Positions 1 through 64,000 of a DNA stretch of 64,000 bases are shown piece by piece. The notes under the pieces were generated by a model, which was given only the letters and a program-made list of their open reading frames with translations, was not told the DNA's origin and made no database searches. The translations under genes and the position numbers were made by a program. Each line of letters starts with the position of its first letter. Position 1 is the first letter of the stretch. The stretch lies in the IMG/VR virus record IMGVR_UViG_3300043786_001086; one strand, 5' to 3'. This stretch comes from a virus (Duplodnaviria > Caudoviricetes).

Positions 1-321
1 TCCTATTATATTTGCAACTTTAAGTATTAATGTGATTTCAAAATCTTGAAAGTCTGCTCTTTGAAACCATTCTTGATCTGTGTGTATAGAAAGTTTTACA
101 TCATAATGGTCGTGTATTTTTTTTACTTCTAAAACTTTAAGTTTTGTTGTTCCGTTCTTGAACCCTTTACAAAGTGCAAGTTCAAGATTTCTAAATGCAT
201 GTCTTCTAGAACAACCTTCAACATAATCTTCAACCGCCATATCAACAAGATTTTGAACTGAATCAATTTGTTTTGATTCAAGTAATACTTTTTGTTGATC
301 TTCTGAAATGATGATTTTCAT
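1..321 (-). CDS. Hypothetical protein with MKIIISE leader (runs off window)
   Basis: Manual translation MKIIISEDQQKVLLESKQIDSVQNLVD..., open to position 1; paralogous N-terminus to 1207..1593. Confidence 0.8.
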   Translation of the reverse strand, partial: MKIIISEDQQKVLLESKQIDSVQNLVDMAVEDYVEGCSRRHAFRNLELALCKGFKNGTTKLKVLEVKKIHDHYDVKLSIHTDQEWFQRADFQDFEITLILKVANIIG

Positions 322-336
322 ATTAAATAAATAGTT

Positions 337-738
337 CTAAATGTGAGTTACATAACCATGTCTGTCTGTTATAGAAGCATCCCAAACACCAGTTAAGTTA
401 TATTGTGTATTTTTATTAACCTCTGGAAAAAAGTGACCAAAAACATCACCAATTTTATCATAAATTTCATCACCTAATTCTTGACTATAAAATTCATCCT
501 CTGTTAGGGACAAATTTGTTTTTATGTTAAAAAAATAATAAGGTAGTCCTCCCCAATCTCTATCAATACTTACCTGTAATCCATCAAACCAAGAATAATC
601 TTCCAACTCTCTTTGGACATTTTTAGAAACCACTTTTTTTAATTTTATGGCCCTGTCATATAGTTGTTGAAGATCCATATCCACAATGGAATTTTCTTTG
701 AGAAGACTAACTTGTGATTCTGTAATTATTATTTTCAT
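337..738 (-). CDS. Hypothetical protein with MKIIITE leader
   Basis: 133-aa ORF in tightly packed run. Confidence 0.8.
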   Translation of the reverse strand: MKIIITESQVSLLKENSIVDMDLQQLYDRAIKLKKVVSKNVQRELEDYSWFDGLQVSIDRDWGGLPYYFFNIKTNLSLTEDEFYSQELGDEIYDKIGDVFGHFFPEVNKNTQYNLTGVWDASITDRHGYVTHI

Positions 739-749
739 ATTCTATTTTT

Positions 750-839
750 TTAAATTGTAGACACTAGACAACTAACCATGGAGAAGCTTGATAAAACCTT
801 TCGGTTGTGACTCCCCTTAAGTTGTAGACACTAGACAAC
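750..839 (-). CRISPR. CRISPR-like repeat-spacer-partial repeat inside/at end of CDS
   Basis: GTTGTCTAGTGTCTACAACTTAAGGGGAGTCACAAC (804-839, 36 nt), 31-nt spacer (773-803), second copy matching 22 of first 23 nt (750-772). Confidence 0.55.
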
Positions 840-1207
840 CACTCTTTTGTAAGTTCCTTTATGTCAGGATCGAAAAGACCAGTATCAAATAAAGGTTTCC
901 AAATTTCTTCGTAATTAATGAAAACAGTTCTATTTTTTCTATTGTGAACCATCAAATTATGTTTTGGTTTATATCGAAATAAAGTCCAATCAGGGTCCAT
1001 TTCACTTTGAACAACATCCAAGTCATCAAACAAATGTAAAAAATCCATCGGAGAATTTATGTTTAAAATTTCCATTAAATTATCGAAACCATTAACAAGT
1101 TCAGCAGTATCTTTTACTCCAAAATCTTTAATTTCCTGTTTAAGATTTTGTTTCAACTTTGATTCTAAAAGTAAATTATATTGTGATTCTGATATTATTA
1201 TTTTCAT
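764..1207 (-). CDS. Leader-bearing protein, family A (C-terminal CRISPR-like repeat-spacer unit)
   Basis: Clear paralog of 31216..31662 (LFRY..N.M...RKN..V.I.Y..IW..L...WLS..YNLRGVTT). Confidence 0.85.
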   Translation of the reverse strand: MKIIISESQYNLLLESKLKQNLKQEIKDFGVKDTAELVNGFDNLMEILNINSPMDFLHLFDDLDVVQSEMDPDWTLFRYKPKHNLMVHNRKNRTVFINYEEIWKPLFDTGLFDPDIKELTKEWLSSVYNLRGVTTERFYQASPWLVV

Positions 1208-1593
1208 TACCAGTTTAGGTCTTTGTTTGAGTTTATAGTACCTCGGATGGTTATAATAATATTTCTTGATCCGACAATTTCTCTAACTTCCCATTGGATT
1301 TGATAAATAAAATCTTCAAAAGGTGTATATCCTAATGATGAATAATATATGTCAACTTCAATCAACCAAAAATTAGTTTTTTGACCTCTTGTGGTCGCTG
1401 ATCCTTTTTCAGATGCAACAACTTTAATCTCTTCAACGGTTTCCATTTGATCACAAGCATATTGTTCAACCCAATTTTTTTCACAGTTTTCTCTTAATTC
1501 CTCAAATGCCTGATCAATAAGATTTTGTGCCGACTCAAGTTTTTTTGACTCGGTTAATAACTTTTGTTGTCGTTCTGAAATTATTATTTTCAT
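1207..1593 (-). CDS. Hypothetical protein with MKIIISE leader
   Basis: 128-aa ORF, start/stop overlap with neighbours. Confidence 0.8.
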   Translation of the reverse strand: MKIIISERQQKLLTESKKLESAQNLIDQAFEELRENCEKNWVEQYACDQMETVEEIKVVASEKGSATTRGQKTNFWLIEVDIYYSSLGYTPFEDFIYQIQWEVREIVGSRNIIITIRGTINSNKDLNW

Positions 1594-2150
1594 TCTTCTG
1601 CAATATAAATAACCGGAACTTCTACATCATAACCTGTGGCCGGTAAAATTATTTCGTTCATACAGTCCTGAACAACGTTGTTAACTTCCTCTTGAATTTC
1701 CCAACCAATATCTTCGTCTTCTAAAGCTTCCTGTAAAGTCAGATTTCTACCATCCATCATAATTAGACTAACAGTTCCACCTGGTAGTGTTTGACCATAC
1801 AAAAAGAAATCAAAATCTTGATAATTCATTTGAGTAATAATCCATTCAAAATCATAACCACCTACAATTCTATCACTAAAGTCTTTTGTTGAAAATGTTT
1901 TATTTAATAATTTGTTTATGAATTTTTTAGCGAACTCCTCATCTCCAACTAATATCTGAAATGCTAATTGAGCATGTATTTCATCTGAAGTTTTAATAAT
2001 ACCCCAATATTCAAGTTCGTCTTTATTAAATCTAATTTGATTTCCTTTTTTCAATTCACTTTTCCAATACTTTTTGATAGCATCAATATTTCTATTAACA
2101 TCACTTTCGTTAAGAAAATTAAATTGGTGTTCTGATATTATTATTTTCAT
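1590..2150 (-). CDS. Hypothetical protein with MKIIISE leader
   Basis: 186-aa ORF, 4-nt overlaps. Confidence 0.8.
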   Translation of the reverse strand: MKIIISEHQFNFLNESDVNRNIDAIKKYWKSELKKGNQIRFNKDELEYWGIIKTSDEIHAQLAFQILVGDEEFAKKFINKLLNKTFSTKDFSDRIVGGYDFEWIITQMNYQDFDFFLYGQTLPGGTVSLIMMDGRNLTLQEALEDEDIGWEIQEEVNNVVQDCMNEIILPATGYDVEVPVIYIAEE

Positions 2151-3010
2151 AATTCAACAACTTCCTTTGTTTTATTATCATAAATGGTAAAAGGGTTTGA
2201 AATTATAACCCAATCAACGTAAGGATATTCATCAGACTTATTCCAAGCCTTTTCAGAATTTTTTACTTGGATTGTTTTTGTCCCGTATTCCGGTGATGTC
2301 ATGATTAAATCTGTCCCAAAAGACATATCGATTAGATCGCCATTACCTCCAGCGTAATCGGTTGTAAAACCTTTTGTGATTAACTTATCTTCAACTTGTT
2401 TTTCAGCAATTTCACCTATAGATGTTGATCTTTCTATATTTTTTGTATAGTCAATTAACACATTAGGATCCTCAAAATACTTATCAACTAATTCTATTAT
2501 TTTGGGTTGTATTGATGACAAAGCAGCTTTAGGATCTCTAATAATATTTTGAATTATTGGTCTAGCCCTATCTCCACCTTTATAAATCATATCTGTTAAC
2601 ATTTCTGCCAAATCAGAATAGTTTGTGTTTAACTTATTAATTAATTGCCAATCACCGTTTATGTATACCAATTTAGCTGAATTAACTTTATTATCTATAA
2701 AGTAATCCCTTTGTCTTTCATTTATTTTATTTAGTGAATACAATAAGTTTGCCCCTTGAATAAATTGTTGTTTTAAGTTTTGAGGAATGTCGGTTTTTAA
2801 ATCTTCAATTTTATTATTTATAACATTTTTCATTCCAAATCCATCGTCTTTGTGTAACCAACTTTTAAGTGATGCGATTTTTCTACAAACAAGTAATTTC
2901 TGTGGAGAATCTGAAAATCTTGAGCATTCTTTATATTCCGATTCGTTAAGAATTTTTGTATTCATTAACTCATTTATTCTTAGTATTTCTTCTTTAATTA
3001 ACTTGTTCAT
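2147..3010 (-). CDS. Hypothetical protein, possible C-terminal PD-(D/E)XK nuclease-like domain
   Basis: E...GTDLIM...KTIQVK motif; MNKLIKEEILRINELM leader. Confidence 0.5.
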   Translation of the reverse strand: MNKLIKEEILRINELMNTKILNESEYKECSRFSDSPQKLLVCRKIASLKSWLHKDDGFGMKNVINNKIEDLKTDIPQNLKQQFIQGANLLYSLNKINERQRDYFIDNKVNSAKLVYINGDWQLINKLNTNYSDLAEMLTDMIYKGGDRARPIIQNIIRDPKAALSSIQPKIIELVDKYFEDPNVLIDYTKNIERSTSIGEIAEKQVEDKLITKGFTTDYAGGNGDLIDMSFGTDLIMTSPEYGTKTIQVKNSEKAWNKSDEYPYVDWVIISNPFTIYDNKTKEVVEL

Positions 3011-3748
3011 TTAAGCAAAGGAAAAAGATTTATAGAAGTCTTCAGCTTCATCTTCAATATTTTGATAGTGTTCAACAGTAAAAGTTTGATTTTCAAAATT
3101 AAATGTCATTGTCCCGCTTGATCCTTCATTGATTTCCCATCCCGCATGAAACAATTCTAAAGCCTCATACGCAATATCTTCAAGTTGATTAGTTGAAACT
3201 TTACTTCCTTTATCACTATCTACATTATCATCAATCCACCCACTATCACCACTACCATCATATTTCAATTCAACATAAGAACCGTATTCTTCTTTCATTC
3301 TGTTTAAAAAGTCTTCATTTGTAAGTTTGGTTAATTCTCTTTCACCCCTTCTCCATGGATTAGTCGTTTCAGATAATTCTTTGAATGATCTTTCTATTCT
3401 GCTATCCTCTGTGATCATTGTGTAATAATAATATTTCACAATTAACATTTTCTTTTCGGCGTTTACAAATATCTGAAGACCTCCTGTGTAATTGTCGTAG
3501 TAATCATTATAAAAAAGATCAGTATCAAAATTTTCTTTTATTTCATCAAACAAAGGTCCTATTGATCCTGGTAAAAAATCTAATTCACCTTTTACATTTT
3601 TATTTCTATAATAAGGTCCGTCAGGATAATCACTTTCCCAGTCATCATAATGTCTATATACCCATTCTACACCATCTTCCATGTTCAAGGAATTTAGTAT
3701 CAAAGAAAATCTTCTTAAATCATGTTTTTGTTTGTCTGTTAGTTCCAT
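3011..3748 (-). CDS. DUF6878-like protein
   Basis: YDGSGDSG and GWEINEGSSG motifs; adjacent to DUF6915-like gene. Confidence 0.6.
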   Translation of the reverse strand: MELTDKQKHDLRRFSLILNSLNMEDGVEWVYRHYDDWESDYPDGPYYRNKNVKGELDFLPGSIGPLFDEIKENFDTDLFYNDYYDNYTGGLQIFVNAEKKMLIVKYYYYTMITEDSRIERSFKELSETTNPWRRGERELTKLTNEDFLNRMKEEYGSYVELKYDGSGDSGWIDDNVDSDKGSKVSTNQLEDIAYEALELFHAGWEINEGSSGTMTFNFENQTFTVEHYQNIEDEAEDFYKSFSFA

Positions 3749-3771
3749 CTAAACTTTTATTATAAATACTT

Positions 3772-4125
3772 TTAATCTTCAAACTCTAACTTTTTTGATC
3801 TTGTCGCCCAAGTTGGTCTTTCACCTGATATTAGAATTCTCATCCAATCTGATGCCGATGGTATAATTCCATCACAATCTTCTTTGACATGACTTTCCAA
3901 ACAGTATCTTGTATAAACCACTTTCCCGTCAGAATTTGTAAAATAAACCCCAAATTTTGATTCCGCCTCAAATATACCTTCACTGTGGTGTCTCCACATT
4001 CTATGTAATGAATGTCCATACCACGATTTAGTGGAATCCATCCATTCGTGAAGATGTATATAATCTTCCCATTTTCCTCCGAATTTTTTTTGATTTGATT
4101 TTGCGTGAAGCACCGGGTGAGCCAT
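3772..4125 (-). CDS. DUF6915-like His-rich protein
   Basis: MAHP..HA.S..KKFGG..EDY..LH.WMD...HR..RHH..GIF...HV.ED pattern. Confidence 0.7.
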   Translation of the reverse strand: MAHPVLHAKSNQKKFGGKWEDYIHLHEWMDSTKSWYGHSLHRMWRHHSEGIFEAESKFGVYFTNSDGKVVYTRYCLESHVKEDCDGIIPSASDWMRILISGERPTWATRSKKLEFED

Positions 4126-4129
4126 AATT

Positions 4130-4429
4130 TTATAGTTTTTTAATTTTATTTGATTCTTGTAAAAAATACTTAATTGTTTTATTAGTTTTTGAAATATTTT
4201 CTTTTCCCTCTACTAACTCTGGTTTTTCTTGTTCTATTAGATTATAGATCTTTCTTTTCAAATACTTTTTATTATTCTCAATTTGAAAGAACCTATCCTC
4301 TACTACAACATGGGGTTTATTAGAATTAAATAAAGAATTAGGAGGAAAAAACACTTTATTGTGTCTAACCAAATAGAAAAATAAATCTTTATTAATTGAT
4401 GGATATTCGTTCATAACTAAAAAATACAA
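4130..4429 (-). CDS. Hypothetical protein
   Basis: ORF fills gap; start probably at MNEY. Confidence 0.6.
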   Translation of the reverse strand: MYFLVMNEYPSINKDLFFYLVRHNKVFFPPNSLFNSNKPHVVVEDRFFQIENNKKYLKRKIYNLIEQEKPELVEGKENISKTNKTIKYFLQESNKIKKL

Positions 4430-4451
4430 TATTTATTTATAAAACTAAATA

Positions 4452-5270
4452 ATGTCCTTACAACCTTCAAAATATAAAGTATTCACAAAACAAGTTTATA
4501 ATCATTTAGTTGATGAACATGGTGATAATGATATGAATGTTCAACAAATTATGAGTCATATCAATAGTGATGAACTATTGAAACTTCTTTTGAAGAATGT
4601 TAAAAGAATAGAAAAAGTAGAGATCGCGTTTATGGTTTACTTCTTTTCACGAACTAAAGATATTGAATCTTCTTTTTCTAAAGTTCGTGGTAATCTTATA
4701 AACATCGGAATGTATCATTATAGAGATTTGGGTTATCGTGATATAACTTGTCATGAATGTGATGGATCAGGAACTGAATATTGTAGCACATGTGATGGTA
4801 GTGGTGATGTAGATTGTGATAGATGTTCAGGAAATGGAACTGAAGAATGTAGAAACTGTGATGGATCTGGTGAAGTAGATGGTGAACCATGTTCAGATTG
4901 TCAAGGAAATGGTGAAATTGAATGTTCTTGGTGTGATGGTAAAGGTGAATTTGGCTGTGATAGATGTGATGGTTATGGACAAGTTGATTGTGATTATTGT
5001 GATGGAAATGGTGACTATGAATCAAGTGATGAATACTATACAGAAGATGAAATTGATTTTTTTGGTTTGAACCCTGAACTTAAATCATTACCTGTAGATA
5101 CATTCTTGAACGATGATCAAGTTAATATGATATATCATTCAGAACCAATATTACTTGATATCAGTGAGGTTGACGACAAGATTGAAGTCGACCAACTATG
5201 CCGAAATTATGAAGGTGATTGTGAAGGAGATCCTCTGAATGTAATAAATAATATTTACGAAATAGATTAG
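4452..5270 (+). CDS. Protein with eight DnaJ-type CxxCxGxG zinc-finger repeats
   Basis: CHECDGSG...CDYCDGNG counted 8x; no J domain/HPD motif. Confidence 0.85.
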   Translation: MSLQPSKYKVFTKQVYNHLVDEHGDNDMNVQQIMSHINSDELLKLLLKNVKRIEKVEIAFMVYFFSRTKDIESSFSKVRGNLINIGMYHYRDLGYRDITCHECDGSGTEYCSTCDGSGDVDCDRCSGNGTEECRNCDGSGEVDGEPCSDCQGNGEIECSWCDGKGEFGCDRCDGYGQVDCDYCDGNGDYESSDEYYTEDEIDFFGLNPELKSLPVDTFLNDDQVNMIYHSEPILLDISEVDDKIEVDQLCRNYEGDCEGDPLNVINNIYEID

Positions 5271-5779
5271 TTAAGAAATTTCAACTTATACATTGTTGAA
5301 TAAATCAATTCTTGAACCGTATCAATTTGGTTTTGGATGTAAGAGTCCTCAACCGATTCTCTTTTTTCTTCAATCATATTTAATAAACTTGTAAAATATT
5401 TTAATACTTGGTTTTTGTTTTTGTATGATTGATTCTTATATGATTTGTAATTTGTTAAAAGACCATATTTACCCTGATAAGATTCAATTAGACCATCAGT
5501 TAAAGCATCAATACCTTCGTAATAACCCTGTAATGCTTTATGTTCGGCATATGATTTGGTCCCTAAATGGAAAATATGAATTTGTGTTTGTGAGTGTAAT
5601 AACTGACAAACCATTTCACAGAAATCTTCGTTATGATTTTCTGAATCTTCGTCTGAATCTTCGTCATCTTGATTATCATCAGACTCATTATCATCATTAT
5701 CTTCATCATCTTCTTGTTCCCAAAGATTTCTTTTTTTTAATTCTTCTTTCAATTTTTCGGTTAAATCAAACTTATTCAT
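5267..5779 (-). CDS. Ferritin/Dps-like protein (DUF5856-like) with acidic linker
   Basis: HIFHL.TKSYAEHKAL..YYE..D.LIESYQG motif. Confidence 0.7.
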   Translation of the reverse strand: MNKFDLTEKLKEELKKRNLWEQEDDEDNDDNESDDNQDDEDSDEDSENHNEDFCEMVCQLLHSQTQIHIFHLGTKSYAEHKALQGYYEGIDALTDGLIESYQGKYGLLTNYKSYKNQSYKNKNQVLKYFTSLLNMIEEKRESVEDSYIQNQIDTVQELIYSTMYKLKFLN

Positions 5780-5819
5780 AATATATATTTTATTATAAAT
5801 ATATCAAAATGAGATTAAG

Positions 5820-6512
5820 TTATAAAAACTTAACCTCATTTGTAATTGGATCCCAATCTATATTCCAAGGTAAATGAGAATAAAGATATCGTTCATTCAA
5901 TACTGATGCGTTGAAGTAATGAGTATGTCCATCATAATAATGTCCATAACCACTATGGATGTGTCCACAGATATGAATTTTAGGTTTGATTTGTTTAATT
6001 CGTTCTGTTAGTAGTTCACAACCCAAGTGTTGTCCACGACGACCTTCAACATCATCCAAAAACCCCCAAGCTGGACCGTGAGTGATTAGAATATCAATGT
6101 CTTCAGGTATCATATCCCATTTTGACTTTAATTCCTCACCATTTCGTGGGAGATTAAATGCCCAATTATAAAACACAGGTTGCCAAGGACTACCCCAAAT
6201 TTTAACTTCAGGTTCCCCTCCTTCAATTATTCCCATAAAACTATCTTCCAAATAAGTTATATTATTATAGAAACCAACAATCTCTTTTACTTTATCAACA
6301 TTGTTTTGAAATCCCCAATCATGGTTACCAGCAATAAAAACTTTACTGGTGTAATTATCCAACCCATTGTACCACTTAGCGAACTCACGAATCTCGTGTT
6401 CATAACCCATAGAACTAAGGTCTCCTGCATGAATTAACAAGTCACCACCCGGTAAATCACCGGTAACGTGTTTATGTTTGTTGTGAGTATCTGAAATTAT
6501 TGTAAGTTTCAT
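5820..6512 (-). CDS. Calcineurin-like metallophosphoesterase (MPPED-like)
   Basis: DTH, GD, GNHD, THGP, GHIH motifs. Confidence 0.9.
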   Translation of the reverse strand: MKLTIISDTHNKHKHVTGDLPGGDLLIHAGDLSSMGYEHEIREFAKWYNGLDNYTSKVFIAGNHDWGFQNNVDKVKEIVGFYNNITYLEDSFMGIIEGGEPEVKIWGSPWQPVFYNWAFNLPRNGEELKSKWDMIPEDIDILITHGPAWGFLDDVEGRRGQHLGCELLTERIKQIKPKIHICGHIHSGYGHYYDGHTHYFNASVLNERYLYSHLPWNIDWDPITNEVKFL

Positions 6513-6715
6513 ATATTTTTTTTATTTCTTTTTCTTTCTACTTTATATTTGAACATGTAATCTACAAGCTCATAACATTCCATATTTCGTTTCCACTTGT
6601 TTTTGAAATTTTCAAACAGTTTATCTGTAGTTTTAATGTGTTCACGGTTTTCGCTTGAGTTTAATACTCTAAGCACAAATTCAAAATCTTTGTTTGCATT
6701 CATAGTTTTGTCCAT
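6509..6715 (-). CDS. Hypothetical protein
   Basis: ORF in operon-like run. Confidence 0.65.
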   Translation of the reverse strand: MDKTMNANKDFEFVLRVLNSSENREHIKTTDKLFENFKNKWKRNMECYELVDYMFKYKVERKRNKKNI

Positions 6716-7080
6716 TTATTATTATAATTAAATTTAAAAGTCCCAATATATTTTTTATTCCATTCATTTGGTGATATCAAAGATAAGAATATTTTTTCGT
6801 CTGAGGAATAATAAAGGTGATAAACTTTACCAATTACCGGTTCAAAACTAAAATTTGCTTTGTAAACCAATTCATTCCATCTGTATTCTTCAATTAATTT
6901 TTCATACTCCTCTTTGAGTTCCAAAAATTTATCCTCAAATTGTTGATTGACATTTATAATTCTTGGTTCCTTCCAATGTTCCATATTGGTGACCTTTATT
7001 GCCGGAGCACCAACATTACTACCATATGGTAATAAACCAGGGTTATCAGAAACATTATCAGGTTTTTTATCGCTCATCAA
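6700..7080 (-). CDS. DUF2452-like protein
   Basis: FEPVIGKVYHLY...FLSLISP.EW motif. Confidence 0.65.
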   Translation of the reverse strand: MMSDKKPDNVSDNPGLLPYGSNVGAPAIKVTNMEHWKEPRIINVNQQFEDKFLELKEEYEKLIEEYRWNELVYKANFSFEPVIGKVYHLYYSSDEKIFLSLISPNEWNKKYIGTFKFNYNNKWTKL

Positions 7081-7310
7081 CTTATTATTTTAATTTCACT
7101 CTCAGTTTCTATTACGACTCTTGCCCCACAACTTAATAGTGGTTTTTCATCGCCACTTCCACAATAAACAATCCTACTAGGTCCGAGAATTTCAACCTCA
7201 TTACAATATGTGTTTCTTCTACCTTGTTTGATTGTTATAACAGGTAAATCGGTATTCTTTGTTTTATTAGACCTAATGTGATGTTGATTCACATGTATTT
7301 TGGTTTTCAT
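7077..7310 (-). CDS. Hypothetical protein
   Basis: IHVNQH.IR...LSCGARV.IETE; 4-nt overlap. Confidence 0.75.
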   Translation of the reverse strand: MKTKIHVNQHHIRSNKTKNTDLPVITIKQGRRNTYCNEVEILGPSRIVYCGSGDEKPLLSCGARVVIETESEIKIIS

Positions 7311-7633
7311 CAGTATAGATCTATTTGTTTTTTAATTCTATCAAGAATATCTTCATTTGTAATATTTTCATTAATTAGAATTTGTTCCAATAGGTCTTTG
7401 ATTTCGTTCTTGGACTTTTCTTTCGACCTTTGTCTGTTTACCAACTCAACTTGATATAAATGAAATGCAACCTCATCAACTTTTTTTAATTTGTTGAAAT
7501 ATTTTTCAATTCGTTGGTCTAATCTTCTTTTTCTATCAATATTGGTTATTGTTGATAGAGCTTTGAATAGTTCATCTAACCTACCCTTTAAGTATTGTAT
7601 TTCTCCGTATTTAATGATTTCTTGATCTGTCAT
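7310..7633 (-). CDS. Hypothetical protein
   Basis: ORF downstream of TAnnTTTG at 7641-7648. Confidence 0.75.
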   Translation of the reverse strand: MTDQEIIKYGEIQYLKGRLDELFKALSTITNIDRKRRLDQRIEKYFNKLKKVDEVAFHLYQVELVNRQRSKEKSKNEIKDLLEQILINENITNEDILDRIKKQIDLY

Positions 7634-7674
7634 AATAAAACAAAAATAACAAATTTAAATACAAATGTCAAACA

Positions 7675-7700
7675 AAAAACCCCACCTTACAGGATGGGGG
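7675..7700 (-). terminator. Intrinsic terminator
   Basis: CCCCACC/GGATGGGG hairpin plus U-tract on minus strand. Confidence 0.65.
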
Positions 7701-7729
7701 AGAAATAATATCCAAATTGATACATATTA

Positions 7730-7906
7730 TTATTTCTGGTTGTCTAGCACAAGTGTATCTTGTTTTACACTTTGAGTATCAACATTTTTTGTTGAATCTT
7801 CAGATTTTGCTTCTTGTGTGGTTTCGTTTTCTTTTTTTTCACCACAAGAAACAACACCAAGTGTAGTCCCAAGTAACATCAAACTTACAAAAAATACATT
7901 TTTCAT
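7730..7906 (-). CDS. Small lipoprotein (58 aa, absent from ORF track)
   Basis: MKNVFFVSLMLLGTTLGVVS-C-GEKKENE...: signal peptide plus lipobox. Confidence 0.75.
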   Translation of the reverse strand: MKNVFFVSLMLLGTTLGVVSCGEKKENETTQEAKSEDSTKNVDTQSVKQDTLVLDNQK

Positions 7907-7981
7907 GTTTCGACTTTTATTAAGGGTTTATTTGTTAATAAATTTTAACAAAAATAAATATCATAGTCAATAGGTAAAAAC

Positions 7982-8010
7982 AAAAAACCCCACCTGTTGA
8001 GATGGGGTTT
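7982..8010 (-). terminator. Intrinsic terminator after endolysin
   Basis: ACCCCAC/GATGGGGT hairpin with A/T tracts. Confidence 0.7.
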
Positions 8011-8029
8011 AAATAATATTTTTAATACA

Positions 8030-8914
8030 TTACAAAGATAATAACATATCAATAAGTTCTTGTTGGGGGAACATGTCGAACTTATCTTTTCTGGTGTTTG
8101 TGTGAGTCCACATTCCTTTTACTCTACCATAATATGCGTCAGAATTAAATTCAAAACCTAAAGCTCCTTTATTTTTGATTTCTTCAATTAAACCTTTTCG
8201 AATGTCGATGCTGTCTCTATTTGCAATATGTAAAATTAAAGATCTCAATGTCTCAATTTGTTTGTCTGAATATCTATGCCAGAACTTATACCCTCTAAAT
8301 GATTGTTTAAGTTCCACAATTTGTTTTGGGTCAGCTTTTTGTCCTGTATAAGTTAAACCATTTTTAATTTGACCAAAATTACATACCTCAATTCCAACTG
8401 AGTGTGAGTGCATGTGTTGTGATCCATTATCTCCTAAGTGCCAACCATAACAACCTTCAGGAAATGCCTGAACGATTGTCCCATCATAAGTTTCATTTCC
8501 GTTAAAAACAGATTGTCCTCCTAAAACAAACTCAGTTCCAATTCGTCCTCTTGTATCGTTATTCCACATTGTAATAACTTGGTATGGGTTGTTTCCACCT
8601 GCGGTGTGATGTAAAAACAAATATTCTTTTTTTGTTGGTCCTATCAGGTATTCGTCTTTATCTAAAAATTTTTGATCTATAATCAGTTTTTCTGTTGATA
8701 ATGTCGTTTCTTGAAGGTCGGTGGTAATACCAAATCCCATGGCATTCCATGTTTTTTCACCAACAACACCATCGGCGGTTAGTTTATTTTCTTTTTGGAA
8801 TTTTTTAACCGACTCTTCGGTTTTTGGTCCAAAATCACCATCAACCTTAATTTTTAAATATTTTTGTAAATCTTCAACTTCTTTACCTTTAGATCCTAAT
8901 TTTAGAACTTTCAT
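8030..8914 (-). CDS. Endolysin: peptidoglycan-binding domain plus N-acetylmuramoyl-L-alanine amidase (Amidase_2)
   Basis: DGDFGPKTEESVKKFQ...DGVVG.KTW; LHHTAG, SVGIE, WTH..RKDK.D. Confidence 0.9.
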   Translation of the reverse strand: MKVLKLGSKGKEVEDLQKYLKIKVDGDFGPKTEESVKKFQKENKLTADGVVGEKTWNAMGFGITTDLQETTLSTEKLIIDQKFLDKDEYLIGPTKKEYLFLHHTAGGNNPYQVITMWNNDTRGRIGTEFVLGGQSVFNGNETYDGTIVQAFPEGCYGWHLGDNGSQHMHSHSVGIEVCNFGQIKNGLTYTGQKADPKQIVELKQSFRGYKFWHRYSDKQIETLRSLILHIANRDSIDIRKGLIEEIKNKGALGFEFNSDAYYGRVKGMWTHTNTRKDKFDMFPQQELIDMLLSL

Positions 8915-8946
8915 ATCTATTGTTTTAATAATAAATATTGATTGTT

Positions 8947-9126
8947 TTATTTTTTGCCCACCTCATCAAGATTTATATTATATAAATCAAAGTTTAAATT
9001 GTCTTTCCAATTACCAAGATTTAAAGTTGTAAAAACTTGTTTTTCATTGTTATAAAGTTTCACCATCAAATAACCTAACTCAGAAATAAAAATTTCTTTG
9101 ATTGTATATTTTTTTAAATTTTTCAT
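8947..9126 (-). CDS. Hypothetical protein (59 aa, absent from ORF track)
   Basis: Manual translation MKNLKKYTIKEIFISELGYL...; fills gap exactly. Confidence 0.65.
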   Translation of the reverse strand: MKNLKKYTIKEIFISELGYLMVKLYNNEKQVFTTLNLGNWKDNLNFDLYNINLDEVGKK

Positions 9127-9127
9127 T

Positions 9128-9364
9128 TTAGTTGGTGCGTTCTAATTGATCTTCGTTGAAGATGTGAAGAAGTCCGTGTTCATCCATTTCTCCTACGACT
9201 CTAACATTTCCTTCTACGGTTTTAAATACCGATACGATGGTGCAAGGAAACTTATATCCTTTTAATTTTACTGCCTTGTCTCCTACTTGGAATTTTGTTT
9301 TGTTTACTTGTGGAAAATCTCCATCTGATAAAATGGGATCATTCCAATCGTTTTGTTCTTTCAT
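9128..9364 (-). CDS. Hypothetical protein (SH3/KOW-like)
   Basis: KFQVGDKAVK..GYKFP.TIVSVF. Confidence 0.7.
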   Translation of the reverse strand: MKEQNDWNDPILSDGDFPQVNKTKFQVGDKAVKLKGYKFPCTIVSVFKTVEGNVRVVGEMDEHGLLHIFNEDQLERTN

Positions 9365-9367
9365 TTT

Positions 9368-9805
9368 TTAATCTATTACATCTGTTAAGTATTGACCCGG
9401 ACCTAATTTTACCTTATATAAAGTTTGACCTTCAGGTGCTTCCATTTGATCCATCTCGTCCATCCAATTATCCCAATTTTTGTCCAATAAGTCAACAAAC
9501 GAATCGTTATTTCCTCTTTCTTTATATCGTTGAATGTATTCGTCTTTTAGACTTCTGTCAGGATAAACTAATACGAATGGAATACCTTTTTTTAATAGAG
9601 CATCTCTTACATCTTTATGTGATGAAACAAGAATCTTATCAACCTTTGGATCTTCTACGTTTCTTTCGATGTGTTCAATGTAGTTGTCAGGAAAATGTTT
9701 CTTGTCAAACTTTGAACTATCACTATCCAATACATTTCTATCTGTTGTATTGAAGTAAGTTGTTTTCCCTACACCGGGGAAAGCTGAATATACTTTTGTT
9801 TTCAT
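9368..9805 (-). CDS. P-loop NTPase/kinase-like protein
   Basis: AFPGVGKTT Walker A, DSDSS. Confidence 0.8.
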   Translation of the reverse strand: MKTKVYSAFPGVGKTTYFNTTDRNVLDSDSSKFDKKHFPDNYIEHIERNVEDPKVDKILVSSHKDVRDALLKKGIPFVLVYPDRSLKDEYIQRYKERGNNDSFVDLLDKNWDNWMDEMDQMEAPEGQTLYKVKLGPGQYLTDVID

Positions 9806-9809
9806 AATA

Positions 9810-10358
9810 TTAACTTAAATAATTTGACATATTTTTAGCGGCTTCAAATGCTTCTTCCATTGTTTCAATCAATTTTGATCCTCTTAATTTGAATGGTATT
9901 ACATAAGATATTCCGTCTTCATCCATCCATTTTCTACCAAGTTCATCTTCTTCTTGATATAAATCCGCGAACTTTGTTTCGTATTCATTCCATTGTTCTT
10001 CAGGGTAATCTTCTTTAACGGGTTCATAATCCCCATCAAATAATCTATCTCCGATTTTGAAAAGACTACCACCTCTGTGAGTGTATCCATACATCCCTTC
10101 GATAACAGGGTTATCAGTTCCATATGTATCTTCGATAATAACCGCAGCAACTCCGTGGGGATAATTTTCATCAACCATCATTTTATTTTTAACATACCAT
10201 CTTGCTTCATCAATACTACCGATATATGTTCCATCAGGCGATAAGAATGAATTTTCCAATGTGTTTTCGTTGTTTGGTCCAAATGTATGTGTTCCAATTT
10301 TTCCCCCTGTTAATCTTTCAATTTCTTGAATTTCTTCTTGTGAAATTTTTTTTTTCAT
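9810..10358 (-). CDS. Hypothetical protein
   Basis: 182-aa ORF. Confidence 0.75.
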   Translation of the reverse strand: MKKKISQEEIQEIERLTGGKIGTHTFGPNNENTLENSFLSPDGTYIGSIDEARWYVKNKMMVDENYPHGVAAVIIEDTYGTDNPVIEGMYGYTHRGGSLFKIGDRLFDGDYEPVKEDYPEEQWNEYETKFADLYQEEDELGRKWMDEDGISYVIPFKLRGSKLIETMEEAFEAAKNMSNYLS

Positions 10359-10385
10359 AATTTAATAAACTTTAATTGTTGAGTG

Positions 10386-10697
10386 TTATTCTGCGATGTA
10401 AATTTTAGTTGGTCTTACGTATGTATCAAACTTACCATTATCAACCGTCCAATCTTCCACGTCTTCTGTGTATGGTTTTTCCTCACACTTAATAGCGTAA
10501 AATATTTGACATCCCGCAATAGTAATTTCTTTACCATTTTTACCAACCATCGCATACCAGTTGGCACTATTTCTGTTCGTTTTAACTCCGAGAATGGAGT
10601 CTTCTAAAATATTAACATCACCCCAAACTGCGGTATAAGTTTTTCCGTCAGGTGCGACAAAATATCTGTCTGTTGTAATTAGGTATTTTCCTGTCAT
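10386..10697 (-). CDS. Hypothetical protein
   Basis: 103-aa ORF. Confidence 0.75.
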   Translation of the reverse strand: MTGKYLITTDRYFVAPDGKTYTAVWGDVNILEDSILGVKTNRNSANWYAMVGKNGKEITIAGCQIFYAIKCEEKPYTEDVEDWTVDNGKFDTYVRPTKIYIAE

Positions 10698-10713
10698 AAT
10701 TTATTTTTTGTTG

Positions 10714-11397
10714 TTAAAATTTTCTTTCTTTCATCATTCTTTTAAGACATTGTTTAATTGTCTCACCTTTATTAGTGTCGTGTCCCGCACCATAAGTTCC
10801 TCCTTTATATGAATCAACACCTTTCCCAATCGGATTACTGAAATCAACATCAATACTTCGTCTTACTTTTCTAAAAAGTCGTGTCCACCTGAACATTCTT
10901 GGTCTCCATTCTCTTTCCTCTAACTTACAAGTGGCCTCAGTATCTTGGAACAAATCGTCGTGAATGTAATAGTATTTATGTGTTTCTTTATGGATTTTTT
11001 CTTTCCATTCAGGAGTATAAAAATCAATTTTATTTTTTTTGGTTTGGTGTGCCCATGTTCCATCTTTTAGAAATTTGGATGTTCTTACCCAATCATATTG
11101 CCAAGGTAAATCAATACATTTTATTTTTTTTGTTCCTCTATGGATCCATAATGAATCAGGAAACCAACTACCTACCGAATAAAAATAAAATCCATATTTT
11201 GGTCTTTCATCCTTATATTTTGGTGGTTTGTTTGTTTTGAATGTCATATAAAATTGACCCCAAATAAAACAAAAATCTAATTTCCAATTTAATCCATTAC
11301 TTGGTAGGTATCTTAAATTCCATTTATGGAATCCAGGGTAAAACTCCATCCAATCATTTCTCCATCTACCAGGTTCAACCTTTCTTAATCCTAACAT
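10714..11397 (-). CDS. Hypothetical Trp-rich protein
   Basis: 227-aa ORF. Confidence 0.75.
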   Translation of the reverse strand: MLGLRKVEPGRWRNDWMEFYPGFHKWNLRYLPSNGLNWKLDFCFIWGQFYMTFKTNKPPKYKDERPKYGFYFYSVGSWFPDSLWIHRGTKKIKCIDLPWQYDWVRTSKFLKDGTWAHQTKKNKIDFYTPEWKEKIHKETHKYYYIHDDLFQDTEATCKLEEREWRPRMFRWTRLFRKVRRSIDVDFSNPIGKGVDSYKGGTYGAGHDTNKGETIKQCLKRMMKERKF

Positions 11398-11540
11398 AAC
11401 TTTTTATATTTTCTTATTCCATACCCAATCACAGTTTCACCATCAATTAAAGAACATATCTCAACTTTGAATATCTTTCTTAGCGTGGGGTTAAACCATC
11501 TTTTAAACCAAACATTGTGGTGTGTCATATTAATTTAATT

Positions 11541-12374
11541 TTAATCTTTGTATTTGTAATTGTCAAATTTTTTATTTTTACTTAAAACCCTCCATCTTAT
11601 CGTTGCCATAGGTAGATTAAGTATTTTGGATGCCTCACCAGCAGAACGGTATTCAACATCATCAATTATTATTGGTATATTCTGTTCTCCATTATAAGTT
11701 CCTTTTCTGATTTCACTTAACTTATTTTTAGTTTCTTCCGAATGTTGTTTACCAAAAAATGGATTATCGTCATTACTTCTTGGTCTACATTTATTACAAT
11801 GAGTGTGACCGTAACCTATTCTTTTACCACATTCACAATAGACATAAGTTAAACCTCCCTTCCAATTAGGATTTTGTTCTTTATCATAACTTCTTCTATT
11901 ATCTAATGATTTTTTTACAATTTCTTTAGGTATTTTCTTACCTTTCCAAAATCCTTCTTTACCATACATTCCATTTTTTTCGCCAGATACACTTTCACTT
12001 CTTTTTTTTCTTTCATCATCACTGATATTGTCCCAATACTTTTTTGTTGAGAGTCTTTGGTTTTCAACCCAATTCTCATCATACTTAATAAATTCAGATA
12101 AATCTCCACCAGTGCCACCTTCAGTTAAATTATAGCCGTTTGCAATTGTTTTGAGTTTATCAATCCAAAAAATTTCTTTTTCATTCAACTCATCTTTATT
12201 AGAACACTCTTCTAAAATAGTTTTAGAGAAATTTTCTAACCCATATTTTTTTATGGCTAACTTAATCAACTTTCCACTCCCAAAATATTTTTCAAATGAT
12301 AATCCACTATATTGTCCGACATAAGATTTACCATTAATGTTGTTTTTTATTTCATAAACTAAAAATTTCTTCAT
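11541..12374 (-). mobile_element. Free-standing GIY-YIG homing endonuclease (NUMOD3/NUMOD1-type tail)
   Basis: LVYEIKN.INGKSYVGQ...YFGSG...E..WI...GYN; PFFGKQHSEETK. Confidence 0.88.
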
Positions 12375-12429
12375 ATTGATTTACTTTAAGGTTTATCCTT
12401 TAATATAAATATCCTCAAATAATAAAAAG

Positions 12430-13524
12430 TTAGTTAGAAAGTGGCATTTTTATACTTGGGTGTGATTTGTAATTTTTAAGTGTGAAATCGCCAATAGTAT
12501 AAGATTCTATTGATGGTCTTGAACCTTCATAGGTGGGGAACTGATTAAGAGTTGGTAATTCAAATGGTTCTCTTGTTAATTGTTCTTTCACACCATCAAT
12601 TTGATTTAGATATATGTGACAATCTCCCATATTTGAAATCAATTCTTCAGGTACCATATTAACCTCTTTTGCCAATATCATCAAAAGTAACCCATATGAA
12701 GCCAAATTAAATGGAAGCCCGAGCGGAACATCATTGCTTCTCATATTGAACATTAAAGAGATTGCCCTGGTTGGTATACTACAATCATTGAATAAACTAT
12801 TCCATCCATTTTCATCTGTCGGAAAAATATCTTTAACATAAGACGATTTATCATATATGTCTTTTCTTTCCTGTAAACTGAACTCTCTTGTATAAATTTG
12901 AAATCCATAATGACAAGGTGGAAGAGTCATCTGGTCCAATTCCGATGGGTTCCAAGCTGTAACCATCAATCTTCGGCTATCAGGATTTGTTTTAAGGTCG
13001 TGAATAAGATTTTTTATCTGGTCAAGTTTAGGCACTTCAGAAAAATGAGTAACAGCCCCATGATTCCATCCTGAAGGTTTTTTATCAAAGCCACCCCACG
13101 CTCTCCATTGTCTACCATACACAGGACCTAAATCTCCCCACTTCTTAGCAAACTCATCATCTGTTTTGATTTTGTTGATGAACTCTTCTTGTGTACTAGG
13201 CCATCCTATTGCAACTAAATTTTGGTAACCTCCAGAGATAATCTTTTGACCGTAGTTCTTATAAGCATCACCGTCCCAAATATGACAATCATTATCTATA
13301 AGGTATTTAATGTTCGTATCACCACGTAGGAACCAAATCAATTCAGTTACAATTCCTTTCCAAAACATTTTCTTGGTTGTGAGTAAAGGAAATCCTTCAC
13401 TCATGTTGTGTCTGATCTGACGACCAAAAACACTGATGGTTCCTCCATTTCTTGTTTCTTTTTTTACCCCATTATCCAAAATATCTTGAAGTAAATCTTG
13501 GTATTGTTTGTCTAAATTATTCAT
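12430..13524 (-). CDS. thyA: Thymidylate synthase ThyA
   Basis: FPLLTTKK, ELIWFLRG, DLGPVYG.QWR, DSRR, PPCH, LGLPFN, GDCHIY; uninterrupted. Confidence 0.95.
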   Translation of the reverse strand: MNNLDKQYQDLLQDILDNGVKKETRNGGTISVFGRQIRHNMSEGFPLLTTKKMFWKGIVTELIWFLRGDTNIKYLIDNDCHIWDGDAYKNYGQKIISGGYQNLVAIGWPSTQEEFINKIKTDDEFAKKWGDLGPVYGRQWRAWGGFDKKPSGWNHGAVTHFSEVPKLDQIKNLIHDLKTNPDSRRLMVTAWNPSELDQMTLPPCHYGFQIYTREFSLQERKDIYDKSSYVKDIFPTDENGWNSLFNDCSIPTRAISLMFNMRSNDVPLGLPFNLASYGLLLMILAKEVNMVPEELISNMGDCHIYLNQIDGVKEQLTREPFELPTLNQFPTYEGSRPSIESYTIGDFTLKNYKSHPSIKMPLSN

Positions 13525-13529
13525 TTTCG

Positions 13530-14378
13530 TTATTTTTTATATTCCCATTTATAACCACCAGCGGTTTCTTGTTTTCCTTTACATACCGCAGATATATTGA
13601 ATATTTTTAATTGTTTTTCAACTTCTGTTATACTATCCCAAGTATAAAGTAAATTACCATTTAAATCAAATTGTAAAACCTGTAATCTTTTTTTTGATGA
13701 TCCTGTTGACACACCTTTTTTCAATTTTGATAGTTTTTCTGAAAACCCTTTTGGTTTAGGTTTTCTCATTTTATTTTTTGTTTCTTCAGATAGTTTCCTA
13801 CCTTTACCCGCCTTTGATATTTTTTCTTTGGCTTCGTCAGTATGCTTCCACCCATTCTCTAATTTATATTGCTGATGTTGTGATATTTTTAATCTCCATT
13901 CAAAATGTCTTCTATCGGCCTCTTCTTTACCATATTTTTCTAACCATAAACTATAACGACCTTTTTTAGTTAGTTCTGTGCCGTTTTCCTTGTTATGTTT
14001 TATGATTTTTTCAATTTGTTGTTTTTTTCTAATATCAGCTTCTTCCTGACCGTGTTTTTCAACCCAATAATTATAAATTCCGTTTTTAGTAATGTCTTGA
14101 CCTATTTGTCTGTCACCCTCTTTACCACCATTACTTATATTATAACCAATTTTTCTATCTTGACTATTATATTTTAATATCCAGTAAACTTCTCTTTCAT
14201 TCATATGATTTTCATCAACACACTCTTCTAAAATTTCTTTTACAAAATTTTCTTTACCATATTTTTTTATGGCTCTTTGTATTTTTTTACCACTTCCGAA
14301 GTAAGATGGGTTATTATTTCTATCTTGACCGATATAGATTTTATTATTAAGATTGTTAGTTATTTTATAGATAATCAT
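13530..14378 (-). mobile_element. Free-standing GIY-YIG homing endonuclease
   Basis: IIYKITN..N.KIYIGQ..YFGSG; HTDEAKEKIS; QFDLNG..W.S...TAGGYKW. Confidence 0.88.
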
Positions 14379-14420
14379 TTTACTTGTTTATTATAAATAT
14401 CTACTATCTTATTTTTATAT

Positions 14421-14705
14421 TCAATTACTATCTTTTTTGATAACTAAATTATTCATCATTACTTTTCTATTTTTTTTAAATCTAAAAATTGGTTGTTCTT
14501 TACCTCCGTAGTTTTGAGTATCGACTTGATCATTCCACTCGGAAAATGGTCTTGCATATTGTGATCCAAAAGAAAGTGATTTGTAAATGACTAGCGGTTC
14601 GTCAGTATCTGTGTGATTACACATGCAAATAACTTCGTATTGACCACCTTTATAGTGTTGGTATTTTTCACCCGGCTTTGGGTAATTTTTAATTAGATTA
14701 CTCAT
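14421..14705 (-). CDS. DUF1653-like protein
   Basis: YQHYKGGQYEV...VIYKSL...YARP. Confidence 0.75.
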   Translation of the reverse strand: MSNLIKNYPKPGEKYQHYKGGQYEVICMCNHTDTDEPLVIYKSLSFGSQYARPFSEWNDQVDTQNYGGKEQPIFRFKKNRKVMMNNLVIKKDSN

Positions 14706-14950
14706 TTTACTATTGCAGAAGTCAATAAATTAATAAGACCTTGTAGTTGTCCAAACTCAGTAAATCTAATTGATGGTTCTGTGTTGAAGACCTCAACATA
14801 CCACATATGGTCTTCAACATCTTCACTTGAACAAGAAATAAGTGATAGACCACTGGCAATTTCGTAGTAGTAATAATAAGTTTCGTCTCCTTCGTATTCG
14901 TCGATAAATTCTTTATCGAATCCTAATAAATGTAATTCTTTTTCTGTCAT
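14702..14950 (-). CDS. Hypothetical protein
   Basis: ORF in run. Confidence 0.7.
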   Translation of the reverse strand: MTEKELHLLGFDKEFIDEYEGDETYYYYYEIASGLSLISCSSEDVEDHMWYVEVFNTEPSIRFTEFGQLQGLINLLTSAIVK

Positions 14951-14965
14951 GGTTTAAAAATAAAA

Positions 14966-15253
14966 CTATTTTTCTAACGAATCAAGGTAATCATTAAAAT
15001 CTTTTCTTGAAGGTGGTCTTCCGTCAATATTATGATGACCATTATAATAGTTTCTTATTTTTTGAATGGTTTCATAAACTTCAAACTCCTGTAATCCATC
15101 TCGAAGGGTATTATCCCAAATTGACATATCCTCGTCGTCGTGGTAATATCCTTCTGAACCAATACAAGTTGATTTTACATTTTTATCTTTAAATGCACCA
15201 TCAGGACCTCCTTGAGAGTCGTCTAACGGGTAAGGTATTCTATCTTCGCTCAT
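14966..15253 (-). CDS. Hypothetical protein
   Basis: ORF in run. Confidence 0.7.
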   Translation of the reverse strand: MSEDRIPYPLDDSQGGPDGAFKDKNVKSTCIGSEGYYHDDEDMSIWDNTLRDGLQEFEVYETIQKIRNYYNGHHNIDGRPPSRKDFNDYLDSLEK

Positions 15254-15555
15254 ATTAATTTTAAATCTTTTCTGTATTTATTTATTTTTTCCCTTGTTTT
15301 CGAAAATTCATCATTATCACATGGTTTGTGCCCATTCCTAACCGCCTCAATAATCTTTAATTCATTTTCAATAATAAAACTTGTTTTTTCTTGTTCTGTT
15401 AGCTCATAAGGAACAACCTCAAGTCTAATAAACTCACGAATCATCGTTTTTATTTTATCAATTTGTTTATTTGGGTCTTGTTTGGACTCATGACACATAA
15501 CCGAAGTTTGATATATCGTTTTACTAAGATCTAAAATTCTTTTATCAAATTTCAT
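15250..15555 (-). CDS. Hypothetical protein
   Basis: 4-nt overlaps. Confidence 0.7.
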   Translation of the reverse strand: MKFDKRILDLSKTIYQTSVMCHESKQDPNKQIDKIKTMIREFIRLEVVPYELTEQEKTSFIIENELKIIEAVRNGHKPCDNDEFSKTREKINKYRKDLKLI

Positions 15556-15803
15556 AAACTTTCAAAATAAATTGCCTTAATTTTAGCAAAATCAGTTTTA
15601 ATAATTTGTTGTTTTTCTTCACTATATTCACCAGAAGTTATGATGTCAAATACAACCTCAACACCATCTTTAAGTATTTTTTTTGTTGATGGTTTATTGA
15701 TCCATTCTTGGTTTTCTTCCCATATTGGATAAACTTTATTATCATTTTGGGATAAATTTTTTACCACCCATTGATTTTCGAAAAATATCAAATATCCATC
15801 CAT
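15552..15803 (-). CDS. Hypothetical protein
   Basis: 4-nt overlap. Confidence 0.7.
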   Translation of the reverse strand: MDGYLIFFENQWVVKNLSQNDNKVYPIWEENQEWINKPSTKKILKDGVEVVFDIITSGEYSEEKQQIIKTDFAKIKAIYFESL

Positions 15804-15806
15804 AAA

Positions 15807-16007
15807 CTATAGGTATAGTGTATATAACTTTTGAGCAATTACTTTTAATTTAATTTCAAGTTCAGAGATTCTTTGTTTTTGTTCTTTAGTTAATTCAAAA
15901 CTTGATGCTTTGATATCGGCAATCTCGTTTGATATCAAACGATGCTCATTCATTAACTGTCCTTGAATCATTCTTTTATCCATAATTTTATTTTTTAATC
16001 CCACCAA
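15807..16007 (-). CDS. Small coiled-coil protein
   Basis: ORF in run; start may be MDKRM. Confidence 0.65.
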   Translation of the reverse strand: MVGLKNKIMDKRMIQGQLMNEHRLISNEIADIKASSFELTKEQKQRISELEIKLKVIAQKLYTLYL

Positions 16008-16582
16008 AATGCAAGTCTTTCCTCAAGCACTCTGAATAGTAGTTTATTTGCTTTATTATGATTATAATGGGAAACCAATAAACATAAACGCTTTTTGTCA
16101 TCTTGTTCTCCATGTTCTTTAACAACCGCACGAACTGAAGAAGGATATTTAGAAAGGTATTCATCATATTTTTCCCACTTTTCCTCAAAATCAATTGATT
16201 TAAATCCAGGTTTATCAGGAACATCGTCGAATATCATATCGTTATCCCAATAATCCATACACTCCAATTGGTAGTATTCTTCATTTACTCTTTCAAGTAA
16301 ATTAAGAGCTAAAGTCATATCACGATTATCAAGTTCAATTCTCATGTGTCGGTTGGAATTAACAAGTTCTTTTCTTTGAAATTCAATTTTCTTTTGTAGA
16401 ATCTTTAAGATAAAACTATCATCCCAATCTCTATCGTTCCAAATAGTTGGAAACCACTTGATTAAGTTATGACAACTGGTTATAAAATCTCTAATTCTCC
16501 AATGTAATCTCCCGTATAATGTTGATCTATCCCAAGCCGTGTCTTCAGGGATCGGTAGTTGTTTATATGTTTTCATCTCCAA
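15995..16582 (-). CDS. Hypothetical protein
   Basis: WFPTIWNDRDWD...; 195 aa. Confidence 0.75.
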   Translation of the reverse strand: MEMKTYKQLPIPEDTAWDRSTLYGRLHWRIRDFITSCHNLIKWFPTIWNDRDWDDSFILKILQKKIEFQRKELVNSNRHMRIELDNRDMTLALNLLERVNEEYYQLECMDYWDNDMIFDDVPDKPGFKSIDFEEKWEKYDEYLSKYPSSVRAVVKEHGEQDDKKRLCLLVSHYNHNKANKLLFRVLEERLAFWWD

Positions 16583-16844
16583 ATTCTGTTATGTATTCGT
16601 CTTTTAATTCGTTATATTCTTTCATACTCTTTTTAAACTTTCTATCCATGTGAACCCAACCAACCATACAAACCAACCAAATAGTAAAATATAAAGTTAT
16701 ATTGAGATTGTTATCCCAAAAAATTAAGTATATGAATTCAAATAACCACAAGAATGTCAAGACACCTGAAATTAGATTATAAGTTCTGGCTTCATCAATT
16801 TTGGTAACCATTTCAATCAAAAGTTCTTGTTGTCTTTCTGTCAT
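16563..16844 (-). CDS. Two-TM membrane protein
   Basis: Two hydrophobic stretches. Confidence 0.7.
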   Translation of the reverse strand: MTERQQELLIEMVTKIDEARTYNLISGVLTFLWLFEFIYLIFWDNNLNITLYFTIWLVCMVGWVHMDRKFKKSMKEYNELKDEYITEFGDENI

Positions 16845-16873
16845 TTTATATGTTTTTTACAAATATAATAAAA

Positions 16874-18610
16874 TTATGGTAATTCATCCCAAAAATCATT
16901 CACAGGAACTTGTTGCATATCTAAAATTTCGTTTTGCCATGAATTGAACTCAAGTGTTTCATAATTCCATCTTGGTGTCATAGGAATAACTCTTGTTCCA
17001 TTATCAAAGTCAATTTCAAAAGTCGAGAACTGTTCCGTTATTTTACCATTACGATATCTTTTAGTCAACTTTGGAAGTTTAAGTGTCCCAAGTTTATATT
17101 CTAAATTAATATTTGCCAACTGAATTTTTGCAACATGAGAAAATGTTTCATTTGGTAACTCATTAAACCTTGCTCTTTCTTGAACATTAAGAATTTCATT
17201 TTTTCTAAATTGGTATTCAACAGTAATCCTTTCTTGACCATTTATAGAACCTTTTCGAATTGAGAAGATTATTGAATCGGGTCTTTCACAATATGTTCTT
17301 ACACAATTATGTTGGTGTTGTGATTCTTTCTCGTAATCTAGTGTTTTTCTCAATAGTACAGGATAATATGTTTCACCCTCGTGTTCAATAGGTGTTTCTA
17401 AAGTATCAATTTCACCATAATATCTTTCAACCTCACCTCTTGTGTATGAAGTAAGTAATCTACTAAACTCTTCGTGTTCTAAATTGAAGGTACTTCTATT
17501 TTGAAATTTCAACTTAACATCTTCACCAAGTTCATTTAGTTTCTTTTTGAACTCTAAATGTTCAATAAGTGTATGAAATACCGCATCATCAAGATGTTCA
17601 CCAAGGGTTAGGATTCTATCTTTTTCTTTATTAGTTAACTCAGGAAACTTTCTTTTAAAATCTTTAAAATAGTCCTGATGGGTACAATACCAATATTGTC
17701 CTCCCGCAGGATTTTCTTCAATGGGGTTACCATATCTATCATTTGAGAATTGATAATCGAATATTTTATCAGGTAGTTTATTGAATCTATCAATTCCTAA
17801 CAAATAGTAGAGACCTGTAAGTCTATCAAAATTGACATTTGGGATTTCATTAAGAATTCTTTTAATTTTTGACCCTTTTAATTTTAACATTTTCATAACC
17901 CCATCAACTAAGTTCATATCACAACTTCTAAGAGTTTTGATTGGGACAAATGTGTCGGTGTATTGAATCCAATTGTTTGGTATTTTTACACCTTTGATCA
18001 AATACTTTGTTAAACTATAATGGGTAAAAGGATTTTTTGTCTCAAAGTTTTGTGTGTTTTCAAGTCCAAGTCTATCCCATATTTTTTCTAAAAAAAAATA
18101 AAAATAACTTTCAGGTCTAACAGAATTATGAATTTTCAAAGTGTATTCTAAATCTCTAATAGCTCTAAAACTTGGATCAACCTTCATGGAGTTTCCAATC
18201 TTTGTTTTATTCTTTCCTTTGAATGTACCTGTGTAGAACATTTTGGTTTTGAAATTGAAGGATAGGTAGTTTGTGTGTTTTCTTACCACAAAGAATCTTT
18301 TTCCTACTATTCTCCATTTATGGTAATACTGAGCCTTTATTGAAATTGAGTCTTCCCCTTCTTCAATAAAAACTCGTTGTCTTGTAAAGTCTACTTGAGC
18401 CCATATGTTTCCAAAATTTTTAACATAGTCTTCTTCAGACAAAAAGAGTTCGTCGTAATAAAATCTACCTGTTTTTTTTATAATACATTCATTATTCCCG
18501 TTACGATATACAGGTCCATACTCTATAGGACAGGAGTTTTTGAAAGTCTGCGTTTTATAAGACTTTAACTCAATAAACTTATGAAATGTTTTACCTTCTA
18601 CTTGCAACAT
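16874..18610 (-). CDS. PcfJ-domain protein
   Basis: C-terminal EHE...ES..QHNCV.TY...SIFSIR...T.E..Q..ARFN. Confidence 0.8.
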   Translation of the reverse strand: MLQVEGKTFHKFIELKSYKTQTFKNSCPIEYGPVYRNGNNECIIKKTGRFYYDELFLSEEDYVKNFGNIWAQVDFTRQRVFIEEGEDSISIKAQYYHKWRIVGKRFFVVRKHTNYLSFNFKTKMFYTGTFKGKNKTKIGNSMKVDPSFRAIRDLEYTLKIHNSVRPESYFYFFLEKIWDRLGLENTQNFETKNPFTHYSLTKYLIKGVKIPNNWIQYTDTFVPIKTLRSCDMNLVDGVMKMLKLKGSKIKRILNEIPNVNFDRLTGLYYLLGIDRFNKLPDKIFDYQFSNDRYGNPIEENPAGGQYWYCTHQDYFKDFKRKFPELTNKEKDRILTLGEHLDDAVFHTLIEHLEFKKKLNELGEDVKLKFQNRSTFNLEHEEFSRLLTSYTRGEVERYYGEIDTLETPIEHEGETYYPVLLRKTLDYEKESQHQHNCVRTYCERPDSIIFSIRKGSINGQERITVEYQFRKNEILNVQERARFNELPNETFSHVAKIQLANINLEYKLGTLKLPKLTKRYRNGKITEQFSTFEIDFDNGTRVIPMTPRWNYETLEFNSWQNEILDMQQVPVNDFWDELP

Positions 18611-18614
18611 AACA

Positions 18615-18622
18615 CAAAGATA
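18615..18622 (-). promoter_or_regulatory. Bacteroidota sigma-A -7 element TATCTTTG, 4 nt before ATG
   Basis: Matches TAnnTTTG; same motif at >=12 other gene starts in window. Confidence 0.75.
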
Positions 18623-18669
18623 GAAAAAACCCCCGACTTATTCAACCGGGGGATCACACTTTTTTTTCA

Positions 18670-18891
18670 CTAAACTAAACTTACTATCAACTTACCAGGG
18701 TTGTTCCACGCTTCGTTATAGGTGAACTCATAATCTTTTAGATTTTTGATGACCACATCTTTCATCGTTTGGCTTATGCCGGTGATGATTTCAATCTCCT
18801 TAGATTTTTTATTCATCTGTTCCCAAATAAATTGATCCATTAACTTGGCAACGTCAGCGTGTTTAACTCCATGTAAATCAAGTGTTTTCAT
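18670..18891 (-). CDS. Smr-domain-like small protein
   Basis: LDLHG...IITG...N.G motifs. Confidence 0.7.
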   Translation of the reverse strand: MKTLDLHGVKHADVAKLMDQFIWEQMNKKSKEIEIITGISQTMKDVVIKNLKDYEFTYNEAWNNPGKLIVSLV

Positions 18892-18941
18892 AATAAATGA
18901 ATTTGTGTATTATGGCGTTGATCGCCCAATGAGATATGTTA

Positions 18942-19574
18942 TTATTCGTTATCATAAAACATTCTCTCACTGTCTTCTGTGTGCCATTTTTCATGGTCTT
19001 CCACATTATAAAATTCATTACAAACGAGGTAATCTGGTTTTTCAGGAAAGGGTTTGGTCACAAAACTTGGTTCGGACCATTTAATTCTATTATTAGGTTG
19101 TAAGGCAATTTGTCCGTTATCTAATAATATTATGTGATGGGATTTATGTTCCATTGGATCTTCGGACAATGTGATATCAGTATTAATATCATTTGAACCC
19201 CAATTTATAGTGGCAAAATATTTACCCGAATAAAATTTTCTATCTTTCATATAAACTTCAACAGGTCCACCTGAAACAAAATTTAATTTAAGAAGTGTGA
19301 AATTATATGAAAAACAATTCCATAATTGTAAATAATGAAATGGAAGATCTGGATTTGGTAATTCAGGTTTTGTTAGTAGTGCATGTGACGGGAGTTTATC
19401 TCTCATAACCCCATTATCTAATAGAACTTGAAATAAGGCCGCTTGACCTGGCATACATCTCACAGAAATAATAATCCCTTGAGTGAAATTACCCTTTCCA
19501 TTTTTACCCTGATAAAAGTATTCGTCTCTAACCCAAACTTTTAAAGGATAAAAATTATGTTCAATGTAAGCCAT
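18942..19574 (-). CDS. Hypothetical protein (full copy of MAYIEHNF family)
   Basis: 210 aa; truncated paralog at 28461..28676. Confidence 0.8.
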   Translation of the reverse strand: MAYIEHNFYPLKVWVRDEYFYQGKNGKGNFTQGIIISVRCMPGQAALFQVLLDNGVMRDKLPSHALLTKPELPNPDLPFHYLQLWNCFSYNFTLLKLNFVSGGPVEVYMKDRKFYSGKYFATINWGSNDINTDITLSEDPMEHKSHHIILLDNGQIALQPNNRIKWSEPSFVTKPFPEKPDYLVCNEFYNVEDHEKWHTEDSERMFYDNE

Positions 19575-19681
19575 TATTTTTTCTTTCTTTTCTTAAAGTA
19601 TCTGTATGTAAGATATCCTCCCAATAATATTATTGTTAAAGAAATCCCAAACACATGTACATATGTTTCAAGTAACGTCAT
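19574..19681 (-). CDS. Single-TM peptide (35 aa)
   Basis: MTLLETYVHVFGISLTIILLGGYLTYRYFKKRKKK; paralog at 28676..28786. Confidence 0.7.
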   Translation of the reverse strand: MTLLETYVHVFGISLTIILLGGYLTYRYFKKRKKK

Positions 19682-19795
19682 AGACTATATTTGTAAACCC
19701 CATTATCTAATTCAACATCCAACAACCCATCATTTTCTAATATTTTTTTATCAAATCCCATCTTTAACTCCATTTTCAATTGTTTCTAATTTCAT
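19678..19795 (-). pseudogene. Chimeric remnant: DTIQNGVK-type repeat joined to 3' end of a 28783..29100 paralog
   Basis: MKLETIENGVKDGI* (19751-19795) overlapping ...KILENDGLLDVELDNGVYKYSL*. Confidence 0.6.
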
Positions 19796-19901
19796 ATTAT
19801 TTATTTTTAAATTTTTCAAATTTATTTTGTCCAACCCACAAAAAAGAAAAGAAAAAGGTTCAGTTCTCCGAATGAGCATTTGTGGTTAATTACCGTACTA
19901 C

Positions 19902-19956
19902 TGCTAACAGCGTGTATAAAACATTAAAACGATTTTATACACGCAAAACGTTAGCG
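19902..19956 (+). other. attC-like site 1 (backbone site, 55 bp)
   Basis: TGCTAAC A GCGTGTATAAAA...TTTTATACACGC AAAAC GTTAGCG. Confidence 0.85.
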
Positions 19957-19960
19957 GTAA

Positions 19961-20197
19961 TTATAGAACCGCCCAATGTGTAACTTTCTCCATAGTCATA
20001 AAACCGAAGATATTTTTCTTTGGTCTAATCCTAAAAGGTTTTTCATCTTCAATGCCGTTTTCAAATCTAACTGCATAGTAATCTTCGGTTTCAGGTAGTC
20101 GCTCCGTTACAGGAATCCATAAATAACTACCGCTAACATCAGATATATCCAATTTGGGGTTCTCTGCGTTATTCAAATTTTGTTCTTCTTTGTTCAT
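19961..20197 (-). CDS. Cassette 1: DUF551-like protein; starts inside attC2
   Basis: WIPVTERLPE...VTHW; N-terminal DISDVSGS encoded by attC arm/R''. Confidence 0.75.
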   Translation of the reverse strand: MNKEEQNLNNAENPKLDISDVSGSYLWIPVTERLPETEDYYAVRFENGIEDEKPFRIRPKKNIFGFMTMEKVTHWAVL

Positions 20198-20260
20198 TTT
20201 ATATTAATTTAAAGTTTATACTATTTAATCCCAAACTGGGCATATCTGCGACCGTTATAT
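20131..20260 (+). other. attC-like site 2 (130 bp)
   Basis: CGCTAAC..AGATATATCCAATTTGGG / CCCAAACTGGGCATATCT..GTTATAT. Confidence 0.85.
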
Positions 20261-20593
20261 TCAATTATTTTTATTTTTACGGGGATATATTCTAATACTA
20301 GTTAAATCATAATTATATTCAAATATATTCAAATTATCTGATAATTTATTTAAATGTTTTTCTATAAATTCCTCATAATCCCACCAATCTTCCATAGTCT
20401 CTGGCATCTCCCAGTCAATTTCATATTTAATGTAGATACTATTATCTCCTCTTTTAAGTATTTCTGTAAATTTAATAGGTGAATTCATAAATTCTTTCTC
20501 TATTTTACTTAAAATATTGTCCAATATATTTTCTTTAGAGAAATCATCTTCCAAAAGAGATTCAAATGTTTTTAAAAATTTTAATTTTCTCAT
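20261..20593 (-). CDS. Cassette 2: hypothetical with phage-type MRKLKFLKTFES leader
   Basis: ORF bounded by attC2 and attC3. Confidence 0.75.
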   Translation of the reverse strand: MRKLKFLKTFESLLEDDFSKENILDNILSKIEKEFMNSPIKFTEILKRGDNSIYIKYEIDWEMPETMEDWWDYEEFIEKHLNKLSDNLNIFEYNYDLTSIRIYPRKNKNN

Positions 20594-20669
20594 AGTTTTA
20601 ATTTTTTTTTATAATCTATATATTAATAAAAAAAAAACGGTTTTTTGAAATAATTGAAAAAATAACTGA

Positions 20670-20723
20670 ATATAACAAATGATAAACAACATTAAAACGA
20701 TTGTTTATCATCAGACGTTATAG
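20670..20723 (+). other. attC-like site 3 (54 bp)
   Basis: ATATAAC AAATGATAAACAACATTAAAACGATTGTTTATCATCAGAC GTTATAG. Confidence 0.85.
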
Positions 20724-20753
20724 GCAATATTTAAAAGTTTTTTTGCCATTGCA

Positions 20754-21311
20754 CTATTTAGAGTTTTCAAGTTGCTCAAGTTCTTTTTTCATCTTTTCAA
20801 TTCTCCTTTGTTTCGCATCTTCTTTATTAAGTTCGTAGTACTTTTTTAAAAGCAAATCAAACGAGTTAAAAACATCTTTTGCGTTTTCTAATTTCCAATA
20901 TAATCCGAGATTTACTTCGTCTATGTAATCAGGCGTAAATGATTTTAATTCAAGCCAAAACTTTTGAAAGAAATTTACGGCATAATCTTCTCCAAAAATG
21001 TATGCACCAGTTGGAAAGCATATTTGTAATAACATTTCATCTTCGGGCTGTATTCCATCAACGCTCCAAATTATAGTTCTTCTGTGTTTTTCGCCCCACA
21101 TCCCAATCGCCCTATATTCTCCAAACCTAACCCAATCCATATTTTTAATTTGTTTAGAGTCAATATTTAGCCCGTAAACTTCTTTCAGTTCAAGTCCAAA
21201 TAAATGTGTTTTGGCTTTTCTTTCCAATTCACTTACATCAAAAACGCAAATTTCTCTGTGTTTATGTAATGCTTTTAAAATTTCATCGTATGCTTCTTTT
21301 ACTTTTTTCAT
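20754..21311 (-). CDS. Cassette 3: hypothetical protein
   Basis: 185-aa ORF between attC3 and attC4. Confidence 0.8.
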   Translation of the reverse strand: MKKVKEAYDEILKALHKHREICVFDVSELERKAKTHLFGLELKEVYGLNIDSKQIKNMDWVRFGEYRAIGMWGEKHRRTIIWSVDGIQPEDEMLLQICFPTGAYIFGEDYAVNFFQKFWLELKSFTPDYIDEVNLGLYWKLENAKDVFNSFDLLLKKYYELNKEDAKQRRIEKMKKELEQLENSK

Positions 21312-21363
21312 TTTATGTTTATTTTAATTGTTAATTCCTTCGCTAAAAACTTTTAAATACAGC

Positions 21364-21437
21364 CTATAACAGCACATACACGCTATTTCCCTGCCCTCAA
21401 TACAACGCTCACAGCGTGTATGTGCAAAACGTTATAA
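21364..21437 (+). other. attC-like site 4 (74 bp)
   Basis: CTATAAC A GCACATACACGCT...AGCGTGTATGTGC AAAAC GTTATAA. Confidence 0.88.
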
Positions 21438-21444
21438 GTTATTT

Positions 21445-21861
21445 TCATAATATCTCATAATCTTTTAATATTTGAATATGGTGTTCTCTCCATTTATTTT
21501 TTGAAACTCCAATTGAGTTAGATTTTATGAATTTCCACCCATGATAATACGCACCTAATTCTCGTTTTAATACATTTCTACCATATTCGTAAGGACAAAC
21601 ATTATATACATAGATATAATCTCTAAAAGTTAGAAAATGTCCATATTCATGTAGAAGTGTTAGAAACATATTCTCATTAGATTGTTCTGAATTTACATAT
21701 ATTATCTGTTTCAAAAAATTAAATCTCCCACCTATATCCCCAAATTTTGAACTATCTATAATCTCAACTTTTATGTTTTTTTGAACTTCTTCTTTTAAAA
21801 GATTGAATTCATTCATATAAAAGTCATCAATTTCCTTTACTATTAAATCTACCATATTCAA
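21445..21861 (-). CDS. Cassette 4: putative zinc metallopeptidase (ImmA/IrrE-like)
   Basis: TLLHEYGH (HExxH) plus downstream E..A. Confidence 0.65.
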   Translation of the reverse strand: MNMVDLIVKEIDDFYMNEFNLLKEEVQKNIKVEIIDSSKFGDIGGRFNFLKQIIYVNSEQSNENMFLTLLHEYGHFLTFRDYIYVYNVCPYEYGRNVLKRELGAYYHGWKFIKSNSIGVSKNKWREHHIQILKDYEIL

Positions 21862-21878
21862 ATATAATAAAAAACAAC

Positions 21879-21932
21879 TTATAACAAATGATAAACAACA
21901 TTAAAACGATTGTTTATCATCGGACGTTAGCG
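21879..21932 (+). other. attC-like site 5 (54 bp)
   Basis: Interior near-identical to sites 3 and 7. Confidence 0.85.
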
Positions 21933-21939
21933 GCAAGTG

Positions 21940-22221
21940 CTACTCCTCCACCACTCTATCAGTTTTACCGCCATACAAACGAAACCACCCTGAACCTTCT
22001 GCCGAAACCAAAACATGTGTTTTGCTTGGTGAATGACTGCCATCGGAATGGTCAATAGCAGGAGTCGTTTCTGTGCGTACATGCTTTATTTTAAAACGGT
22101 GCATTACGGAATCATCAAGATTTAACATTTCGTAAAACTTTCCGATTAAATCCGCACCAGCCGCTAACAAGCGGTTAGCGTCATTGCCGTTTTCGTGGTT
22201 AATTGAAGTGTTGTTTTCCAT
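21940..22221 (-). CDS. Cassette 5: hypothetical; probable start MENNTS inside attC6
   Basis: ORF track extends to 22314 only by reading through the attC arm. Confidence 0.65.
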   Translation of the reverse strand: MENNTSINHENGNDANRLLAAGADLIGKFYEMLNLDDSVMHRFKIKHVRTETTPAIDHSDGSHSPSKTHVLVSAEGSGWFRLYGGKTDRVVEE

Positions 22222-22295
22222 ATCAAATTTTGTTTTTAAATTAAAGTTTCGTGTTCCAAAGTCGGCAACGAACGCCAACCGCCCAACCGTTATGT
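22162..22295 (+). other. attC-like site 6 (134 bp)
   Basis: CGCTAAC..GCGGTTAGCGTCATTGCCG / CGGCAACGAACGCCAACCGC..GTTATGT. Confidence 0.85.
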
Positions 22296-22317
22296 GTAAT
22301 AATTTTTTACCCACCTA

Positions 22318-22590
22318 CTAATAAATTTTATAAACTTCTAAATTTCTATGACTTTTCTTCAATACTCCTTTTTCTGTTTCTATACTAAACAAAGTGTCTC
22401 CGTTTTGAAGTTCTTCTTTATCTGTTATAACACCGTCCATTAAAGATTTATTAAAGTGAAAAGTTATTTTATCACCTATATTTAGTTGTTTGATTTCCAT
22501 CGGTGAAAATCCTCTTTCACCAGAACCATCTAAATATGATTTTCCTTCTTTTAAGAAGTTTTTAAATCTCTTAATTCTATTCTCTTTCAT
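22318..22590 (-). CDS. Cassette 6: hypothetical (KOW/SH3-like) with MKENRIKRFKNFLKE leader
   Basis: LNIGDKITF...GVI; own TATTTAT motif at 22657-22663. Confidence 0.75.
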   Translation of the reverse strand: MKENRIKRFKNFLKEGKSYLDGSGERGFSPMEIKQLNIGDKITFHFNKSLMDGVITDKEELQNGDTLFSIETEKGVLKKSHRNLEVYKIY

Positions 22591-22699
22591 AGTTCTGTCT
22601 TTTATTTTAAGTTTATATATAAAATCTCAGAACTGAATATATCTGAGATTTTATATATAAATAGTTCAAATTAAGAATTTCCACCCACAAAATTACTAC

Positions 22700-22753
22700 A
22701 CATAACAAATGATAAACAACATTAAAACGATTGTTTATCATCGGACGTTATAC
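22700..22753 (+). other. attC-like site 7 (54 bp)
   Basis: ACATAAC...GTTATAC; interior identical to site 5. Confidence 0.85.
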
Positions 22754-23125
22754 GCAAGCACTACCATTCTGCTCCGTATTGACAATTTCATCTACCGAAA
22801 GTAAATCGGATATATCTGCAAGATGAGTTTCTAAATCCATTCCTACCTGTTCGTAATCACAAAATCTGTGAAAACAATCTCCTTGTTCTCTATCTTGAAC
22901 ACAATCTCTTTCTTCTCCATTTTCCAAGAAAACACCACAACCAGTGCATTTATCACATACACTTTCTTCGGGGTGTTCTCCATCTCTCAAAACCCTACTT
23001 TGCCATCCTTTTGAATAAGCATTGTAGATTTTTTCTAAAACAGATTTTGTTTTTTCAACGAACTCTTTTTGGCTCATCTTGTATGGCTCTTGTGGTTCGA
23101 TTTTAAATAAGTCATCTATATTCAT
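22748..23125 (-). CDS. Cassette 7: Cys-containing hypothetical protein
   Basis: CDKCTGC...C...C; stop codon is the TAA of the GTTA core. Confidence 0.75.
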   Translation of the reverse strand: MNIDDLFKIEPQEPYKMSQKEFVEKTKSVLEKIYNAYSKGWQSRVLRDGEHPEESVCDKCTGCGVFLENGEERDCVQDREQGDCFHRFCDYEQVGMDLETHLADISDLLSVDEIVNTEQNGSACV

Positions 23126-23161
23126 TTCAATTAAATTTTGTTGTTAATTAACCGTGCCAGC

Positions 23162-23244
23162 GTATAACAGCGGTTTTGTGCAAGCTGCCCGACCGCTCAA
23201 TGCCAACGCTTCGCAGCCTGACACAAAGCCGCAAAACGTTAGCG
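23162..23244 (+). other. attC-like site 8 (83 bp)
   Basis: GTATAAC A GCGGTTTTGTG / CACAAAGCCGC AAAAC GTTAGCG. Confidence 0.88.
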
Positions 23245-23257
23245 GTAATAAAATTTA

Positions 23258-23443
23258 CTACAACCGTTCCGCAACCTTAGTACCTAATTTGTTATACTCT
23301 CTACCTTCTTCTTCTGCCATCAATCTTACAGCATCTTGTATCTGTTTAGGTAAATCATCACCAAATTTACCTAATAATTGGTATAACAAATTTTGCTTAG
23401 ATAAAGCATTTTCTCTTCTGATTAACAATTCTATTTCTTTCAT
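23258..23443 (-). CDS. Cassette 8: small hypothetical protein
   Basis: 61-aa ORF between attC8 and attC9. Confidence 0.65.
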   Translation of the reverse strand: MKEIELLIRRENALSKQNLLYQLLGKFGDDLPKQIQDAVRLMAEEEGREYNKLGTKVAERL

Positions 23444-23463
23444 AATACGTAAATTTTACATAC

Positions 23464-23595
23464 CGCTAACAAAGTATAACCAAAAGTGGGGCGGTAGTTC
23501 CCAAAATCAGTTATTGTGCTTCTAATTTACTTTTGTAGGTAAGTCTGGGTTTAGCACTTTTAATCCCCACCTTCGGTTATACTCAACCGTTATAA
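23464..23595 (+). other. attC-like site 9 (132 bp)
   Basis: CGCTAAC..AGTATAACC....GTGGGG / CCCCAC....GGTTATACT..GTTATAA. Confidence 0.85.
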
Positions 23596-23599
23596 AACA

Positions 23600-23800
23600 T
23601 TATAAACGACCACCCCACTCAAATTTTATTTCATCAACATTGTAGTCAATATTATAATCTCTTTTGAGTATTTCAATTGCTTCCAGTTTTGCTTCATCTT
23701 CGTTTGAAACAACTCCACCTAATCTAATCTCTTTTTTATTTATAGTCATACTGTGATTAGTACCAGCAAAACTTCCGTTCCAATAAAATTTTATTTCCAT
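23600..23800 (-). CDS. Cassette 9: small hypothetical protein
   Basis: 66-aa ORF. Confidence 0.7.
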   Translation of the reverse strand: MEIKFYWNGSFAGTNHSMTINKKEIRLGGVVSNEDEAKLEAIEILKRDYNIDYNVDEIKFEWGGRL

Positions 23801-23812
23801 ATAAATAACGTT

Positions 23813-23933
23813 TTATAACAACAAATATAAGCAATTATTTCATTACTTCCAAATAAATGTTGTTGGTTAATATTTAATTTTGTTCTTTTAATTAAGTTTC
23901 GTTAATAACTGCTTATATTTGCAACCGTTATAA
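23813..23933 (+). other. attC-like site 10 (121 bp)
   Basis: TTATAAC..CAAATATAAGCA / TGCTTATATTTG..GTTATAA. Confidence 0.85.
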
Positions 23934-23939
23934 GTAATA

Positions 23940-24215
23940 TTATTTTTGTTTTGTGATTTTTATATGATATTTTAACTTAACACTTTCTTCATTTGTTTCT
24001 AATATACCGAATACAATATCTAAAGTTTCTGGGTCAACCATCATTGGTGTGACTTTCAAATTAGAATCTAAATTTTTTAATGTATCTTCTATTTTTGATA
24101 CAATTACTTTAGGTATTCCACTATCAACATCTTTAAATGTACCTAAGAACTTATAATCTGATACATCTTCTTTATTAAACTCTATTTCAGGGGTTTTAAT
24201 AATATAATTTTCCAT
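23940..24215 (-). CDS. Cassette 10: hypothetical protein (probable start MENYII)
   Basis: ORF between attC10 and attC11. Confidence 0.7.
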   Translation of the reverse strand: MENYIIKTPEIEFNKEDVSDYKFLGTFKDVDSGIPKVIVSKIEDTLKNLDSNLKVTPMMVDPETLDIVFGILETNEESVKLKYHIKITKQK

Positions 24216-24255
24216 ATTTAATTTTTTTATAAGGTAAAACAAAAATAATACATAC

Positions 24256-24340
24256 TTATAACAACAAATATAAGAAATAAATTTTGATTTTCCAAATTTT
24301 TATAGGTAAAATTTACTTCTCATATTTGAAACCGTTAGCA
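24256..24340 (+). other. attC-like site 11 (85 bp)
   Basis: TTATAAC..CAAATATAAGAAATAAATTTT / AAAATTTACTTCTCATATTTG..GTTAGCA. Confidence 0.85.
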
Positions 24341-24349
24341 GTAATGCCA

Positions 24350-24583
24350 TCAAAACGTAATCAATGGTACTGTAAATGTCGTAACCTTGCCACAAGAAGG
24401 GCAGGTATATTCATAAGTTCCTGCTGTTAAATAAATGTGCATCGGTGGGTTATGGTCAGGATGTAGGCAAGGTTGCTCTGCATCTTTAATTTTACGAAGT
24501 CCACCTTTGGCACTACTGCTAACATTGTGTAAATTCAATGCCTGTGCAGTGCTTTGTTGATAATTTTCTACTTGATTTTTCAT
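24350..24583 (-). CDS. Cassette 11: zinc-ribbon-like protein; starts inside attC12
   Basis: CLHPDH...YTCPSCG; N-terminal LHNVSSS encoded by attC. Confidence 0.7.
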   Translation of the reverse strand: MKNQVENYQQSTAQALNLHNVSSSAKGGLRKIKDAEQPCLHPDHNPPMHIYLTAGTYEYTCPSCGKVTTFTVPLITF

Positions 24584-24648
24584 TTTATTTTTAATTTAAA
24601 GTTTATACTAATTTTACGGCACTGAAATTTACACAAGTACCGTTACCT
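24517..24648 (+). other. attC-like site 12 (132 bp)
   Basis: TGCTAAC..TTGTGTAAATTCAATGCC / GGCACTGAAATTTACACAA..GTTACCT. Confidence 0.85.
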
Positions 24649-24667
24649 GCCATTTTAAGACAGACCG

Positions 24668-25027
24668 CTAATCGTTCCATTCTTGACATTCAGTAATATC
24701 ATATTGCTTGAATACACCACGACCATCAGTATTAGTTATAATCAAAGCAAGATTTGATGAATAGTAGCCGTTGTTTGAGCCATAACCAGGTATTCTAACA
24801 GGATGTCCATTTTTAGGCTTTAAGGCTATTCCATAATCTTCTATTCTTTCAAAGAAATCATCATTTGACAAATCAAATTCCAATCCTTTAAAATCATCCA
24901 ATGTCAAATCTGACAAAGACAAATAGTGATGCTCACAGCATTGTTGGTCGTGGTCTGAAAATAAAATCATTCCATTATCAAATTCTAATGAATCTGAATC
25001 AATTTTTACTACTTTTAAATTTTCCAT
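24668..25027 (-). CDS. Cassette 12: hypothetical protein
   Basis: HDQQCCE...GYGSNNGYYS motifs. Confidence 0.8.
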   Translation of the reverse strand: MENLKVVKIDSDSLEFDNGMILFSDHDQQCCEHHYLSLSDLTLDDFKGLEFDLSNDDFFERIEDYGIALKPKNGHPVRIPGYGSNNGYYSSNLALIITNTDGRGVFKQYDITECQEWND

Positions 25028-25084
25028 TTTACTTTATTTTAATTGTTTATAAATCAAATCTGTGAGTTACCGACAAAAAACGGC

Positions 25085-25215
25085 AGGTAACATCGGTTTT
25101 GTGCAAGTGGGGCTGAATTGCTAAATTAAACAGCAGTAATTCTAATAGGCTTTTGTACTGATTTGAAACTTTCGTGTTCCAAATCCCCACCTGCACAAAG
25201 CCTTTTTCGTTAGCT
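25085..25215 (+). other. attC-like site 13 (131 bp)
   Basis: AGGTAAC..GGTTTTGTGCAAGTGGGG / CCCCACCTGCACAAAGCC..GTTAGCT. Confidence 0.85.
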
Positions 25216-25416
25216 GCCATTTACGACAGACTTCGCCATAGTAGCATTTTGCAAAATTGATATTGCTTGGTTCAACTCAATAATCATTTCCAAATCCGAC
25301 TTTGTATCGGGTATTGGACTGTCCAAACTTGCCCTGTGGACAATGATAGAGTTTTCAATAAAAGACCTTTCAGCCTTTTCACGCATTTCTTTTAATGTTC
25401 TAATTGTTCTTTCCAT
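25210..25416 (-). CDS. Cassette 13: hypothetical protein (probable start MERTIR)
   Basis: Stop is the TAA of the GTTA core; ORF track extends into attC14. Confidence 0.65.
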   Translation of the reverse strand: MERTIRTLKEMREKAERSFIENSIIVHRASLDSPIPDTKSDLEMIIELNQAISILQNATMAKSVVNGS

Positions 25417-25427
25417 AATTAAACGGC

Positions 25428-25521
25428 AGCTAACACTGCATTTGTGCAAGCGGGCGGACAGCTTGCGGTTAATATTAAGTTGCATCTATGCCCGCCTGAC
25501 ACAAATGCTTCAACGTTAGCA
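25428..25521 (+). other. attC-like site 14 (94 bp)
   Basis: AGCTAAC..GCATTTGTGCAAGCGGGC / GCCCGCCTGACACAAATGC..GTTAGCA. Confidence 0.88.
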
Positions 25522-25533
25522 GTAATACTACAT

Positions 25534-26184
25534 TTAGTCTTCGATTGAAGGTTCGTCTGTAATATCTTTTTCTTTTCTTTTTTCTCCCCCACCATTAAAT
25601 AATTCTTGAATTTTGTTAATTTCATCTTGTTTCCAAGTTCTATTTGTTTTACCGTCTTCTGAAATTGTCAAATATTGATAATCATACCTTAATGGTCTTT
25701 CAATTAACCAAGGTGTTGGTTCAGGTTTAACTGCAATCCAACCATCTTTCGTTTTACCAATAGGTTCAGTTCCCTCTATAATTTTTTCCGAGCCATCCAA
25801 TGGTAATAAATCTCTTGTTTCATTATAAATTATTCTTGTATCTTTGAATAGTTCATATACTAATCCAACATCTTCACCAGTCCATTCAGCATCTTCTGTT
25901 TGATGTTCGTATTTTTTTGCAAGAAAATAACCATCACATTCTGTTCTTAAAACATATTTTTGATGTAATATTTTTCTACATTCTCTATTATAATGGTCAA
26001 TAGTGTTTTGAATATCTTCTTGTCCTTTCCAATAGTTGTCTTCGCCTACCGAAAGCGAATCACCATTTTGTGGCTGTTCACCAACAAATTTTTGATTGTC
26101 TAAACAAGCCAGTATCATTTCAAAGGAATCTTCCGATATTACAATGTTTCCTTTACCGTCTTTTTTTGCTTCAATTTTCATCAT
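25534..26184 (-). CDS. Hypothetical protein
   Basis: 216-aa ORF. Confidence 0.75.
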   Translation of the reverse strand: MMKIEAKKDGKGNIVISEDSFEMILACLDNQKFVGEQPQNGDSLSVGEDNYWKGQEDIQNTIDHYNRECRKILHQKYVLRTECDGYFLAKKYEHQTEDAEWTGEDVGLVYELFKDTRIIYNETRDLLPLDGSEKIIEGTEPIGKTKDGWIAVKPEPTPWLIERPLRYDYQYLTISEDGKTNRTWKQDEINKIQELFNGGGEKRKEKDITDEPSIED

Positions 26185-26188
26185 AGTT

Positions 26189-27379
26189 TTAAATTTTAGT
26201 TTTTAACATTTCTTTATAAGCATTACCTGTATCAAATTGTTGTTCAAATGTTGGATTTGGATAATGTTCGTTTTTAATCCAATTATCGTGATGTTCAAAT
26301 GTTCTCCATTCATTATCACGTAATTCTTTTACCATATTCATCAATCCAGTTCCAACTTTCATATCAGAAGGAATTTCAACTCCACCATCTGGTGTAACTT
26401 TTTCAATTGTTTCTTCAATAAACATTTGGTTCAAGAATGTTACCTCTCTAGTTTCTTTAACACCATTTTCAATGGCATCATCAATACTTGATCCAAATGT
26501 GAATGGTCTATCAGATACGTCTTTAATACCACTTTGAATGGTGTCTTCAATACCGACTAATCTATCCGTTTTTGCTAACACAGTGTCCTTTACTCCATTT
26601 TGAATGGCGTCCTTAACCCCACTCCTTATCCTCATCCCATCTACTTCGGTGTGTCTTACCCCATTTTGAATGGTGTCTTCAACCTCATTATTTTGTTTTG
26701 GAGATTCAATTTGATGAACTATTTTCCCTTTCATCTCCATTGAACCCAAATAACCACTAGGTGTTGTTTCTTTCACCCCATTTTGAATGGTGTCTTCAAT
26801 GTATTTAATTGGTGGTGAATTGAATGTTCGTGTTTCTTTTACACCATTTTGAATTGCGATTTCAATACCACCTTTTCGGTAACCAATTTTGTAATTGGTT
26901 TCTTTCACCCCCTCTTGAATGGTATCTTCAACTAAGGTATTATTAGTATATTCAAAATAATCGGTGTGTCTTACCCCATTTTGAATGGTGTCTTTAACTG
27001 CAGAAATTTCATCCGCATTTAAATCCCAAGTGTGTTTCACCCCATTTTGAATGGTATCTTTAACCTTCAATGGTTTTCCAGCAGTGCTTAAACTTTCCTC
27101 AACCACATCAATACCCAAAAATCTTGATTCAAACCAGTTCTTGATCAAATCTCTTTCTTGAGTGCAGTCCTTACTGACTAGATCTAACTCATTTTGAAAT
27201 AGGTTATAGTTGAACCACAAAGTTTTATCTTTTGTGAATTCAACCACCCATCTTTTGTCTTCGGTAAAGATCAACCAAGTTGAACCTTGTTCTGTAATAT
27301 ACTTGTCTGCACCTTCAATCATTTGGTCAAACAACCCAAAGACAAGTTTCTCTAATTTTTTTCCTGATGGATTATTCAT
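26189..27379 (-). CDS. Family B protein (NPSGKKL domain plus 9 DTIQNGVK repeats)
   Basis: Probable start MNNPSG by homology with 27501..28070 and 38555..39106. Confidence 0.85.
   Translation of the reverse strand: MNNPSGKKLEKLVFGLFDQMIEGADKYITEQGSTWLIFTEDKRWVVEFTKDKTLWFNYNLFQNELDLVSKDCTQERDLIKNWFESRFLGIDVVEESLSTAGKPLKVKDTIQNGVKHTWDLNADEISAVKDTIQNGVRHTDYFEYTNNTLVEDTIQEGVKETNYKIGYRKGGIEIAIQNGVKETRTFNSPPIKYIEDTIQNGVKETTPSGYLGSMEMKGKIVHQIESPKQNNEVEDTIQNGVRHTEVDGMRIRSGVKDAIQNGVKDTVLAKTDRLVGIEDTIQSGIKDVSDRPFTFGSSIDDAIENGVKETREVTFLNQMFIEETIEKVTPDGGVEIPSDMKVGTGLMNMVKELRDNEWRTFEHHDNWIKNEHYPNPTFEQQFDTGNAYKEMLKTKI
26450..27064. CRISPR. In-frame CRISPR-like array 1: nine 36-nt repeats, 30-nt unique spacers (one 81 nt)
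   Basis: Consensus GGTGTKTCTTACCCCATTTTGAATGGTGTCTTYAAC, 66-nt period counted by hand; third-codon-position variation also present. Confidence 0.55.
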
Positions 27380-27500
27380 TTTATTTAATTTTTTCTCCGT
27401 TTTGAATGGTATATTCAACCCTTTTATATCGTAAGTCAGTTGATGTTCCTGTAGTGTGTTTCACCCCATTTTCAACGACATATTTCGTTCTCTGTTTTCT

Positions 27501-28070
27501 TTAACCATCATAACTTCGTTTTGTTTGTTTCACTCCATTTTCAATTGTGTCTATAATATAATGAGTCGCATCCAAACGCCACTCTTGGGTCTCCTTTACC
27601 CCGTTTTGAATGGTGTCTTCAACCAGGTCGGCCAGCGAAGCCAATTTTCCGCCGGTGTGTTTCACCCCATTTTGAATGGTATCTTCAACTGATATCCTGC
27701 GCAATGCGGACCTAACCTTGGTGTTCTTCACCCCATTTTGAATGGTGTCTTCAATTTGATACCACACATCTACCGGATTGTCCCAAGTTTTATCAACCTT
27801 TGGTTTATTCAAAAATCTATATTCAAACCATCTGGTTATGTATTCTTTATTTTCAACGCAATCCATACCAACCAATTCCATTTCATTTTTGAATAGTTTG
27901 TAGTTATACCATAGAGTTCCTCCTTCGGTATATTCAACAACCCATTGTCGTTCATTGGTAAAGATGATCCATAAACTACCACTATGATTGTATTGGTCAA
28001 CACCTTCAATCATTTGGTCAAATAGTTTGAACAAAATCTTATCTAATTTTTTTCCTGATGGATTTTTCAT
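27501..28070 (-). CDS. Family B protein (4 repeats; premature TAA in a spacer)
   Basis: Paralog; two further degenerate repeats continue in frame to ~27381. Confidence 0.85.
   Translation of the reverse strand: MKNPSGKKLDKILFKLFDQMIEGVDQYNHSGSLWIIFTNERQWVVEYTEGGTLWYNYKLFKNEMELVGMDCVENKEYITRWFEYRFLNKPKVDKTWDNPVDVWYQIEDTIQNGVKNTKVRSALRRISVEDTIQNGVKHTGGKLASLADLVEDTIQNGVKETQEWRLDATHYIIDTIENGVKQTKRSYDG
27522..27755. CRISPR. In-frame CRISPR-like array 2: four 36-nt repeats, 30-nt spacers
   Basis: Repeats at 27522, 27588, 27654, 27720. Confidence 0.55.
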
Positions 28071-28071
28071 T

Positions 28072-28389
28072 TTAATATCCTATTCCTGTATCGTTAGTAA
28101 ATTCAACACCATTTTCTTTTGCGAACTCTGAAACAAGTTCTTCCACGATCTCTTTATCCATATAACCATAATCAATTGATCGTCCATATACTCTAATTCC
28201 AAGATCAGACCATCTAACTCTTCCACCACCAAGAATTCTCCAATCCTTTAATTCTGGTTCAAGTTCTTTGGATCTATTTGCAACATCTTCGTGGAACTCT
28301 CCATGTCCTGAACGAAATACATATTCACCATCTTTTTCCAAGATCACACATTTGCGTAATTTATCTTTTTCAATAATAACTTTTTCCAT
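28072..28389 (-). CDS. Hypothetical protein
   Basis: FHEDV...ILGGGR...YGRS..YG; TAnnTTTG 4 nt upstream. Confidence 0.75.
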   Translation of the reverse strand: MEKVIIEKDKLRKCVILEKDGEYVFRSGHGEFHEDVANRSKELEPELKDWRILGGGRVRWSDLGIRVYGRSIDYGYMDKEIVEELVSEFAKENGVEFTNDTGIGY

Positions 28390-28460
28390 AATACAAATAT
28401 AAGATTTTTTTAAAGTTCAGACAATAGGTATTTATACTAAACTTTTCGTTCAAAATAAAT

Positions 28461-28676
28461 TTATCTTGATCTTAACCATAAAGCATGACTTGGGAGTTTG
28501 TCTCTTAAAACACCATTTTCCAATAACACCTGAAATAGTGCCGCTTGACCTGGCATGCATCTAACAGAGATTATAACTCCTGGTGTCAATTCACCAAGTC
28601 CTTTTTTATGTTGATACATGTATTCATTTCTAACCCAAACTTTTAAGGGAAAGAAGTTGTGTTCAATATAAGCCAT
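28461..28676 (-). pseudogene. 3'-truncated copy of 18942..19574
   Basis: Aligns for 66 aa to DKLPSHAL then diverges and stops. Confidence 0.8.
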
Positions 28677-28786
28677 TATTTCTTTTTTCTTTTCTTAAAA
28701 TATCTATAGAGTAAATAAAACCCGATTATGTTGATTACAAATAATATTCCATATAGATGAACATAAGTTTCTAAAACGTTTGTCAT
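28676..28786 (-). CDS. Single-TM peptide (36 aa)
   Basis: MTNVLETYVHLYGILFVINIIGFYLLYRYFKKRKKE; paralog of 19574..19681. Confidence 0.7.
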   Translation of the reverse strand: MTNVLETYVHLYGILFVINIIGFYLLYRYFKKRKKK

Positions 28787-29100
28787 ATGCTGTATTTATA
28801 TACTCCATTCTCAAACTCAACGTCCATTAACCCATCATTTTCCAAGATCTTTTCAATTTGATCTGCTTGAAATTTAATGTTTTCTGGTTCCATGAAGACC
28901 TTATACGCCTGATTTGAAGAAAGTTTATTTTGTGTGACCAAATTATAAATTGTCTCGTTTTCACATTTTATAAGTGATCCGTGTTGACCTGCAACTGTAA
29001 CTATAACATTATCACCGATTTCGATTTTCTCTAACGATACGATATATGGTTTTTCTTGGACCATAATCATTTTTACTTTTTGTTTTGTTGTTTCACTCAT
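28783..29100 (-). CDS. Hypothetical protein
   Basis: C-terminus duplicated at 19678-19750. Confidence 0.75.
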   Translation of the reverse strand: MSETTKQKVKMIMVQEKPYIVSLEKIEIGDNVIVTVAGQHGSLIKCENETIYNLVTQNKLSSNQAYKVFMEPENIKFQADQIEKILENDGLMDVEFENGVYKYSI

Positions 29101-29441
29101 AATCTAATACCGTATAATTCTGATACGGCCTCCATGTATTTTTTTAAATTTATTACAGATTGTTTAAAATCTGTTTTTGGTAGTTCTTCAAATGTTTGAG
29201 CCAACTCATCATCGGTCAAAGTATTGATACAACTATCATAGATGTCTTTTAGTATCTGTAAATAAATTTCTTCTTTACTATAAGTATCATCTATTTTTTT
29301 TTCAAGCACCTGACCTTCCAACTCAACACAATAGTCGATTAACTCCTCAATAGGTGCCAAATCCATTAAATGTTCATTACCTTTGAATATTTGATTTATG
29401 TTCTTCATAATGTTTATCGCATAATGTGGTATGCCAACCAA
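29097..29441 (-). CDS. Hypothetical protein
   Basis: Paralog of 41403..41729. Confidence 0.75.
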   Translation of the reverse strand: MVGIPHYAINIMKNINQIFKGNEHLMDLAPIEELIDYCVELEGQVLEKKIDDTYSKEEIYLQILKDIYDSCINTLTDDELAQTFEELPKTDFKQSVINLKKYMEAVSELYGIRL

Positions 29442-29763
29442 TATTTGTTCTTAATTCTCCTTTTTCGCCACATTTCTCACAAGTTTCATAACTTAGATTT
29501 TCCGCCCGACTTATTCTTTTATGAACCTCGTTTGATGCCCCGTTAATATAAAATCTTAATCCACCAAACTTTTCCTTCACCTGACAAGTTTGTTTATCCC
29601 ATCCTAACTCAATAAGATCAATTATAAGATCCTTAATTAGTGAATACCAACCAGAACCAACATCAAAGAATCCGGAGTCTTTAATTGGTGGTCTATCATT
29701 GTAAAATCCATTTTCTAATCCTCCAATGGATTCCAAAAACTCATTCATTTCTTTATCTGTCAT
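29377..29763 (-). CDS. Hypothetical protein with C-terminal zinc finger
   Basis: QVKEKFGGLRFY...CEKCG..G...LC..H; paralog of 41689..42072. Confidence 0.8.
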   Translation of the reverse strand: MTDKEMNEFLESIGGLENGFYNDRPPIKDSGFFDVGSGWYSLIKDLIIDLIELGWDKQTCQVKEKFGGLRFYINGASNEVHKRISRAENLSYETCEKCGEKGELRTNIGWHTTLCDKHYEEHKSNIQR

Positions 29764-29853
29764 ATAATATAATTTAAAGATTCCAAATTGATTTTCGTTT
29801 TTTCTTTGGAAATCTAAACGACCACCAAAGAAGAATCTTTTGAATTGTTCTTT

Positions 29854-30441
29854 TCATTTTAAAAAATTAATAACCTTTTCTTTAATCCCACTTTGTTTAA
29901 TACCTTCTCTTGATCTTGGTGTTAAAACAAAATTAGTTAGACCAGGGTTTTTATCCTCACTATCCAAGAAGTATTTTGATAAAAACTCAAGACTCATATT
30001 AAGATCATCAATCGCAACCCAATGTGTGACTTCAGGATGATTCTTTAACCAATGTCCGATCTCCATACTTCGTTCTAATTCCAACTCAGCACGAAATCTA
30101 AACGCATTCCATTCTTTTGGAAAAAGGTCTCTAAATATGTCAGTCACCGCAATTGGTCGTTTAATAATACCTTGACTAATATAGTAATCACCAAGTTCAT
30201 CAAGTGTTGCATGTAATCTCCAATCAGAACTTACCACTATTTCACATCCAGTTTCTTCAATGATCTCATTTAGAACTTTAATTGTCCCTTTATCAAAGTC
30301 ATCAAAACGATATTGCACCGGAATTTCTCTTGGGGTCATGGATAATTTTCTTCCTCCCCATTTGTGTTGTTTTTTGTAACGACTACCCCAATTATTAGAG
30401 AGACAAATTACACTATCATGATCTAAGAATATAACTTTCAT
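29854..30441 (-). CDS. HAD-family protein (Swiss-Army-knife RNA-repair type)
   Basis: IFLDHD.V, IVVSSDWR, WVAIDD. Confidence 0.8.
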   Translation of the reverse strand: MKVIFLDHDSVICLSNNWGSRYKKQHKWGGRKLSMTPREIPVQYRFDDFDKGTIKVLNEIIEETGCEIVVSSDWRLHATLDELGDYYISQGIIKRPIAVTDIFRDLFPKEWNAFRFRAELELERSMEIGHWLKNHPEVTHWVAIDDLNMSLEFLSKYFLDSEDKNPGLTNFVLTPRSREGIKQSGIKEKVINFLK

Positions 30442-31076
30442 TATCTTATTGTTTGTGTTAATCTTTCGTAATTACTTTTGTTTTCAAATTGTCTTCCAAT
30501 TCTATACAAGTGGTTTGGGGATAAACCAAACCAAGTGTCACAGTGATGGAACTTTGAAAATTGTTCTGTCAACATATCTGAATCATCGTCTAATATTGCG
30601 TAATCATCAACTTCAGGGTGTTGATCCAACCACTCTTTAATTTCTTCACCTCGTAAAGTTCTTCTATTACCAGTGATTCCTACATAAGTTCCTGGTTTAA
30701 ATCCAAGTTTAACAAATGCGTCTTCCCATCTATAAGGTGTTGATATATGATCCTCAATACGAAAGTGATGTTTCCAACTCGAAGAAACACAAATTTTTGT
30801 GTTAGTTTTATTACACCATTCGCTCAACCATTTCCACTTTTGATCACAAGTTTCTTCTCGTAAATCCTTGAATTGATATTCAAAAGTGAAAGACTTTTTA
30901 GGTGGTTTATAATCCGCCAAAGAAACTCCTTTTGATTTAATTCTAAACAATTTTCTAACCAATCGCTTTAATTCATACCACCATGTGATAGGTTTTCTCC
31001 ATCGTCTTCTATGTCTTTCTTTATAAAAAACATTAGAGTTCATAACTCCATCAATATCCAAGAATATAACTTTCAT
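30441..31076 (-). CDS. HAD-family protein (Swiss-Army-knife RNA-repair type)
   Basis: IFLDIDGV, VSSSWK, RG.EI..WL, YAILDDDSD. Confidence 0.85.
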   Translation of the reverse strand: MKVIFLDIDGVMNSNVFYKERHRRRWRKPITWWYELKRLVRKLFRIKSKGVSLADYKPPKKSFTFEYQFKDLREETCDQKWKWLSEWCNKTNTKICVSSSWKHHFRIEDHISTPYRWEDAFVKLGFKPGTYVGITGNRRTLRGEEIKEWLDQHPEVDDYAILDDDSDMLTEQFSKFHHCDTWFGLSPNHLYRIGRQFENKSNYERLTQTIR

Positions 31077-31205
31077 TTTAAAAATTTTCTGTGTTTTCCT
31101 AAAACACCAATTACTAATACTGCAAATGTAAATAAAATACCAACCATAATCAAATTATAGTGGTTTATATAAAATAGAAAAGAAAGTATAACTATTTCAT
31201 TATAG

Positions 31206-31291
31206 ATTGTAAGCCTCAGACAACTAATGAGTGCCGACCCATTATAGATGGATAAGTTGTTACTCCCCTCAAATTGTAAGCCTCAGACAAC
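31206..31291 (-). CRISPR. CRISPR-like repeat-spacer-partial repeat inside/at end of CDS
   Basis: GTTGTCTGAGGCTTACAATTTGAGGGGAGTAACAAC (31256-31291), 31-nt spacer, 19-nt second copy. Confidence 0.55.
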
Positions 31292-31662
31292 CACTCTTCT
31301 GTAAGTTGTTGTATTTCAGAGTTTTTAAGATCAAAACCTTCTTCTAAAAATGGCCAAATAACATCATAATATATATAAACATTGTTATTTTTTCTATCGT
31401 AAATCATTACATTATTTTTTTTTTCATACCTAAATAAAGTCCAATTAGGTTCTTCTTCACTCTGAACAACATCCAAATCAGTAAAAATATTTAAAAAATC
31501 TATAGGAGTTTCAATTCCTGTCAATTTTTTAAGATTCTCAATACCTCCAACTAATTCAGCGGCAGATTCCCAACCTTCTTCTTTAATAATATCAATTAAA
31601 GATTGATTTTTTTTATTTTCAAATAAAAGATTATACTGACTTTCTGTTATTATTATTTTCAT
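31216..31662 (-). CDS. Leader-bearing protein, family A
   Basis: Paralog of 764..1207. Confidence 0.85.
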   Translation of the reverse strand: MKIIITESQYNLLFENKKNQSLIDIIKEEGWESAAELVGGIENLKKLTGIETPIDFLNIFTDLDVVQSEEEPNWTLFRYEKKNNVMIYDRKNNNVYIYYDVIWPFLEEGFDLKNSEIQQLTEEWLSEAYNLRGVTTYPSIMGRHSLVV

Positions 31663-31685
31663 ATAAGATAAATACTTTGTTAAAT

Positions 31686-31903
31686 AAAAAAAGGGGGAGT
31701 AGCGAATTCCCCCTTTTAATTGTTACCCTAACGGATAACGGTCCTAAAAGCCCACCACTAAGGATGGGGTCTCTTAAAATAAAATCCCCACCATTAAGAT
31801 GGGGATAATTTTACCTAGGGGTGGGATTTTCAACCTGTGTCGGATTACGCCAGACACCCTACGATTGGTATTTTTTAATGATTGAACCAATAACAATCAA
31901 TTC
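31686..31903 (-). ncRNA. Candidate structured ncRNA (~215 nt)
   Basis: TATCTTTG promoter at 31909-31916, no usable ORF, GC-rich hairpins, ends in GGGGAA/CTCCCC terminator plus U-tract. Confidence 0.5.
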
Positions 31904-31924
31904 TTAAACAAAGATAGTGATTTT

Positions 31925-32443
31925 TTACAACTGCACAACTATTTCACCACTTTTACATGAATTTTCTTTTAAATTTTCTTTTTTACTTCTTGGTTTTACT
32001 CCAAAATATAAAAAGTTACCGTCCTCCGAAAATGCCGAACTTATAATTTTTAACTCATTATCATCTTTTTGAATCACAAATTCAACAAAATCAAAATATT
32101 CTTCATCTTGATTATCGTTTCTTACTTTAGTAAAAATAATTCTTTTATTACATGGATTGTGAATTTTAAAACTCTCAATAATTTTTTCTATTTTATTCTG
32201 TATTATAGGAACCAATATTTCATCAGGAACACCAACTCTGTAACCATCATCTGAGAGATTTTTTTCAAAAAACAAATCATAATTCTCATCATAAGTATTG
32301 TCACCATGTCTATCAAACCATTGATGATATGTTGATATTATTTTATACATCATATCATTGTAAACCTTAGTTCCTTTTTGTTTTGGGAATTTTCTGATTT
32401 CAAACAAATATTGTTTAATAACTCTTTCTATTAGTCTTTTCAT
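31925..32443 (-). CDS. Hypothetical protein
   Basis: 172 aa; TATTTAT motif upstream. Confidence 0.75.
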   Translation of the reverse strand: MKRLIERVIKQYLFEIRKFPKQKGTKVYNDMMYKIISTYHQWFDRHGDNTYDENYDLFFEKNLSDDGYRVGVPDEILVPIIQNKIEKIIESFKIHNPCNKRIIFTKVRNDNQDEEYFDFVEFVIQKDDNELKIISSAFSEDGNFLYFGVKPRSKKENLKENSCKSGEIVVQL

Positions 32444-32484
32444 ATGATATAAATATAAAACCCCACATTAAAGTGGGGATTTAA

Positions 32485-33213
32485 TTATAAAATTTCAAGT
32501 AAGAAGTTGGTGTCACCTTCCCAGTTCTTAAGTTGTGACTTAGGAACCCAAAATTCCATCACACCGATCTCTTCTACTCGTTTTAGGTAGTCCTCACGGA
32601 AACGATCCGCCTGACTCTTGTCTTTGATGTATTCAACACCCATGTGTTTAGCACATGTCTTACCCATCGTAGTCAACATTGAAAACTCGTCAGTCAAAGT
32701 CTTTGCACAACACACACAAACTTTTGCTCTCTTCACAGTCATCTTACCTGCGAACTTAACGGCTTTAGGTGAAATTCCTAAAACTTTAGTGATATCCAAA
32801 ATTGTAGGATTAAACTGAAGACCATAAGTCTCTTTCATTTGTTGACCGATTTTTCGACCAACTTGAATTGTATCTCCCTCAGCGGGGATATTCATTTTCT
32901 TGGTAGCCGCTTTATTTTCCTCTTTTTGAATTTGGTTCAAAGCCGCTGACACTTGTTTATCAGACAACTTACCATATTTCTCAAGTTTAGACTGGATATC
33001 TTTCACGAAAGAATTCTCACCAGTGTAGGCTTGAATTTTTTTCATGTCCTCAGTCAACTCAACCTGTTTTGCTTCAACAGGAGCATTTAAGATCTTTTCA
33101 ACAGTAGCCGCTTGACTTACAGTTAGTTTGCCATATTTAGAAATTACATCTTTCATTTTAAGGACGAAAGAGTTAGAACCTTGATAATTTTGGACGAGAG
33201 TTAAAGTTGACAT
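32485..33213 (-). CDS. Hypothetical protein with duplicated KYGKL(S/T)..Q repeat and CxC/CxxH zinc motif
   Basis: CVCCAKTLTD..S...GKTCAKH. Confidence 0.75.
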   Translation of the reverse strand: MSTLTLVQNYQGSNSFVLKMKDVISKYGKLTVSQAATVEKILNAPVEAKQVELTEDMKKIQAYTGENSFVKDIQSKLEKYGKLSDKQVSAALNQIQKEENKAATKKMNIPAEGDTIQVGRKIGQQMKETYGLQFNPTILDITKVLGISPKAVKFAGKMTVKRAKVCVCCAKTLTDEFSMLTTMGKTCAKHMGVEYIKDKSQADRFREDYLKRVEEIGVMEFWVPKSQLKNWEGDTNFLLEIL

Positions 33214-33289
33214 AGTGATGGTGTGTTTAAATGATTACACTACAAAGATAGTGATAAAAATTAATTCACCAAACTTTTTGAAAAAAAAA

Positions 33290-33943
33290 TTATCCAACAA
33301 CTCCAACTAAATCATCCAAATGGTGATCAACATCTAATTCAGAACTAATTGATCTTCGATCCATCATATGCACAATCTCACTTAAACTATATGGGTGATA
33401 ATTATTTCCATCAACACCAACATCAAGTCGTTTACCTCGACCCCACTTATCTTTATTAGACAAATGAACGTGTCCGTGTAAGTGAATTGATCCTTTATTT
33501 AATTCGTTCCAACTTGAGAAGGGATAGTGACACATCACAAAGTTTTGTCCGTAGATTTTAACTTGTAAGTAATCAGATACACTACTGAAACTTTCTCGAA
33601 TATTTTCTCGATTGTTTCGTATGTGGTGATCGTGATTTCCTAAAACAAGATGAATATTTTCACAAACTAAACGATCTAAAAACTTCCTAACATTTTCAAA
33701 TCCACCAAAAACAATATCTCCCAACATTATTAATGTATCATCTTGTCCGACTTTTGAATTGATGTTATTTACCAACACGTCATTCATTTCGTCTATTGTT
33801 TGAAAATCCCTCGTAGAATTGATTGGGATTTGTCCGTCTTGAGTTCTCCAATTTGTTACACCTCGACAAATATTTTTGTGGCTGTAGTGAATATCTGAGG
33901 TAACCCAAACTTTACCTGTTACTAATATATCATCAAACTTCAT
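33290..33943 (-). CDS. Calcineurin-like phosphoesterase
   Basis: SDIH, LGD, GNHD, CHYP, HGHVH, DVGVD. Confidence 0.88.
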   Translation of the reverse strand: MKFDDILVTGKVWVTSDIHYSHKNICRGVTNWRTQDGQIPINSTRDFQTIDEMNDVLVNNINSKVGQDDTLIMLGDIVFGGFENVRKFLDRLVCENIHLVLGNHDHHIRNNRENIRESFSSVSDYLQVKIYGQNFVMCHYPFSSWNELNKGSIHLHGHVHLSNKDKWGRGKRLDVGVDGNNYHPYSLSEIVHMMDRRSISSELDVDHHLDDLVGVVG

Positions 33944-34332
33944 ACTAATTTAATTTGGAATCGATTTTTCATTTGTTCTATTTTATCATCAGGAACTCCG
34001 TGTTGGTTGGTATTTCCGTGACGATTTTCTACTATAATACTGAAGACCATATATCCATGTTCTTTTGCAAGTTCAAAGTATGGTTTCATTTCCCACTCTT
34101 GTGTGAAGGTATTGGACACCGCAATTTTTTTAATACCCGATGTCATCGCATGTTTAACAAACTCTTGACATTCTTTATGAGCCTCTTTTATTTCTGAAGG
34201 AACAAAATTATAATTACCATCATTATCATAAAAATAATGATCGGCTTCGAATACGTTTGCCGTCAATTGTTTTGCCAAAGTCGATTTGCCAGAATTTGGG
34301 CATCCTCTAATTATGTATAGTATTTTTTCCAT
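33940..34332 (-). CDS. AAA_33/polynucleotide-kinase-like P-loop kinase
   Basis: RGCPNSGKST, VSNTF, HGVP...I..M. Confidence 0.85.
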   Translation of the reverse strand: MEKILYIIRGCPNSGKSTLAKQLTANVFEADHYFYDNDGNYNFVPSEIKEAHKECQEFVKHAMTSGIKKIAVSNTFTQEWEMKPYFELAKEHGYMVFSIIVENRHGNTNQHGVPDDKIEQMKNRFQIKLV

Positions 34333-34375
34333 GATACAAAAGTAATCATTAAAAGTGAGATAAAAAAGTCTTGTA

Positions 34376-34606
34376 TTACTTTTTTAGATAAATTGTATCG
34401 GTTGTGTAATAACAATAATTTTCCTTTGGAATATGACAATGTTGGAATTTAACGATTGTTGAATCGGTTTTTAGTTCGTAGTTTGTTCCATAAGCATCAC
34501 ATCCTGATTTACTTGATTTACAACTTGTTAGAGTTACATAAACCATAATCAAAATTAATTTGATGGTTAAATAAATGGTTCGATTTTTATTCATCTGTAG
34601 TTTCAT
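34376..34606 (-). CDS. Small putative lipoprotein
   Basis: Hydrophobic stretch then LTSC.S...CDAY. Confidence 0.6.
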   Translation of the reverse strand: MKLQMNKNRTIYLTIKLILIMVYVTLTSCKSSKSGCDAYGTNYELKTDSTIVKFQHCHIPKENYCYYTTDTIYLKK

Positions 34607-34911
34607 GTTCTTTTATTATTTCCATTTTTAGTGACCATGGATCAAAACAAATGTAGGTTTTACATTTTTTGACTTCATGGGTCATACAATCGTAATAGTA
34701 ATCACCTTCCAAAATTGGTTTAGTTATTACCGTTTCATAAATATCTCCGTCGTGTTCTATTTTCATTTGTTTGTGTTTTTTGTATAAAAAAAGTAAAAAA
34801 ATACTATTAGTATTATTGATATTAAAAAAGATGTTAAATTTTTGGAGTATAAACTTGCAAAAACATTAAATAACATCATAATGATTAAAGGTGAATACAA
34901 AATTAATCTTT

Positions 34912-35919
34912 TCATCGCCCAAAACCTACTTTACCTGATCCTTTAATTGTTGGAGCTTTTTTCAACCCTTCCAAATTATCCATAACTTCTTCAAATTCTC
35001 TACCCATAACAATAGTTGAAATTACGACTTCCTTCAAGTGTGAAAGAGACATTCCTTCAGTTCTTTTTACCCACTCAGAGACGTTTACATTTTTCAAATC
35101 CTCATCTTTTAATTTGTGACGAATATATGCTTCTCTAATTTCTTCATTTGGAAGTTCAACTTTATATCTCCGATCAAAACGAGATGGTCGATTTGTAATA
35201 CGTTCTTGTAGTTTCTCAGGATAGTTGGTTGTTGCAATATATACAACATCTTCGATCTGTTTAACACCGTCTAATATATTCAACAACTTACTTGTTGAGT
35301 GATTACTTTCCCCTGCGATTGAGTCAATGTCTTCCAATAATACAATTAATGGTCTATTTGGTTCAATCTTTCTAAAAGTCGCAATAAAGTCAATAAAGTA
35401 TTCTACATCGTCATGATCTTTAATGTTTAGAATAATCCCGTCGTTTTCAATTAGTTGTTTTGATATTAATTGGATGATACCTGACTTACCACAACCAGGT
35501 TCACCATACATTAGAATCCCACGCTTATGAACAAAGTTATACTCTCTATATTTGTCTCTACGATCCCAAAAATTTTGGATGTCTTTAAGGATGTCTTGAA
35601 TTTCGTAAGAAGGTAACTGATATAATTCATCTGTTTTAAAAGGTTGTTTTTTTATTGTGTGTTGAGATACTTGTCTATTCCATACTATCTCATAAATACC
35701 AGAAGGAACTTTATCTACAGACTTAAATGCAGGAACAAATTCTTCGTCTTGTAATGTTCCCCAACATGTTGGAGTTGCCGAGTTAGTGTTTATAGAAGAT
35801 TCTTCTTGATTATAATCAAATGAAGGTTCATCTGAATACTTAGTCATAATACTTATGGGTTCATTAATTTCTAAGTTGTCTAATTCTTCAATTAGTTTTT
35901 CAAATTCTTTATCCATCAT
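34912..35919 (-). CDS. AAA+ ATPase
   Basis: GEPGCGKS, LLEDID, TTNYPE.L..R...RPSRFD. Confidence 0.9.
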   Translation of the reverse strand: MMDKEFEKLIEELDNLEINEPISIMTKYSDEPSFDYNQEESSINTNSATPTCWGTLQDEEFVPAFKSVDKVPSGIYEIVWNRQVSQHTIKKQPFKTDELYQLPSYEIQDILKDIQNFWDRRDKYREYNFVHKRGILMYGEPGCGKSGIIQLISKQLIENDGIILNIKDHDDVEYFIDFIATFRKIEPNRPLIVLLEDIDSIAGESNHSTSKLLNILDGVKQIEDVVYIATTNYPEKLQERITNRPSRFDRRYKVELPNEEIREAYIRHKLKDEDLKNVNVSEWVKRTEGMSLSHLKEVVISTIVMGREFEEVMDNLEGLKKAPTIKGSGKVGFGR

Positions 35920-36113
35920 ATTTTATTTTTAACTTCTTTATTTATTATCTTTTTCCAATCTTCTTTTTTCACCGACATTCTTACATCATCGATAGTAAAA
36001 AATACCTCTTCTCTTAATTCGAGAGGGTCTTTAACTTTGGATGAATCAATTTTTAATCTTGTTTGATAATAACTTTCATTTGCGAATCGAACCAAATATT
36101 CATTTTCCATCAC
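35916..36113 (-). CDS. Hypothetical protein
   Basis: 4-nt overlaps. Confidence 0.7.
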   Translation of the reverse strand: MMENEYLVRFANESYYQTRLKIDSSKVKDPLELREEVFFTIDDVRMSVKKEDWKKIINKEVKNKI

Positions 36114-36376
36114 AATTTGTTTGCAATTTTTTTAATAATTTCTTCGTCTTCATTGGAAAGTCTAAAATGTCCGTTCCATAGTTTGGTGAGATTGTCTCGA
36201 AGTTCTGCTTCTCCGTGTGTTTCTTCTTCACCCCTTATAAGTCTTCTAATATCAGGATTGGGGTGTTTTCCCAATGTCCCATCATCATATAACCATTCGG
36301 CCATTTGTCTTTTGTCACTTCTATCCATGTCGTCGTAGATCTCGTCAATATCTACATGTAATCTTAAGTAAGGCAT
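36110..36376 (-). CDS. Hypothetical protein
   Basis: ORF in run. Confidence 0.7.
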   Translation of the reverse strand: MPYLRLHVDIDEIYDDMDRSDKRQMAEWLYDDGTLGKHPNPDIRRLIRGEEETHGEAELRDNLTKLWNGHFRLSNEDEEIIKKIANKL

Positions 36377-36425
36377 AATTTATTTGTTTTTTTAAATGAT
36401 AAGTAAAAAAGGTGATCCCATCAAG

Positions 36426-37553
36426 TTAATGGGAGTCACCAACATTATTTTTTTCTCCGTAGATCAAATAGTCAGGATTGATAACTTTTGCCACTTTGTG
36501 ACGATCACCGGTAATTGACTTTACAACAACACCTTCATGAGGAACTTTAGATCCTTCAATAAAGTTGTTGAAGACGTATTTGTCTTGTTCTTCTTTATTC
36601 CAATTACCATGATATAACACATCAACTTGTGGTAAATCCATTACCTCGAAGTGTGTTTTTTCTCTCATATATGGTTCGTATTCTCCATCAACCTCAACAT
36701 CAAATCCTGCAAATTTTATATCAGATAAACCATAGTCATAGTTTTTTTGTATGCCAGCACCATATATTTCACCATATATAATAAAACCCTGTTCCAAATC
36801 TTCAGGATTGTAAGTATCTTTTAGGTGATTCCAAAGTTTTGATCGGATATTGTATTTTTTTGCAACCTCATCCCAAACATCTGTAGAATAAAACCCTTGT
36901 GAGTCAGATCCTTTCTCAACATTATGAGACCCATAGATGTAATCAAAGGCCTTCCATTTATCACCGAAGAATATTTTAACTCGGTCCCACAAAGAAAGTT
37001 TTTTCTTCCTAACTATCGCATAACGAGCATTAGTTCCGTGAAGTTTTCTTGTTATAACCACTTCGTCCTCTTCATTGAACATATCGGGCACATTCTTTTG
37101 ATTTGGAAACTTATAGTAAACATGGAAGTTTGGATTTTGGTAGTATTTGATTTTTCTTCCACCAACACTCATTTCAACCATCTTAACAGGAGGTTCGTAT
37201 TTGAATATACCCAACCTTTCCATCATATCCATACCCTCGTAATATTGATCTCCATATCCGGGTATGTATTTAGTTGGTATTATTAAACATTCAGAGTAAA
37301 CTCCACGAAGTTTCACGGTTCTAACTCGTTGACCTTTACGAAGGTAACCAGTTACTCCCATACTATCAGATAATTCTTGTGGTATTACAGCGTCAGTAGT
37401 TGCAACAACAACCAAGTCTCCTTCTTTATATTCACCTTTTTTGGTTATGGCCATCCAACCATTAACCGTAACAAGTTCTATATTATCAGCACCTGGTATT
37501 TGAGTTGGAACACCAACTTTACCTACATATGCAACACTATTTAAATTTTCCAT
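36426..37553 (-). CDS. RNA ligase, DRB0094/Rnl2-like family
   Basis: N-terminal OB (GADNIE...RVRTVKLRG..SE), KLHGTN, YGEIYG.GIQ, HEGVV, K.INPDYL. Confidence 0.88.
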   Translation of the reverse strand: MENLNSVAYVGKVGVPTQIPGADNIELVTVNGWMAITKKGEYKEGDLVVVATTDAVIPQELSDSMGVTGYLRKGQRVRTVKLRGVYSECLIIPTKYIPGYGDQYYEGMDMMERLGIFKYEPPVKMVEMSVGGRKIKYYQNPNFHVYYKFPNQKNVPDMFNEEDEVVITRKLHGTNARYAIVRKKKLSLWDRVKIFFGDKWKAFDYIYGSHNVEKGSDSQGFYSTDVWDEVAKKYNIRSKLWNHLKDTYNPEDLEQGFIIYGEIYGAGIQKNYDYGLSDIKFAGFDVEVDGEYEPYMREKTHFEVMDLPQVDVLYHGNWNKEEQDKYVFNNFIEGSKVPHEGVVVKSITGDRHKVAKVINPDYLIYGEKNNVGDSH

Positions 37554-37577
37554 TTTACAAAAATAATAATATTTTTT

Positions 37578-38102
37578 TTATTCGTCACTATCTTCTTCAG
37601 AATATTCTTTCTTCATAGATCTTGGTTCAACAAAATCCCACTTGGTATTTTCAAACTCTTTAATCCATTCACTAACATCTTCTCTTGTCCATATTGGTTT
37701 GGAAGATGGTCGGTATTGAAATGGTTTATCTTTACTTTTGTCCCACTCATCAAGTCGTTCAGTTACATCTTCAATAAGATTTTTAGCCTTAGTGTGTTTA
37801 ATCCACTCCCTGTAATCATATTCTGAATTGATATACATAACATCACCATAATTATAAAACTCCATTTCAGGAAATTCCAAATTTGGATTATTGGTATAAA
37901 CATCAACAATTCCATTGTCGCCGTAATAAGAATCACACAATTCCCTTAATGAATACAGACTGGTTGGTCTTTCTTCCCAAACACTACCGAACTGACGAAC
38001 AGAACATATGTAGATATAACCGTCCTCATATGAATGAATAAGTCCTTCAATTTTATTTCTTAAAGAAATAAGTTCGTCCATTGTTAGTTTAGTTAAATCC
38101 AT
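37578..38102 (-). CDS. Hypothetical protein
   Basis: 174-aa ORF. Confidence 0.75.
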   Translation of the reverse strand: MDLTKLTMDELISLRNKIEGLIHSYEDGYIYICSVRQFGSVWEERPTSLYSLRELCDSYYGDNGIVDVYTNNPNLEFPEMEFYNYGDVMYINSEYDYREWIKHTKAKNLIEDVTERLDEWDKSKDKPFQYRPSSKPIWTREDVSEWIKEFENTKWDFVEPRSMKKEYSEEDSDE

Positions 38103-38105
38103 TTC

Positions 38106-38519
38106 TTATATTTTTTCTATTGTATAATCCCACTCAAGTCTAATGCAATTTTGTTTTAAACGATTGATGTGTCTGTAGTTGTTGATATAACCACACATAT
38201 TACCACTTCCAATTGCGTTGTGTGAATGAACCACAACATCAACAACAGGTTTACCATTCATCCATTCATTAACCAACCATTTAACACAATCCATACCGGT
38301 CTTTTCGGTAATGTTATCGTAATTAATTGTGTAGTTTGTATAAACATTTCTTTTCCACTCATCAATTGCGGTATCACCCAAATCGTGATCTAACGAAATG
38401 AGTTGGATATTATTCAAACCAATCTCATTTATTTTTTCAACGAACTCATCGTAAGAACGAACAACAATCCATTCTTTATCAACAGGCGTTCTAACATCGT
38501 CTAAATAAATCTTCTTCAT
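38106..38519 (-). CDS. Cyclic-phosphate-processing receiver-domain protein
   Basis: IYLDDVR, ISLDHDLG, TG.D..KW, HS.N..G. Confidence 0.8.
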   Translation of the reverse strand: MKKIYLDDVRTPVDKEWIVVRSYDEFVEKINEIGLNNIQLISLDHDLGDTAIDEWKRNVYTNYTINYDNITEKTGMDCVKWLVNEWMNGKPVVDVVVHSHNAIGSGNMCGYINNYRHINRLKQNCIRLEWDYTIEKI

Positions 38520-38554
38520 AATAACACAAATATATAAATAATTTTTTTGTAAAT

Positions 38555-39106
38555 CTATTTTTCTTTCACCCCATTTTGAATGGTGTCTTTAACTAACTCA
38601 TATAACGAATGGTAAGGGGCTTGGGTGTTTTTTACCCCATTTTGAATGGTGTCTTTAACCAACGAATCAATCTGTTTTACATATCCACGGGTGTTTTTTA
38701 CCCCATTTTGAATGGTGTCTTTAACTCGGGTGTTTTTGCTTCCACGATTCCAGCAGGTGTTTTTTACACCATTTTGAATGGTGTCTTTAACACACAAACG
38801 ATAATTGGAATTAGATTTGTCAGTTTCTTTAACCTCATTCTTATTCAAAAATCTTGACTCAAACCATTTTTGAATAAGGTCTTTATTATCAACACAATCC
38901 AAGTTTATCATTTCCATTTCGTTTTTGAAGAAATAGTAATTATACCATAGTGTTTGTTCTTTAGTGTATTCCACAACCCATTTCATTTCATCAGTAAAGA
39001 TCAACCACATACTACCATTATGGTTATATGTATCAACACCTTGTATGGCGTCGTCAAACATTCCAAATAAAAGTTTCTCTAATTTTTTTCCTGTTGGGTT
39101 AATCAT
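38555..39106 (-). CDS. Family B protein (4 DTIQNGVK repeats)
   Basis: Paralog of 26189 and 27501 genes. Confidence 0.85.
   Translation of the reverse strand: MINPTGKKLEKLLFGMFDDAIQGVDTYNHNGSMWLIFTDEMKWVVEYTKEQTLWYNYYFFKNEMEMINLDCVDNKDLIQKWFESRFLNKNEVKETDKSNSNYRLCVKDTIQNGVKNTCWNRGSKNTRVKDTIQNGVKNTRGYVKQIDSLVKDTIQNGVKNTQAPYHSLYELVKDTIQNGVKEK
38558..38791. CRISPR. In-frame CRISPR-like array 3: four near-identical 36-nt repeats, 30-nt spacers
   Basis: GGTGTTTTTTACCCCATTTTGAATGGTGTCTTTAAC at 38624 and 38690 identical, 38756 one mismatch, 38558 5'-divergent. Confidence 0.65.
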
Positions 39107-39127
39107 TTTATTTTAGCATTTCAGAAA

Positions 39128-40375
39128 CTAAACTATCCATGAATTGATTTCTGATATTGAATTTAGACATATTTTTTTAAAAACTGACTTTATGTTATCA
39201 ATATTATTTGGGTCTATCCCCCCAATAGACATTCTAAACCAACCTTCATTTTCTTTTGATCCAAAATATTCAAACGGAACCATTCCGACGCCACAACTTT
39301 TGATTAAAAATTCGACAAAATTTTCAACACTACCGAAATATGAAACGTGTTCAAAATAAATTGATATGTATATCCCACCTTCTGGTTTTTGATAATCAAT
39401 ATTAAATCTTGATTTTTTCAAATCATCCAAAGATTCACAAATCTGATTGGAAATAAAAGAATATTGATTTATTTTTGAAGAAATAAAATCATTAATTTCT
39501 TGGTAGTCATTCAAAAATTTTCCAACGGCAATCTGTTCTGGTTTTGGTGCCCAAGCCCCGATGTGAGAAAAAATTTCAGTCATTTTTGATATTACACTTT
39601 TTGGACCAAATGTCCAACCCACCCTAACTCCTGTGGCACACAAGGATTTTGAGATTCCGTCAACACAAATTAAATATTCTCTAATTTCAGGACAAACATC
39701 CAAAGGATGTGTAAATAATCCTTCAGGAACTAAATCAGAATAAATCTGATCAAAAAACAAAAAAGTTTTTTTACTCTTTTCTTTGTTAATTTTAACTATT
39801 TCATCACATATTTGCTTAAGTGTATCCTTATCGATAACTCGTCCTGTGGGATTTTGAGGTGAACATAAACAAAGTAATCTTGTGTTTACTAACTTATCTT
39901 TAACATCGTCAAAAGTTGGAAAGAAAGAATTCTCGGGTTTACATTCTATTGGGATTTTAATTGCGTTATGTAAAAAAGAATAATGGTTGTTGTTCCAAGA
40001 CGGAACAGGATACATAACGACATCTCCAGGATCGACAATACTTTTGAATATGGTATAAATTAAAGGTCTAACACCGCAACCAACAAGAATTTCATCTTCA
40101 CCATAAGATATTTTTCTTTTTTTTCTTAAGTAATTACTTATTGATGTTCTAAGATCCAATTCACCTGAAGACATTGGATAATTAGTCAAATCATTTTCAT
40201 ATGATTCAACTATATAATTTTTGAGTTTTTTGGGTATCGGATTTACTACAGGATTGAAATCCCCGATACTAAAATTTTCAACAGGTTTTGATTTGGAAAC
40301 TTCTTTGATCTGTTGTGAAATTTTTATAATCTCAGATCCTACAATATTGTTTCCTAAAAATGATAGTTTTTGCAT
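39128..40375 (-). CDS. PLP-dependent aminotransferase class I/II (aspartate aminotransferase-like)
   Basis: SPQNPTG, DQIY, DGISKS.CATGVRVGW. Confidence 0.88.
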   Translation of the reverse strand: MQKLSFLGNNIVGSEIIKISQQIKEVSKSKPVENFSIGDFNPVVNPIPKKLKNYIVESYENDLTNYPMSSGELDLRTSISNYLRKKRKISYGEDEILVGCGVRPLIYTIFKSIVDPGDVVMYPVPSWNNNHYSFLHNAIKIPIECKPENSFFPTFDDVKDKLVNTRLLCLCSPQNPTGRVIDKDTLKQICDEIVKINKEKSKKTFLFFDQIYSDLVPEGLFTHPLDVCPEIREYLICVDGISKSLCATGVRVGWTFGPKSVISKMTEIFSHIGAWAPKPEQIAVGKFLNDYQEINDFISSKINQYSFISNQICESLDDLKKSRFNIDYQKPEGGIYISIYFEHVSYFGSVENFVEFLIKSCGVGMVPFEYFGSKENEGWFRMSIGGIDPNNIDNIKSVFKKICLNSISEINSWIV

Positions 40376-40507
40376 CTTAAAATCTTTTTAATATTTCAAA
40401 AAATATAATAGTAATCACCGAATCAATCAATTATCCGAGACCATATAATTTTAAAAAATTTCAATTTTTTGATTCAAAAATGAAAATTACAAAAATGTAT
40501 TCTCTCA

Positions 40508-40729
40508 TCACCTCAACATATACTGGTGAATAACTATTACTAACTTACCTTCAACCAAAGCTCGGTCTGATTTGATTTCAATATCCATCATACCCAAATC
40601 TTCTTTGAGTTGTTTTGCTTGTATCTCAACTTCGTGTTCAGCATCCTCCTTGGTCTTAAAAAAACCAAAGTAAGAATCACAAGATCCTGTCTTATCGCAC
40701 ACTCCGTAAATTATCTCTCTTTCTTTCAT
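40508..40729 (-). CDS. Hypothetical protein
   Basis: ORF in run. Confidence 0.7.
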   Translation of the reverse strand: MKEREIIYGVCDKTGSCDSYFGFFKTKEDAEHEVEIQAKQLKEDLGMMDIEIKSDRALVEGKLVIVIHQYMLR

Positions 40730-40913
40730 CTTTTAATCTTTTTTTTGATTCTTCTTTTAAACCTATTAACAATCCTTTTTTATATGCAATATAATCTTCC
40801 TCGTATTTTGATGGCCAAGCAACCAAATAAGTATCTCTTTCACTTTTTGGATAAGTGTAGAAATCTTTTTTTAATCTCTTTTTAGTCTTCCTTGGTAATC
40901 TGAACTTTTTCAT
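40692..40913 (-). CDS. Basic hypothetical protein
   Basis: KFRLPRK.KK N-terminus. Confidence 0.65.
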   Translation of the reverse strand: MKKFRLPRKTKKRLKKDFYTYPKSERDTYLVAWPSKYEEDYIAYKKGLLIGLKEESKKRLKDERKRDNLRSVR

Positions 40914-41217
40914 TTTTATATTTTCTAATTAACTTGAATATCTTTGTGATGTCTGTGAATTCTGAAGGTGGTGAGTCGGTTCTTGCCGGTAAGAATATTA
41001 GAGTAAATCCCCAATTTCCTTCAAACTTTTCTTTTACCTTAACACCACAAATTTCGTCAATATAAACCCAAGGGTAGTTACCCACAAGTTTAACTTCAAT
41101 GCCAATCTTTTTTAATCTCTCTACGAATACCTTAATCTTGTCGCTAGTTTTCTTTGTGTTTGTTTCAGTTTCCACATAATAAGTTCCAAATTTAGTTTCT
41201 ATCTTTTCTTGAGCCAT
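40882..41217 (-). CDS. Hypothetical protein
   Basis: RLKKIGI.V.L.GNYPW.Y. Confidence 0.7.
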   Translation of the reverse strand: MAQEKIETKFGTYYVETETNTKKTSDKIKVFVERLKKIGIEVKLVGNYPWVYIDEICGVKVKEKFEGNWGFTLIFLPARTDSPPSEFTDITKIFKLIRKYKNEKVQITKED

Positions 41218-41374
41218 AACATTCTAATTTTTTATTTTTAACATTCCATAAATCCTTCACACCTTCAGTCATATGACAATTGTGACTTTTCCCGGTTCTT
41301 TTACCAAACTCCACAATCATATCATTATGACGATTACGAATAAAATGAGGACATTCTTTACAGGGTTTTTTCAT
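41192..41374 (-). CDS. Small Cys/His metal-binding protein
   Basis: PC..CP...H.CH...C.G; TAnnTTTG 4 nt upstream. Confidence 0.7.
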   Translation of the reverse strand: MKKPCKECPHFIRNRHNDMIVEFGKRTGKSHNCHMTEGVKDLWNVKNKKLECYGSRKDRN

Positions 41375-41402
41375 AAAACAAAGATAATAAAGTTTTTTTA
41401 CT

Positions 41403-41729
41403 TTACAAATCTAATTTATATAATCTACACATTTCGAGCATATAATTTTTCAAATTGAATATTGTTTCTTTGAAATCAACTTTTGGTGTTTCCTTAAATC
41501 TTTCTGACAACTCATCATCTTTTAGAGTTTCACAACAACTTTGGTATATTTCTTTGAAGACTTGTTTATAGTGTTGTTCTTTGTTGTATTCGTCTTCAAT
41601 TTTTCTTTCAAGTATTACACCTTCAAGTTCCCGACAATATTCAATTAGTTCTTGAACTTCAACATTATCTAAAAGTGATGGATTTGTTTTAAATAAGTGG
41701 TGTATGTTTTTTTTCATAATGTTCATCAC
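41403..41729 (-). CDS. Hypothetical protein
   Basis: Paralog of 29097..29441. Confidence 0.75.
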   Translation of the reverse strand: MMNIMKKNIHHLFKTNPSLLDNVEVQELIEYCRELEGVILERKIEDEYNKEQHYKQVFKEIYQSCCETLKDDELSERFKETPKVDFKETIFNLKNYMLEMCRLYKLDL

Positions 41730-42072
41730 ATAAAGTTGTAAACCAACGTATTTTTGTCCTTAATTCTCCTTTTTTACCGCAAAGTTCACATATTTCATAA
41801 CTTAACTTTTCCGCTTCGGTAATTTTGTTATATATTTCATCGGACCCACCATTAATGTAGAATCTCAATCCTCCAAATTTTTCTTTTACTTGTATCACTT
41901 GTTTATCCCAACCCAATGTTATGAGTTCATCAATCAAATTTTTAATTAATGGATACCAACCAACCTGAACATCAAAAAAATCACAACTGGTTATTTTTGG
42001 TTTGTTCGAATACATACCATTCTCAAGTCCTCCAATTGACTCAAGGTAATCATTCATTTCTTCTATAGTCAT
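41689..42072 (-). CDS. Hypothetical protein with zinc finger
   Basis: Paralog of 29377..29763. Confidence 0.8.
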   Translation of the reverse strand: MTIEEMNDYLESIGGLENGMYSNKPKITSCDFFDVQVGWYPLIKNLIDELITLGWDKQVIQVKEKFGGLRFYINGGSDEIYNKITEAEKLSYEICELCGKKGELRTKIRWFTTLCDEHYEKKHTPLI

Positions 42073-42234
42073 ATCAATTCTAATTCAGTTTCATAAAAAT
42101 AAGGGCAATACCACTTTAGATCATCACATTTTAATTTAACCATAGTCCCGTTATAACAACCAACTTCAATTACGGTTGCCATTCCTGATAATTTAGTTTT
42201 TATTCTATCTCCTACTTTAAGATTTTTAAACTTG

Positions 42235-42837
42235 TCACTCATCTTTCAAATATTTAATTATTTTTTCTTTAATTCCAGATTGTTTAATACCTTCACTTGA
42301 TCTTGGTGTTAACACAAAATTAGATAACCCAGGATTTTTATCAGATTCGCCATCTGAAAAGTATTTTGATAAAAACTCTAAACTCATGTTTAAATCATCA
42401 ACAGCAACCCAATGAGTTATTTCAGGGTGGTTATCTAACCAATGATTAATTTCCATACTTCTTTCTAGTTCTAGATCAGCACGAAATCTAAAAGCGTTCC
42501 ATTCTTTAGGAAAGATGTCTTTGAATATATCAGTAAAGGCAATTGGTCGTTTAATAATACCTTGACTGATGTAGTAATCTCCAAGTTCTTCTAAATTTGC
42601 ATGAAGTCTCCAATCAGAACTCACAACAATCTCACATCCTGTCTCTTCAATAATCTCATTAAGGATTTTAATTGCCTTTTTATCAAAGTCGTCAAATCGA
42701 ACAAATACAGGGGCGTCTTTCTTTTCCCTACTACTGTCAGGATTTGCTGAACGGTATTTTGCCCATTTCTTTGATCGTCCAGCCCAGTTATTAGAGAGAC
42801 AAATTACACCATCATGATCCAAGAATATCGCTTTCAT
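42235..42837 (-). CDS. HAD-family protein (Swiss-Army-knife type)
   Basis: Close paralog of 29854..30441; DHDGV. Confidence 0.85.
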   Translation of the reverse strand: MKAIFLDHDGVICLSNNWAGRSKKWAKYRSANPDSSREKKDAPVFVRFDDFDKKAIKILNEIIEETGCEIVVSSDWRLHANLEELGDYYISQGIIKRPIAFTDIFKDIFPKEWNAFRFRADLELERSMEINHWLDNHPEITHWVAVDDLNMSLEFLSKYFSDGESDKNPGLSNFVLTPRSSEGIKQSGIKEKIIKYLKDE

Positions 42838-42861
42838 AGTGGTAAATATATGAAAAAAATA

Positions 42862-43065
42862 TTACCCCGGAAAGTATGTTGAAATAAAATTCTTGATTTG
42901 TATAATGTGATCAAACAAAAAACAAGTTAGAAGAAATAAAATAAACCAAATAATTGCGGTCGATGTTAAAGGAAAATTTTTTATAGAATATTTTACAAAA
43001 TCTATAATGTCTGATATCATAAATAATAAAATTATGATTGTTAAAAAAATAAAAGTTAAAATCAT
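42862..43065 (-). CDS. Small membrane protein
   Basis: Two hydrophobic segments. Confidence 0.6.
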   Translation of the reverse strand: MILTFIFLTIIILLFMISDIIDFVKYSIKNFPLTSTAIIWFILFLLTCFLFDHIIQIKNFISTYFPG

Positions 43066-46000
43066 TTTATTATTTGTTTTATAGTTTCAGAAGTTATTCC
43101 ATTAGAAGTTATGCTAACATAATAAACCCCCGGACTTAAATTTAAACCAGAAATATTATACAAATTTATTCCGGTTGAAACTTTTATGTCTTGGTTATAA
43201 ACTTCAGACCCTTTAGTATCCTTAACTATAAATAGTCCTTCACCAATCATTTTTTTATTATTTAATATAACTTGAAAATCTCCTGAACTTGGATTTGGAA
43301 ATATTGAAAAATATCCTTTTGTGTTTCCATTACAAATCACATTGATTGGTCCATATTCTTTGAATTGTCCGTCAATATCATATTGAATTAATTTGTAATA
43401 ATTGTTTCCGTCGATTGCATTTTCATCTTTTGTGGTATATGACAATTCTTGAGTTGAGTTACCGGCAGATCCCAAAGTTGTTAGTGAAGACCAATTTTCA
43501 CCATCCCTTGATTTTTGTATTTCGAAATAATGTGAATTATGTTCAGTTGCTGTTTTCCAGTCCAATGTGATGACATTATCATTACAAGATCCATCAAATG
43601 ATAATAACTCAACAGGAAGAATTTGTGAATTAGACGACCCAATATTAAACCAACTAAACCCTTGTGTATTATTGCTTGTAATTAAAAATGCCATTGGATT
43701 AGCATTTGCAGGTATTGCAACATGACTTCCGCATGGTTGCCAACTTGTATGAACTGAACCAGGAGATTTAATAATTCTGCATATTTGTGGAGTTGTCATT
43801 CCGTTAAGGTTATTTGCAAATAAAGTTAGATTATACGGTGTTTGACAAATTGAAGACGAATAGTTATTTGATGTCGGTATAACTTCCCAATATCCGTCAA
43901 TTGAATAATTTTGAATAAGTGCGTTTGAGGCCATAAATGGAAGTCCATTATATAAAGGTGTGCCATTAACAATTGGAGCTCCATTCTTATATTGAACAGT
44001 TAAAGACTGATTCACCCCAGGAGAAGTTGTGAACTGAAAACTTGCATATCTGTTGTAGTTTGAAGTTCCAACGGGAAATAGTCCCTCGTTACCGTTTGTT
44101 GATAAATTATTAAAAAATCTTTTGAACGGTCCAACGATTGTTCCTGTATTATATGTTAATGAACCTATATTTGAACTACTTGAACCTAGTGTTAATAAGG
44201 AGTTGTTTGAGGTAAAAATATTTCCTTGAATCATATTTAAGTTACCAGTAACATTCACATGGTTACCAAGTGTTAGTGTTGCCCCTTGTGATTTATTAAC
44301 TTTCATGTTAAATAATTGTGATGTTCCGTTTCCATTGAAAGATGAGTTTTGATTTCCAACAAAATTTATAGTTCCAGTATTTGCGATCAATGTCCCATTA
44401 TTTACGATATCATGTGATATTTTCAAACTGTCGTTTGTTAAATTAAGAGTAATTCCTGAATTTATAAAAACGTCATAAGCATCTCCATTCACACTTAAAG
44501 TTGGTGTTGTGTTTCCAATACAAATTCCGCCATTTACTTGGTCCAAAGTAAAAACCTGACTTGCTATTGTTGGAAGTGAAACTCCTGACATTCTAATGAA
44601 ATGTCCTGCAGCTTGTTTTTGATACCAGTTTGTTGAAGTTGACCAATCAACAGAAGTGAGCCCTCCCCATAAAAAGTCGTTTGTTCCAATTGCACCTCCT
44701 AAAGACGAAGCATTTGGTTGATTGAATGTAACTAACATATTATTGGGTGTAGAACAATTTCCGTTTGAGACAGTCCATTGAAGAGTATATGTTGAGCCAT
44801 AGTTTCCAATAAACGTAGATGTGGGTGAATTTATATTTGAAAAACTTCCTCCAACACCACTTACAACTGACCATGTTCCTGTTTCACCCGCTTGTGGTGT
44901 GTTAGCCCCCAAAGTTACTTGATTTATACCACAAGTTGATGTTCCATTATTAGACCCTCCTGCGCTTGCCAAAGGATTGGATAGAACAGTGACGGTAGTG
45001 CTTGAGGTATTAGAACATCCATTTGCGTTTGTGCCTGTAACCGTATAAGTTTGCGTTGATGTTGGTGTAAAAGCCACTCCATTAGTCACACTGTTATTCC
45101 AAGAGTATGTTGATGCTCCAGAACCATTAAGTGTTACTTGAGTTCCTGAACAAACAGTTTGATTAGACCCTGCACTTACATTCGGTAATGGATTTACGGT
45201 TATTGTTCTACTTGAAGTTCCACTACAACCATTAGAAGTTGCAGTAACAGTATAGGTTGTTGTAGTTGATGGGTTTGCTATCGGATTTTGTATATTTGGG
45301 TTTGACAACCCTGTTGATGGTGACCAAATATAATTTACAACCGGAGCTGTTGTGCAACTTGATACCCAATAGTTATTTTGTGAACCCCCTCCAATTGAGC
45401 CTGAAAGTATTGTAGACCCATTACAAGTTATAGTAAAGGTTGGGACATTATCATTCCAGCTTCCCATAGTTTCAATATAAAAAACATAAGGACCATTAGC
45501 AGAAGAAGCAATATTTGTGACGTTAGGTGATGTGAAATAAGGACCTCCTGAACCAATTATAACTCCAAGATTATTTGTTAGAGTCCAACTTGTTTCATCT
45601 AATAATCCCCCTGTTATTGTAACTGCAAGAGAACCTGGAGATGACACTCCCGTAACAGATGAATTTAGTTGTGTTGATGAACCCTGACAAATTGTGCTTA
45701 AACTTGCAGAAGTTGATACGACCGGATTGTTATTTACCGTTACTGTTGTAGACACACAATTGTTACTAAACTGAACTCCATTGTAGTTTCTTGCGTAATA
45801 TGTTGTGGTTGTCGATGGGGTTACACTTATTGAGTTCCCTGTTGCAATCTGACCTACACCACATCCTCCTGTAAACCAATATACAGTTCCACTTGCCCCG
45901 TTTGCCGTTAATGTAGTTGATTGACCAACACATATTGTATTTGAAGTTGCTGTAATTGAGGTTGGGTTTGGTGGTGGTGGAGTTGAACATGTTAATCCTA

Positions 46001-47102
46001 ATTGAAATGCACTTGATGAACTATATCCATGAACAAGAATATAATAGTTAAGTCCAACAACTGATGTCCATTGATATGATGCTGAAGTTCCAACACATAA
46101 TGGTCCGTTATCATCATTCCCACCTACACAAGTTAATGCGGAACAACTAGTTCCACTAAAAACAGATATTTTACTATCCCAAGCAGTATTACATAAATGA
46201 GCGGTCATTATTTGACCATTACCTGTAACTCTATACCAAACACCTGGCATTGTTTGTGAAATACCACAAATACCATTTTCTCCCGTTCCACTGTTAGTTG
46301 CATTTACTGTTGTTCCTGATATCATCTGACCACAGACAATTGGTGTTGCGTTACAAACTAAATCATTTGCAGGGGCCGCTGGAGCGGAACAAGTAACACA
46401 AGTCACAGTAGATGTTCCACATGAAGATGTCGTTCCACAACTTGAATTTGTATTGTAGTGGACATAAACGGTTCCAGTATAACTTGATGCCCAATTTAAT
46501 GGTGCATTTCCATAAGCAACGATAGGTCCGTTATATGTTCCTGTATGAACCGTAATATAACCTCCAAGACTATAACCAAATTGATATGTTTGACCAGCAA
46601 CAATACCTGAAACCGTGCTGTATTCACTTTGAAAATTACAAGAGCTAATTGTAACAGTAGTTGGTGTAGATGGAGCAACTGCAGACCCATATGAAGAAAC
46701 GTTAGTGCAACCTGGAGTTACAATAAAACAAATAGCATTACATGTATAACCACCCGTCGTTGCTGTTCCCGTAACAGGTTGTATGGTATTTAAAAGAATT
46801 GTTCCTGTGTTGTTTACTATTTGAACCCTCATTTCACTTGGCCAACTTCCCGCTAAAGTTCTCCAAACTCTAATTGTAGCACCAGTTGCTGCCGTAAAAT
46901 TGAAATTGACAGGGCCAAATCCTGAAGTAAATGTTATATTACTCAATACAGTCACTCCGTTTACCGATACAGAAACCGCACCTCCATTCCAACCATCACC
47001 AAATGTATCAGTCAGTCTGATCGTATGTGTGCAAGATTGTGAAAAAACAAAACTTGTAATAAAAACAAAAATCGATAATAATAAATTCTTCATTGCGTAC
47101 AA
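43062..47102 (-). CDS. Large Ser/Thr/Asn-rich secreted-type protein with Ig/PKD-like repeats and T9SS type-A C-terminal domain
   Basis: Signal peptide; LPVELLSF...W.TATE.N..YFEIQKS.DG...YY.L.Q.D.DG; IFPNPSSG...L.PGVY.V. Confidence 0.85.
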   Translation of the reverse strand: MYAMKNLLLSIFVFITSFVFSQSCTHTIRLTDTFGDGWNGGAVSVSVNGVTVLSNITFTSGFGPVNFNFTAATGATIRVWRTLAGSWPSEMRVQIVNNTGTILLNTIQPVTGTATTGGYTCNAICFIVTPGCTNVSSYGSAVAPSTPTTVTISSCNFQSEYSTVSGIVAGQTYQFGYSLGGYITVHTGTYNGPIVAYGNAPLNWASSYTGTVYVHYNTNSSCGTTSSCGTSTVTCVTCSAPAAPANDLVCNATPIVCGQMISGTTVNATNSGTGENGICGISQTMPGVWYRVTGNGQIMTAHLCNTAWDSKISVFSGTSCSALTCVGGNDDNGPLCVGTSASYQWTSVVGLNYYILVHGYSSSSAFQLGLTCSTPPPPNPTSITATSNTICVGQSTTLTANGASGTVYWFTGGCGVGQIATGNSISVTPSTTTTYYARNYNGVQFSNNCVSTTVTVNNNPVVSTSASLSTICQGSSTQLNSSVTGVSSPGSLAVTITGGLLDETSWTLTNNLGVIIGSGGPYFTSPNVTNIASSANGPYVFYIETMGSWNDNVPTFTITCNGSTILSGSIGGGSQNNYWVSSCTTAPVVNYIWSPSTGLSNPNIQNPIANPSTTTTYTVTATSNGCSGTSSRTITVNPLPNVSAGSNQTVCSGTQVTLNGSGASTYSWNNSVTNGVAFTPTSTQTYTVTGTNANGCSNTSSTTVTVLSNPLASAGGSNNGTSTCGINQVTLGANTPQAGETGTWSVVSGVGGSFSNINSPTSTFIGNYGSTYTLQWTVSNGNCSTPNNMLVTFNQPNASSLGGAIGTNDFLWGGLTSVDWSTSTNWYQKQAAGHFIRMSGVSLPTIASQVFTLDQVNGGICIGNTTPTLSVNGDAYDVFINSGITLNLTNDSLKISHDIVNNGTLIANTGTINFVGNQNSSFNGNGTSQLFNMKVNKSQGATLTLGNHVNVTGNLNMIQGNIFTSNNSLLTLGSSSSNIGSLTYNTGTIVGPFKRFFNNLSTNGNEGLFPVGTSNYNRYASFQFTTSPGVNQSLTVQYKNGAPIVNGTPLYNGLPFMASNALIQNYSIDGYWEVIPTSNNYSSSICQTPYNLTLFANNLNGMTTPQICRIIKSPGSVHTSWQPCGSHVAIPANANPMAFLITSNNTQGFSWFNIGSSNSQILPVELLSFDGSCNDNVITLDWKTATEHNSHYFEIQKSRDGENWSSLTTLGSAGNSTQELSYTTKDENAIDGNNYYKLIQYDIDGQFKEYGPINVICNGNTKGYFSIFPNPSSGDFQVILNNKKMIGEGLFIVKDTKGSEVYNQDIKVSTGINLYNISGLNLSPGVYYVSITSNGITSETIKQIIK

Positions 47103-47253
47103 ACTTGTTTAAGTAAATTTAACGCTCACTTGAAGAATCCTATTGGAAACCCCCATCTACCATGGGCCGGTCGAGACTACTAATAAATACGAAGAAATAC
47201 GTAATAAGAATATATTACTTTAACTCTATTGAGCAAAACCAACTTTTGACTTA

Positions 47254-47676
47254 TTATTTTTTCACTTTAACGATTAAAACCGTGTCAACGGGTTCCAGTG
47301 TTACGTAAATAACACCTATTTTTAAAAAATTAAGTTGTTTTGCGGTTCCATAACTAAGATCAATAAGAAATGATGATGATTTTGGAAGTCTATCATTAAC
47401 CTTAACATAACACACAGAGTCATTATTCAAATTAGTCACTTTTAGTATTGTTCCAAACTTAAAGTATTTGTGTGCTGCGGTTAAACTATCGGCGTAAAAT
47501 CTTTCACCTGACGCTGTAAGTCTTCCTGTCCAATGTTGTCCGTAGTATGTTGCTTTTCCTTTGTATTTGGTTGGATCTGAAGGTGTAAATGATAATAAAA
47601 TACCCGATATAAAAAAGATTATTAATTTATTTAAAATTTTTGTATTTGTAAGTTGTTGAAATTTTTCTTTTACCAT
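47254..47676 (-). CDS. rlpA: RlpA-family lytic transglycosylase (DPBB)
   Basis: GKATYYG...TASGE.F...TAAH...FGT.LKVTN.N....V.VNDR.P...IDLS. Confidence 0.9.
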   Translation of the reverse strand: MVKEKFQQLTNTKILNKLIIFFISGILLSFTPSDPTKYKGKATYYGQHWTGRLTASGERFYADSLTAAHKYFKFGTILKVTNLNNDSVCYVKVNDRLPKSSSFLIDLSYGTAKQLNFLKIGVIYVTLEPVDTVLIVKVKK

Positions 47677-48874
47677 ATTTTTTTTCCATTAATTTTTGAT
47701 GTAAGTCCCAATTTTGTATAGATTCATTCATATTTTCGTCATCCTTGGCCATCGCATAAAGTTTTCCAATTTTTTTTAAGTATTTTGTTGCAACAAAGTT
47801 GAAGTTTTCTATCTCATCTTCAAAAAATTTTATAGGATTTTTTTGATATTTTACTGCTTGATTCAAAAATTTTTGTCTAACCTTATTTGTTTCTTCGAGT
47901 CCCTTAACCTTTGATTGCAACATTGAAGGAACATTTCCAAATAATTTTGACATCTCAATTAATTCATCAAAACTTTCACTTGTCATATTTACGAAAATAT
48001 CCATTCTTTTATTTACACTATCCATATACACTAACTCTAATGCTTCTTTAATTTTTTCATCATCAGTCATATTTGAATAATCTGTACCAATATGATCAAG
48101 TAATGCATCTACTCTGAACATTTGTTCGTGCAACTCTTCGATGAATTTATCAAAAGTATAGTTTTTTATTTCGAGTAATTCTTTATAAACTCTTTCATTT
48201 TCAATAAAATCTCTAAATTTTGATTTTGATACGTTTGCCGATCTCATTTGTGATGCAACTTCAACTGGTCTAACTAAGTTTTCGGACATTGAAATGAAAT
48301 AAGCATATCTAAAAAATTTACGGTCGATTGCTGGAATACCAAATGTGCTTGTTTGTTGGATTGCTTGATAGTCTGCACTTTTTCCAACTAATGATAATTC
48401 TTTTGCTTGTTTATCATATTGATGTTTTAATTCGTGAGCTAAAGATGCTGTTTGGTAATTTTGATCTTCAACCATCTTTTCAACCAACTCATGTGGTTCC
48501 CAATTTGGATTTACAACAAAGGTTATGAAAAGATCTAAATCTTCTTTTATTTGATTTCTTTGAAGTAAAACATTTCTATCAAACATAAACCCTGATTGGA
48601 CTCCCATAGAAGAAATGTCAGGTTTTTCTTTATAATCGTCTATCTCTTCAACTGTAATTGTTAAATTATAGTGTTTAATTTTGATTTTCTTTTTTTTCCC
48701 AATTTCAACATTTAAAGAGCCAGAAAAATTATACTCGTCTTCTTTATCTTGTATTGTTTTCAAATTTTCTAAAATTACCTGATAAAGTTTTTCTGAGGCA
48801 TCCAAGATTTCATCAGGAACTCCTAACGCTTCGGTTAAAATTTGTAATTGTTGTTCTGTTAAAATTATTTTCAA
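47627..48874 (-). CDS. Hypothetical protein with MKIILTE leader (TTG start); HELKH possible metallopeptidase motif
   Basis: SLAHELKH...E. Confidence 0.75.
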   Translation of the reverse strand: MKIILTEQQLQILTEALGVPDEILDASEKLYQVILENLKTIQDKEDEYNFSGSLNVEIGKKKKIKIKHYNLTITVEEIDDYKEKPDISSMGVQSGFMFDRNVLLQRNQIKEDLDLFITFVVNPNWEPHELVEKMVEDQNYQTASLAHELKHQYDKQAKELSLVGKSADYQAIQQTSTFGIPAIDRKFFRYAYFISMSENLVRPVEVASQMRSANVSKSKFRDFIENERVYKELLEIKNYTFDKFIEELHEQMFRVDALLDHIGTDYSNMTDDEKIKEALELVYMDSVNKRMDIFVNMTSESFDELIEMSKLFGNVPSMLQSKVKGLEETNKVRQKFLNQAVKYQKNPIKFFEDEIENFNFVATKYLKKIGKLYAMAKDDENMNESIQNWDLHQKLMEKKYGKRKISTTYKYKNFK

Positions 48875-48878
48875 AATA

Positions 48879-49706
48879 TTAGTCTAAATAATCTGAGGCT
48901 TTAGATGTTGTTTTAGGTTTACTATATGTTTTTTGTGATGTTGATTTACCTCCGGTTGGTTTATTACCCACAACAATTTTATTATTTGTATCACAATAAT
49001 AATTCACCATTGTTCCATCACTTTTTTTCATTCTTCCATTGTTATAGTATTTTTCAGTTCCAATTGTATATACTGTGCTTCCATTAGACATTTGAGCCGA
49101 TTTAGCACCTGAGTTACTCGGGACACATGGAAAATTATACCATAATTTATCACTTGTTGCTTTATTTGCAGATTTTGCTACCAATTCAGTCCCTTGACTG
49201 ATAGCCCCTTTACTTAAACTTTCGGTTTTTCTTTTTGCTTTAAGTAAAGGAAGATATACGTATTCGTTCCACTCATCATCATCGTCAATTTGTGTATTTA
49301 TATCATCGAATAAATCATCACCTGGATAATTTTCCGAATACCTTTGAACAACGGCACATAAATCAGGAATTGTTTGAATTTGACTCAAAGCACTTTTTAA
49401 TAAATCTTCATCTGTGTTATAACCATAAGCCCCTTGCATGTCTCTAAGGTCAGAGGTTATACTATCTAAAGTAGTATCATTCATAGTTGATTTACCCATA
49501 CCTGATTTACTACAAGAATCAAAAATTTTTTTTACACCATCCATAGATCCACTACTGCCCTGAAGCAGTTGTAAAGCAACACCACCTACACCTCCCAGAA
49601 CAAGAGCAGTAGTGAGCTTTCCTGTGTCATATGACTCTACCATATTATTTATTAATCTTTTTTTAAGTCTTTCGTATTGACCTTCGGTTAACTGTATTTT
49701 TCCCAT
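48879..49706 (-). CDS. Hypothetical protein with KIQLTE leader
   Basis: 275 aa. Confidence 0.75.
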   Translation of the reverse strand: MGKIQLTEGQYERLKKRLINNMVESYDTGKLTTALVLGGVGGVALQLLQGSSGSMDGVKKIFDSCSKSGMGKSTMNDTTLDSITSDLRDMQGAYGYNTDEDLLKSALSQIQTIPDLCAVVQRYSENYPGDDLFDDINTQIDDDDEWNEYVYLPLLKAKRKTESLSKGAISQGTELVAKSANKATSDKLWYNFPCVPSNSGAKSAQMSNGSTVYTIGTEKYYNNGRMKKSDGTMVNYYCDTNNKIVVGNKPTGGKSTSQKTYSKPKTTSKASDYLD

Positions 49707-49717
49707 GATTTTATTTT

Positions 49718-50221
49718 TTAACTTGTTAATGTTGCAATATCATTTGCGGTTAATGGTTCACCTAATTTTGGCCCTGCAACTGTAGTTCCTTGACCCGAGG
49801 CTTGTGCCGAAGCGGTCTGAGATTTTCCAAAATGAGGTTTACATGCTTTAGCCGCGGCTTCGGTTCCTGGTCCAAATGTTGAATCCTCTTTCAATTTATA
49901 GTTTGGATATGATCCCGTTCTTGCTTTAGGATAGTTTTCTAAAACAGTCTGAAGGACCAAATTAGGACAAGTATCATTGATTCTTGCTTGTAATGCCAAA
50001 TCCATTTTGCCCTCCTTTTTTAGTTTTTCCCACCTTTGTTCCGCTTGTGATGGAGCGGAAGCTACCGTTACACCACCCTTTGATGCGTCTGTTGGTGTTG
50101 TTGTGGTATTTATTGACGCCGGATTTGTTGTTTCTTCTTCATTTAACCAACCGAATTTTGATTTGTGTTGATATAAGATCGATCTTTTTTCGTCTTCCGA
50201 AATAATAAACTTGTTTCTCAT
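49718..50221 (-). CDS. Hypothetical protein with FIISEDEK leader; possible PG-binding motif
   Basis: LKEDSTFGPGT. Confidence 0.7.
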   Translation of the reverse strand: MRNKFIISEDEKRSILYQHKSKFGWLNEEETTNPASINTTTTPTDASKGGVTVASAPSQAEQRWEKLKKEGKMDLALQARINDTCPNLVLQTVLENYPKARTGSYPNYKLKEDSTFGPGTEAAAKACKPHFGKSQTASAQASGQGTTVAGPKLGEPLTANDIATLTS

Positions 50222-50340
50222 TTTATTTTTTTAAATAAATATATCAAAACAAAAAAAAAGGTGAATTTCATCACCTTTTATTTTAGGTCGACATTGAATG
50301 TCGATTCTCCACCACCTTATTTTTTATTAGAACAAGGAAA

Positions 50341-50775
50341 CTATTGTTTTACCATCCAAATTTTCACACTATTTTGATTTGTAAAATAATTTTTAAATTG
50401 GCAATTTTCAATTAAACCTTGAGTTAAATTATATTCATACACAGTTCCACTTATATGTCCCCATGGTGTGTTATTTAAAGTCAAAGTAAATCCTACATTA
50501 CTTGGATATAAACTATAGGTTGACTGAAATCCGTTAAAACTATAAGTATTATTTGTTAGAAAAACAAGTGTGTCAGATCGAACTTCTTGATTGAAACTAG
50601 TATTCAATACTTTAAAAATAACCCACGTTGAGTTTTTCAATGTCACGGTGCTATCAACAAAAGTTGTATCTGTGATTATTGGTTGTGGCCCCAAAGGTTG
50701 TTGTGGTTTGATATCTTCTTTGACACAAGAAGTTATCAATAAAAAAAGGACAATAAGTAATGAGAAATATTTCAT
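50341..50775 (-). CDS. Lipoprotein
   Basis: MKYFSLLIVLFLLITS-C-VKEDI lipobox. Confidence 0.8.
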   Translation of the reverse strand: MKYFSLLIVLFLLITSCVKEDIKPQQPLGPQPIITDTTFVDSTVTLKNSTWVIFKVLNTSFNQEVRSDTLVFLTNNTYSFNGFQSTYSLYPSNVGFTLTLNNTPWGHISGTVYEYNLTQGLIENCQFKNYFTNQNSVKIWMVKQ

Positions 50776-50776
50776 A

Positions 50777-51052
50777 TTATACTAAGGTTTCAATTTTGTT
50801 TCTAACTTGTTCAACTAAGGACACTTCTTTTACATTTGTGATTACCAATGACTCTTTTAAGATCTTATGTGGTATATGAACCAAAAATGTGTTTCCATCA
50901 AAATACGACAAATCTTCTTTCAGATTCAAAGCACCATCAACCATCTTTAAAAAAATCTTAAACTGAATTGGATCCATAAAGGACTCAGTAAGTATATTTC
51001 CGAATTTTTCGGACATGATTGTTATTGTGTGTTGAAATGTTGGTTTGATCAT
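50777..51052 (-). CDS. Hypothetical protein
   Basis: TAnnTTTG at 51071-51078. Confidence 0.75.
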   Translation of the reverse strand: MIKPTFQHTITIMSEKFGNILTESFMDPIQFKIFLKMVDGALNLKEDLSYFDGNTFLVHIPHKILKESLVITNVKEVSLVEQVRNKIETLV

Positions 51053-51102
51053 ATTGATTTGTTATTTCTACAAATATAATAGAAATACTTTTATAAAACA
51101 AA

Positions 51103-51519
51103 TTACTTAAGAATTTTTCTTATCAAAGTCATCAATTCTTCATTTTCTTCTTCTTTTGGTAAATCGTCTTTTTTGAAGTATTGACATTCGGTGTGTTCAA
51201 ATCCGTCTTGAGCTTTAGTTAAATCAGGAATACGTTTCTTTTCAGTTTTTTTGTAAAAAACAAACATATGTCCTTTTTTTGTCCCATCTTGTTTGAACTT
51301 ATCAATAAAACCGACAAAATCTAATTCATTATCTAATTCAATATTTGTTTCTTCATAGAATTCTCTAATTGCCGCTTGACCAGGATTTTCTCCACTTTCA
51401 ATTTTACCTGAAGGTATTGACCAAACGTTAGGCATTGATTTATCAGGTGATCTTTTACAAAGAAGTATTTCATCTTCGTTTTGTAAAATTATGCCAGAAT
51501 ATTTTTTAAACTTTTTCAT
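51103..51519 (-). CDS. NUDIX hydrolase
   Basis: PSGKIESGENPGQAAIREFYEETNI Nudix box. Confidence 0.9.
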   Translation of the reverse strand: MKKFKKYSGIILQNEDEILLCKRSPDKSMPNVWSIPSGKIESGENPGQAAIREFYEETNIELDNELDFVGFIDKFKQDGTKKGHMFVFYKKTEKKRIPDLTKAQDGFEHTECQYFKKDDLPKEEENEELMTLIRKILK

Positions 51520-51521
51520 TT

Positions 51522-51535
51522 ATATTTATAAATAT
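51522..51535. promoter_or_regulatory. Palindromic bidirectional late-type promoter ATATTTATAAATAT
   Basis: Perfect palindrome filling the gap between divergent genes; TATTTAT on both strands. Confidence 0.6.
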
Positions 51536-51878
51536 GGAAATAAAAATAAAAGACAACCTTTTTAATGTCATTCCCCTTATAACATCAAAAGATATACAAA
51601 AAGGAATGATGAATAAAAAATTCGATTCAAGTTTTGATGGTATGTTATTTTTTATGGAAAAGGGTCCTCAAGGTTTTTGGATGAAAAATTGTATCGTTCC
51701 ATTAGACATTATTTTTATTGATGGTGAAAAAATAAATAATATCCAACATTATTGTCCTCCATGTAAAACCAAAGATTGTAAAACATACGATGGGTATGGT
51801 GATCTTGTTTTGGAGTTACCTGGAGGAACTTGTAAAAAATACAATATCAACGATGGAGATCAAGTAGAAATATTTTAA
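51534..51878 (+). CDS. DUF192-family protein
   Basis: GMM...GMLF...FWMKN..VPLDIIFI...VLEL.GG. Confidence 0.88.
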   Translation: MEIKIKDNLFNVIPLITSKDIQKGMMNKKFDSSFDGMLFFMEKGPQGFWMKNCIVPLDIIFIDGEKINNIQHYCPPCKTKDCKTYDGYGDLVLELPGGTCKKYNINDGDQVEIF

Positions 51879-52726
51879 AATATTTGAACCGTTATTTTTG
51901 TTTTTTCCTCAATAAATGGTTTAACTCTTGATTTTGCAATTTCAACATAATTTGGTGAAAGTTCAATTCCTAACCATTTACGATCTAATATTTCCGCCGC
52001 CACCAATGTAGTCCCTGAACCAGCAAATGGATCCAAAATTACATCGTTCTTGTATGACAAGATCTTGATCGCCTTGGTTGGGATGTCCATCGAGAAGGTC
52101 GCTTTAGTGAGAGATTTAGTGTCAGCAAAATAATTCCACTGACCAAAGACAAGTTCCATAAACTCTTTTTTATCATTCTCACTATAAACCATTTTGTTTC
52201 TTTTACTCCCATCCTCATTTTCAATTTCCGTTAATTCACCAGTCCACTCAGGTTGTCCTTTTACTTTTTTGATATGTTTGTTTTTGTAGGCCAATATTAC
52301 ACATTCTTTCGGGTTATAAATGTACGGGGACGATGGACTCATCCATGATCCCCAAGCTGTGGTCTTACTTCTATGTGGTGATTGTTCCTCTAAATCGACA
52401 ATACCAAAAAAACCATAACCGATCTCTTTCATAATTTGCCACATCTCTGAAACAAAGAAAATACGACCACCTTTTTTTTGTCTGTTTATTTCATAAGGAA
52501 TGTTAAGGGCAATTCTTCCATCATCCTTTAATAACCTATAAGCTTCACTCAACCATGATTTTGCAAACTCAACGTAGTCGTTGAACTCCATATCGTCCTC
52601 GTGAACATCGTAATCAATACCTACGCCATAGGGAGGTGATGTTACAATTAGATCGACAGATCCCTCAGGTAGTGTTTTCATCACCTCAACACAATCACCA
52701 TTTATTATTTTTCTTGTTTCAATCAT
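51875..52726 (-). CDS. DNA methyltransferase (beta class, probably N4-cytosine)
   Basis: DLIVTSPPY; LDPFAGSGTT. Confidence 0.9.
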   Translation of the reverse strand: MIETRKIINGDCVEVMKTLPEGSVDLIVTSPPYGVGIDYDVHEDDMEFNDYVEFAKSWLSEAYRLLKDDGRIALNIPYEINRQKKGGRIFFVSEMWQIMKEIGYGFFGIVDLEEQSPHRSKTTAWGSWMSPSSPYIYNPKECVILAYKNKHIKKVKGQPEWTGELTEIENEDGSKRNKMVYSENDKKEFMELVFGQWNYFADTKSLTKATFSMDIPTKAIKILSYKNDVILDPFAGSGTTLVAAEILDRKWLGIELSPNYVEIAKSRVKPFIEEKTKITVQIF

Positions 52727-52824
52727 TTTTTAAAATATTATTTTTATTAATTTACATAGTAATTTCCAAGTAAAACTTAACCAAAAAATGGTTAGTGTAA
52801 TTGCTAACATTCTATAGAAATACT

Positions 52825-53220
52825 TCATACCATATTTACTAAAAGTTGAGCCACTTTATATCCTGTAAAAGCCCCTGCGGCCGCCGAACCAGGTAACACA
52901 ATAAACTTTCCAAGTATCGTATCATATTTCTTTCTATTCACAATATACGAAATTAGTATGTAATAGACAATATAGTTGAGTAATACTAATAAGTCCAGTT
53001 CTTTTGAAACAAAAACTACAATTGAATTCCCTAAAAATCCCCACGAAAAATTTATAAGAGTTTCCCTTAACAATTCGTTTGGTGTTGTGATTGCATCCAA
53101 CACATTTATTTCTTTATTTATTCCGGTTTTTTTCTTCAAGTGTTTTGATGTGGTGTTCGAGATACCATAAGGCCTTTCTGAGGTCCTCGAGTTCTTTATC
53201 TTTTCCTTTTTTTCCTGCAC
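52825..53220 (-). CDS. Membrane protein (true start probably ~53137)
   Basis: Three hydrophobic segments; N-terminal extension overlaps next gene. Confidence 0.6.
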   Translation of the reverse strand: MQEKKEKIKNSRTSERPYGISNTTSKHLKKKTGINKEINVLDAITTPNELLRETLINFSWGFLGNSIVVFVSKELDLLVLLNYIVYYILISYIVNRKKYDTILGKFIVLPGSAAAGAFTGYKVAQLLVNMV

Positions 53221-53344
53221 GACTAATATATTTTACTGTGTTTCCTAAACTAAATCCTAGATCCCAAGCATCAATCACTTTGATGGCCTCATATTCATTA
53301 TTTTTTCCTCCATAATGATTCGGGTGATTTACATGTTCCATCAT
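53114..53344 (-). CDS. DUF3310-family protein
   Basis: VNHP.HY...E.I.VI...F.LGN.VKYI.RAGKK...EDL.KA.WYL. Confidence 0.88.
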   Translation of the reverse strand: MMEHVNHPNHYGGKNNEYEAIKVIDAWDLGFSLGNTVKYISRAGKKGKDKELEDLRKALWYLEHHIKTLEEKNRNK

Positions 53345-54459
53345 TCTTCTCTATATTCTTTTAATAACTCATCATTAGATTTTGTCCCGTATTTTCCTTC
53401 CAATGTTTTTGCGTCAATATACGAATTCATCATATTTTTCATTTCATAAATTTGATGAGTGGTGTCTAACGATCTAACAATCTCACGAATGATTTTGTAT
53501 GGATCGGCATTTGAACCTGGTCTTCTGTCTTCAACATAACCCTTCCAATTTTCGGCCGTGTCTTTTGGAACCCTAATTGATGCTCCTCGATCAGACACAC
53601 CCCAACTAAACTTATCAATCGCCTGAGTTTCATATTCACCAGTAAGTCTTAAATGATTTTGTGATCCGTATGCTTTGATGTGATCTTCATGTCTTGATTC
53701 AAATGCATTGAATAGTGCCATAAAATATTCTTCATTCCCTTCATGTCTCATCATGTCAGTCGAAAAGTTTGTATGAAGACCTGATCCATTCCATTCACCG
53801 TGTGTTAATGGTTTTGGGTGTAGTTCAATGTGGTATCCATATTTTTCTGAAGTTTTAAACAAGAAATAACGAGTCATCCAAAGATCATCACCACCTTTAT
53901 GTTTTCCTTGTGAGAACACTTGATATTCCCATTGACCTAAAGCAACCTCAGCGTTTGTTCCTGTAATATCAATTCCATAATTTAAACACATGTTCAAATG
54001 TTCGTCAACAAATGGACGACCCACCACATTATGTCCAACTCCACAGTAATATTCGCCCTGTCCTTTAAGAATATTTCTCTTGTGTCCTAAAATGTTTCCA
54101 TTGATTTCTTCACGAATGAAATACTCTTGTTCAAACCCAAACCAAAGGTCTTCATAACCTTCACCAATTTTTGATCTTTTATTCGATTCATGGGGTGTCC
54201 CATCTGGGTTTAATACCTCACATAAAACATAAACGGTAGATTGCATGTCTTGAACATAGTGTCTTACAGGTTTTAATAAAAGATCTGATTTTTCAGTGTT
54301 TGCCTGTCCTGTTGATGATCCATCAAAGTTCCATATTGGAAATTTTCCATCTAAAAAGGCATTTTTAACTTTTTCGTATTCAACAATTTTAACTTTACTT
54401 CTTAAGTTTGGTTCTGGTTTATATCCGTCTAACCAAACATACTCCAATTTAATTTTCAT
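53341..54459 (-). CDS. glnII: Glutamine synthetase type II
   Basis: EYVWLDG, WNFDGSST, WFGFEQEY, NAEV..GQWEYQ, WNGSG.HTNFST, RLTG..ET, RGASIR, EDRRP.SNADPY. Confidence 0.92.
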   Translation of the reverse strand: MKIKLEYVWLDGYKPEPNLRSKVKIVEYEKVKNAFLDGKFPIWNFDGSSTGQANTEKSDLLLKPVRHYVQDMQSTVYVLCEVLNPDGTPHESNKRSKIGEGYEDLWFGFEQEYFIREEINGNILGHKRNILKGQGEYYCGVGHNVVGRPFVDEHLNMCLNYGIDITGTNAEVALGQWEYQVFSQGKHKGGDDLWMTRYFLFKTSEKYGYHIELHPKPLTHGEWNGSGLHTNFSTDMMRHEGNEEYFMALFNAFESRHEDHIKAYGSQNHLRLTGEYETQAIDKFSWGVSDRGASIRVPKDTAENWKGYVEDRRPGSNADPYKIIREIVRSLDTTHQIYEMKNMMNSYIDAKTLEGKYGTKSNDELLKEYREE

Positions 54460-54460
54460 T

Positions 54461-55225
54461 TTATTTTTCTTTTGTTATTTGTTCATATTTTTTTGTTTGA
54501 GAAATGATTCCGGCAATTCTTCTTTTAAACATCGGAAGTAAAGTTTCGTTGATTGGAAAAATATCTTTTGATGTCATTAAAAATATTGGTCCGGTTTTTT
54601 TATCAATACTCTCAAACGTAGAAAATGTATTTATAATTTTTGGTATTGTCAATTCGTTAATTTGATCTTGATAAATCAACTTAACTTTTGTCATTTGTTG
54701 GGGATTATATCTTGTTTCTTGTTTAATGGTGTATTCCCAAACATAGTGTTTTTTTTCATGGTCTATGAAATAAAAAAAACCTTTCGGGTGTAAGATATTT
54801 TTTTTATTTCTTTTTATTTTCATATCTAAAGAATCAAAAACTATTGTCCAAACTGATTTAGCTATGTTAAAATATTCCATTATTCTTGGAGCAGAATACA
54901 TAAGGATTTTTTTAAACTCTTGTGATTCTTGTTCGGACATTTTTGGGATTTCTTTGAACTTAAGATCTTTAACCATTATCTCATCGTCAATATTGGTGAG
55001 TTTTTTGTCGGTGTAAATTATTTTATGATCTCTCATAAGTGCTTGGACATTCATCAAGTGTAATGAAAGTTCAATAAAACCTGGATATAACTCTAATTTG
55101 TCGAGTTTATCTCCCATTTTTTGAAAGTAGGAAAGTAGTTTGTATTCTTTGTATTCTCGATCAATTGGTTTTTCAAACATCCAATCGGTCTCCATTAAAA
55201 ACTCTATTTTTTTTCTTCTTGTCAT
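54461..55225 (-). CDS. Hypothetical protein
   Basis: 254 aa. Confidence 0.75.
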   Translation of the reverse strand: MTRRKKIEFLMETDWMFEKPIDREYKEYKLLSYFQKMGDKLDKLELYPGFIELSLHLMNVQALMRDHKIIYTDKKLTNIDDEIMVKDLKFKEIPKMSEQESQEFKKILMYSAPRIMEYFNIAKSVWTIVFDSLDMKIKRNKKNILHPKGFFYFIDHEKKHYVWEYTIKQETRYNPQQMTKVKLIYQDQINELTIPKIINTFSTFESIDKKTGPIFLMTSKDIFPINETLLPMFKRRIAGIISQTKKYEQITKEK

Positions 55226-55265
55226 CGAATAAAAACATAAAAGAAAAATATAAATAAATAAAGTC

Positions 55266-56480
55266 CTAAGAGACCCTCATTACATAATACTCGGTTCCAT
55301 TTATATCAAAAGTTTCATAGTCTCCATCGTATGAGTTTAATAAAGATCCATAACCATCTGAACTAATTACCGTGTTTACAATACTATCAGTATCAATAAA
55401 ATCCATTATGAAGGTCTTATCATAACCGTAGTGATTAATAAAACCTTTTATGTCGTCTTCCCATTCTCTAACTCTATCATTTACTTCATTTTCAATAGTA
55501 CTTTCATCATAACCACCTTGTGGATCTTCTTTAATTTCTTCTATTGTTTCCTCTAAACCATCAATTTTTTCTCTAAGTTGTTCATATTCTTCATTACTTA
55601 TACCTTCTCTTTCAATTTTTTGATTCAATGAATCTAAAGTTATTTGGAGTTGATTAATTTGTCTCGTTTGTTGTTGTGATAACTCTAAAGGAATGTCCCA
55701 ATCCCCAGGGTCTTGTCTTATATAGTCATCATAGAAGTCATATAACCAACTTGTCCAACTTTGTTTGTCTAATGCATCATCAAAGACCCAATCTGAAAAA
55801 GAATCCATTCCCATATCATCTAACAAACTTTCAACCGCATGTTTTGCCGCTGAATCAATTTCATCTTCTGCATAAACATCATAGGTATTTGGATTAAATC
55901 CATTATCACCACCTAACCATTCATAATTTTTTCCATAACCATAGGTTGCTCTTCCACTTGGGTATATGTAATATTTGTCTTCAGGAATCTCATTTCCCTC
56001 TTCATCTTCAACCGTGTCAACATCACCATTTTGTTCTAAGTATTCATATAGAGCTTCAGTTCTTTCAGATTCGTCGTCACCATTTTCAACATCCCATTCA
56101 CTTTCTTGTCTTTTCTCGTCTAACTCAGCAAGTTTTTGATCCAATTTTGCTTGTTCCTTTATTTTCCACATAGAAGATCCGTAGTCAGATACATAACCAT
56201 CTACGGTAATTCCGTCTATATTTGGGACATTAGTGTGAGAAATATCTAATTTACCCATTACTCTTACAACACCGGTAAGCGGTCCAACATTTTTATACTT
56301 ACTAACATCTAACGGACCAGTAATAACAATACCTTTACCTCTATACGGTTTAAGTCTTGATATTCTTTCTGCAATACCTCCAACATCGTCTAATAACTCC
56401 AAATAATCATCAGGTGAAATCGAAACAAGGTTCTCATCTTGTTCTAAAATGTAATTTTTAAAAAACTTTTTTAATGACAT
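55266..56480 (-). CDS. Acidic hypothetical protein with short LRR-like segment
   Basis: GPLDVS...V.GKLDISHT. Confidence 0.7.
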   Translation of the reverse strand: MSLKKFFKNYILEQDENLVSISPDDYLELLDDVGGIAERISRLKPYRGKGIVITGPLDVSKYKNVGPLTGVVRVMGKLDISHTNVPNIDGITVDGYVSDYGSSMWKIKEQAKLDQKLAELDEKRQESEWDVENGDDESERTEALYEYLEQNGDVDTVEDEEGNEIPEDKYYIYPSGRATYGYGKNYEWLGGDNGFNPNTYDVYAEDEIDSAAKHAVESLLDDMGMDSFSDWVFDDALDKQSWTSWLYDFYDDYIRQDPGDWDIPLELSQQQTRQINQLQITLDSLNQKIEREGISNEEYEQLREKIDGLEETIEEIKEDPQGGYDESTIENEVNDRVREWEDDIKGFINHYGYDKTFIMDFIDTDSIVNTVISSDGYGSLLNSYDGDYETFDINGTEYYVMRVS

Positions 56481-56585
56481 ATGTTATAAATATCAAAAGA
56501 AAATATAATTGATTTTTTTTATTTAGTAATTAAAGTTTAGTTAGTTGATATTTATAGACAAATAAACCACTTAAAAATAATTACC

Positions 56586-56729
56586 ATGAGTTGCGGATGT
56601 AAGCAAAAACAACAAGCTCAACAAGCACAAACACAAACTCAACAACAATCGTCTCAGGCTCAAGCTCAGACCCAAACGAATGTTCAAGAGAGCGTTAAAA
56701 AAGTTATCTCAAAATATTACAGAAGATAA
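56586..56729 (+). CDS. Small Gln-rich peptide (47 aa, absent from ORF track)
   Basis: MSCGCKQKQQAQQAQTQTQQQ...KKVISKYYRR; TATTTAT at 56549. Confidence 0.7.
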   Translation: MSCGCKQKQQAQQAQTQTQQQSSQAQAQTQTNVQESVKKVISKYYRR

Positions 56730-56799
56730 TATTTGTTGTGTTAAAAAATTACAGGTGTTCGTATTGGACACCTTTTTTTTTGTTTGATATTTATAACAT

Positions 56800-57924
56800 A
56801 TGAGTTTAGAAAGAGCAAGAAATTTAATTCAGTCATTTAACGATGGTGAATACGAGTATGATATTGAACCGTATTTCAGTACCTTGATGAATTTTTTGAA
56901 GTTTATCAAAAAATATGGTTTATTAGATGAACTCGATTTAAATGAAATGCCAATTGGAGATTTTGATGATAAACTTTTTGAGTTCTTTGAAGAAAATGGT
57001 GTTGTGTCAAACATGACATACGATGGAACCCCACAACAATTCAAAAATCACTTTTTACTTTATGGTTTAGAAAACAACTATGAAGACACGATGGTTTTTA
57101 TTACAAATAATCTTATTACGGATGTAGTTATTAGACCAGACGGTTTTTATCTTCATTTAAGAGATAGAGAAGAATTGGAGATTTTATTTTGTGGTTCAAG
57201 TCGTGGTGGTGGTGCAAGATATGTTGCAAAACTTATTTTAAGTGAAGATGGTTTAGGACATGAATGGTATTATGACAATACCGTAGAACCGCACCAAGTT
57301 GTTGATATACTGGATGATGCAAACATCACAACACTCAAAGATATTATTTTTAAAGAGATTGGAGATAAAGAATTGTCGTTAGAGGATTATGACTCTGATT
57401 TTTTTTCTGAACTTTCTGAAGAACAAGGAACTGAAGATTATTTTAGAATAAGAGCTGAAGATTTGAATGGTTTAGTAAGTGATGAAAGTGCGTTTAACGA
57501 GTTATGTAAAAATGATTTGGATGATTTAGGAAGTAGCCTGAGAAGTTTATATTGGCACTCTGAAAATAGTGCATATGAAGATGAGGTATATGAACTTGTC
57601 TATGGTGGTTTAAATGAATACTTTGAAGGAAGAATAAGTGAAGTTCCAAGAGAGGTCACAATGAGTGATGGGACAAAAAAAACAAGATATGACCAATATA
57701 TTAAAGTAAGAGATTTTAAAAACATTATTGATACTTTTTTAGAATCTAACAAGGGTAATTATTGGGGTGATTCTCATTTAGAATACCATGGTGGTTTAGT
57801 TACTTTAATGGTTGCTATGATGAATGACGATCAAATTGATTGTATTGATTTTAGAGTTCCTGACTATCCTGATTGGGATAGAACAAGAAGAAACATCAAC
57901 GAAAACTTCCCTGAATACCTCTAA
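56800..57924 (+). CDS. Acidic hypothetical protein
   Basis: 374 aa; TATTTAT at 56788. Confidence 0.75.
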   Translation: MSLERARNLIQSFNDGEYEYDIEPYFSTLMNFLKFIKKYGLLDELDLNEMPIGDFDDKLFEFFEENGVVSNMTYDGTPQQFKNHFLLYGLENNYEDTMVFITNNLITDVVIRPDGFYLHLRDREELEILFCGSSRGGGARYVAKLILSEDGLGHEWYYDNTVEPHQVVDILDDANITTLKDIIFKEIGDKELSLEDYDSDFFSELSEEQGTEDYFRIRAEDLNGLVSDESAFNELCKNDLDDLGSSLRSLYWHSENSAYEDEVYELVYGGLNEYFEGRISEVPREVTMSDGTKKTRYDQYIKVRDFKNIIDTFLESNKGNYWGDSHLEYHGGLVTLMVAMMNDDQIDCIDFRVPDYPDWDRTRRNINENFPEYL

Positions 57925-57973
57925 CTATTTATAGTTTAATTTATTTCTCATATACATTTTAAAAACCAAAAAT

Positions 57974-58669
57974 ATGAGAAAATTAGAAAAAAACACAAGA
58001 CGGTATTTTGTAAATCTATTTGCCGACTACATCCTATCTAAATTCGACAAATCAGAAAACACAATTATTCAAGTAACAGACTTTGAGAACTTTGTTGTTG
58101 TAAATGGTCAAACAACAAGTTCAAATGTTTTAGAAATGCTTAAACTAAAATCTGAGTTTATTGAGTCGAATAAAGAGTTATTTAACTCTTTGGATAAAGA
58201 GGATCTGAATGTAATTGATATTATCAAATACAATCAAGAAATAACAGATCTAAAACGAGGATGGATCAACGTGAACAAATCTTTATATGTTGATCAATAC
58301 GATCCAATTTCAGAGATAAACATTTCATCAGAATTTCCATATGGACATAGTTTAGGGTGTGGTAGAGGAATGTTCTACTACTCACACTATATCTTTAACC
58401 ACATGTATTCTTTATTGGGTGTAGACAAGTTATATTTTCGTTATTCAAGTGATCTTGATGAGAATGAAGACTACAAAATTAAAATAGTGTCTGATTCAAG
58501 ATATTCAAAAGATCAGATTACTAATCTTGTATTGGATGTGTTTGATATGGATTTAACCGAATTTAACCAAAAGTTATCAAACCACAATTTTACAGAAGAC
58601 ATTACAAATCAGTCCTTAGACAAACCATATTTGGTTCAAGATAGATTAAAAGATGTAATATTGGTATAA
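57974..58669 (+). CDS. Hypothetical protein, weak MetK (SAM synthetase)-like N-terminus
   Basis: NLFADYIL...VVVNGQTT resembles D.ISDAIL...V.V.GEIT; catalytic motifs absent. Confidence 0.4.
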   Translation: MRKLEKNTRRYFVNLFADYILSKFDKSENTIIQVTDFENFVVVNGQTTSSNVLEMLKLKSEFIESNKELFNSLDKEDLNVIDIIKYNQEITDLKRGWINVNKSLYVDQYDPISEINISSEFPYGHSLGCGRGMFYYSHYIFNHMYSLLGVDKLYFRYSSDLDENEDYKIKIVSDSRYSKDQITNLVLDVFDMDLTEFNQKLSNHNFTEDITNQSLDKPYLVQDRLKDVILV

Positions 58670-58719
58670 AAAAGAAACCCCACTTTAAAGGTGGGGGTAG
58701 TTTTAAATAATTTATTTTC

Positions 58720-59031
58720 TTATAGAAAATCCAAATCGATAATTGCCTTTAACATTTTTCTATCGCCATCACTACCTATAGAAACCGAGGCTTTTGATTT
58801 ACAAGCAACATCAGGGTTATATGGATAGGATCCGATTTGATTCTTAGACCAAGACATATATTGTTTTTTAGATTTCTCTGACATTCTTGACCAAGAAAGA
58901 CATGCAGTTGATAACAACTCAACATCCTCAAAATCCCCCATTTTTGTTTTTGTTGGTTGTTCATTTAGAACTCTTTTAACAATACGAACCAAATCTGATT
59001 CTGTAAGTCTTACTATTCTTTTCATTTTCAA
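58720..59031 (-). CDS. Hypothetical protein with RIVRLTESDL leader
   Basis: TATTTAT at 59040. Confidence 0.75.
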   Translation of the reverse strand: MKMKRIVRLTESDLVRIVKRVLNEQPTKTKMGDFEDVELLSTACLSWSRMSEKSKKQYMSWSKNQIGSYPYNPDVACKSKASVSIGSDGDRKMLKAIIDLDFL

Positions 59032-59088
59032 TTTTATTTATAAATACAATCAAAAAAAAAAAAGAATCAAAAATTATAAAAAAAAAAA

Positions 59089-59376
59089 TTATCTTTCGTA
59101 AAATTCTTTAATGATGTTTACCCCATTTTCAATATTATCAAAATCTTGATCTGGTGCGTATAATGAAGTAATTGGTTTTTCACTTTCAAAATCTTCAATT
59201 AACATAAATGCAGGAACATAATCGTTTCCTGTCGCATTTACAAACAAATCGTATTCTTCTTCGTATTCAAAAATATCTCTATCCACATAATCAATATCTG
59301 CTTCATCAAGTTTTTCTTTGAAGTCCACGCAGTGCGGACAGGTTTTCATCGTGTATATAACTACTAACTTATCCAT
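59089..59376 (-). CDS. Glutaredoxin-like protein
   Basis: CPHC...VPAF. Confidence 0.85.
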   Translation of the reverse strand: MDKLVVIYTMKTCPHCVDFKEKLDEADIDYVDRDIFEYEEEYDLFVNATGNDYVPAFMLIEDFESEKPITSLYAPDQDFDNIENGVNIIKEFYER

Positions 59377-59683
59377 TGATTAATTCTGTTACTAAATCTT
59401 TTATTTGTCCTTCAGAAAGAACACCAACTTTTGTTTCAACAACTTCTCCCCCATTAAATACTTTAATAGTAGGGACGCTTCTAATTCCAAGGCTAATGGC
59501 AATCTCTCTATTAAGATCAACATCCATTGTATACATTTGAACTTCCGAGGTATTCTCGGTAGTTAATTTTTCAAATGTAGGTTTCATCATCTTACACGGG
59601 CCACACCATTGGGCGTGGAAGTCCACTATAACCTTTTCTCCATTATTAATTTTTTGTTGTAATTCAACACTACTAATTTCCAT
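59369..59683 (-). CDS. trxA: Thioredoxin
   Basis: DFHAQWCGPCK...IRSVPT. Confidence 0.92.
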   Translation of the reverse strand: MEISSVELQQKINNGEKVIVDFHAQWCGPCKMMKPTFEKLTTENTSEVQMYTMDVDLNREIAISLGIRSVPTIKVFNGGEVVETKVGVLSEGQIKDLVTELING

Positions 59684-60017
59684 CTTTTTTTATTTTTTTT
59701 AAGTTTAATATGAAAAACTCAACGTCTTTCTTTTTTCTAATAGGATAGTATATCTTACAAGAAAAAGAAGAGATCATGGGTTCTACTTTTGATAAATATA
59801 TATAAATGTCATTGTCAAAAACAAAAATCGAATCTAAATAATGCGTTCCGTCACTATAATTTGTCCCCTCTAAAAAGTAAGGTGTGAACTTAGGTTTATT
59901 TGTCAAACTGGTAGTAGTCAACCCATGTCCATCTGTTAATTCGGTAATTGAATAGAACTCACCCGTTTTTTCTGTGATAAGATCTAAAAATCGTTCTTCG
60001 TGTTTAAATTTTTCCAT
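59673..60017 (-). CDS. Hypothetical protein
   Basis: ORF in run. Confidence 0.7.
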   Translation of the reverse strand: MEKFKHEERFLDLITEKTGEFYSITELTDGHGLTTTSLTNKPKFTPYFLEGTNYSDGTHYLDSIFVFDNDIYIYLSKVEPMISSFSCKIYYPIRKKKDVEFFILNLKKIKKDGN

Positions 60018-60055
60018 AAGTAGAAATGGGGGTCAGTGACCCCCGTTTTTTAGTT

Positions 60056-60817
60056 TTATACCAATACCAACTCTTCAGCCGCTTCCCAAAGTTTGGTGTT
60101 TAGGTTGTGTGATGCTTGAATACTTTTGATTCCACGAAGTTTGGTTGTTCGTCCTCGTGGTGTTTGGTAAGAAAATCCACCTCTCATCATTTTCTCTTGG
60201 ATCACATTAAATACGGTCCAAAGATCACTACCCTCATCCTCAGGTCGAAATGGTGTTAGAAGGTCGCTTACGTCGATTGATGCTGGGGCGTTTCCAACAG
60301 CCCATCGGATCTCAACCGCTCGTTTGATTAAACGAAGTTTTTCTTTTTCGGTTAGTTCCTTTTCCATCATCTTGGAAACCGACTCTTCAATTTTTGGAAG
60401 TTTTTTTGAAAAGTCCTCGGCCAAACCTTTAACCTCATCTAAAGAGAAGTGGTTGTGACGAAGTGAAAATCTTTCTGCAACTGAGGTGGGAACCGTAAGT
60501 CCGTTGGAACAAACTAGTCTAAATAGTCCCGCTCCCATAGAAAAAGTTGCAGATCCATCGTGAGAGTTACGAATAATTGCCTCAACAACAGTGTCTCCAA
60601 CTTTGGGGAGTTGTCCGTTTCGGTATTTCAACTCGTGAACAGAATGAATTCCACGACCTGTTTGTTTTACTGATGAAAGTTGCCAACCTTCACGATCAAA
60701 CATCTCCATTACTTCGTTGGTTGGGACAAACTCATATTTGTTTGTCATTTTTGAAGATGGTGATGTGGCGAATACTGCCGGAGCAATTGATTTGATTAAT
60801 TCTGGAGTGTATATCAT
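60056..60817 (-). CDS. DUF932 (DUF945) family protein
   Basis: NSHDGS..F...GLFRLVCSNGL; DLWT.FN..QE...GG; LN..LW. Confidence 0.88.
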   Translation of the reverse strand: MIYTPELIKSIAPAVFATSPSSKMTNKYEFVPTNEVMEMFDREGWQLSSVKQTGRGIHSVHELKYRNGQLPKVGDTVVEAIIRNSHDGSATFSMGAGLFRLVCSNGLTVPTSVAERFSLRHNHFSLDEVKGLAEDFSKKLPKIEESVSKMMEKELTEKEKLRLIKRAVEIRWAVGNAPASIDVSDLLTPFRPEDEGSDLWTVFNVIQEKMMRGGFSYQTPRGRTTKLRGIKSIQASHNLNTKLWEAAEELVLV

Positions 60818-60824
60818 AGTTTAA

Positions 60825-60938
60825 TTATTTTTCTTTGTTTTTGTGTTTTGTTTTACGAGTATAGGTTTTTTTACTTTTTTGAACACAGGGTCTAGTCGCC
60901 TGCCATATTTCCTTCATTGTAAGTTCTATTGTTTTCAT
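60825..60938 (-). CDS. Small basic peptide (37 aa), ArfA-like tail
   Basis: ...KSKKTYTRKTKHKNK; TAnnTTTG at 60962. Confidence 0.55.
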   Translation of the reverse strand: MKTIELTMKEIWQATRPCVQKSKKTYTRKTKHKNKEK

Positions 60939-61053
60939 TTTGTTTCTCGTTAATCACACTACAAAGATAATAAACTTTTTATAAATACCAAAAGTTTTAA
61001 TAAAAAAAAACCACGGTATTCTGACCGTGGTTAAATTAATTGTATTCTGACAA

Positions 61054-61350
61054 TTAGTTTAAGATTATATCACCCCATTTCGTTTTTTGAATGAATCCTT
61101 GGATTTTTTCAATAGACTCCTCAGCACTTAATAACTCAGGCATTTTTAAATCTATTATAATATCAACTATTTGTTGTTTTGAAATTATGTGGTCTCCATT
61201 GTTTTTTGAATTTTTTTCACATTGTTCTTTTAACTTAGAATAGAATTCTTCTTTTTGTAAATCACCAATTAACGTTAATAAATCGTTTGGGTTATTTTCA
61301 AAAAAAGTAATAAGTTGTCTTATATATATTTCACAATCCACATTTCCCAT
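61054..61350 (-). CDS. Hypothetical protein
   Basis: 98 aa. Confidence 0.7.
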   Translation of the reverse strand: MGNVDCEIYIRQLITFFENNPNDLLTLIGDLQKEEFYSKLKEQCEKNSKNNGDHIISKQQIVDIIIDLKMPELLSAEESIEKIQGFIQKTKWGDIILN

Positions 61351-61389
61351 AAAAACAATTATAACTTTTTATTATTTTAAAGTCAAAAA

Positions 61390-62631
61390 TTAAAGACCCA
61401 AATCACTTAAATCAACGTCATCATATCCCTCTTCCTCATCATCGTCATATCCCATCGCCTCTTTGTAATCTTGTTCTTTAAGTTCTTTAACAATATCATT
61501 AACCATTCCTTGAATAAATTTTTCTCCTTGTGGGTCACCTTTTAAAATTAATTTAGCAACTCTCATAAACTCCTCGGCGTTTAACGCTGAGAAACGCATA
61601 AACAAATAGTGCTGAATGTGTTTTTTATCGTCATCGAATAATTCCAATGGGTAGGTTGCCAAAAACTTTTCCCAAAATACCGGCCCTAAACGGGAGTCCC
61701 AAATCTCTGCGGGTAATGTGTCTTCGGCACTTAATATCATTTCTTGTTGTCTTGGGTCATCAGGTAGTCCGTGGGTTCCAAAAATTTCATAAACCCCTTT
61801 TACTAACTCATGAACAAGAAGTGGGAAAGTTACGGCTCTTGCTTTAACGGTTGGTGGATCTGTTTCTTCATCAACTTCAGATTGACCCATTTGACCTCCG
61901 CCACTTCCGGCCATTCCTTCCATGTCAGGAAAGATCCAATAAGCGTGTTCCATAAGTGCTTGTGTGACGGCATATAAGTTCATTAATTGGGGATTGATTG
62001 CATTGATCTCATCTCTAACAAGATTATACATGTGTCCTCCTTTAAAAGCGGCTCCTTGAATAAGTGAATTGATAAATCTTCTTTTAGCTCTTTCTAAGTT
62101 AAAGTTTTCCATGTCTCCCATTAACTCTTCAACTTCCTCTTCACTTGGCATTTCAGGTTCGCTTTGCATTCCTTCTGCAGCACCCATTGGTTGCGTTACA
62201 AGTTCAGCGTCAAATAACATGGCTCCATCAGGAATACCCAATTCGTTTTTAACAAGTTCTACGGCCAAGGCTTCTAATTCTTCTTTGTTCTGTGATTGAA
62301 TCATAACAAGTCTTTGCATTGCTTGTCCAACTGTCATCATGAGTTGCATAAGAGCATTTCCTCCTTGGATAATTCTTGTGTCTCCCATCGCCATTCTAAC
62401 TTTCTCAACGGAGTCCTTAAATCTTTTAGAAGATATCAACTCAACAAAGTCTCTATCCATTTTTGGCATTGCGGGAAAATTTGAATATGGGGTTTGTTTA
62501 GAAAGAATTTTTCTTTCCACATCTCCAGCCATTCTTTCGGGACCCTCATAATCAATTGGGGCCTCCATAAGTTTTACAAACTCTTTTTTGGAAATCCCCT
62601 CGGTGTATAACCTTTTTTTAATGTTTCTCAT
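61390..62631 (-). CDS. Hypothetical protein (Met/Glu-rich)
   Basis: 413 aa; HELVKG. Confidence 0.8.
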   Translation of the reverse strand: MRNIKKRLYTEGISKKEFVKLMEAPIDYEGPERMAGDVERKILSKQTPYSNFPAMPKMDRDFVELISSKRFKDSVEKVRMAMGDTRIIQGGNALMQLMMTVGQAMQRLVMIQSQNKEELEALAVELVKNELGIPDGAMLFDAELVTQPMGAAEGMQSEPEMPSEEEVEELMGDMENFNLERAKRRFINSLIQGAAFKGGHMYNLVRDEINAINPQLMNLYAVTQALMEHAYWIFPDMEGMAGSGGGQMGQSEVDEETDPPTVKARAVTFPLLVHELVKGVYEIFGTHGLPDDPRQQEMILSAEDTLPAEIWDSRLGPVFWEKFLATYPLELFDDDKKHIQHYLFMRFSALNAEEFMRVAKLILKGDPQGEKFIQGMVNDIVKELKEQDYKEAMGYDDDEEEGYDDVDLSDLGL

Positions 62632-62632
62632 A

Positions 62633-62971
62633 TTATTTTAATTTAATTCCAATTTTATTAAAAGTTAACCAAGTGGGCATTTCTTTATCTTCGGCTTTTG
62701 GATTCTTCTTAGGTCCGGGTTTTGGTCTATATGGTGTTCCAGGTTTTGTTCCAGGTTTAATTCCCGGTGTCGTAATTGTTCTTTCTTTTTCTTTTGTTCC
62801 GGGAAGCATTACAGGAACATCCATCTCTTCATCAAGTTCATCAACTTCTAAACCCATTTCATATAGGTCTGACATTTCTTCAACTTCAGGTTGTTCGGAT
62901 ATAATTCTACCTCTGTCGTAATTAAAAAGATATTTGATGTCTTTAATTTCCTCAATAATTTGTTTTTTCAT
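62633..62971 (-). CDS. Hypothetical protein with leader and KPG/Pro-rich repeats
   Basis: PGIKPGTKPGTPYRPKPGPK. Confidence 0.75.
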   Translation of the reverse strand: MKKQIIEEIKDIKYLFNYDRGRIISEQPEVEEMSDLYEMGLEVDELDEEMDVPVMLPGTKEKERTITTPGIKPGTKPGTPYRPKPGPKKNPKAEDKEMPTWLTFNKIGIKLK

Positions 62972-63002
62972 ATCAGTTTTATTTAATAAATATCAAGGTT
63001 TT

Positions 63003-63287
63003 TTATTCTGTCACCATAAAATATTGATGTCCCAAAGAATAATACATAAATTGCCCCTTTTGTTTCAATACTCGGTTAATTTCTTCGGTTTTATTGACAC
63101 TAACACCAACTATTTTTTTCCCTTTTGGGAGTTTTCTTCCAGGATGAGTGTTCAATACGTCCTCAACAGGATCTAAATAGTATTTAAGTTTTTTGATTAA
63201 TGATTTTTTATCGCCAACAGGACTGATATCATGTTGTTTACAAAGATTTTTGATTTCAGGTAATTCAAGTTTATTTAAGTCTTCCAT
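63003..63287 (-). CDS. Hypothetical protein with SAP/HeH-like N-terminus
   Basis: L..L.LPEIK.LCK...IS..GDK..LIKKL; start at MEDL, 4 nt after TAnnTTTG. Confidence 0.7.
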   Translation of the reverse strand: MEDLNKLELPEIKNLCKQHDISPVGDKKSLIKKLKYYLDPVEDVLNTHPGRKLPKGKKIVGVSVNKTEEINRVLKQKGQFMYYSLGHQYFMVTE

Positions 63288-63339
63288 ATCACAAAGATAC
63301 AAAAAATTTGAATTCTAAACAAATTTAATTTTTGGTGTG

Positions 63340-63549
63340 CTATCTTTTTGAAAACTTCTTTTGATAATAATTCCAATTCAAACCTTTGTTTCTTTCTTTG
63401 TCGGTATATCCTTGGAAATAAGCTTCGTTGGCGAGTTTTTTTTCAACTTCTCGAATTTCTTCTTTTAAATTAAAAAGAATTTCTAATGTTTCTAAGTTAT
63501 TTGTTTGTTCTTTGATTAAAGAATCTATTTTCTTCTCAATTGGTCCCAT
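63340..63549 (-). CDS. Hypothetical protein
   Basis: 69 aa. Confidence 0.65.
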   Translation of the reverse strand: MGPIEKKIDSLIKEQTNNLETLEILFNLKEEIREVEKKLANEAYFQGYTDKERNKGLNWNYYQKKFSKR

Positions 63550-63562
63550 GTTGTTAAATATA

Positions 63563-64000
63563 CTAATCTAAATTTTCTAATTCAACCTCCACATCAATAG
63601 GAATTCCATATTTTTCTAATAATTTGTAGAAAAAATCATAACATTGGTAATTTAGTGCACCAAAAAAGTCTCCCGTCTCATAAGCTTCTTGAGCTTCGAA
63701 AAGAGCGTCCCAAAGACTTCCATTAACTAAACTTTGTTCTTCGGTTTCAGGATCAAGAAAATCATAACTTACTGTTCCGTTACCGTCAATGTCTATTTGT
63801 AAATCAGCAACATCATACTTATAACCGTGGCCTGATGTGAGGTTTATGTCAATAACTTTAACTGAAGTTTCTAAATCTAATTCAGGAACAACAAGATTAA
63901 AAGTATTTCCTAAAACTTCTTCTTTCAGTTTTCCATATAGATTATTAAATCCACCATTATATCTATACCAAATAGGTCTGATTGTTGTAAAATCTTCGGT
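63563..64000 (-). CDS. Hypothetical protein (5' end outside window)
   Basis: Open frame of 146 codons ending ...VELENLD*. Confidence 0.75.
   Translation of the reverse strand, partial: TEDFTTIRPIWYRYNGGFNNLYGKLKEEVLGNTFNLVVPELDLETSVKVIDINLTSGHGYKYDVADLQIDIDGNGTVSYDFLDPETEEQSLVNGSLWDALFEAQEAYETGDFFGALNYQCYDFFYKLLEKYGIPIDVEVELENLD

What the first reader, a model, noticed from the sequence alone, without database searches (positions are those of the whole stretch)
750..839. A type VI-B-like CRISPR repeat-spacer unit forms the 3' end of a phage gene (family A, copy 1)
Seen: a 36-nt GTTG...CACAAC repeat encodes LSSVYNLRGVTT, followed by a 31-nt spacer and a second copy whose shifted frame supplies the stop codon. 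Known: Bacteroidota type VI-B (Cas13b) and many II-C repeats are 36 nt, VI-B repeats have GTTG/CAAC ends, and spacers are about 30 nt. Inference: either a host Cas1-Cas2 integration site inside a gene, or a repeat decoy carried on the mRNA (RNA anti-CRISPR-like).
Basis: partly seen in the sequence, partly recalled or inferred. Interest (0 to 1): 0.78.

Follow-up and report, generated by a model that had tools for sequence, protein, structure and literature searches.

The report
Phage gene ending in CRISPR mini-array
The last twelve codons of a small gene of a giant lake phage are also the first repeat of a CRISPR-type mini-array without cas genes, and this array has taken up about 30-base pieces of foreign DNA (here a piece of a bacterial recA gene), so a bacterial spacer-inserting enzyme seems to write into phage genes.

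Summary
On the minus strand, window 839-804 is a 36-nt GTTG...CAAC unit that encodes LSSVYNLRGVTT. Window 803-773 is a 31-nt insert. Window 772-750 repeats the first 23 nt (22/23) and supplies the stop codon.

It is a CRISPR-type array, not a chance duplication. Among 123 distinct relatives of this gene end, 73 carry 1-5 unique inserts of mostly 29-31 nt between 36-nt repeats, and the last repeat is usually degenerate.

A metagenome contig whose gene is 366/366 nt identical to the window's gene carries the window's array plus one further exact repeat and a new 29-nt spacer on the gene side. That is the signature of polarised CRISPR adaptation. Another allele has no spacer.

The window's spacer matches a bacterial recA start region. 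None of 116 spacers matches 910 kb of related phage genomes.

No cas gene was found in the window, and none in the checks made on a complete 296-kb relative. The repeat resembles Cas13b (VI-B) repeats only moderately (19-27 of 36), in one half and without their stem.

Best reading: the gene end acts as leader plus first repeat for a host Cas1-Cas2. Why the phage keeps it is inferred only.

The scan earlier noted in-frame "family B" arrays in this and other phages. Family A is not kept in frame.

The parts
764..1207 (-). Gene for a 147-aa protein of unknown function (family A, copy 1). It starts with the MKIIISESQ..LLE leader shared by neighbouring genes. Its last 24 codons run through repeat 1, the spacer and the start of the terminal repeat.
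   Evidence: ORF list. No Pfam, PHROG or isolate-phage match. 535 metagenomic relatives. AlphaFold2 model with mean pLDDT 86.3. No solved fold matches, and in the viral library only uncharacterised phage proteins match.
840..854 (-). Last five codons before the repeat (CTT ACA AAA GAG TGG in the window). This is a candidate leader-repeat junction.
   Evidence: In 72 array-bearing relatives these codons mostly use rare synonymous codons: AAG in 84% against 15% genome-wide, and GAG in 86% against 22%. That it acts as a leader is inferred.
804..839 (-). Repeat 1, 36 nt, complete (GTTG...CACAAC). It encodes L124-T135.
   Evidence: It is duplicated exactly in L187. W123, L124, Y128 and N129 are invariant in alignment A1. 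Rare codons are held here.
773..803 (-). Spacer, 31 nt. The + strand reads as recA sense codons (L)TMEKLDKTF, so the gene-sense strand is antisense to recA.
   Evidence: It is replaced by unrelated sequence in relatives. A lake-metagenome contig matches 769-801 with 3 mismatches, and its flanks complete a RecA start region.
737..772 (-). Terminal, degenerate repeat. The first 23 nt (772..750) are 22/23 identical to repeat 1. The rest is the A-rich stretch before the next gene and the first two bases of its start codon. It holds the stop codon TAG at 766..764.
   Evidence: Across 73 arrays the terminal repeat keeps on average 21.4 of 23 leading bases of its own first repeat but only 4.5 of the last 13.
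337..738 (-). Next gene (133 aa, MKIIITESQ... leader). Its start codon overlaps the terminal repeat by 2 nt.
31216..31662 (-). Paralogous gene (148 aa), family A copy 2.
   Evidence: (family D11).
31189..31291 (-). Copy 2 array. Repeat 31291..31256 is GTTGTCTGAGGCTTACAATTTGAGGGGAGTAACAAC. The spacer is 31255..31225. The terminal half-repeat starts at 31224.
   Evidence: The same repeat heads arrays of 5 and 3 spacers in relative L014.

Best explanation
This is a genuine CRISPR-type mini-array without cas genes. Its leader and first repeat are the 3' end of a phage protein gene.

Shown: new units, each an exact copy of the locus's own 36-nt repeat plus about 30 nt of foreign DNA, are added at the gene-proximal end. 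Units are also lost, which leaves a hybrid terminal repeat. The window's spacer is homologous to the start of a bacterial recA gene.

Inferred: the insertions are made by a Cas1-Cas2 integrase of the Bacteroidota host, of the kind that fills type VI-B arrays in trans in Flavobacterium. It would act on replicating phage DNA and use fragments of host DNA. The variable 10-17-residue protein tail is a by-product, because no reading frame is kept.

Inferred with less certainty (about one in three): the phage keeps about ten such gene ends per genome as decoy integration sites that draw the host's adaptation machinery away from the host array.
For: 1. Array geometry. Of 123 distinct gene ends, 50, 45, 18, 8 and 2 carry 1, 2, 3, 4 and 6 repeats. 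The 109 unique spacers are 29 nt (16), 30 nt (40), 31 nt (40) or 32 nt (6) long. New VI-B and II-C spacers in F. columnare are 28-32 bp, mostly 30.

2. Repeat copying. 33 of 42 internal repeats match their array's first repeat at 35 or more of 36 positions, although there are 57 different first repeats. So new repeats are copied in place and not imported.

3. Polarity. L187 has a gene 366/366 nt identical to the window's gene. It carries repeat, a new 29-nt spacer, repeat, the window's spacer, then the terminal repeat. L084 equals L078 plus one spacer on the gene side. L188 is the allele with no spacer.

4. Spacer source. A 243-nt lake contig matches window 769-801 with 3 mismatches. Together with its flanks it reads KALQLTMEKLDKTFGKGAVMKLGD. 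This is RecA Pfam positions 1-24 (E 2.4e-4) and is 19/24 identical to Flavobacterium RecA. In 4 of 5 recA loci the spacer's best DNA match falls at the homologous site.

5. Not phage-derived. None of 116 spacers matches 910 kb of related jumbo-phage genomes outside the arrays. Spacer GC is 36.9% against 31.1% for phage 30-mers (p 7e-12).

6. No phage integrase seen. No cas gene appeared among the window ORFs scanned. Five relatives, including a complete 296-kb genome, have no Cas1 match, and that genome's large ORFs have no cas match.

7. Constraint on the bases. In the repeat, Arg is AGG in 59 of 62 genes (7% genome-wide), Leu is TTG in 64 of 65 (19%) and Thr is ACA in 67 of 67 (48%). Synonymous differences among diverged pairs are 0.21 in the repeat against 0.34 upstream.

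8. Precedent. F. columnare VI-B arrays gain spacers through II-C Cas1-Cas2, about half of them from the host's own genome, and are transcribed from leader into array.
Against: The integrase and the host are not identified.

No bacterial array with this repeat turned up in one exact-pattern scan of 185,579 species genomes. The only real hit was a phage fragment binned with a Flavobacterium genome.

Likeness to true VI-B repeats is moderate (19-27 of 36). It lies in the gene-distal half only, its orientation is ambiguous, and there is no internal stem.

Polarity rests on two nested pairs.

Only one spacer is traced, and only to a relative of its source (30 of 33 bases). The spacer's first two bases do not fit recA.

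No match with 3 or fewer mismatches was found in 401 sampled genomes of the phylum.

The conserved synonymous sites were measured on genes chosen because they carry arrays, so part of that signal is ascertainment. It could also reflect homogenisation among the roughly ten paralogues in each genome.

The decoy benefit is pure inference.
Confidence: 0.7

Rival explanations
1. RNA anti-CRISPR (Racr-like) decoy. The repeats carried on about ten abundant phage mRNAs bind and tie up the host's Cas13b, and spacer uptake is an unavoidable side effect of mimicking the host repeat. This could hold alongside the best explanation.
For: Repeat mimicry by phages is an established anti-CRISPR strategy. The repeat is 36 nt with GUUG/CAAC ends, and the gene-sense strand carries UUUAAGGGG..CACAAC, like the 3' half of VI-B repeats (13-14 of 18). 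Leader-to-array transcription has the same direction as in F. columnare VI-B. Specific repeat bases are conserved at synonymous sites.
Against: The repeat lacks the C-rich arm that pairs with GGGG in true VI-B repeats. It folds no better than shuffles (z 0.68 and 0.34), so binding by Cas13b is doubtful. The reverse strand is on average more like VI-B repeats (23.5 against 21.1 of 36). If that is the true sense, the mRNA carries the wrong strand. Known Racrs are small non-coding RNAs with their own promoter. No Rfam family matches.
Confidence: 0.2
2. Guide hijacking. The phage array supplies crRNAs that steer a host effector (Cas13b or another) against host transcripts such as recA, or against rival phages.
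For: The window's spacer, read on the transcribed gene-sense strand, is antisense to recA mRNA. Huge phages with cas-less arrays and host-like repeats have been proposed to use host Cas proteins, and some of their spacers target host genes. Virus-borne mini-arrays target rival viruses.
Against: In VI-B crRNAs the spacer lies 5' of its repeat. In one-spacer arrays, the commonest state, that repeat is the degenerate one, which lacks its 3' half. One antisense orientation is a coin toss. No spacer hit related jumbo phages, isolate phages or IMG/VR. Activated Cas13b degrades RNA indiscriminately, which would also hurt the phage (established knowledge of type VI systems).
Confidence: 0.12
3. Protein diversification. 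The array exists to give the protein a variable C-terminal tail, as earlier notes of this scan propose for the in-frame family B arrays.
For: The tails after RGVT differ among otherwise near-identical proteins. The repeat-encoded segment is a confident part of the fold (pLDDT 94 for residues 121-130). Family B arrays in the same window keep a strict 66-nt period.
Against: The periods give remainders of 1, 0 and 2 on division by 3 in 46, 41 and 22 cases, so the frame is not kept. In two of three frames translation stops inside the next repeat, so only the first spacer is ever read. The model's tail is of low confidence (pLDDT 50 for 141-147). The zero-spacer allele is viable in nature.
Confidence: 0.07
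4. Not CRISPR adaptation at all. The units arise by replication slippage, by recombination among the paralogous gene ends or with host arrays, or through another mobile element.
For: T4-like phages recombine readily (established knowledge), and each genome has about ten paralogous loci. Some arrays look recombinant, for example L002 and L092. Phage mini-arrays without leaders have been suggested to gain spacers by recombination with host arrays.
Against: Slippage or paralogue exchange cannot create 106 unrelated inserts of a fixed 29-31 nt length. New repeats carry the locus-specific 5' half, so they were not imported from a host array. One spacer comes from a bacterial housekeeping gene. No bacterial array with this repeat was found.
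Confidence: 0.07

Closest known systems
Virus-borne mini-CRISPR arrays of Sulfolobales viruses SPV1/SPV2 (Medvedeva et al. 2019, PMC6858448) and phage mini-arrays (Faure et al. 2019)
   Same: They have 1-2 spacers and no cas genes. Spacers turn over between close relatives. A leader precedes the array, and insertion by the host's adaptation module is proposed.
   Different: Here the leader and first repeat are protein-coding sequence. There are about ten loci per genome. The host is bacterial. The one traced spacer comes from a bacterial gene, not from a rival virus. An actual gain event is seen in an otherwise identical gene.
Type VI-B (Cas13b) arrays of Flavobacteriia, filled in trans by type II-C Cas1-Cas2 (Smargon et al., bioRxiv 10.1101/092577; Hoikkala et al. 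2021, PMC8092290)
   Same: The repeat is 36 nt with GTTG/CAAC ends and the spacers are about 30 nt. The ACAAC end is distal to the leader. Transcription runs from leader to array. Many spacers derive from the host's own genome.
   Different: There is no cas13b or csx27/28 nearby. Identity to true repeats is only 19-27 of 36, against 27-31 among them. There is no internal stem. The array lies in a phage gene.
RNA anti-CRISPRs / solitary repeat units (Camara-Wilpert et al. 2023, PMC10651486)
   Same: A phage carries a mimic of a CRISPR repeat without cas genes.
   Different: Racrs are non-coding, have their own promoter and mostly lack spacers. That survey found none for type VI, and it masked ORFs before searching, so it could not have seen this one.
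Compact cas-less arrays of huge phages (Al-Shayeb et al. 2020, PMC7162821)
   Same: The phage is huge, the arrays are short, acquisition genes are lacking, and some spacers match host genes.
   Different: Those arrays are intergenic. Nothing there describes a gene end serving as leader and repeat, or many scattered one-spacer arrays.
Non-canonical or ectopic spacer integration outside CRISPR arrays (Nivala et al. 2018, from my own knowledge; related papers listed)
   Same: Cas1-Cas2 integrates at repeat-like sites and thereby duplicates them.
   Different: Those events are rare laboratory events in the host chromosome. Here the site is conserved across hundreds of phage genes.
'Family B' translated arrays of the same phage
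   Same: The geometry is the same and the repeat is also Cas13b-like (22-23 of 36). They occur in the same genomes.
   Different: Family B keeps a strict 66-nt period and is read in frame through many units, and its VI-B-like strand is antisense to the gene. Family A has periods of 65-68 nt, and only its first unit is coding.

Membership tests
Type VI-B (Cas13b) CRISPR array | Direct repeat of 36 nt with complementary 5'-GUUG and CAAC-3' ends (Smargon) | tested here: met
   Both window copies are 36 nt with GTTG...CAAC ends. Many relatives end in CACC instead.
Type VI-B (Cas13b) CRISPR array | Conserved repeat sequence and hairpin: poly-U loop flanked by pairing C-rich and G-rich arms | tested here: not met
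   Identity to three true repeats is 19-27 of 36, against 27-31 among those repeats, and it lies in one half only. It exceeds end-fixed shuffles (96 of 200,000 for copy 1). No C-rich arm is present, and the fold is no better than shuffles.
Type VI-B (Cas13b) CRISPR array | Spacers of about 30 nt | tested here: met
   96 of 109 unique spacers are 29-31 nt. One true array in a Flavobacteriaceae genome (G034) has a strict 66-nt period.
Type VI-B (Cas13b) CRISPR array | cas13b (with csx27 or csx28) next to the array | tested here: not met
   The scanned window ORFs of 200 aa or more show no cas or HEPN effector family. The large ORFs of the complete relative G402 have no cas match in Pfam or PADLOC.
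Type VI-B (Cas13b) CRISPR array | Pre-crRNA processed into 66-nt crRNAs (5' spacer, 3' repeat) | not testable with these tools
   Only assembled contigs of RNA runs were available, and these cannot show RNA ends.
CRISPR array in the generic sense (a product of Cas1-Cas2 adaptation) | Polarised gain of a spacer with exact duplication of the leader-proximal repeat | tested here: met
   L187 compared with the window (366/366 identical gene). L084 compared with L078.
CRISPR array in the generic sense (a product of Cas1-Cas2 adaptation) | Unique spacers of foreign origin and a degenerate trailer-end repeat | tested here: met
   There are 106 spacer types, of which 8 are shared between arrays. None matches the phage genomes. 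One is homologous to recA. The terminal repeat keeps only 4.5 of its last 13 bases.
CRISPR array in the generic sense (a product of Cas1-Cas2 adaptation) | A cognate Cas1-Cas2 is present in the same cell | not testable with these tools
   The host is unknown. No Cas1 was found in five related phage records.
Racr / solitary repeat unit | [quoted passage not shown] | tested here: not met
   The unit lies inside an ORF. The closest repeat found is 27 of 36. No bacterial array with this repeat was found.
Virus-borne mini-CRISPR array | One to a few spacers, no cas genes, a leader-like sequence upstream, and spacer turnover between close relatives | tested here: met
   The 'leader' is coding sequence, and its function as a leader is inferred.
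Virus-borne mini-CRISPR array | Spacers target related viruses | tested here: not met
   There were no matches in 910 kb of relatives, in 50,697 isolate-phage records (two arrays tested) or in IMG/VR (three spacers tested).

The most novel reading that the evidence does not exclude
Phages counter CRISPR at the adaptation stage. The conserved ends of about ten genes per genome mimic a leader-repeat junction, and they are present in many copies on replicating DNA. They would act as decoy integration sites that soak up the host's Cas1-Cas2 and its prespacers. The host-derived spacers seen in the phage would then be the fossil record of integrations that were diverted.
Probability: 0.3. Interest if true: 0.9.

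Novelty: new variant of a known kind. Interest (0 to 1): 0.8.

Why it matters
Three points matter if this reading holds.

1. It would show that CRISPR adaptation machinery writes heritably into the genome of a lytic phage, with a coding sequence acting as leader and first repeat. I found no description of this in five full-text searches. The main survey of viral repeat mimics masked ORFs and reported none for type VI.

2. Spacers copied from host genes give a new way to assign hosts to uncultured jumbo phages.

3. It opens a testable question: can mimicry of a leader-repeat junction work as a counter-defence against adaptation? The locus is short and sits in a phage that recurs in lake metagenomes from 2016 to 2024, so amplicon time series could catch acquisition as it happens.

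Tried and rejected
- Folding. RNA folding of the repeats and of whole units gave no structure beyond shuffles.
- Rfam. No family matched three arrays, even at E 1.
- The protein. Pfam, PHROGs and tblastn against isolate phages found nothing. Foldseek against PDB found nothing at E 0.001 or below, and the viral library gave only uncharacterised proteins.
- Spacer targets. There was no hit in the window or locus flanks, in isolate phages for two arrays, in IMG/VR for three spacers or in 910 kb of related phage genomes.
- L014's eight spacers against 301 Flavobacterium genomes gave only weak, AT-rich noise.
- The window's spacer was not found with 3 or fewer mismatches in 401 sampled genomes of the phylum.
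- The recA-like flank and a degenerate TMEKLDKTFGKG pattern were absent from IMG/VR.
- One search used a pattern one base too long. This was my slip and the result is void. The corrected pattern found one true array (G034) among 401 Flavobacteriaceae genomes, and none was close to family A.
- Five Flavobacterium genomes had no such array.
- Read laying. DNA contigs from three runs carry the window allele unchanged. RNA-run contigs cannot show RNA ends. One 179-nt contig of a metatranscriptome spans 654-833, which is at most a weak hint of read-through. The joint 740>932 has only 21 nt on one side, so I disregard it.
- Translational bypass, target-site duplication by a tiny transposon, and a diversity-generating retroelement were considered early. 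I dropped them once multi-unit arrays with unique inserts of about 30 nt appeared in relatives.
- The spacer ends showed no clear motif. The F. columnare acquisition motif is not seen beside the recA-like match, by my own reading.

Full report
WHAT IS THERE

The genes at the start of the window lie on the minus strand. Gene 764..1207 encodes a 147-aa protein. It ends ...KEW-LSSVYNLRGVTT-ERFYQASPWLVV*.

On that strand, 839..804 is a 36-nt unit with GTTG and CAAC ends. 803..773 is a unique 31-nt stretch. From 772 the first 23 nt of the unit recur (22/23). After that the sequence runs into the A-rich stretch before the next gene's start codon (ATG at 738).

The spacing is 67 nt, so the second copy is read as GTT GTC TAG and supplies the stop. 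The 18-mer core occurs twice in 64 kb, where 0.05 matches are expected.

A paralogue at 31216..31662 has the same layout and the same 67-nt spacing. Its repeat differs from copy 1 at five positions in the 5' half, yet it is matched by its own downstream half-copy. That within-locus match was the first sign of a copying process rather than chance.

CONTEXT

The protein has no Pfam, PHROG or isolate-phage match. Its AlphaFold2 model is confident (mean pLDDT 86.3). In the model the repeat-encoded residues 124-135 form the end of the last helix, a turn and the start of a strand. No solved fold matches it.

The window is from a huge AT-rich phage (30-35% GC). It encodes a thymidylate-synthase-family enzyme, an RNA ligase, GIY-YIG endonucleases, a DNA methylase and a 1346-aa protein with a type IX secretion sorting domain. 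That domain points to a Bacteroidota host.

A complete 296-kb relative (G402) has a T4-type portal and sheath. No whole genome is held for the window.

RELATIVES SHOW AN ARRAY

The protein has 535 relatives in metagenomes. Homology stops at RGVT. The tails beyond it are unrelated, even between proteins that are 90-100% identical.

I collected about 120 loci and chained the repeats downstream of each gene:
- Of 123 distinct gene ends, 50 have one repeat, 45 have two, 18 have three, 8 have four and 2 have six.
- Of 42 internal repeats, 33 match their array's first repeat at 35 or more of 36 positions, although there are 57 different first repeats.
- Spacers are 29-31 nt in 96 of 109 cases. This is like the 28-32 bp, mostly 30, of new VI-B and II-C spacers in F. 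columnare.
- The last repeat keeps 21.4 of its first 23 bases but only 4.5 of its last 13.
- The periods give remainders of 1, 0 and 2 on division by 3 in 46, 41 and 22 cases, so no reading frame is kept.
- G402 alone has about ten such genes, each with 1-2 spacers.

A GAIN CAUGHT IN AN IDENTICAL GENE

Contig L187 carries a gene that is 366/366 nt identical to the window's gene. After the gene come the full repeat, a new 29-nt spacer, a second exact full repeat, the window's own 31-nt spacer, and the terminal half-repeat.

This is the window's array plus one unit added at the gene side, with exact duplication of the locus-specific repeat. That is what Cas1-Cas2 integration at a leader-repeat junction produces.

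L084 relates to L078 in the same way. L188 (346/366 identical) has no spacer. There the gene ends ...YNLKK* in the hybrid repeat, as expected from a deletion between the first and last repeats. Five further alleles of the same locus carry other spacers.

Because the new repeat carries the locus-specific 5' half, import from a host array is unlikely.

WHERE THE SPACER CAME FROM

I laid four public runs on window 400-1300. A 243-nt lake-metagenome contig matched 769-801 with 3 mismatches. That stretch is nearly the whole spacer, and the contig's flanks are unlike the phage.

Read on the + strand, the contig encodes KALQLTMEKLDKTFGKGAVMKLGD:
- This aligns to positions 1-24 of the RecA Pfam model (E 2.4e-4, the only hit).
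- It is 19/24 identical to RecA of five Flavobacterium genomes.
- In four of those five recA loci, the spacer's best DNA match falls exactly on the homologous codons.

By my rough estimate, a 33-mer with 3 or fewer mismatches anywhere in the 901-nt stretch is expected about 0.01-0.02 times in the data laid. It fell on the 31-nt spacer.

The spacer is therefore homologous to a bacterial recA start region. Its exact source species was not found. Neither the flank nor the peptide pattern occurs in IMG/VR.

On the gene-sense strand the spacer is antisense to recA. One case cannot show a strand bias.

None of 116 spacers matches 910 kb of related phage genomes outside the arrays. The spacers are richer in GC than phage DNA (36.9% against 31.1%, p 7e-12).

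IS IT TYPE VI-B?

By Smargon's definition the length, the ends and the spacer size fit. Against the F. columnare and F. branchiophilum repeats and a Bergeyella-type repeat found in genome G034, family A repeats share 19-24 of 36 bases in the gene sense and up to 27 in reverse. The true repeats share 27-31 with each other.

With the ends held fixed, only 96 of 200,000 shuffles reach copy 1's 25/36. The likeness lies in the gene-distal half (TTTAAGGGGAGTCACAAC). True repeats are quasi-palindromic (20-22 of 36 to their own reverse complement), so the orientation cannot be settled. The C-rich arm of the VI-B hairpin is missing, and the RNA folds no better than shuffles.

Hoikkala et al. found that the leader-distal end is the part shared by VI-B and II-C repeats that use one integrase. 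The same end is the conserved part here. This fits a DNA-level role (an integration site) better than an RNA-level role (a Cas13b handle).

No bacterial array with this repeat was found.

NO INTEGRASE IN THE PHAGE

None of the window ORFs scanned is a cas gene. Five related records, one of them complete, have no Cas1 match. G402's large ORFs have no cas match. The integrase is therefore most likely the host's. This is an inference.

IS THE REPEAT KEPT BY SELECTION?

In 72 array-bearing genes the repeat uses codons that are rare in this genome:
- AGG in 59 of 62 Arg codons (7% genome-wide);
- TTG in 64 of 65 Leu codons (19%);
- GTC in 75% and 63% of the Val codons at two positions (7%);
- TAC in 92% of Tyr codons (27%);
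- ACA in 67 of 67 Thr codons (48%).

Among diverged pairs, synonymous differences are 0.21 in the repeat against 0.34 upstream. They are near zero at the codons that hold GTTG, AATTTAAGG and ACA.

Two caveats apply. The genes were chosen because they carry arrays, and paralogues may homogenise each other.

MECHANISM AND RIVALS

Best-supported steps:
1. The gene end is a leader-repeat junction (shown by the gain events).
2. A Cas1-Cas2 with a 36-bp ruler inserts prespacers of about 30 nt (inferred from geometry and precedent).
3. The prespacers include host DNA (shown for one spacer). This is plausible because T4-like phages degrade host DNA (established knowledge).
4. Recombination between repeats removes units (shown by the zero-spacer allele).
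5. The altered protein tail is incidental (no frame is kept).

Why the phage keeps such sites is open. I favour a decoy for adaptation (about 0.3). A Racr-like RNA decoy (0.2), guide hijacking (0.12), tail diversification (0.07) and a non-CRISPR origin (0.07) are discussed under rivals.

RELATION TO EARLIER NOTES OF THIS SCAN

Earlier notes describe in-frame 'family B' arrays in this window and in at least ten other genomes, and claim that their spacers are host-derived. I did not test family B beyond its period and its likeness to true repeats. For family A I reached a host-gene origin independently, for the one spacer of this finding.

Noticed in passing
window 26453-27757 and 38561-38793: 'Family B' repeats: 17 copies of a unit of about 36 nt with a strict 66-nt period, inside minus-strand ORFs. 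The + strand consensus is 22-23 of 36 identical to Flavobacterium VI-B repeats, so the VI-B-like strand is antisense to the genes. Unlike family A, the reading frame is kept.
   Followed up: partly
window 272-322, 689-739, 1158-1208, 1544-1594, 2101-2151, 31613-31663: A conserved 51-nt gene start encodes MKIII(S/T)E.Q..LL.E on otherwise unrelated small proteins. If so, family A proteins would be packaged and injected.
   Followed up: no
window 20652-22757 (also 19896-19939): Three to four copies of a 76-nt intergenic repeat hold a perfect hairpin (ATGATAAACAAC ... GTTGTTTATCAT) between small genes. Earlier notes call this an integron-like cassette array.
   Followed up: no
window 11541-12374, 12430-13524, 13530-14378: Two GIY-YIG/NUMOD3 homing-endonuclease genes flank a thymidylate-synthase-family gene. 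This family also includes the deoxynucleotide hydroxymethylases of T4-like phages, so the phage DNA may be modified.
   Followed up: no
window 43062-47102: A 1346-aa protein has an Ig-like CHU_C-associated domain and a type IX secretion C-terminal sorting domain. This points to a Bacteroidota host.
   Followed up: no
L128 (= G001 contig C129, 1825 nt): A fragment of a related phage (tail-gene end, family A gene, two-spacer array) is binned in an uncultured Flavobacterium genome assembly. This may be contamination, or it may be a weak host hint.
   Followed up: partly
L140:2873-5968 (G402, 162873-165968): The T4-type portal gene of the complete 296-kb relative carries an intein.
   Followed up: no
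window 769-772 and 802-803: The recA-like contig also matches the four bases GTTG that begin the terminal repeat, but it does not match the first two bases (CG) of the spacer. The true spacer borders, or a junction microhomology, remain unexplained.
   Followed up: no
window 7670-7711, 7978-8019, 58668-58709: A repeated G+C-rich hairpin (CCCCACC...GGTGGGG) in an A-rich setting looks like a shared intrinsic terminator.
   Followed up: no
L201 (G034:C1:114346 onward): A bacterial array of 32 copies of GTTGGAACTGCTCTCATTTTGGAGGGTAATCACAAC with a strict 66-nt period. It was the only multi-copy VI-B-type array among 401 sampled Flavobacteriaceae genomes. I did not check its cas genes.
   Followed up: partly

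What the first reader, a model, noticed from the sequence alone, without database searches (positions are those of the whole stretch)
19890..25530. The array closes on itself: the phage backbone is formatted as one giant cassette
Seen: the R' flank of the last site (GTTAGCAGTAATAC, 25515) matches the R'' flank of the first site (reverse complement GTTAGCAGTAGTAC, ending 19908) at 13/14 nt, with the same A/G mismatch as the true cassettes. Inference: all 13 cassettes entered one ancestral phage attC site. The rest of the genome then has matched cassette ends and could in principle recombine into a host cassette array, picking up or depositing cassettes.
Basis: partly seen in the sequence, partly recalled or inferred. 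Interest (0 to 1): 0.85.

Follow-up and report, generated by a model that had tools for sequence, protein, structure and literature searches.

The report
Cassette circle captured inside phage gene
The matching ends of this phage's gene-cassette array are real, but they exist because a small circular bundle of cassettes recombined into an ordinary phage gene through its cargo, not because the phage genome is built as a giant mobile cassette.

Summary
The flank right of the last site (25515-25528) and the reverse complement of the flank left of the first site (19895-19908) agree at 13/14 nt, with the A/G difference at position 11 that all 13 true cassettes show.

The two ends are not backbone. 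They are the 3' and 5' ends of a widespread ordinary cassette type ('Z', 0.8-1.4 kb), found intact in Flavobacterium phage mymlan6 and several viral contigs. Here they face outward.

Three relatives carry the uninterrupted target gene B. In the window B is split at a 15-nt identity, present as direct repeats at 19773-19787 and 26400-26414. These enclose exactly 6,627 bp: Z plus the 13 cassettes. That is Campbell-type capture of an excised cassette circle by short-homology recombination inside Z's cargo.

The Xer-like recombinase that sits beside such arrays in 19 of 19 other loci was not found in this window. The block is 100% identical in seven other assemblies.

This scan had already reported the underlying phage integron-like system on other DNA. 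The capture event is the new part.

The parts
19390..19748 (.). Left copy of a diverged 360-bp direct repeat: the N-terminus of the ferredoxin-like gene plus the last codons of the neighbouring gene Y. Its partner lies at 28492-28853.
   Evidence: 76% identity between the copies. Relatives have a single copy. This is an older backbone mosaic junction, not part of the cassette system.
19680..19764 (-). Small chimeric ORF, MGFDKKIL|ENDGLL...YSL*. It joins the start of the gene that natively follows B to the C-terminus of gene Y.
   Evidence: In L211, L209 and L120, B is followed by MGFDKKIL..., and gene Y ends ...KILENDGLMDVEFENGVYKYSI.
19752..19796 (-). Leftover reciprocal product, MKLETIE|NGVKDGI*: the start of the Z cargo gene fused to the last codons and stop of gene B.
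   Evidence: The Z part is 95% identical to L117. The B part is identical to the end of the intact B in L211, L209 and L210.
19773..19787 (.). Left copy of the 15-nt crossover identity (AGAAACAATTGAAAA on the minus strand).
   Evidence: It occurs exactly twice in the window, once in the intact B of relatives, and in the Z gene of L117 with one mismatch.
19788..19894 (-). 5' conserved end of cassette Z ('module'): start codon, AT-rich leader, a TAAATTTG box about 24 nt upstream of the ATG, and an 18-nt polypurine tract at 19840-19857.
   Evidence: 79 nt are 88.6-94.3% identical to Z cassettes in mymlan6, L099, L062 and L004/L117. The promoter reading is inference.
19895..19950 (+). Site S1, Z's own hairpin site: left flank 19895-19908, inner hairpin 19909-19949, and the G of the crossover GTT at 19950.
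   Evidence: The same left flank and a similar inner arm follow the module in L062 and L004.
19951..25515 (-). Thirteen cassettes with sites S2-S14. The ORFs lie on the minus strand. Each cassette runs from the TT of one GTTA box to the G of the next.
   Evidence: The chain rule holds for all 13.
25515..25592 (+). Right flank of S14 (25515-25528) plus the conserved 3' end of cassette Z ('tail'). The tail is translated as the C-terminal 25 residues of P0001 and holds the 18-nt inverted repeat partner at 25566-25583.
   Evidence: The same 16-17-nt flank and the conserved tail open ordinary Z cassettes in mymlan6, L099, L062 and L083.
25534..26184 (-). P0001, a 216-aa cargo gene of Z with no family match.
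   Evidence: DNA 25594-26414, which spans P0001 and the Z gene, is 93.5% identical to the Z cargo of L117-L119.
26189..26399 (-). C-terminal 70 codons of the Z cargo gene (...KVTPDGG...KTKI*), now the 3' part of the chimeric ORF 26189-27418.
   Evidence: In L117 it is a free-standing 80-aa gene, MKLETIVKVTPDGG....
26400..26414 (.). Right copy of the 15-nt crossover identity.
26415..27418 (-). Resident gene B: an N-terminal domain plus in-frame 36+30-nt repeat units. It is the recipient of the insertion.
   Evidence: Window 26400-26799 is 99.5% identical to L211, where B is uninterrupted.
28492..28853 (.). Right copy of the diverged 360-bp repeat: a truncated ferredoxin-like N-terminus (28461-28676) plus the C-terminus of gene Y.
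   Evidence: Window 28478-31291 is 96.9% identical to L230.

Best explanation
The array belongs to an integron-like system of Bacteroidota phages. Small cassettes are bounded by hairpin sites and exchanged at the G|TT of the right-hand box by a short Xer-like tyrosine recombinase. That recombinase is present beside such arrays in other phages and was not found in this window.

A circle of 6,627 bp, made of cassette Z (about 1.06 kb: tail, P0001, an 80-aa gene, promoter module, site S1) and most likely the 13 other cassettes, was excised from a donor array. It then entered this jumbo phage by one reciprocal crossover. The crossover used a 15-nt identity between the 5' end of Z's 80-aa gene and the last repeat unit of the resident gene B.

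Because the circle was opened inside Z's cargo and not at a site, Z's two ends now bracket the array and point outward. That is the 'closure'.

Shown: the closure; that the two ends belong to Z; the uninterrupted target; both reciprocal junctions; the 15-nt repeat.

Inferred: that the donor was a circle made by site-specific excision; that all 14 cassettes came in at once; which enzyme made the short-homology crossover.
For: 1. Closure of 13/14, extending into the conserved Z ends.

2. Z is an ordinary cassette of 816-1373 nt, in the order tail then module, in mymlan6, L099, L062 and L004/L117. Only the window has module, then array, then tail.

3. The intact B in L211, L209 and L210 reads as the window's sequence right of 26414 joined to the window's sequence left of 19773 through a single copy of the 15-mer. 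Window 26400-26799 is 99.5% identical to L211.

4. The 15-mer occurs exactly twice in the window, 6,627 bp apart. It is native to the Z gene in L117 with one mismatch, so this is homology, not a target-site duplication.

5. Both reciprocal products are present: the chimeric ORF 26189-27418 and the leftover MKLETIE|NGVKDGI*.

6. Crossover at the right-hand GTT is supported in two ways. For 101 sites sharing one identical core, left flanks are recurrent (47 types) and right flanks diverse (87 types). The chain rule also holds in 286 site pairs from other arrays.

7. A recombinase lies immediately left of the array in 19 of 19 loci, with an attI-like simple site next to it. This gives a source of excised circles.

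8. No Z sequence occurs in any of the 23 relatives that carry the B block.
Against: - No free circle, donor array with the same cassette order, or intermediate (B carrying Z alone) was found.
- 15 nt is short for homologous recombination, and the enzyme responsible is unknown.
- The direction of the event (insertion, or B restored by precise excision) rests on Z being an independent cassette elsewhere, not on a dated tree.
- The whole phage genome (a 246.5-kb contig exists) could not be searched for a distant recombinase gene.
Confidence: 0.85

Rival explanations
1. Two-step version. Only the 1.06-kb Z circle was captured in gene B. This gave the phage one empty site (the S1 inner hairpin joined to the right flank GTTAGCAGTAAT). 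The 13 cassettes then inserted there one by one, using a recombinase supplied by co-infecting phages. This is the part of the first reader's idea that survives.
For: It yields the same final structure. The closure junction folds like a true circular cassette site. Site-by-site insertion is what the chain rule in other arrays implies.
Against: It needs 13 separate events in trans in a phage where no recombinase was found in the window. Yet the recipient flank is still 99.5% identical to L211, and the block is invariant across seven other assemblies. No contig with B carrying Z alone was found.
Confidence: 0.3
2. The backbone carried an ancestral attC site, all cassettes entered it, and the rest of the genome is a functional giant cassette that can recombine into host cassette arrays.
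For: The topology is formally as described. Earlier notes of this scan, unchecked here, say that related sites also occur in Flavobacterium chromosomes.
Against: Relatives have no site here, only an uninterrupted gene. The closing ends are the ends of a mobile cassette. The commonest site core is in more than 113 viral stretches but only one 1.4-kb MAG contig among 185,579 species genomes. No recombinase was found in the window. None of 21 other complete arrays closes.
Confidence: 0.04
3. A donor array carried two copies of Z flanking the 13 cassettes. A linear piece running from mid-Z to mid-Z was then inserted by two crossovers.
For: Flanks of the type GTTAGCAGTAAT recur within arrays: S11/S12 in the window, and L235.
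Against: Both crossovers would have to fall in the same 15-mer and leave exactly reciprocal halves. No array with two Z copies was seen.
Confidence: 0.07
4. The closure is a chance resemblance between two unrelated flanks drawn from a limited repertoire.
For: Over 16 nt the left flank of S12 matches the right flank of S14 as well as the left flank of S1 does.
Against: The extended homology of both flanks to the two ends of one cassette family, together with the reciprocal junctions in gene B. Random flank pairs reach this match at 0.4%.
Confidence: 0.01

Closest known systems
Integrons and CALINs (clusters of attC sites lacking an integrase), including the phage CALINs of Qi et al. 2023 (PMC9892861)
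   Same: - Cassettes are bounded by imperfect hairpins with inverted ...TAAC / GTTA... boxes.
- Exchange occurs at G|TT, so each cassette's two ends are complementary.
- In related phages a recombinase gene with an adjacent simple attI-like site lies at one end of the array, in the same geometry relative to site orientation as intI-attI-array.
- The window's array has no integrase next to it, like a CALIN.
- The sequence of P12002L_attC1 in Table S3 of that paper shows the same grammar, including the loop ATTAAAACGA.
   Different: - The recombinase is a 268-aa Xer-like enzyme without the IntI-specific insertion. It scores 151 bits on TIGR02249 against a cut-off of 265, in two stretches, and its nearest solved structure is XerA.
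- The outer boxes pair over 12-15 nt, with a fixed position-11 G.T wobble on the gene-sense strand.
- ORFs are antisense to the classical layout, so the site lies 5' of its gene.
- P12002L_attC1 was the one site of six that IntI1 failed to recombine (PMC9892861, section 3.4).
Campbell-type integration of a circular element by a single reciprocal crossover (as lambda or a suicide plasmid integrates)
   Same: A circle enters a chromosome through one crossover. It leaves the crossover sequence as direct repeats on both sides and permutes the circle's gene order.
   Different: The crossover here is not at the element's own recombination site. It is at a fortuitous 15-nt identity inside its cargo, so the site-specific ends end up facing outward.
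Excision of several adjacent integron cassettes as one circle by attC x attC recombination (established integron biology, from my own knowledge)
   Same: It would produce exactly the 14-cassette circle required, with the S14 inner hairpin joined to Z's right flank.
   Different: It is inferred here and not observed. The enzyme would be the Xer-like recombinase of a co-infecting phage.
Promoter-stem-loop regulatory cassettes (PeSLs) of T4-type phage hyperplastic regions (recalled from memory, not checked here)
   Same: Small accessory phage genes are shuffled as modules that carry their own promoter and a stem-loop.
   Different: Shuffling there is attributed to homologous recombination between conserved elements. 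Here each cassette has its own box sequence, and the chain rule points to site-specific exchange.

Membership tests
Integron (IntI / attI / attC) | An integron integrase: a tyrosine recombinase with the IntI-specific additional domain | tested here: not met
   No tyrosine recombinase was found among the 38 larger window ORFs scanned against Pfam, nor by tblastn with the array-linked enzyme. The enzyme beside related arrays matches TIGR02249 at 151 bits (cut-off 265) in two stretches, and aligns to IntI4 (2a3v) only over residues 21-180.
Integron (IntI / attI / attC) | Cassettes bounded by folded imperfect-palindrome sites with inverse-core/core boxes, exchanged at G|TT | tested here: met
   There are 14 hairpin sites. 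The chain rule holds for all 13 cassettes here and for 286 site pairs elsewhere. Left-flank linkage places the crossover at the right-hand GTT.
Integron (IntI / attI / attC) | Sites recognised by attC models or recombined by IntI | not testable with these tools
   HattCI and IntegronFinder models are not available here, and Rfam has no hit. In the literature, the family member P12002L_attC1 was predicted by HattCI but was not recombined by IntI1 (PMC9892861).
Integron (IntI / attI / attC) | An attI site next to the integrase gene as the entry point | tested here: not met
   It is absent from the window. In 11 of the 15 related recombinase-bearing loci printed, a simple site of the form ..TATATAAT.TA|GTTA...AAT lies beside the start of the recombinase gene, and where compared it obeys the chain rule with the first hairpin.
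Integron (IntI / attI / attC) | ORF followed by its attC, read from a common promoter at the platform | tested here: not met
   All ORFs lie on the opposite strand to the classical layout, so the site sits 5' of its gene. In long sites the start codon lies inside the hairpin loop.
CALIN (cluster of attC sites lacking an integrase) | At least two attC-type sites in a row with no integrase nearby | tested here: met
   14 sites lie within 5.6 kb, and no recombinase was found in the 64-kb window. This holds only if these sites are accepted as attC-type.
Campbell-type insertion | An uninterrupted target in relatives, both reciprocal junctions, and the crossover sequence duplicated in direct orientation | tested here: met
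Transposon-like insertion with target-site duplication | The duplicated sequence is absent from the donor element | tested here: not met
   The 15-mer is native to the Z gene in L117, at 14/15 with Z-specific sequence on both sides.

The most novel reading that the evidence does not exclude
After the capture, the roughly 246-kb phage genome lies formally between matched cassette ends. In a cell co-infected by a recombinase-bearing phage, or in a host with a compatible array, S1 or S14 could recombine with a foreign site. That would fuse or exchange whole-genome segments as if the genome were one cassette.
Probability: 0.03. Interest if true: 0.8.

Novelty: new variant of a known kind. Interest (0 to 1): 0.5.

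Why it matters
The finding turns an eye-catching symmetry into a datable event with both junctions and the empty target in hand.

It is natural evidence that cassettes of this phage integron-like system exist as circles.

It also shows one concrete way in which a recombinase-less array (a CALIN) can be seeded in an unrelated genome: ordinary short-homology recombination through a cassette's cargo. How CALINs arise, and how cassettes cross between unrelated phages, are open points in integron biology.

It warns that matched array ends need not mean a resident recombination site.

The larger story is an integron analogue run by a Xer-like enzyme and shared among Bacteroidota phages. This scan had already noted it on other DNA. 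I found no paper describing it.

Tried and rejected
- **Whole genome:** none is held for this window. The 246.5-kb contig behind L205 could not be searched, so a distant recombinase gene is not excluded.
- **Reads:** I therefore have no read-level test for circles or cassette polymorphism.
- **Window in IMG/VR:** an exact 40-mer found nothing.
- **Rfam on the array:** only chance-level hits.
- **Predicted empty junction:** a pattern search of viral contigs gave one hit, L235. It is an ordinary array junction, not an empty site.
- **Closure as a general property:** 0 of 21 other arrays that lie complete within a locus reach 8/10. My detector may misplace some array ends.
- **Exact-protein look-ups** (P0001, a cassette protein, the ferredoxin-like protein): these returned only the same phage with the same array.
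- **Genes next to the array as recombinase candidates:** rejected. P0001 has no family match, and ORF 26189-27418 is a repeat protein.
- **mymlan6 gp001 as an integrase:** no Pfam match, and no PF00589 hit anywhere in that genome.
- **A canonical -33/-7 Bacteroidota promoter in the module:** only the -7-like TAAATTTG box is clear, and the spacing to the nearest TTTG is 14 nt, so I claim no more.


Full report
**1. Observation**

- The window is about 31% G+C, with nearly all genes on the minus strand. It carries phage-type genes: thymidylate synthase, RNA ligase, Acb3, Tad6 and GIY-YIG endonucleases.
- Its nearest named relatives are Flavobacterium phages. A protein with a T9SS sorting tail points to a Bacteroidota host.
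- Between 19895 and 25528 lie 14 hairpin sites in one orientation. Each has a left box ending ...TAAC, an inner stem-loop and a right box GTTA.... My detector finds these 14 and nothing convincing elsewhere in the 64 kb.
- For all 13 cassettes, the 12-16 nt after one GTTA box equal the reverse complement of the 12-16 nt before the next TAAC box, except at position 11, or 10-12 in a few.
- The outer pair does the same: 25515-25528 against 19895-19908 is 13/14 with the same A/G difference.
- On the box alone it is not unique. The left flank of S12 ties over 16 nt. Among random flank pairs from other arrays, a match this good occurs at 0.4%.

**2. The system**

- The 33-nt inner core shared by S3, S5 and S7 occurs exactly in more than 113 stretches of IMG/VR viral contigs. 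It occurs in a single 1.4-kb MAG contig among 185,579 prokaryote species genomes.
- In 130 non-redundant arrays from those contigs, the chain rule holds for most of 286 consecutive site pairs: the mode is 8-9 of 10, against 3-4 for random pairs.
- For 101 sites with the identical core, the left flank falls into a few recurrent families (47 types) while the right flank is diverse (87 types). The left flank and inner hairpin therefore travel together, and the exchange point is the right-hand G|TT.
- With that boundary every ORF lies whole within its cassette, but on the strand opposite to the classical integron layout. The site sits 5' of its gene, and in long sites the start codon lies inside the loop.
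- Stem mismatches are A/C on the plus strand, which means G.T wobbles on the minus strand. The minus strand folds more stably in 13 of 14 sites.
- A 268-aa tyrosine recombinase lies immediately left of the array, on the minus strand, with no site beyond it, in 19 of 19 loci where it was found.
  - It has PF00589 and PF13495 domains.
  - Its best NCBIfam hit is XerA, at 184 bits.
  - It scores 151 bits on the integron-integrase model, in two stretches and below the cut-off.
  - Its nearest solved structures are XerA (4a8e), then IntI4 (2a3v) over residues 21-180 only.
- Beside the start of that gene lies a simple attI-like site..TATATAAT.TA|GTTA...AAT. Where compared, its right flank obeys the chain rule with the first hairpin.
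- The enzyme has 5,129 homologues at E below 1e-30 in metagenomes; among the 120 best listed the longest contig is 217 kb.
- The window has no homologue and no tyrosine recombinase among its 38 larger ORFs scanned.
- Phage CALINs are published (Qi et al. 2023, PMC9892861). Their P12002L_attC1 has this family's grammar, including the loop ATTAAAACGA, and it was the one site of six that IntI1 did not recombine.
- Earlier notes of this scan describe the same Xer-linked phage arrays on other DNA.

**3. What the closing ends are**

- The right flank of S14 and the about 75 nt after it, and the about 110 nt before the left flank of S1, are conserved sequences found together elsewhere. They occur in:
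  - Flavobacterium phage mymlan6, around the methyltransferase gene gp007;
  - L099;
  - L062;
  - L004/L117;
  - L083, which shows the tail only because the locus ends 152 nt beyond it.
- Where both ends are present they occur in the order tail, cargo, module, next site, spanning 816-1373 nt. This is one ordinary cassette, here called Z.
- In L099 and L062 the 16-nt flanks are identical to the window's.
- The tail is translated as the C-terminal extension of whichever ORF is last. The module carries the leader and a TAAATTTG box upstream of the first ORF.
- In L117, Z holds a P0001 homologue and an 80-aa gene, MKLETIVKVTPDGG...; that DNA is 93.5% identical to window 25594-26414.
- Only in the window is the order module, array, tail.

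**4. How the array got there**

- Five backbone relatives (L120, L139, L143, L157, L168) run from the ferredoxin-like gene straight into gene Y, with no site.
- The ORF 26189-27418 is chimeric.
  - Its last 70 codons belong to Z's 80-aa gene.
  - The rest is a resident gene, B: an N-domain plus in-frame repeat units. B stands uninterrupted in L211, L209 and L210, at 99.5% identity to window 26400-26799 in L211.
- In those three contigs B ends ...IEETIENGVKDGI**. At the nucleotide level this is the window's sequence right of 26414 joined to the window's sequence left of 19773 through a single copy of AGAAACAATTGAAAA.
- The window has that 15-mer exactly twice, at 19773-19787 and 26400-26414, enclosing 6,627 bp.
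- The left copy sits in the leftover ORF MKLETIE|NGVKDGI*, which joins Z's start to B's stop.
- The 15-mer is native to the Z gene in L117, at 14/15. The event is therefore a reciprocal crossover at a short identity, not a target-site duplication.
- One crossover that leaves both reciprocal junctions in direct order around the insert is the signature of a circle integrating.
- The circle held Z (1,062 bp) and, most simply, the 13 cassettes already joined to it. A circle of that kind is what site-specific recombination between two sites of a donor array releases.
- Capture of Z alone followed by 13 insertions gives the same structure and cannot be excluded. I rate it lower for three reasons:
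  - no recombinase was found in the window;
  - the recipient flank is still 99.5% like L211;
  - the 7.2-kb block is 100% identical in seven other assemblies from different samples.
- The surrounding backbone is itself mosaic. A 360-bp repeat (76% identity) and the chimeric ORF MGFDKKIL|ENDGLL... mark an older junction. That junction joins an L139-like left part (85%) to an L230-like right part (96.9%).

**5. Verdict on the interpretation**

- The array is topologically closed, and formally the rest of the genome lies between matched cassette ends.
- That is a by-product of opening a cassette circle in its cargo. It is not evidence of an ancestral backbone site or of a genome designed to move as a cassette.
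- No other array examined closes: 0 of 21.
- Integration of the phage into host arrays has no support from anything I could test.

**6. Limits**

- No reads could be laid.
- The complete phage genome could not be searched.
- Host chromosomes were probed only with one exact core.
- No donor array or intermediate was found.

Noticed in passing
window 26415-27418, 27501-28070, 38555-39106: Three paralogous genes share an N-terminal domain followed by in-frame units of the form (E/D)DTIQNGVK(E/H)T plus variable spacers. The last unit of one of them supplied the 15-nt identity used for the capture.
   Followed up: partly
window 9810-10358 and 10714-11397: Pfam hits to Tad6 (Thoeris inhibitor, 53.5 bits) and Acb3 (CBASS inhibitor, 109 bits). 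These are anti-defence genes next to each other in the backbone.
   Followed up: no
window 11541-12374 and 13530-14378: Two GIY-YIG/NUMOD3 homing-endonuclease-like genes flank the thymidylate synthase gene (12430-13524).
   Followed up: no
L011, L117, L045, L034, L003, L042, L059, L101, L085, L049, L112: between the recombinase start and the first hairpin: A conserved simple site of the form ..ATATATAAT(A/C)TA|GTTAnnnnnnAAT, without a hairpin, lies beside the start of the recombinase gene. Where I compared it (L011, L045, L117), its right flank matches the left flank of the first hairpin. It looks like the attI equivalent.
   Followed up: partly
L002 (LR756500.1, 462-kb uncultured phage) 5789-6241: A homologue of the first cassette ORF, 91% identical at the DNA level, lacks both boxes; three bases of the left box are missing in frame. 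It abuts a fragment of the Xer-like recombinase (residues 36-111, 46%).
   Followed up: partly
L236 (Polaribacter phage P12002L) 2501-2562, and Table S3 of PMC9892861: P12002L carries sites of this family among its methyltransferase genes. The published P12002L_attC1 oligo has the same boxes, stem and ATTAAAACGA loop, but it is oriented opposite to the crossover side inferred here. It was the one site IntI1 failed to recombine.
   Followed up: partly
L200 (mymlan6-1) 1787-8030: A run of minus-strand small genes and four DNA methyltransferase genes in an isolated Flavobacterium siphophage is a cassette array of this family. No PF00589 hit exists anywhere in that 38.5-kb genome.
   Followed up: partly
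window 22612-22661: A perfect 20-nt inverted repeat with a 10-nt loop lies between the ORF 22318-22590 and site S7, inside a cassette. It may be a terminator or a degenerate site.
   Followed up: no
window 19300-26500 compared with L203-L208 and L232-L234: Wherever these loci overlap the 7.2-kb block they are 100.000% identical to it; five of the nine span all 7,201 nt. They come from seven assemblies of different samples. 24 lake or freshwater runs dated 2016-2024 hold 81-100% of the sampled words of 19300-26300. This looks like one clonal, persistent phage lineage.
   Followed up: partly
window 43062-47102: A 1,346-aa protein with Ig-like CHU_C-associated domains and a weak T9SS C-terminal sorting domain (23.7 bits, below the cut-off). 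This is an odd feature for a phage gene and a pointer to a Bacteroidota host.
   Followed up: no

Follow-up and report, generated by a model that had tools for sequence, protein, structure and literature searches.

A phage-specific, integron-like cassette system proposed from a hairpin-bounded gene array in a giant freshwater phage

How did a long row of small genes, each set off from the next by a hairpin, come to lie in the genome of a giant freshwater phage, and which enzyme might have moved its parts? Within the window analysed here (the whole 64-kb stretch of phage DNA), 14 hairpin sites of AAC...GTT form are interspersed with 13 minus-strand ORFs, a single one in each interval between neighbouring sites (Table 1). 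The preliminary description had seen here 14 imperfect palindromes forming an integron-type cassette array in a jumbo phage. Site and ORF positions agree with that layout, and the CheckV estimates of relatives, which imply a genome of ~290 kb, agree with the size.

Hairpin sites and cassettes

Sites were called with a custom scanner rather than IntegronFinder, and their coordinates run from the start of AAC to the end of GTT on the + strand. TAAC...GTTA cores and paired inner arms are present in all 14. No comparable hairpin site was found elsewhere in the 64 kb, where the remaining scanner matches lie at the level of shuffled background (3-14 per shuffle). The site consensus was built from 362 unique sites. 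Each site has an outer R stem of 12-16 bp that contains the TAAC/GTTA core and 4-5 positions specific to the cassette, then a bulge of 3-5 nt on one side only and a covarying inner stem; the short sites have the conserved loop CATTAAAACGA. On visual inspection, the spacer lies on one side (5 nt vs 0-2 nt) and the R stem exceeds 7 bp, whereas the attC model has unpaired spacer on both sides and extrahelical bases; an Rfam search of the sites gave no relevant match. A cassette consists of one hairpin site, a 5' UTR and one small ORF that points away from the hairpin, and 229 of 247 cassettes have this ORF antisense to the site top strand. At three sites in the window, the ORF to the left begins within the site itself.

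The window sites fold more stably than mononucleotide shuffles (mean z ~-3.8), and in 14/14 the minus strand folds more stably than the plus strand because of a conserved A-versus-G difference at position 11. Compensatory changes affect 10 of 11 inner-stem pairs, pairing holds in 97% of cells, and the loop is invariant; judged by this alignment, the hairpin structure is under selection.

Table 1. Sites, cassette ORFs and insertion features of the array (positions in the window)
Feature	Position	Strand	Remarks
Site 1	19906..19952	+	Short hairpin, loop CATTAAAACGA
Site 2	20135..20256	+	Long hairpin; ORF 19961-20197 begins inside loop
Site 3	20674..20719	+	Hairpin A
Site 4	21368..21433	+	
Site 5	21883..21928	+	Hairpin A
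Site 6	22166..22291	+	Long hairpin; ORF 21940-22221 begins inside loop
Site 7	22704..22749	+	Hairpin A
Site 8	23166..23240	+	~85% similarity to Flavobacterium Muminvirus phage sites
Site 9	23468..23591	+	
Site 10	23817..23929	+	
Site 11	24260..24336	+	
Site 12	24521..24644	+	Long hairpin; ORF 24350-24583 begins inside loop
Site 13	25089..25211	+	
Site 14	25432..25517	+	R' arm (GTTAGCAGTAATAC) opens split cassette
Cassette 1 ORF	19961..20197	-	78 aa, DUF551
Cassette 2 ORF	20261..20593	-	110 aa, no family
Cassette 3 ORF	20754..21311	-	185 aa, no family
Cassette 4 ORF	21445..21861	-	~136-138 aa, weak M78-peptidase-like match
Cassette 5 ORF	21940..22221	-	93 aa
Cassette 6 ORF	22318..22590	-	90 aa
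Cassette 7 ORF	22748..23125	-	125 aa, Cys-rich
Cassette 8 ORF	23258..23443	-	61 aa
Cassette 9 ORF	23600..23800	-	66 aa
Cassette 10 ORF	23940..24218	-	~92 aa
Cassette 11 ORF	24350..24583	-	77 aa, zinc-ribbon-like
Cassette 12 ORF	24668..25027	-	119 aa, DUF7448
Cassette 13 ORF	25210..25419	-	58-91 aa, start varies among gene calls
Left 15-nt direct repeat	19773..19787	+	TTTTCAATTGTTTCT
Right 15-nt direct repeat	26400..26414	+	
Split 14th ('GCAG') cassette, 5' part	19773..19905	-	R' box, 5' UTR, first ORF1 codons (ATG 19797)
Split 14th ('GCAG') cassette, 3' part	25516..26414	-	ORF2 and last 74 codons of ORF1
ORF2 of split 'GCAG' cassette	25534-26184	-	216 aa
Chimeric ORF	26189..27418	-	409 aa; 1-335 resident repeat protein, 336-409 cassette ORF1
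Orphaned tail	19753..19797	-	Cassette ORF1 start joined to resident gene's last codons (MKLETIENGVKDGI*)

Cassette ends and the G|TT crossover

If cassettes are exchanged by crossover at G|TT, as had been suggested from the sequence alone, the two ends of each cassette should complement each other and differ from those of other cassettes. At the variable positions 5-9, we matched the bases that follow each GTT against the reverse-complemented bases that precede the next AAC. The 11 window cassettes scored by the scanner all matched at 5/5 positions, a score that random pairs reach in only 2.4% of cases; the ends of the remaining two are complementary when read by eye, and neighbouring ends that do not belong to the same cassette are not complementary at the variable positions. 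Both example pairs of the preliminary description were found in the sequence. The same comparison for 245 non-redundant pairs of adjacent sites, taken from the window and from viral loci, gave a mean match of 4.14/5, with 147 pairs perfect, as against 1.89 for the two arms of the same site and 1.85 for random pairs.

Homology to the same cassettes in other phages starts exactly at G|TT. The counterpart of cassette 12 in L077 is 87.5% identical over the whole cassette and carries a different hairpin, and here too homology begins at G|TT; a 256-kb recombinase-bearing phage has in its array a homologue of cassette 8, with 79% identity at the DNA level. The left flank of hairpin A is kept in 145 pairs and its right flank in only 9. 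There are two exceptions to this linkage between a hairpin and the cassette on its left: cassette 9, which in L016 is 88% identical in DNA but attached to another hairpin, and cassette 4, whose gene stands in a different context in L046 with a different R''/hairpin. In both, the spacer adjoining GTT differs. End complementarity and the onset of homology at G|TT are together the signature of a true cassette array with G|TT-type crossover, and that part of the original reading is upheld.

A Xer-like recombinase beside related arrays

Members of the hairpin-site family occur in >100 viral contigs, and cultured Flavobacteriaceae phages carry them as well. Arrays in other phages adjoin a gene for a 266-residue Xer-like tyrosine recombinase, which most resembles XerA 4A8E (E 4e-37) and the XerC/XerD models (E 1e-46 to 1e-47). 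It is without the IntI-specific insert (35 residues there vs 83 in VchIntIA) and scores 161 bits against TIGR02249, for which the cut-off is 265. Homology to the recombinase was the sole criterion for choosing 75 recombinase loci. Of the sites in them, 264 are upstream and oriented as expected, 3 are upstream the wrong way round and 2 are downstream, and sites are present in 54 of the 59 loci having at least 1 kb upstream of the recombinase. A conserved attI-like junction, TAAC|TAtaTTATATA, is found between array and gene, ~50 nt ahead of the latter, and the cassette genes point towards the recombinase. From this genomic association, the 266-residue enzyme is likely the mover of the sites.

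Two Polaribacter phages, Freya_1 and Freya_10, differ by a 4.9-kb multi-ORF block that has a hairpin site at its opening and GCTAAC at its end; the DNA flanking the block matches at 100% across 7,079 nt to one side and at 99.8% across 2,421 nt to the other. The insertion point is exactly ...TTTACAAC|ACCCC..., and a recombinase of 36% identity is encoded downstream of it. Read from the two genomes, the difference is recent activity in a cultured relative.

These observations also bear on the possibility that the hairpins are regulatory elements (terminators or T4-type promoter-stem-loops, PeSL) shuffled by homologous recombination during co-infection, without a dedicated recombinase. Such exchange within shared hairpins cannot yield cassette-specific complementary ends (4.14/5 vs 1.85/5 at random), nor can it produce an onset of homology exactly at G|TT behind unrelated hairpins; and it leaves unexplained the strict polarity, the near-obligate adjacency to one recombinase family and the Freya insertion exactly at the recombinase-side junction. 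We thus regard it as improbable, even though the hairpins are intergenic and 5' of every ORF, the motif TATAAACTTTAAAT stands immediately upstream of the start codon in three cassettes, identical 36-nt hairpins across many phages (the hairpin A core is shared by >113 viral stretches) would be good substrates for homologous exchange, and the window array did enter through a short-homology event (see below). In the PeSL cassettes of T4-type phages, exchange is regarded as homologous and cassette-specific complementary ends are lacking, whereas here the two ends of a cassette complement each other specifically and homology stops precisely at G|TT.

Relation to integrons and to other Xer systems

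According to Cury et al. 2016, an integron is reportedly IntI together with an attC array. The phage system resembles integrons, sedentary chromosomal ones included, in having a terminal recombinase gene whose transcription, referred to the site top strand, leads away from the array; a distinct junction site by the recombinase, followed by a row of single-gene cassettes; one imperfect palindrome per cassette, with AAC/GTT cores that conform to RYYYAAC / GTTRRRY, G|TT crossover and complementary ends; and one strand that folds better than the other. In integron cassettes, however, a promoterless ORF precedes the attC site and is read in the direction leading away from integrase and attI, an arrangement that the phage cassettes do not fit: their ORFs face the recombinase and the hairpin is at the 5' end. 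The phage system further differs in its 266-aa Xer-like enzyme without the IntI-specific insert, its 12-16 bp outer stem with a fixed asymmetry at position 11, its one-sided 3-5 nt bulge instead of a two-sided unpaired spacer, the conserved loop of its short sites and its carriers, which are phages and not bacteria.

Apart from phage "CALINs" (Qi et al. 2023, PMC9892861), we found no published description of this phage system. That study reported CALINs in virulent phages, including Polaribacter phage P12002L, with two to few sites per phage, and read the sites as components of bacterial integrons; 5/6 phage attC sites recombined with IntI1, and P12002L_attC1 gave no verified junction. P12002L is a Flavobacteriaceae phage with a cluster of attC-like sites and no integrase, and P12002L_attC1 shares the loop, the cores and the one-sided spacer with the window sites. 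That account describes neither a recombinase of phage origin nor an attI-like site, and it does not report that the genes are reversed in orientation or that the sites are widely distributed (Qi et al. 2023, PMC9892861).

That the hairpin family is essentially missing from 185,579 bacterial species genomes, in which the 36-nt hairpin occurs once, on a 1.4-kb MAG contig, argues against a classical integron CALIN, that is, attC sites made or moved by a bacterial IntI and taken up from a chromosomal integron of the host. The RYYYAAC...GTTRRRY-like cores, the imperfect palindrome, the crossover at G|TT and both the attC/CALIN classification and the IntI1 results for comparable phage sites favour such an origin, but it is at odds with the Xer-like enzyme without IntI insert beside the arrays, the reversed orientation of 229/247 cassette ORFs, the R box of at least 12 bp and the conserved loop, and the only tested site of the family, P12002L_attC1 with its identical loop, is the one that failed to recombine with IntI1; we consider it very improbable indeed. 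The Xer-like enzyme, the reversed genes, the near-absence of the hairpins from bacteria and the IntI1 failure likewise leave the label 'integron-type' unsupported in its strict sense.

The pdif modules of Acinetobacter plasmids carry shuffled accessory genes between short, ~28-bp duplex XerC/XerD sites of alternating orientation. Movement of the present units by host XerC/XerD, as in pdif arrays/IMEX, with the phage Xer-like gene serving dimer resolution, integration or such, is equally remote despite the enzyme's nearest likeness to Xer proteins and the presence of cassettes without a recombinase gene in Muminvirus phages and in the window, since the sites here are 46-126 nt hairpins and not 28-bp dif-like sites, have a single orientation within the array, whereas pdif modules alternate, and are tied to the recombinase gene by a conserved junction at the array end that dimer resolution or integration would not need. 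With PeSL and pdif systems the phage arrays do share small accessory genes in hyperplastic regions, bounded by repeated sites, structured or of Xer type, and shuffled between genomes.

The array as an insert in a resident gene

In the window phage, the array is a 6.6-kb insert that interrupts a resident gene and is flanked by a 15-nt direct repeat. Its ends correspond to the two halves of a single cassette, which L144 has unbroken (95% identity for the 5' part and 93% for the other), and the R'' arm of site 1 (ACTACTGCTAAC) complements the R' arm of site 14, not its own R'. In the relative L128 the resident gene is intact and the array absent; the L128 repeat gene also differs from that of the window by ~390 nt. 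Because the insert ends are halves of one cassette, L128 is empty and the 15-nt repeat flanks the insert, the arrangement fits the integration of a 14-cassette circle via microhomology, as far as one intact-cassette comparison and one empty-site relative can indicate.

Two contigs from two other samples carry the array with 100% identity, and it therefore looks inactive in this phage. In agreement with the earlier remark that the window holds no integrase, neither Pfam scans, which covered most ORFs from 150 aa upwards, nor tblastn with the family recombinase detected a tyrosine recombinase there, unlike in an integron, where IntI stands beside the array; the recombinase is also absent from a 93%-complete 272-kb relative. 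With 14 attC-like sites and no recombinase in 64 kb, the locus has the layout of a CALIN (cluster of attC sites lacking an integrase), a class defined by two or more attC sites near one another and without an integrase in the vicinity. The idea of a capture platform that uses a host or distant-phage enzyme stands in so far as a gene for the likely enzyme is present in other phages; an active platform in this phage is not supported, given the disrupted gene in which the array lies, its apparent en-bloc, microhomology-mediated insertion and its identity across samples.

Proposed origin and movement of the cassettes

We propose, with a probability of roughly 80%, that the array belongs to a phage-specific, integron-like cassette system of Flavobacteriaceae/Bacteroidota phages whose Xer-like enzyme is encoded elsewhere, and that it derives here from an inserted 14-cassette circle. 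Strand exchange would take place at G|TT on the + strand of the window, and a free cassette would therefore be circular, its single site fully paired; sites reconstituted as in circular cassettes fold better than the array sites in 14/14 cases (-24.0 vs -15.8 kcal/mol). The likely enzyme would be the 266-residue Xer-like tyrosine recombinase, encoded in other phages at the array end behind the attI-like junction, and to judge by folding energies only, it probably works on the folded minus strand. A comparable case is the attP of CTX phage, where XerCD acts on a hairpin of single-stranded phage DNA and exchanges one strand pair, much as is proposed here for a Xer-type tyrosine recombinase on folded single-stranded phage DNA; in CTX the whole phage integrates at the host dif via host enzymes, and neither cassettes nor arrays nor an enzyme of the phage's own are involved.

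The array in this phage would not have been assembled in place. A 14-cassette circle may instead have entered the resident repeat-protein gene by way of a 15-nt microhomology, an event that would have cut one cassette in two and joined its ORF to the resident gene. Since the recombinase is not nearby, the array would be a static CALIN-like block, movable only in trans, for example during co-infection.

We lean slightly towards a broader proposal, in which Bacteroidota phages possess a self-contained integron analogue, with a minimal Xer-like enzyme that dispenses with the domain considered essential for recombining hairpins and that would excise promoter-bearing cassettes and insert them by way of folded single-stranded sites, and in which the window preserves the footprint of a free circle of 14 cassettes. 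If this is true, cassette circles pass among co-infecting phages, from 38-kb siphoviruses to phages of >400 kb, and the system either arose independently or is related to the Xer-to-IntI ancestor. The ORF of cassette 1 has a 90% homologue in LR756500.1, which stands there without hairpin flanks.

Recombination sites and cassette ends

The array comprises 14 sites that share one plus-strand form (...TAAC, 0-2 nt, arm, loop, arm, about 5 nt, GTTA...), and between each pair of sites lies a single minus-strand ORF of about 60-185 aa. A site scanner written ad hoc for this analysis and applied to the whole 64 kb placed array sites within 19902-25521 only, the remaining matches being weak and at most as frequent as in shuffled sequence; Rfam returned chance-level matches only. 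The preliminary description had reported that the bases following the GTT upstream of each cassette match the reverse complement of those preceding its own downstream AAC. This was correct, both worked examples included: all five variable positions matched in 11 of the 11 cassettes scored by script, and the end match of the remaining two window cassettes was read by eye. Random arm pairs reached 5/5 in 2.4% of trials, and the two arms of a single site, as they stand in the array, matched no better than random. Among non-redundant cassettes (n=245), the end match was 4.14 of 5; same-site arms scored 1.89, random pairs 1.85. The site collection holds 424 oriented sites from the window and viral loci, 362 of them in unique contexts. 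The left-hand consensus is A-C-T-R-NNN-M-TAAC and the right-hand one GTTA-K-NNN-Y-A-A-T, which gives an outer stem of at least 12 bp with 4-5 cassette-specific core positions. Outside this grammar is a perfect 20-nt inverted repeat inside cassette 6 (TTTATATATAAAATCTCAGA and its complement around a 10-nt loop), which sits between site 7 and the ORF start.

Cassette polarity and site folding

Contexts of hairpin A, the 36-nt core of sites 3, 5 and 7, shared the left flank in 145 pairs and the right flank in only 9. In addition, three long window sites hold the start codon and first codons of their left-hand ORF, and cassettes 12, 4 and 9, found again in other viral contigs at 83-88% identity, show a homology onset exactly at G|TT, behind unrelated hairpins. 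These data place the exchange at G|TT on the window's plus strand. Each hairpin thus forms a unit with its left-hand ORF and occupies the 5' end of that gene. Exceptions to this linkage are cassette 9, which has another hairpin in viral locus L016, and cassette 4, which has another R'' arm (an outer stem half) in locus L046. The longest ORF ran antisense to the site's top strand in 229 of 247 cassettes, the reverse of the gene orientation in integron cassettes.

Three cassette start codons are preceded, at a distance of about 10-15 nt, by the motif TATAAACTTTAAAT. Overall, the motif is about as frequent as chance would give, and the three best copies all lie inside the array, with none of that quality elsewhere in the window, so a genome-wide promoter was rejected; the motif may be a cassette-borne promoter or leader element.

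The hairpin structure itself is under selection, since short sites with unrelated arms (n=18) carry compensatory double changes at 10 of 11 inner-stem pairs, and 97% of their inner-stem cells are paired, versus 30-45% with the partner slid. The 11-nt loop, CATTAAAACGA, is nearly invariant among short sites and is presumably a recognition element. At position 11 the right arm carries A (94%) and its left-arm partner C (69%; G in the reverse complement), which yields a C.A mismatch in the folded plus strand and a G.T wobble in the folded minus strand. With DNA parameters, the minus strand was the more stable in 14/14 window sites, and these folding energies suggest that it is the reactive strand. 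When each site was rebuilt as in a circular cassette, with its left arm and hairpin kept and the right arm taken from the start of the same cassette, all 14 became more stable (mean from -15.8 kcal/mol in the array to -24.0 kcal/mol), including site 1 closed by the right arm of site 14.

Recombinase-bearing arrays

Three large hairpin-bearing phage records each gave a tyrosine-recombinase family match, two of them intact genes of 266-268 aa. The best models were XerA-, XerC- and XerD-like, all under cut-off, and the integron-integrase model scored 161 bits against a cut-off of 265. In an alignment to VchIntIA (2A3V), 35 residues in the phage protein stand against 83 in the integron integrase IntI; the IntI-specific insert is thus missing, and the catalytic motifs look intact. 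Using tblastn, the recombinase gene was found in about 20 loci that had been fetched solely for hairpin A, always at one end of the array. A second, independent set of 75 loci was chosen by recombinase homology alone (55-100% identity). Upstream of the gene, this set holds 264 sites oriented as expected and 3 oriented the other way; another 2 sites are downstream. Where at least 1 kb of upstream sequence was available (59 loci), 54 loci have sites. The final cassette closes with ...TAAC, and next comes a conserved TA(t/g)aTTATATA, some 50 nt ahead of the recombinase start codon, which makes an attI-like junction. The term 'integron-type' in the preliminary description thus suits the layout, which recombinase-bearing arrays share with integrons; it does not suit the enzyme, which is Xer-like and lacks the IntI insert, or the reversed cassettes.

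That the window itself holds no integrase was borne out by Pfam scans of most of its ORFs of at least 150 aa and by tblastn with the family enzyme, neither of which found a recombinase gene in the 64 kb; the gene is also absent from a 93%-complete 272-kb relative. One window ORF with a weak PHROG match to integrases (E 1e-4), not backed by Pfam, was rejected as a candidate.

A 36%-identical recombinase is encoded by the cultured Polaribacter phages Freya_1 to Freya_10, whose genome lengths shift together with the position of its gene. Freya_1 and Freya_10 differ by a 4.9-kb block of about a dozen ORFs; the flanks of this block are 100% identical along 7,079 nt to one side and 99.8% identical along 2,421 nt to the other. 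The insertion point falls exactly between ...TTGTTTACAAC and ACCCCTATAAC..., some 50 nt before the recombinase gene. A hairpin with an ORF start in its loop opens the block and ...GCTAAC closes it, as would be predicted for insertion at an attI-like site.

In L002 (LR756500.1), a 462-kb uncultured phage, a 90% homologue of the cassette 1 ORF without hairpin flanks directly adjoins a Xer-like recombinase fragment (residues 32-104), which looks like a decayed array end. Among disrupted recombinase genes (L121/L122/L095, L112), one is split by an insert of about 0.8 kb in a 465-kb phage and that of L112 is frameshifted. Many viral contigs, among them L175, L176, L178, L191, L215, L216 and L229, break off upstream of the recombinase gene, within a distance of 50-180 nt. 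The repeated hairpins are the probable break points in assembly, and arrays would therefore be under-represented in assembled data.

Entry of the array and its present state

The left arm of site 1 is complementary to the right arm of site 14, like the two ends of one cassette. The same cassette is intact in L144, a 256-kb recombinase-bearing phage, in the order hairpin, GTTAGCAGTAGTAC, 5' UTR, 74-codon ORF1, 216-aa ORF2, ...ATTACTGCTAAC, and its two parts match the two flanks of the window array. L128, a close relative with neighbouring genes up to 97-100% identical, has no array and an uninterrupted repeat-protein gene; this gene carries about 390 nt of extra repeats, and L128 is therefore not the true ancestor. 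In the window, a chimeric ORF joins the resident gene's first 335 codons in frame with the last 74 codons of cassette ORF1, the other junction joins the first codons of ORF1 to the resident gene's last codons (MKLETIE|NGVKDGI*), and an identical 15 nt, TTTTCAATTGTTTCT, occurs at both. Growth of the array in place from a solitary resident hairpin was rejected because the two flanks make up a single cassette whose break lies within an ORF, not at a hairpin. The simplest account of the locus is insertion of a circle: a circular molecule of 14 cassettes and 14 hairpins would have integrated by a single crossover at the 15-nt microhomology, splitting one cassette and leaving 14 sites around 13 whole cassettes. 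The split-cassette footprint would then be rare natural evidence for a multi-cassette circular intermediate.

Over stretches of 15.4 kb and 7.4 kb that take in parts of the array, contigs of two other samples, one from ENA and one from JGI, match the window at 100% identity, and assembled contigs of 24 lake or freshwater runs (2016-2024), 12 of which may be the source sample of the window, each hold at least 81% of the region's sampled words. No array variant was found among the matching assembled contigs. The array thus looks static in this phage, at odds with its proposed role as a gene-shuffling platform.

Coordinates of features in the window and in other viral loci
Feature	Sequence	Position	Strand	Detail
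Array, sites 1-14	window	19902-25521	+	
Inverted repeat	window	22612-22661		
TATAAACTTTAAAT copies	window	20207-20220, 22604-22617, 24594-24607	-	
Flank, 5' part of L144 cassette	window	19924-19773		95% identity
Flank, rest of L144 cassette	window	26414-25514		93% identity
L128 gene match	window	up to 26400, resuming at 19766		
TTTTCAATTGTTTCT copies	window	19773-19787, 26400-26414		
Repeat-motif proteins	window	26189-28070, ~38560-39110		(D/E)TIQNGVK(D/E)T; array inserted in one such repeat
Split-cassette ends shared with L001	window	19838-19907, 25515-25590		
Methyltransferase cassette	L001 (MN812227)	2826-3710		
Cassette 1 ORF homologue	L002	5801-6244		
Rejected integrase candidate	window	55266-56480		
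Tad6 match	window	9810-10358	-	Thoeris inhibitor, E 3.5e-14
Acb3 match	window	10714-11397	-	CBASS inhibitor, E 4e-31
GIY-YIG/NUMOD homing-endonuclease-like genes	window	11541-12374, 13530-14378		
Thymidylate synthase gene	window	12430-13524		
HAD_SAK_2 paralogues	window	29854-30441, 30441-31076, 42235-42837		
RNA ligase	window	36426-37553		
Overlap with relative G001	window	44.9-61.4 kb		outside array

Distribution and earlier work

The exact 36-nt hairpin A occurs in more than 113 stretches of IMG/VR contigs that range from 4 kb to 465 kb; among 185,579 bacterial and archaeal genomes (one per species), it was found just once, in a 1.4-kb MAG contig. Sites that follow this grammar and bear this end signature flank DNA methyltransferase genes in the cultured Flavobacterium phage vB_FspS_mymlan6-1. 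A methyltransferase cassette of L001, from a cultured Flavobacterium phage, keeps both split-cassette ends (about 70 nt each, AAAAAAGAAAAGAAAAAG tract included) around a different gene, that is, one cassette 'frame' with different cargo. BLASTP of all Muminvirus ORFs against the window recovered methyltransferases only, with no shared candidate enzyme, and Muminvirus gp001, which adjoins its array, had no match in a Pfam search.

Qi et al. 2023 (PMC9892861) reported 17 phage 'CALINs' (attC clusters without an integrase), one of them in Polaribacter phage P12002L, whose attC1 was the sole site of six tested without verified IntI1 recombination. Its loop, cores and one-sided spacer are all the same as in the window sites. 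A full-text literature search returned nothing that describes the Xer-like enzyme or the attI-like junction, the reversed design of the cassettes or how widely they are spread. The mechanistic steps that we infer go beyond the sequence patterns; if they hold, gene capture by hairpin recombination would not be limited to bacteria or IntI, and accessory-gene swapping among unrelated aquatic phages, including that of the DNA methyltransferases of cultured Flavobacterium phages, would be explained. The phage enzyme would likewise offer a minimal recombinase for studying single-stranded hairpin recognition without the IntI insert, and it would bear on how integrons arose from Xer-type enzymes. Polaribacter Freya, Cellulophaga Ingeline and Flavobacterium Muminvirus provide cultured phage-host pairs suited to testing.

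The host phage

The window derives from a phage with a Bacteroidota host. Its gene products include an amidase, an RNA ligase, GIY-YIG endonucleases and a protein that ends in a type-IX-secretion sorting tail, and CheckV estimates of relatives imply a genome of about 290 kb. An exact-word search of metagenome contigs with the window returned a 50-kb relative only, and the IMG/VR relative G001 overlaps the window elsewhere than in the array. We also note two neighbouring ORFs that match anti-defence families, a thymidylate synthase gene bracketed by homing-endonuclease-like genes, and three paralogues of HAD_SAK_2, an RNA-repair 'Swiss army knife' HAD domain.
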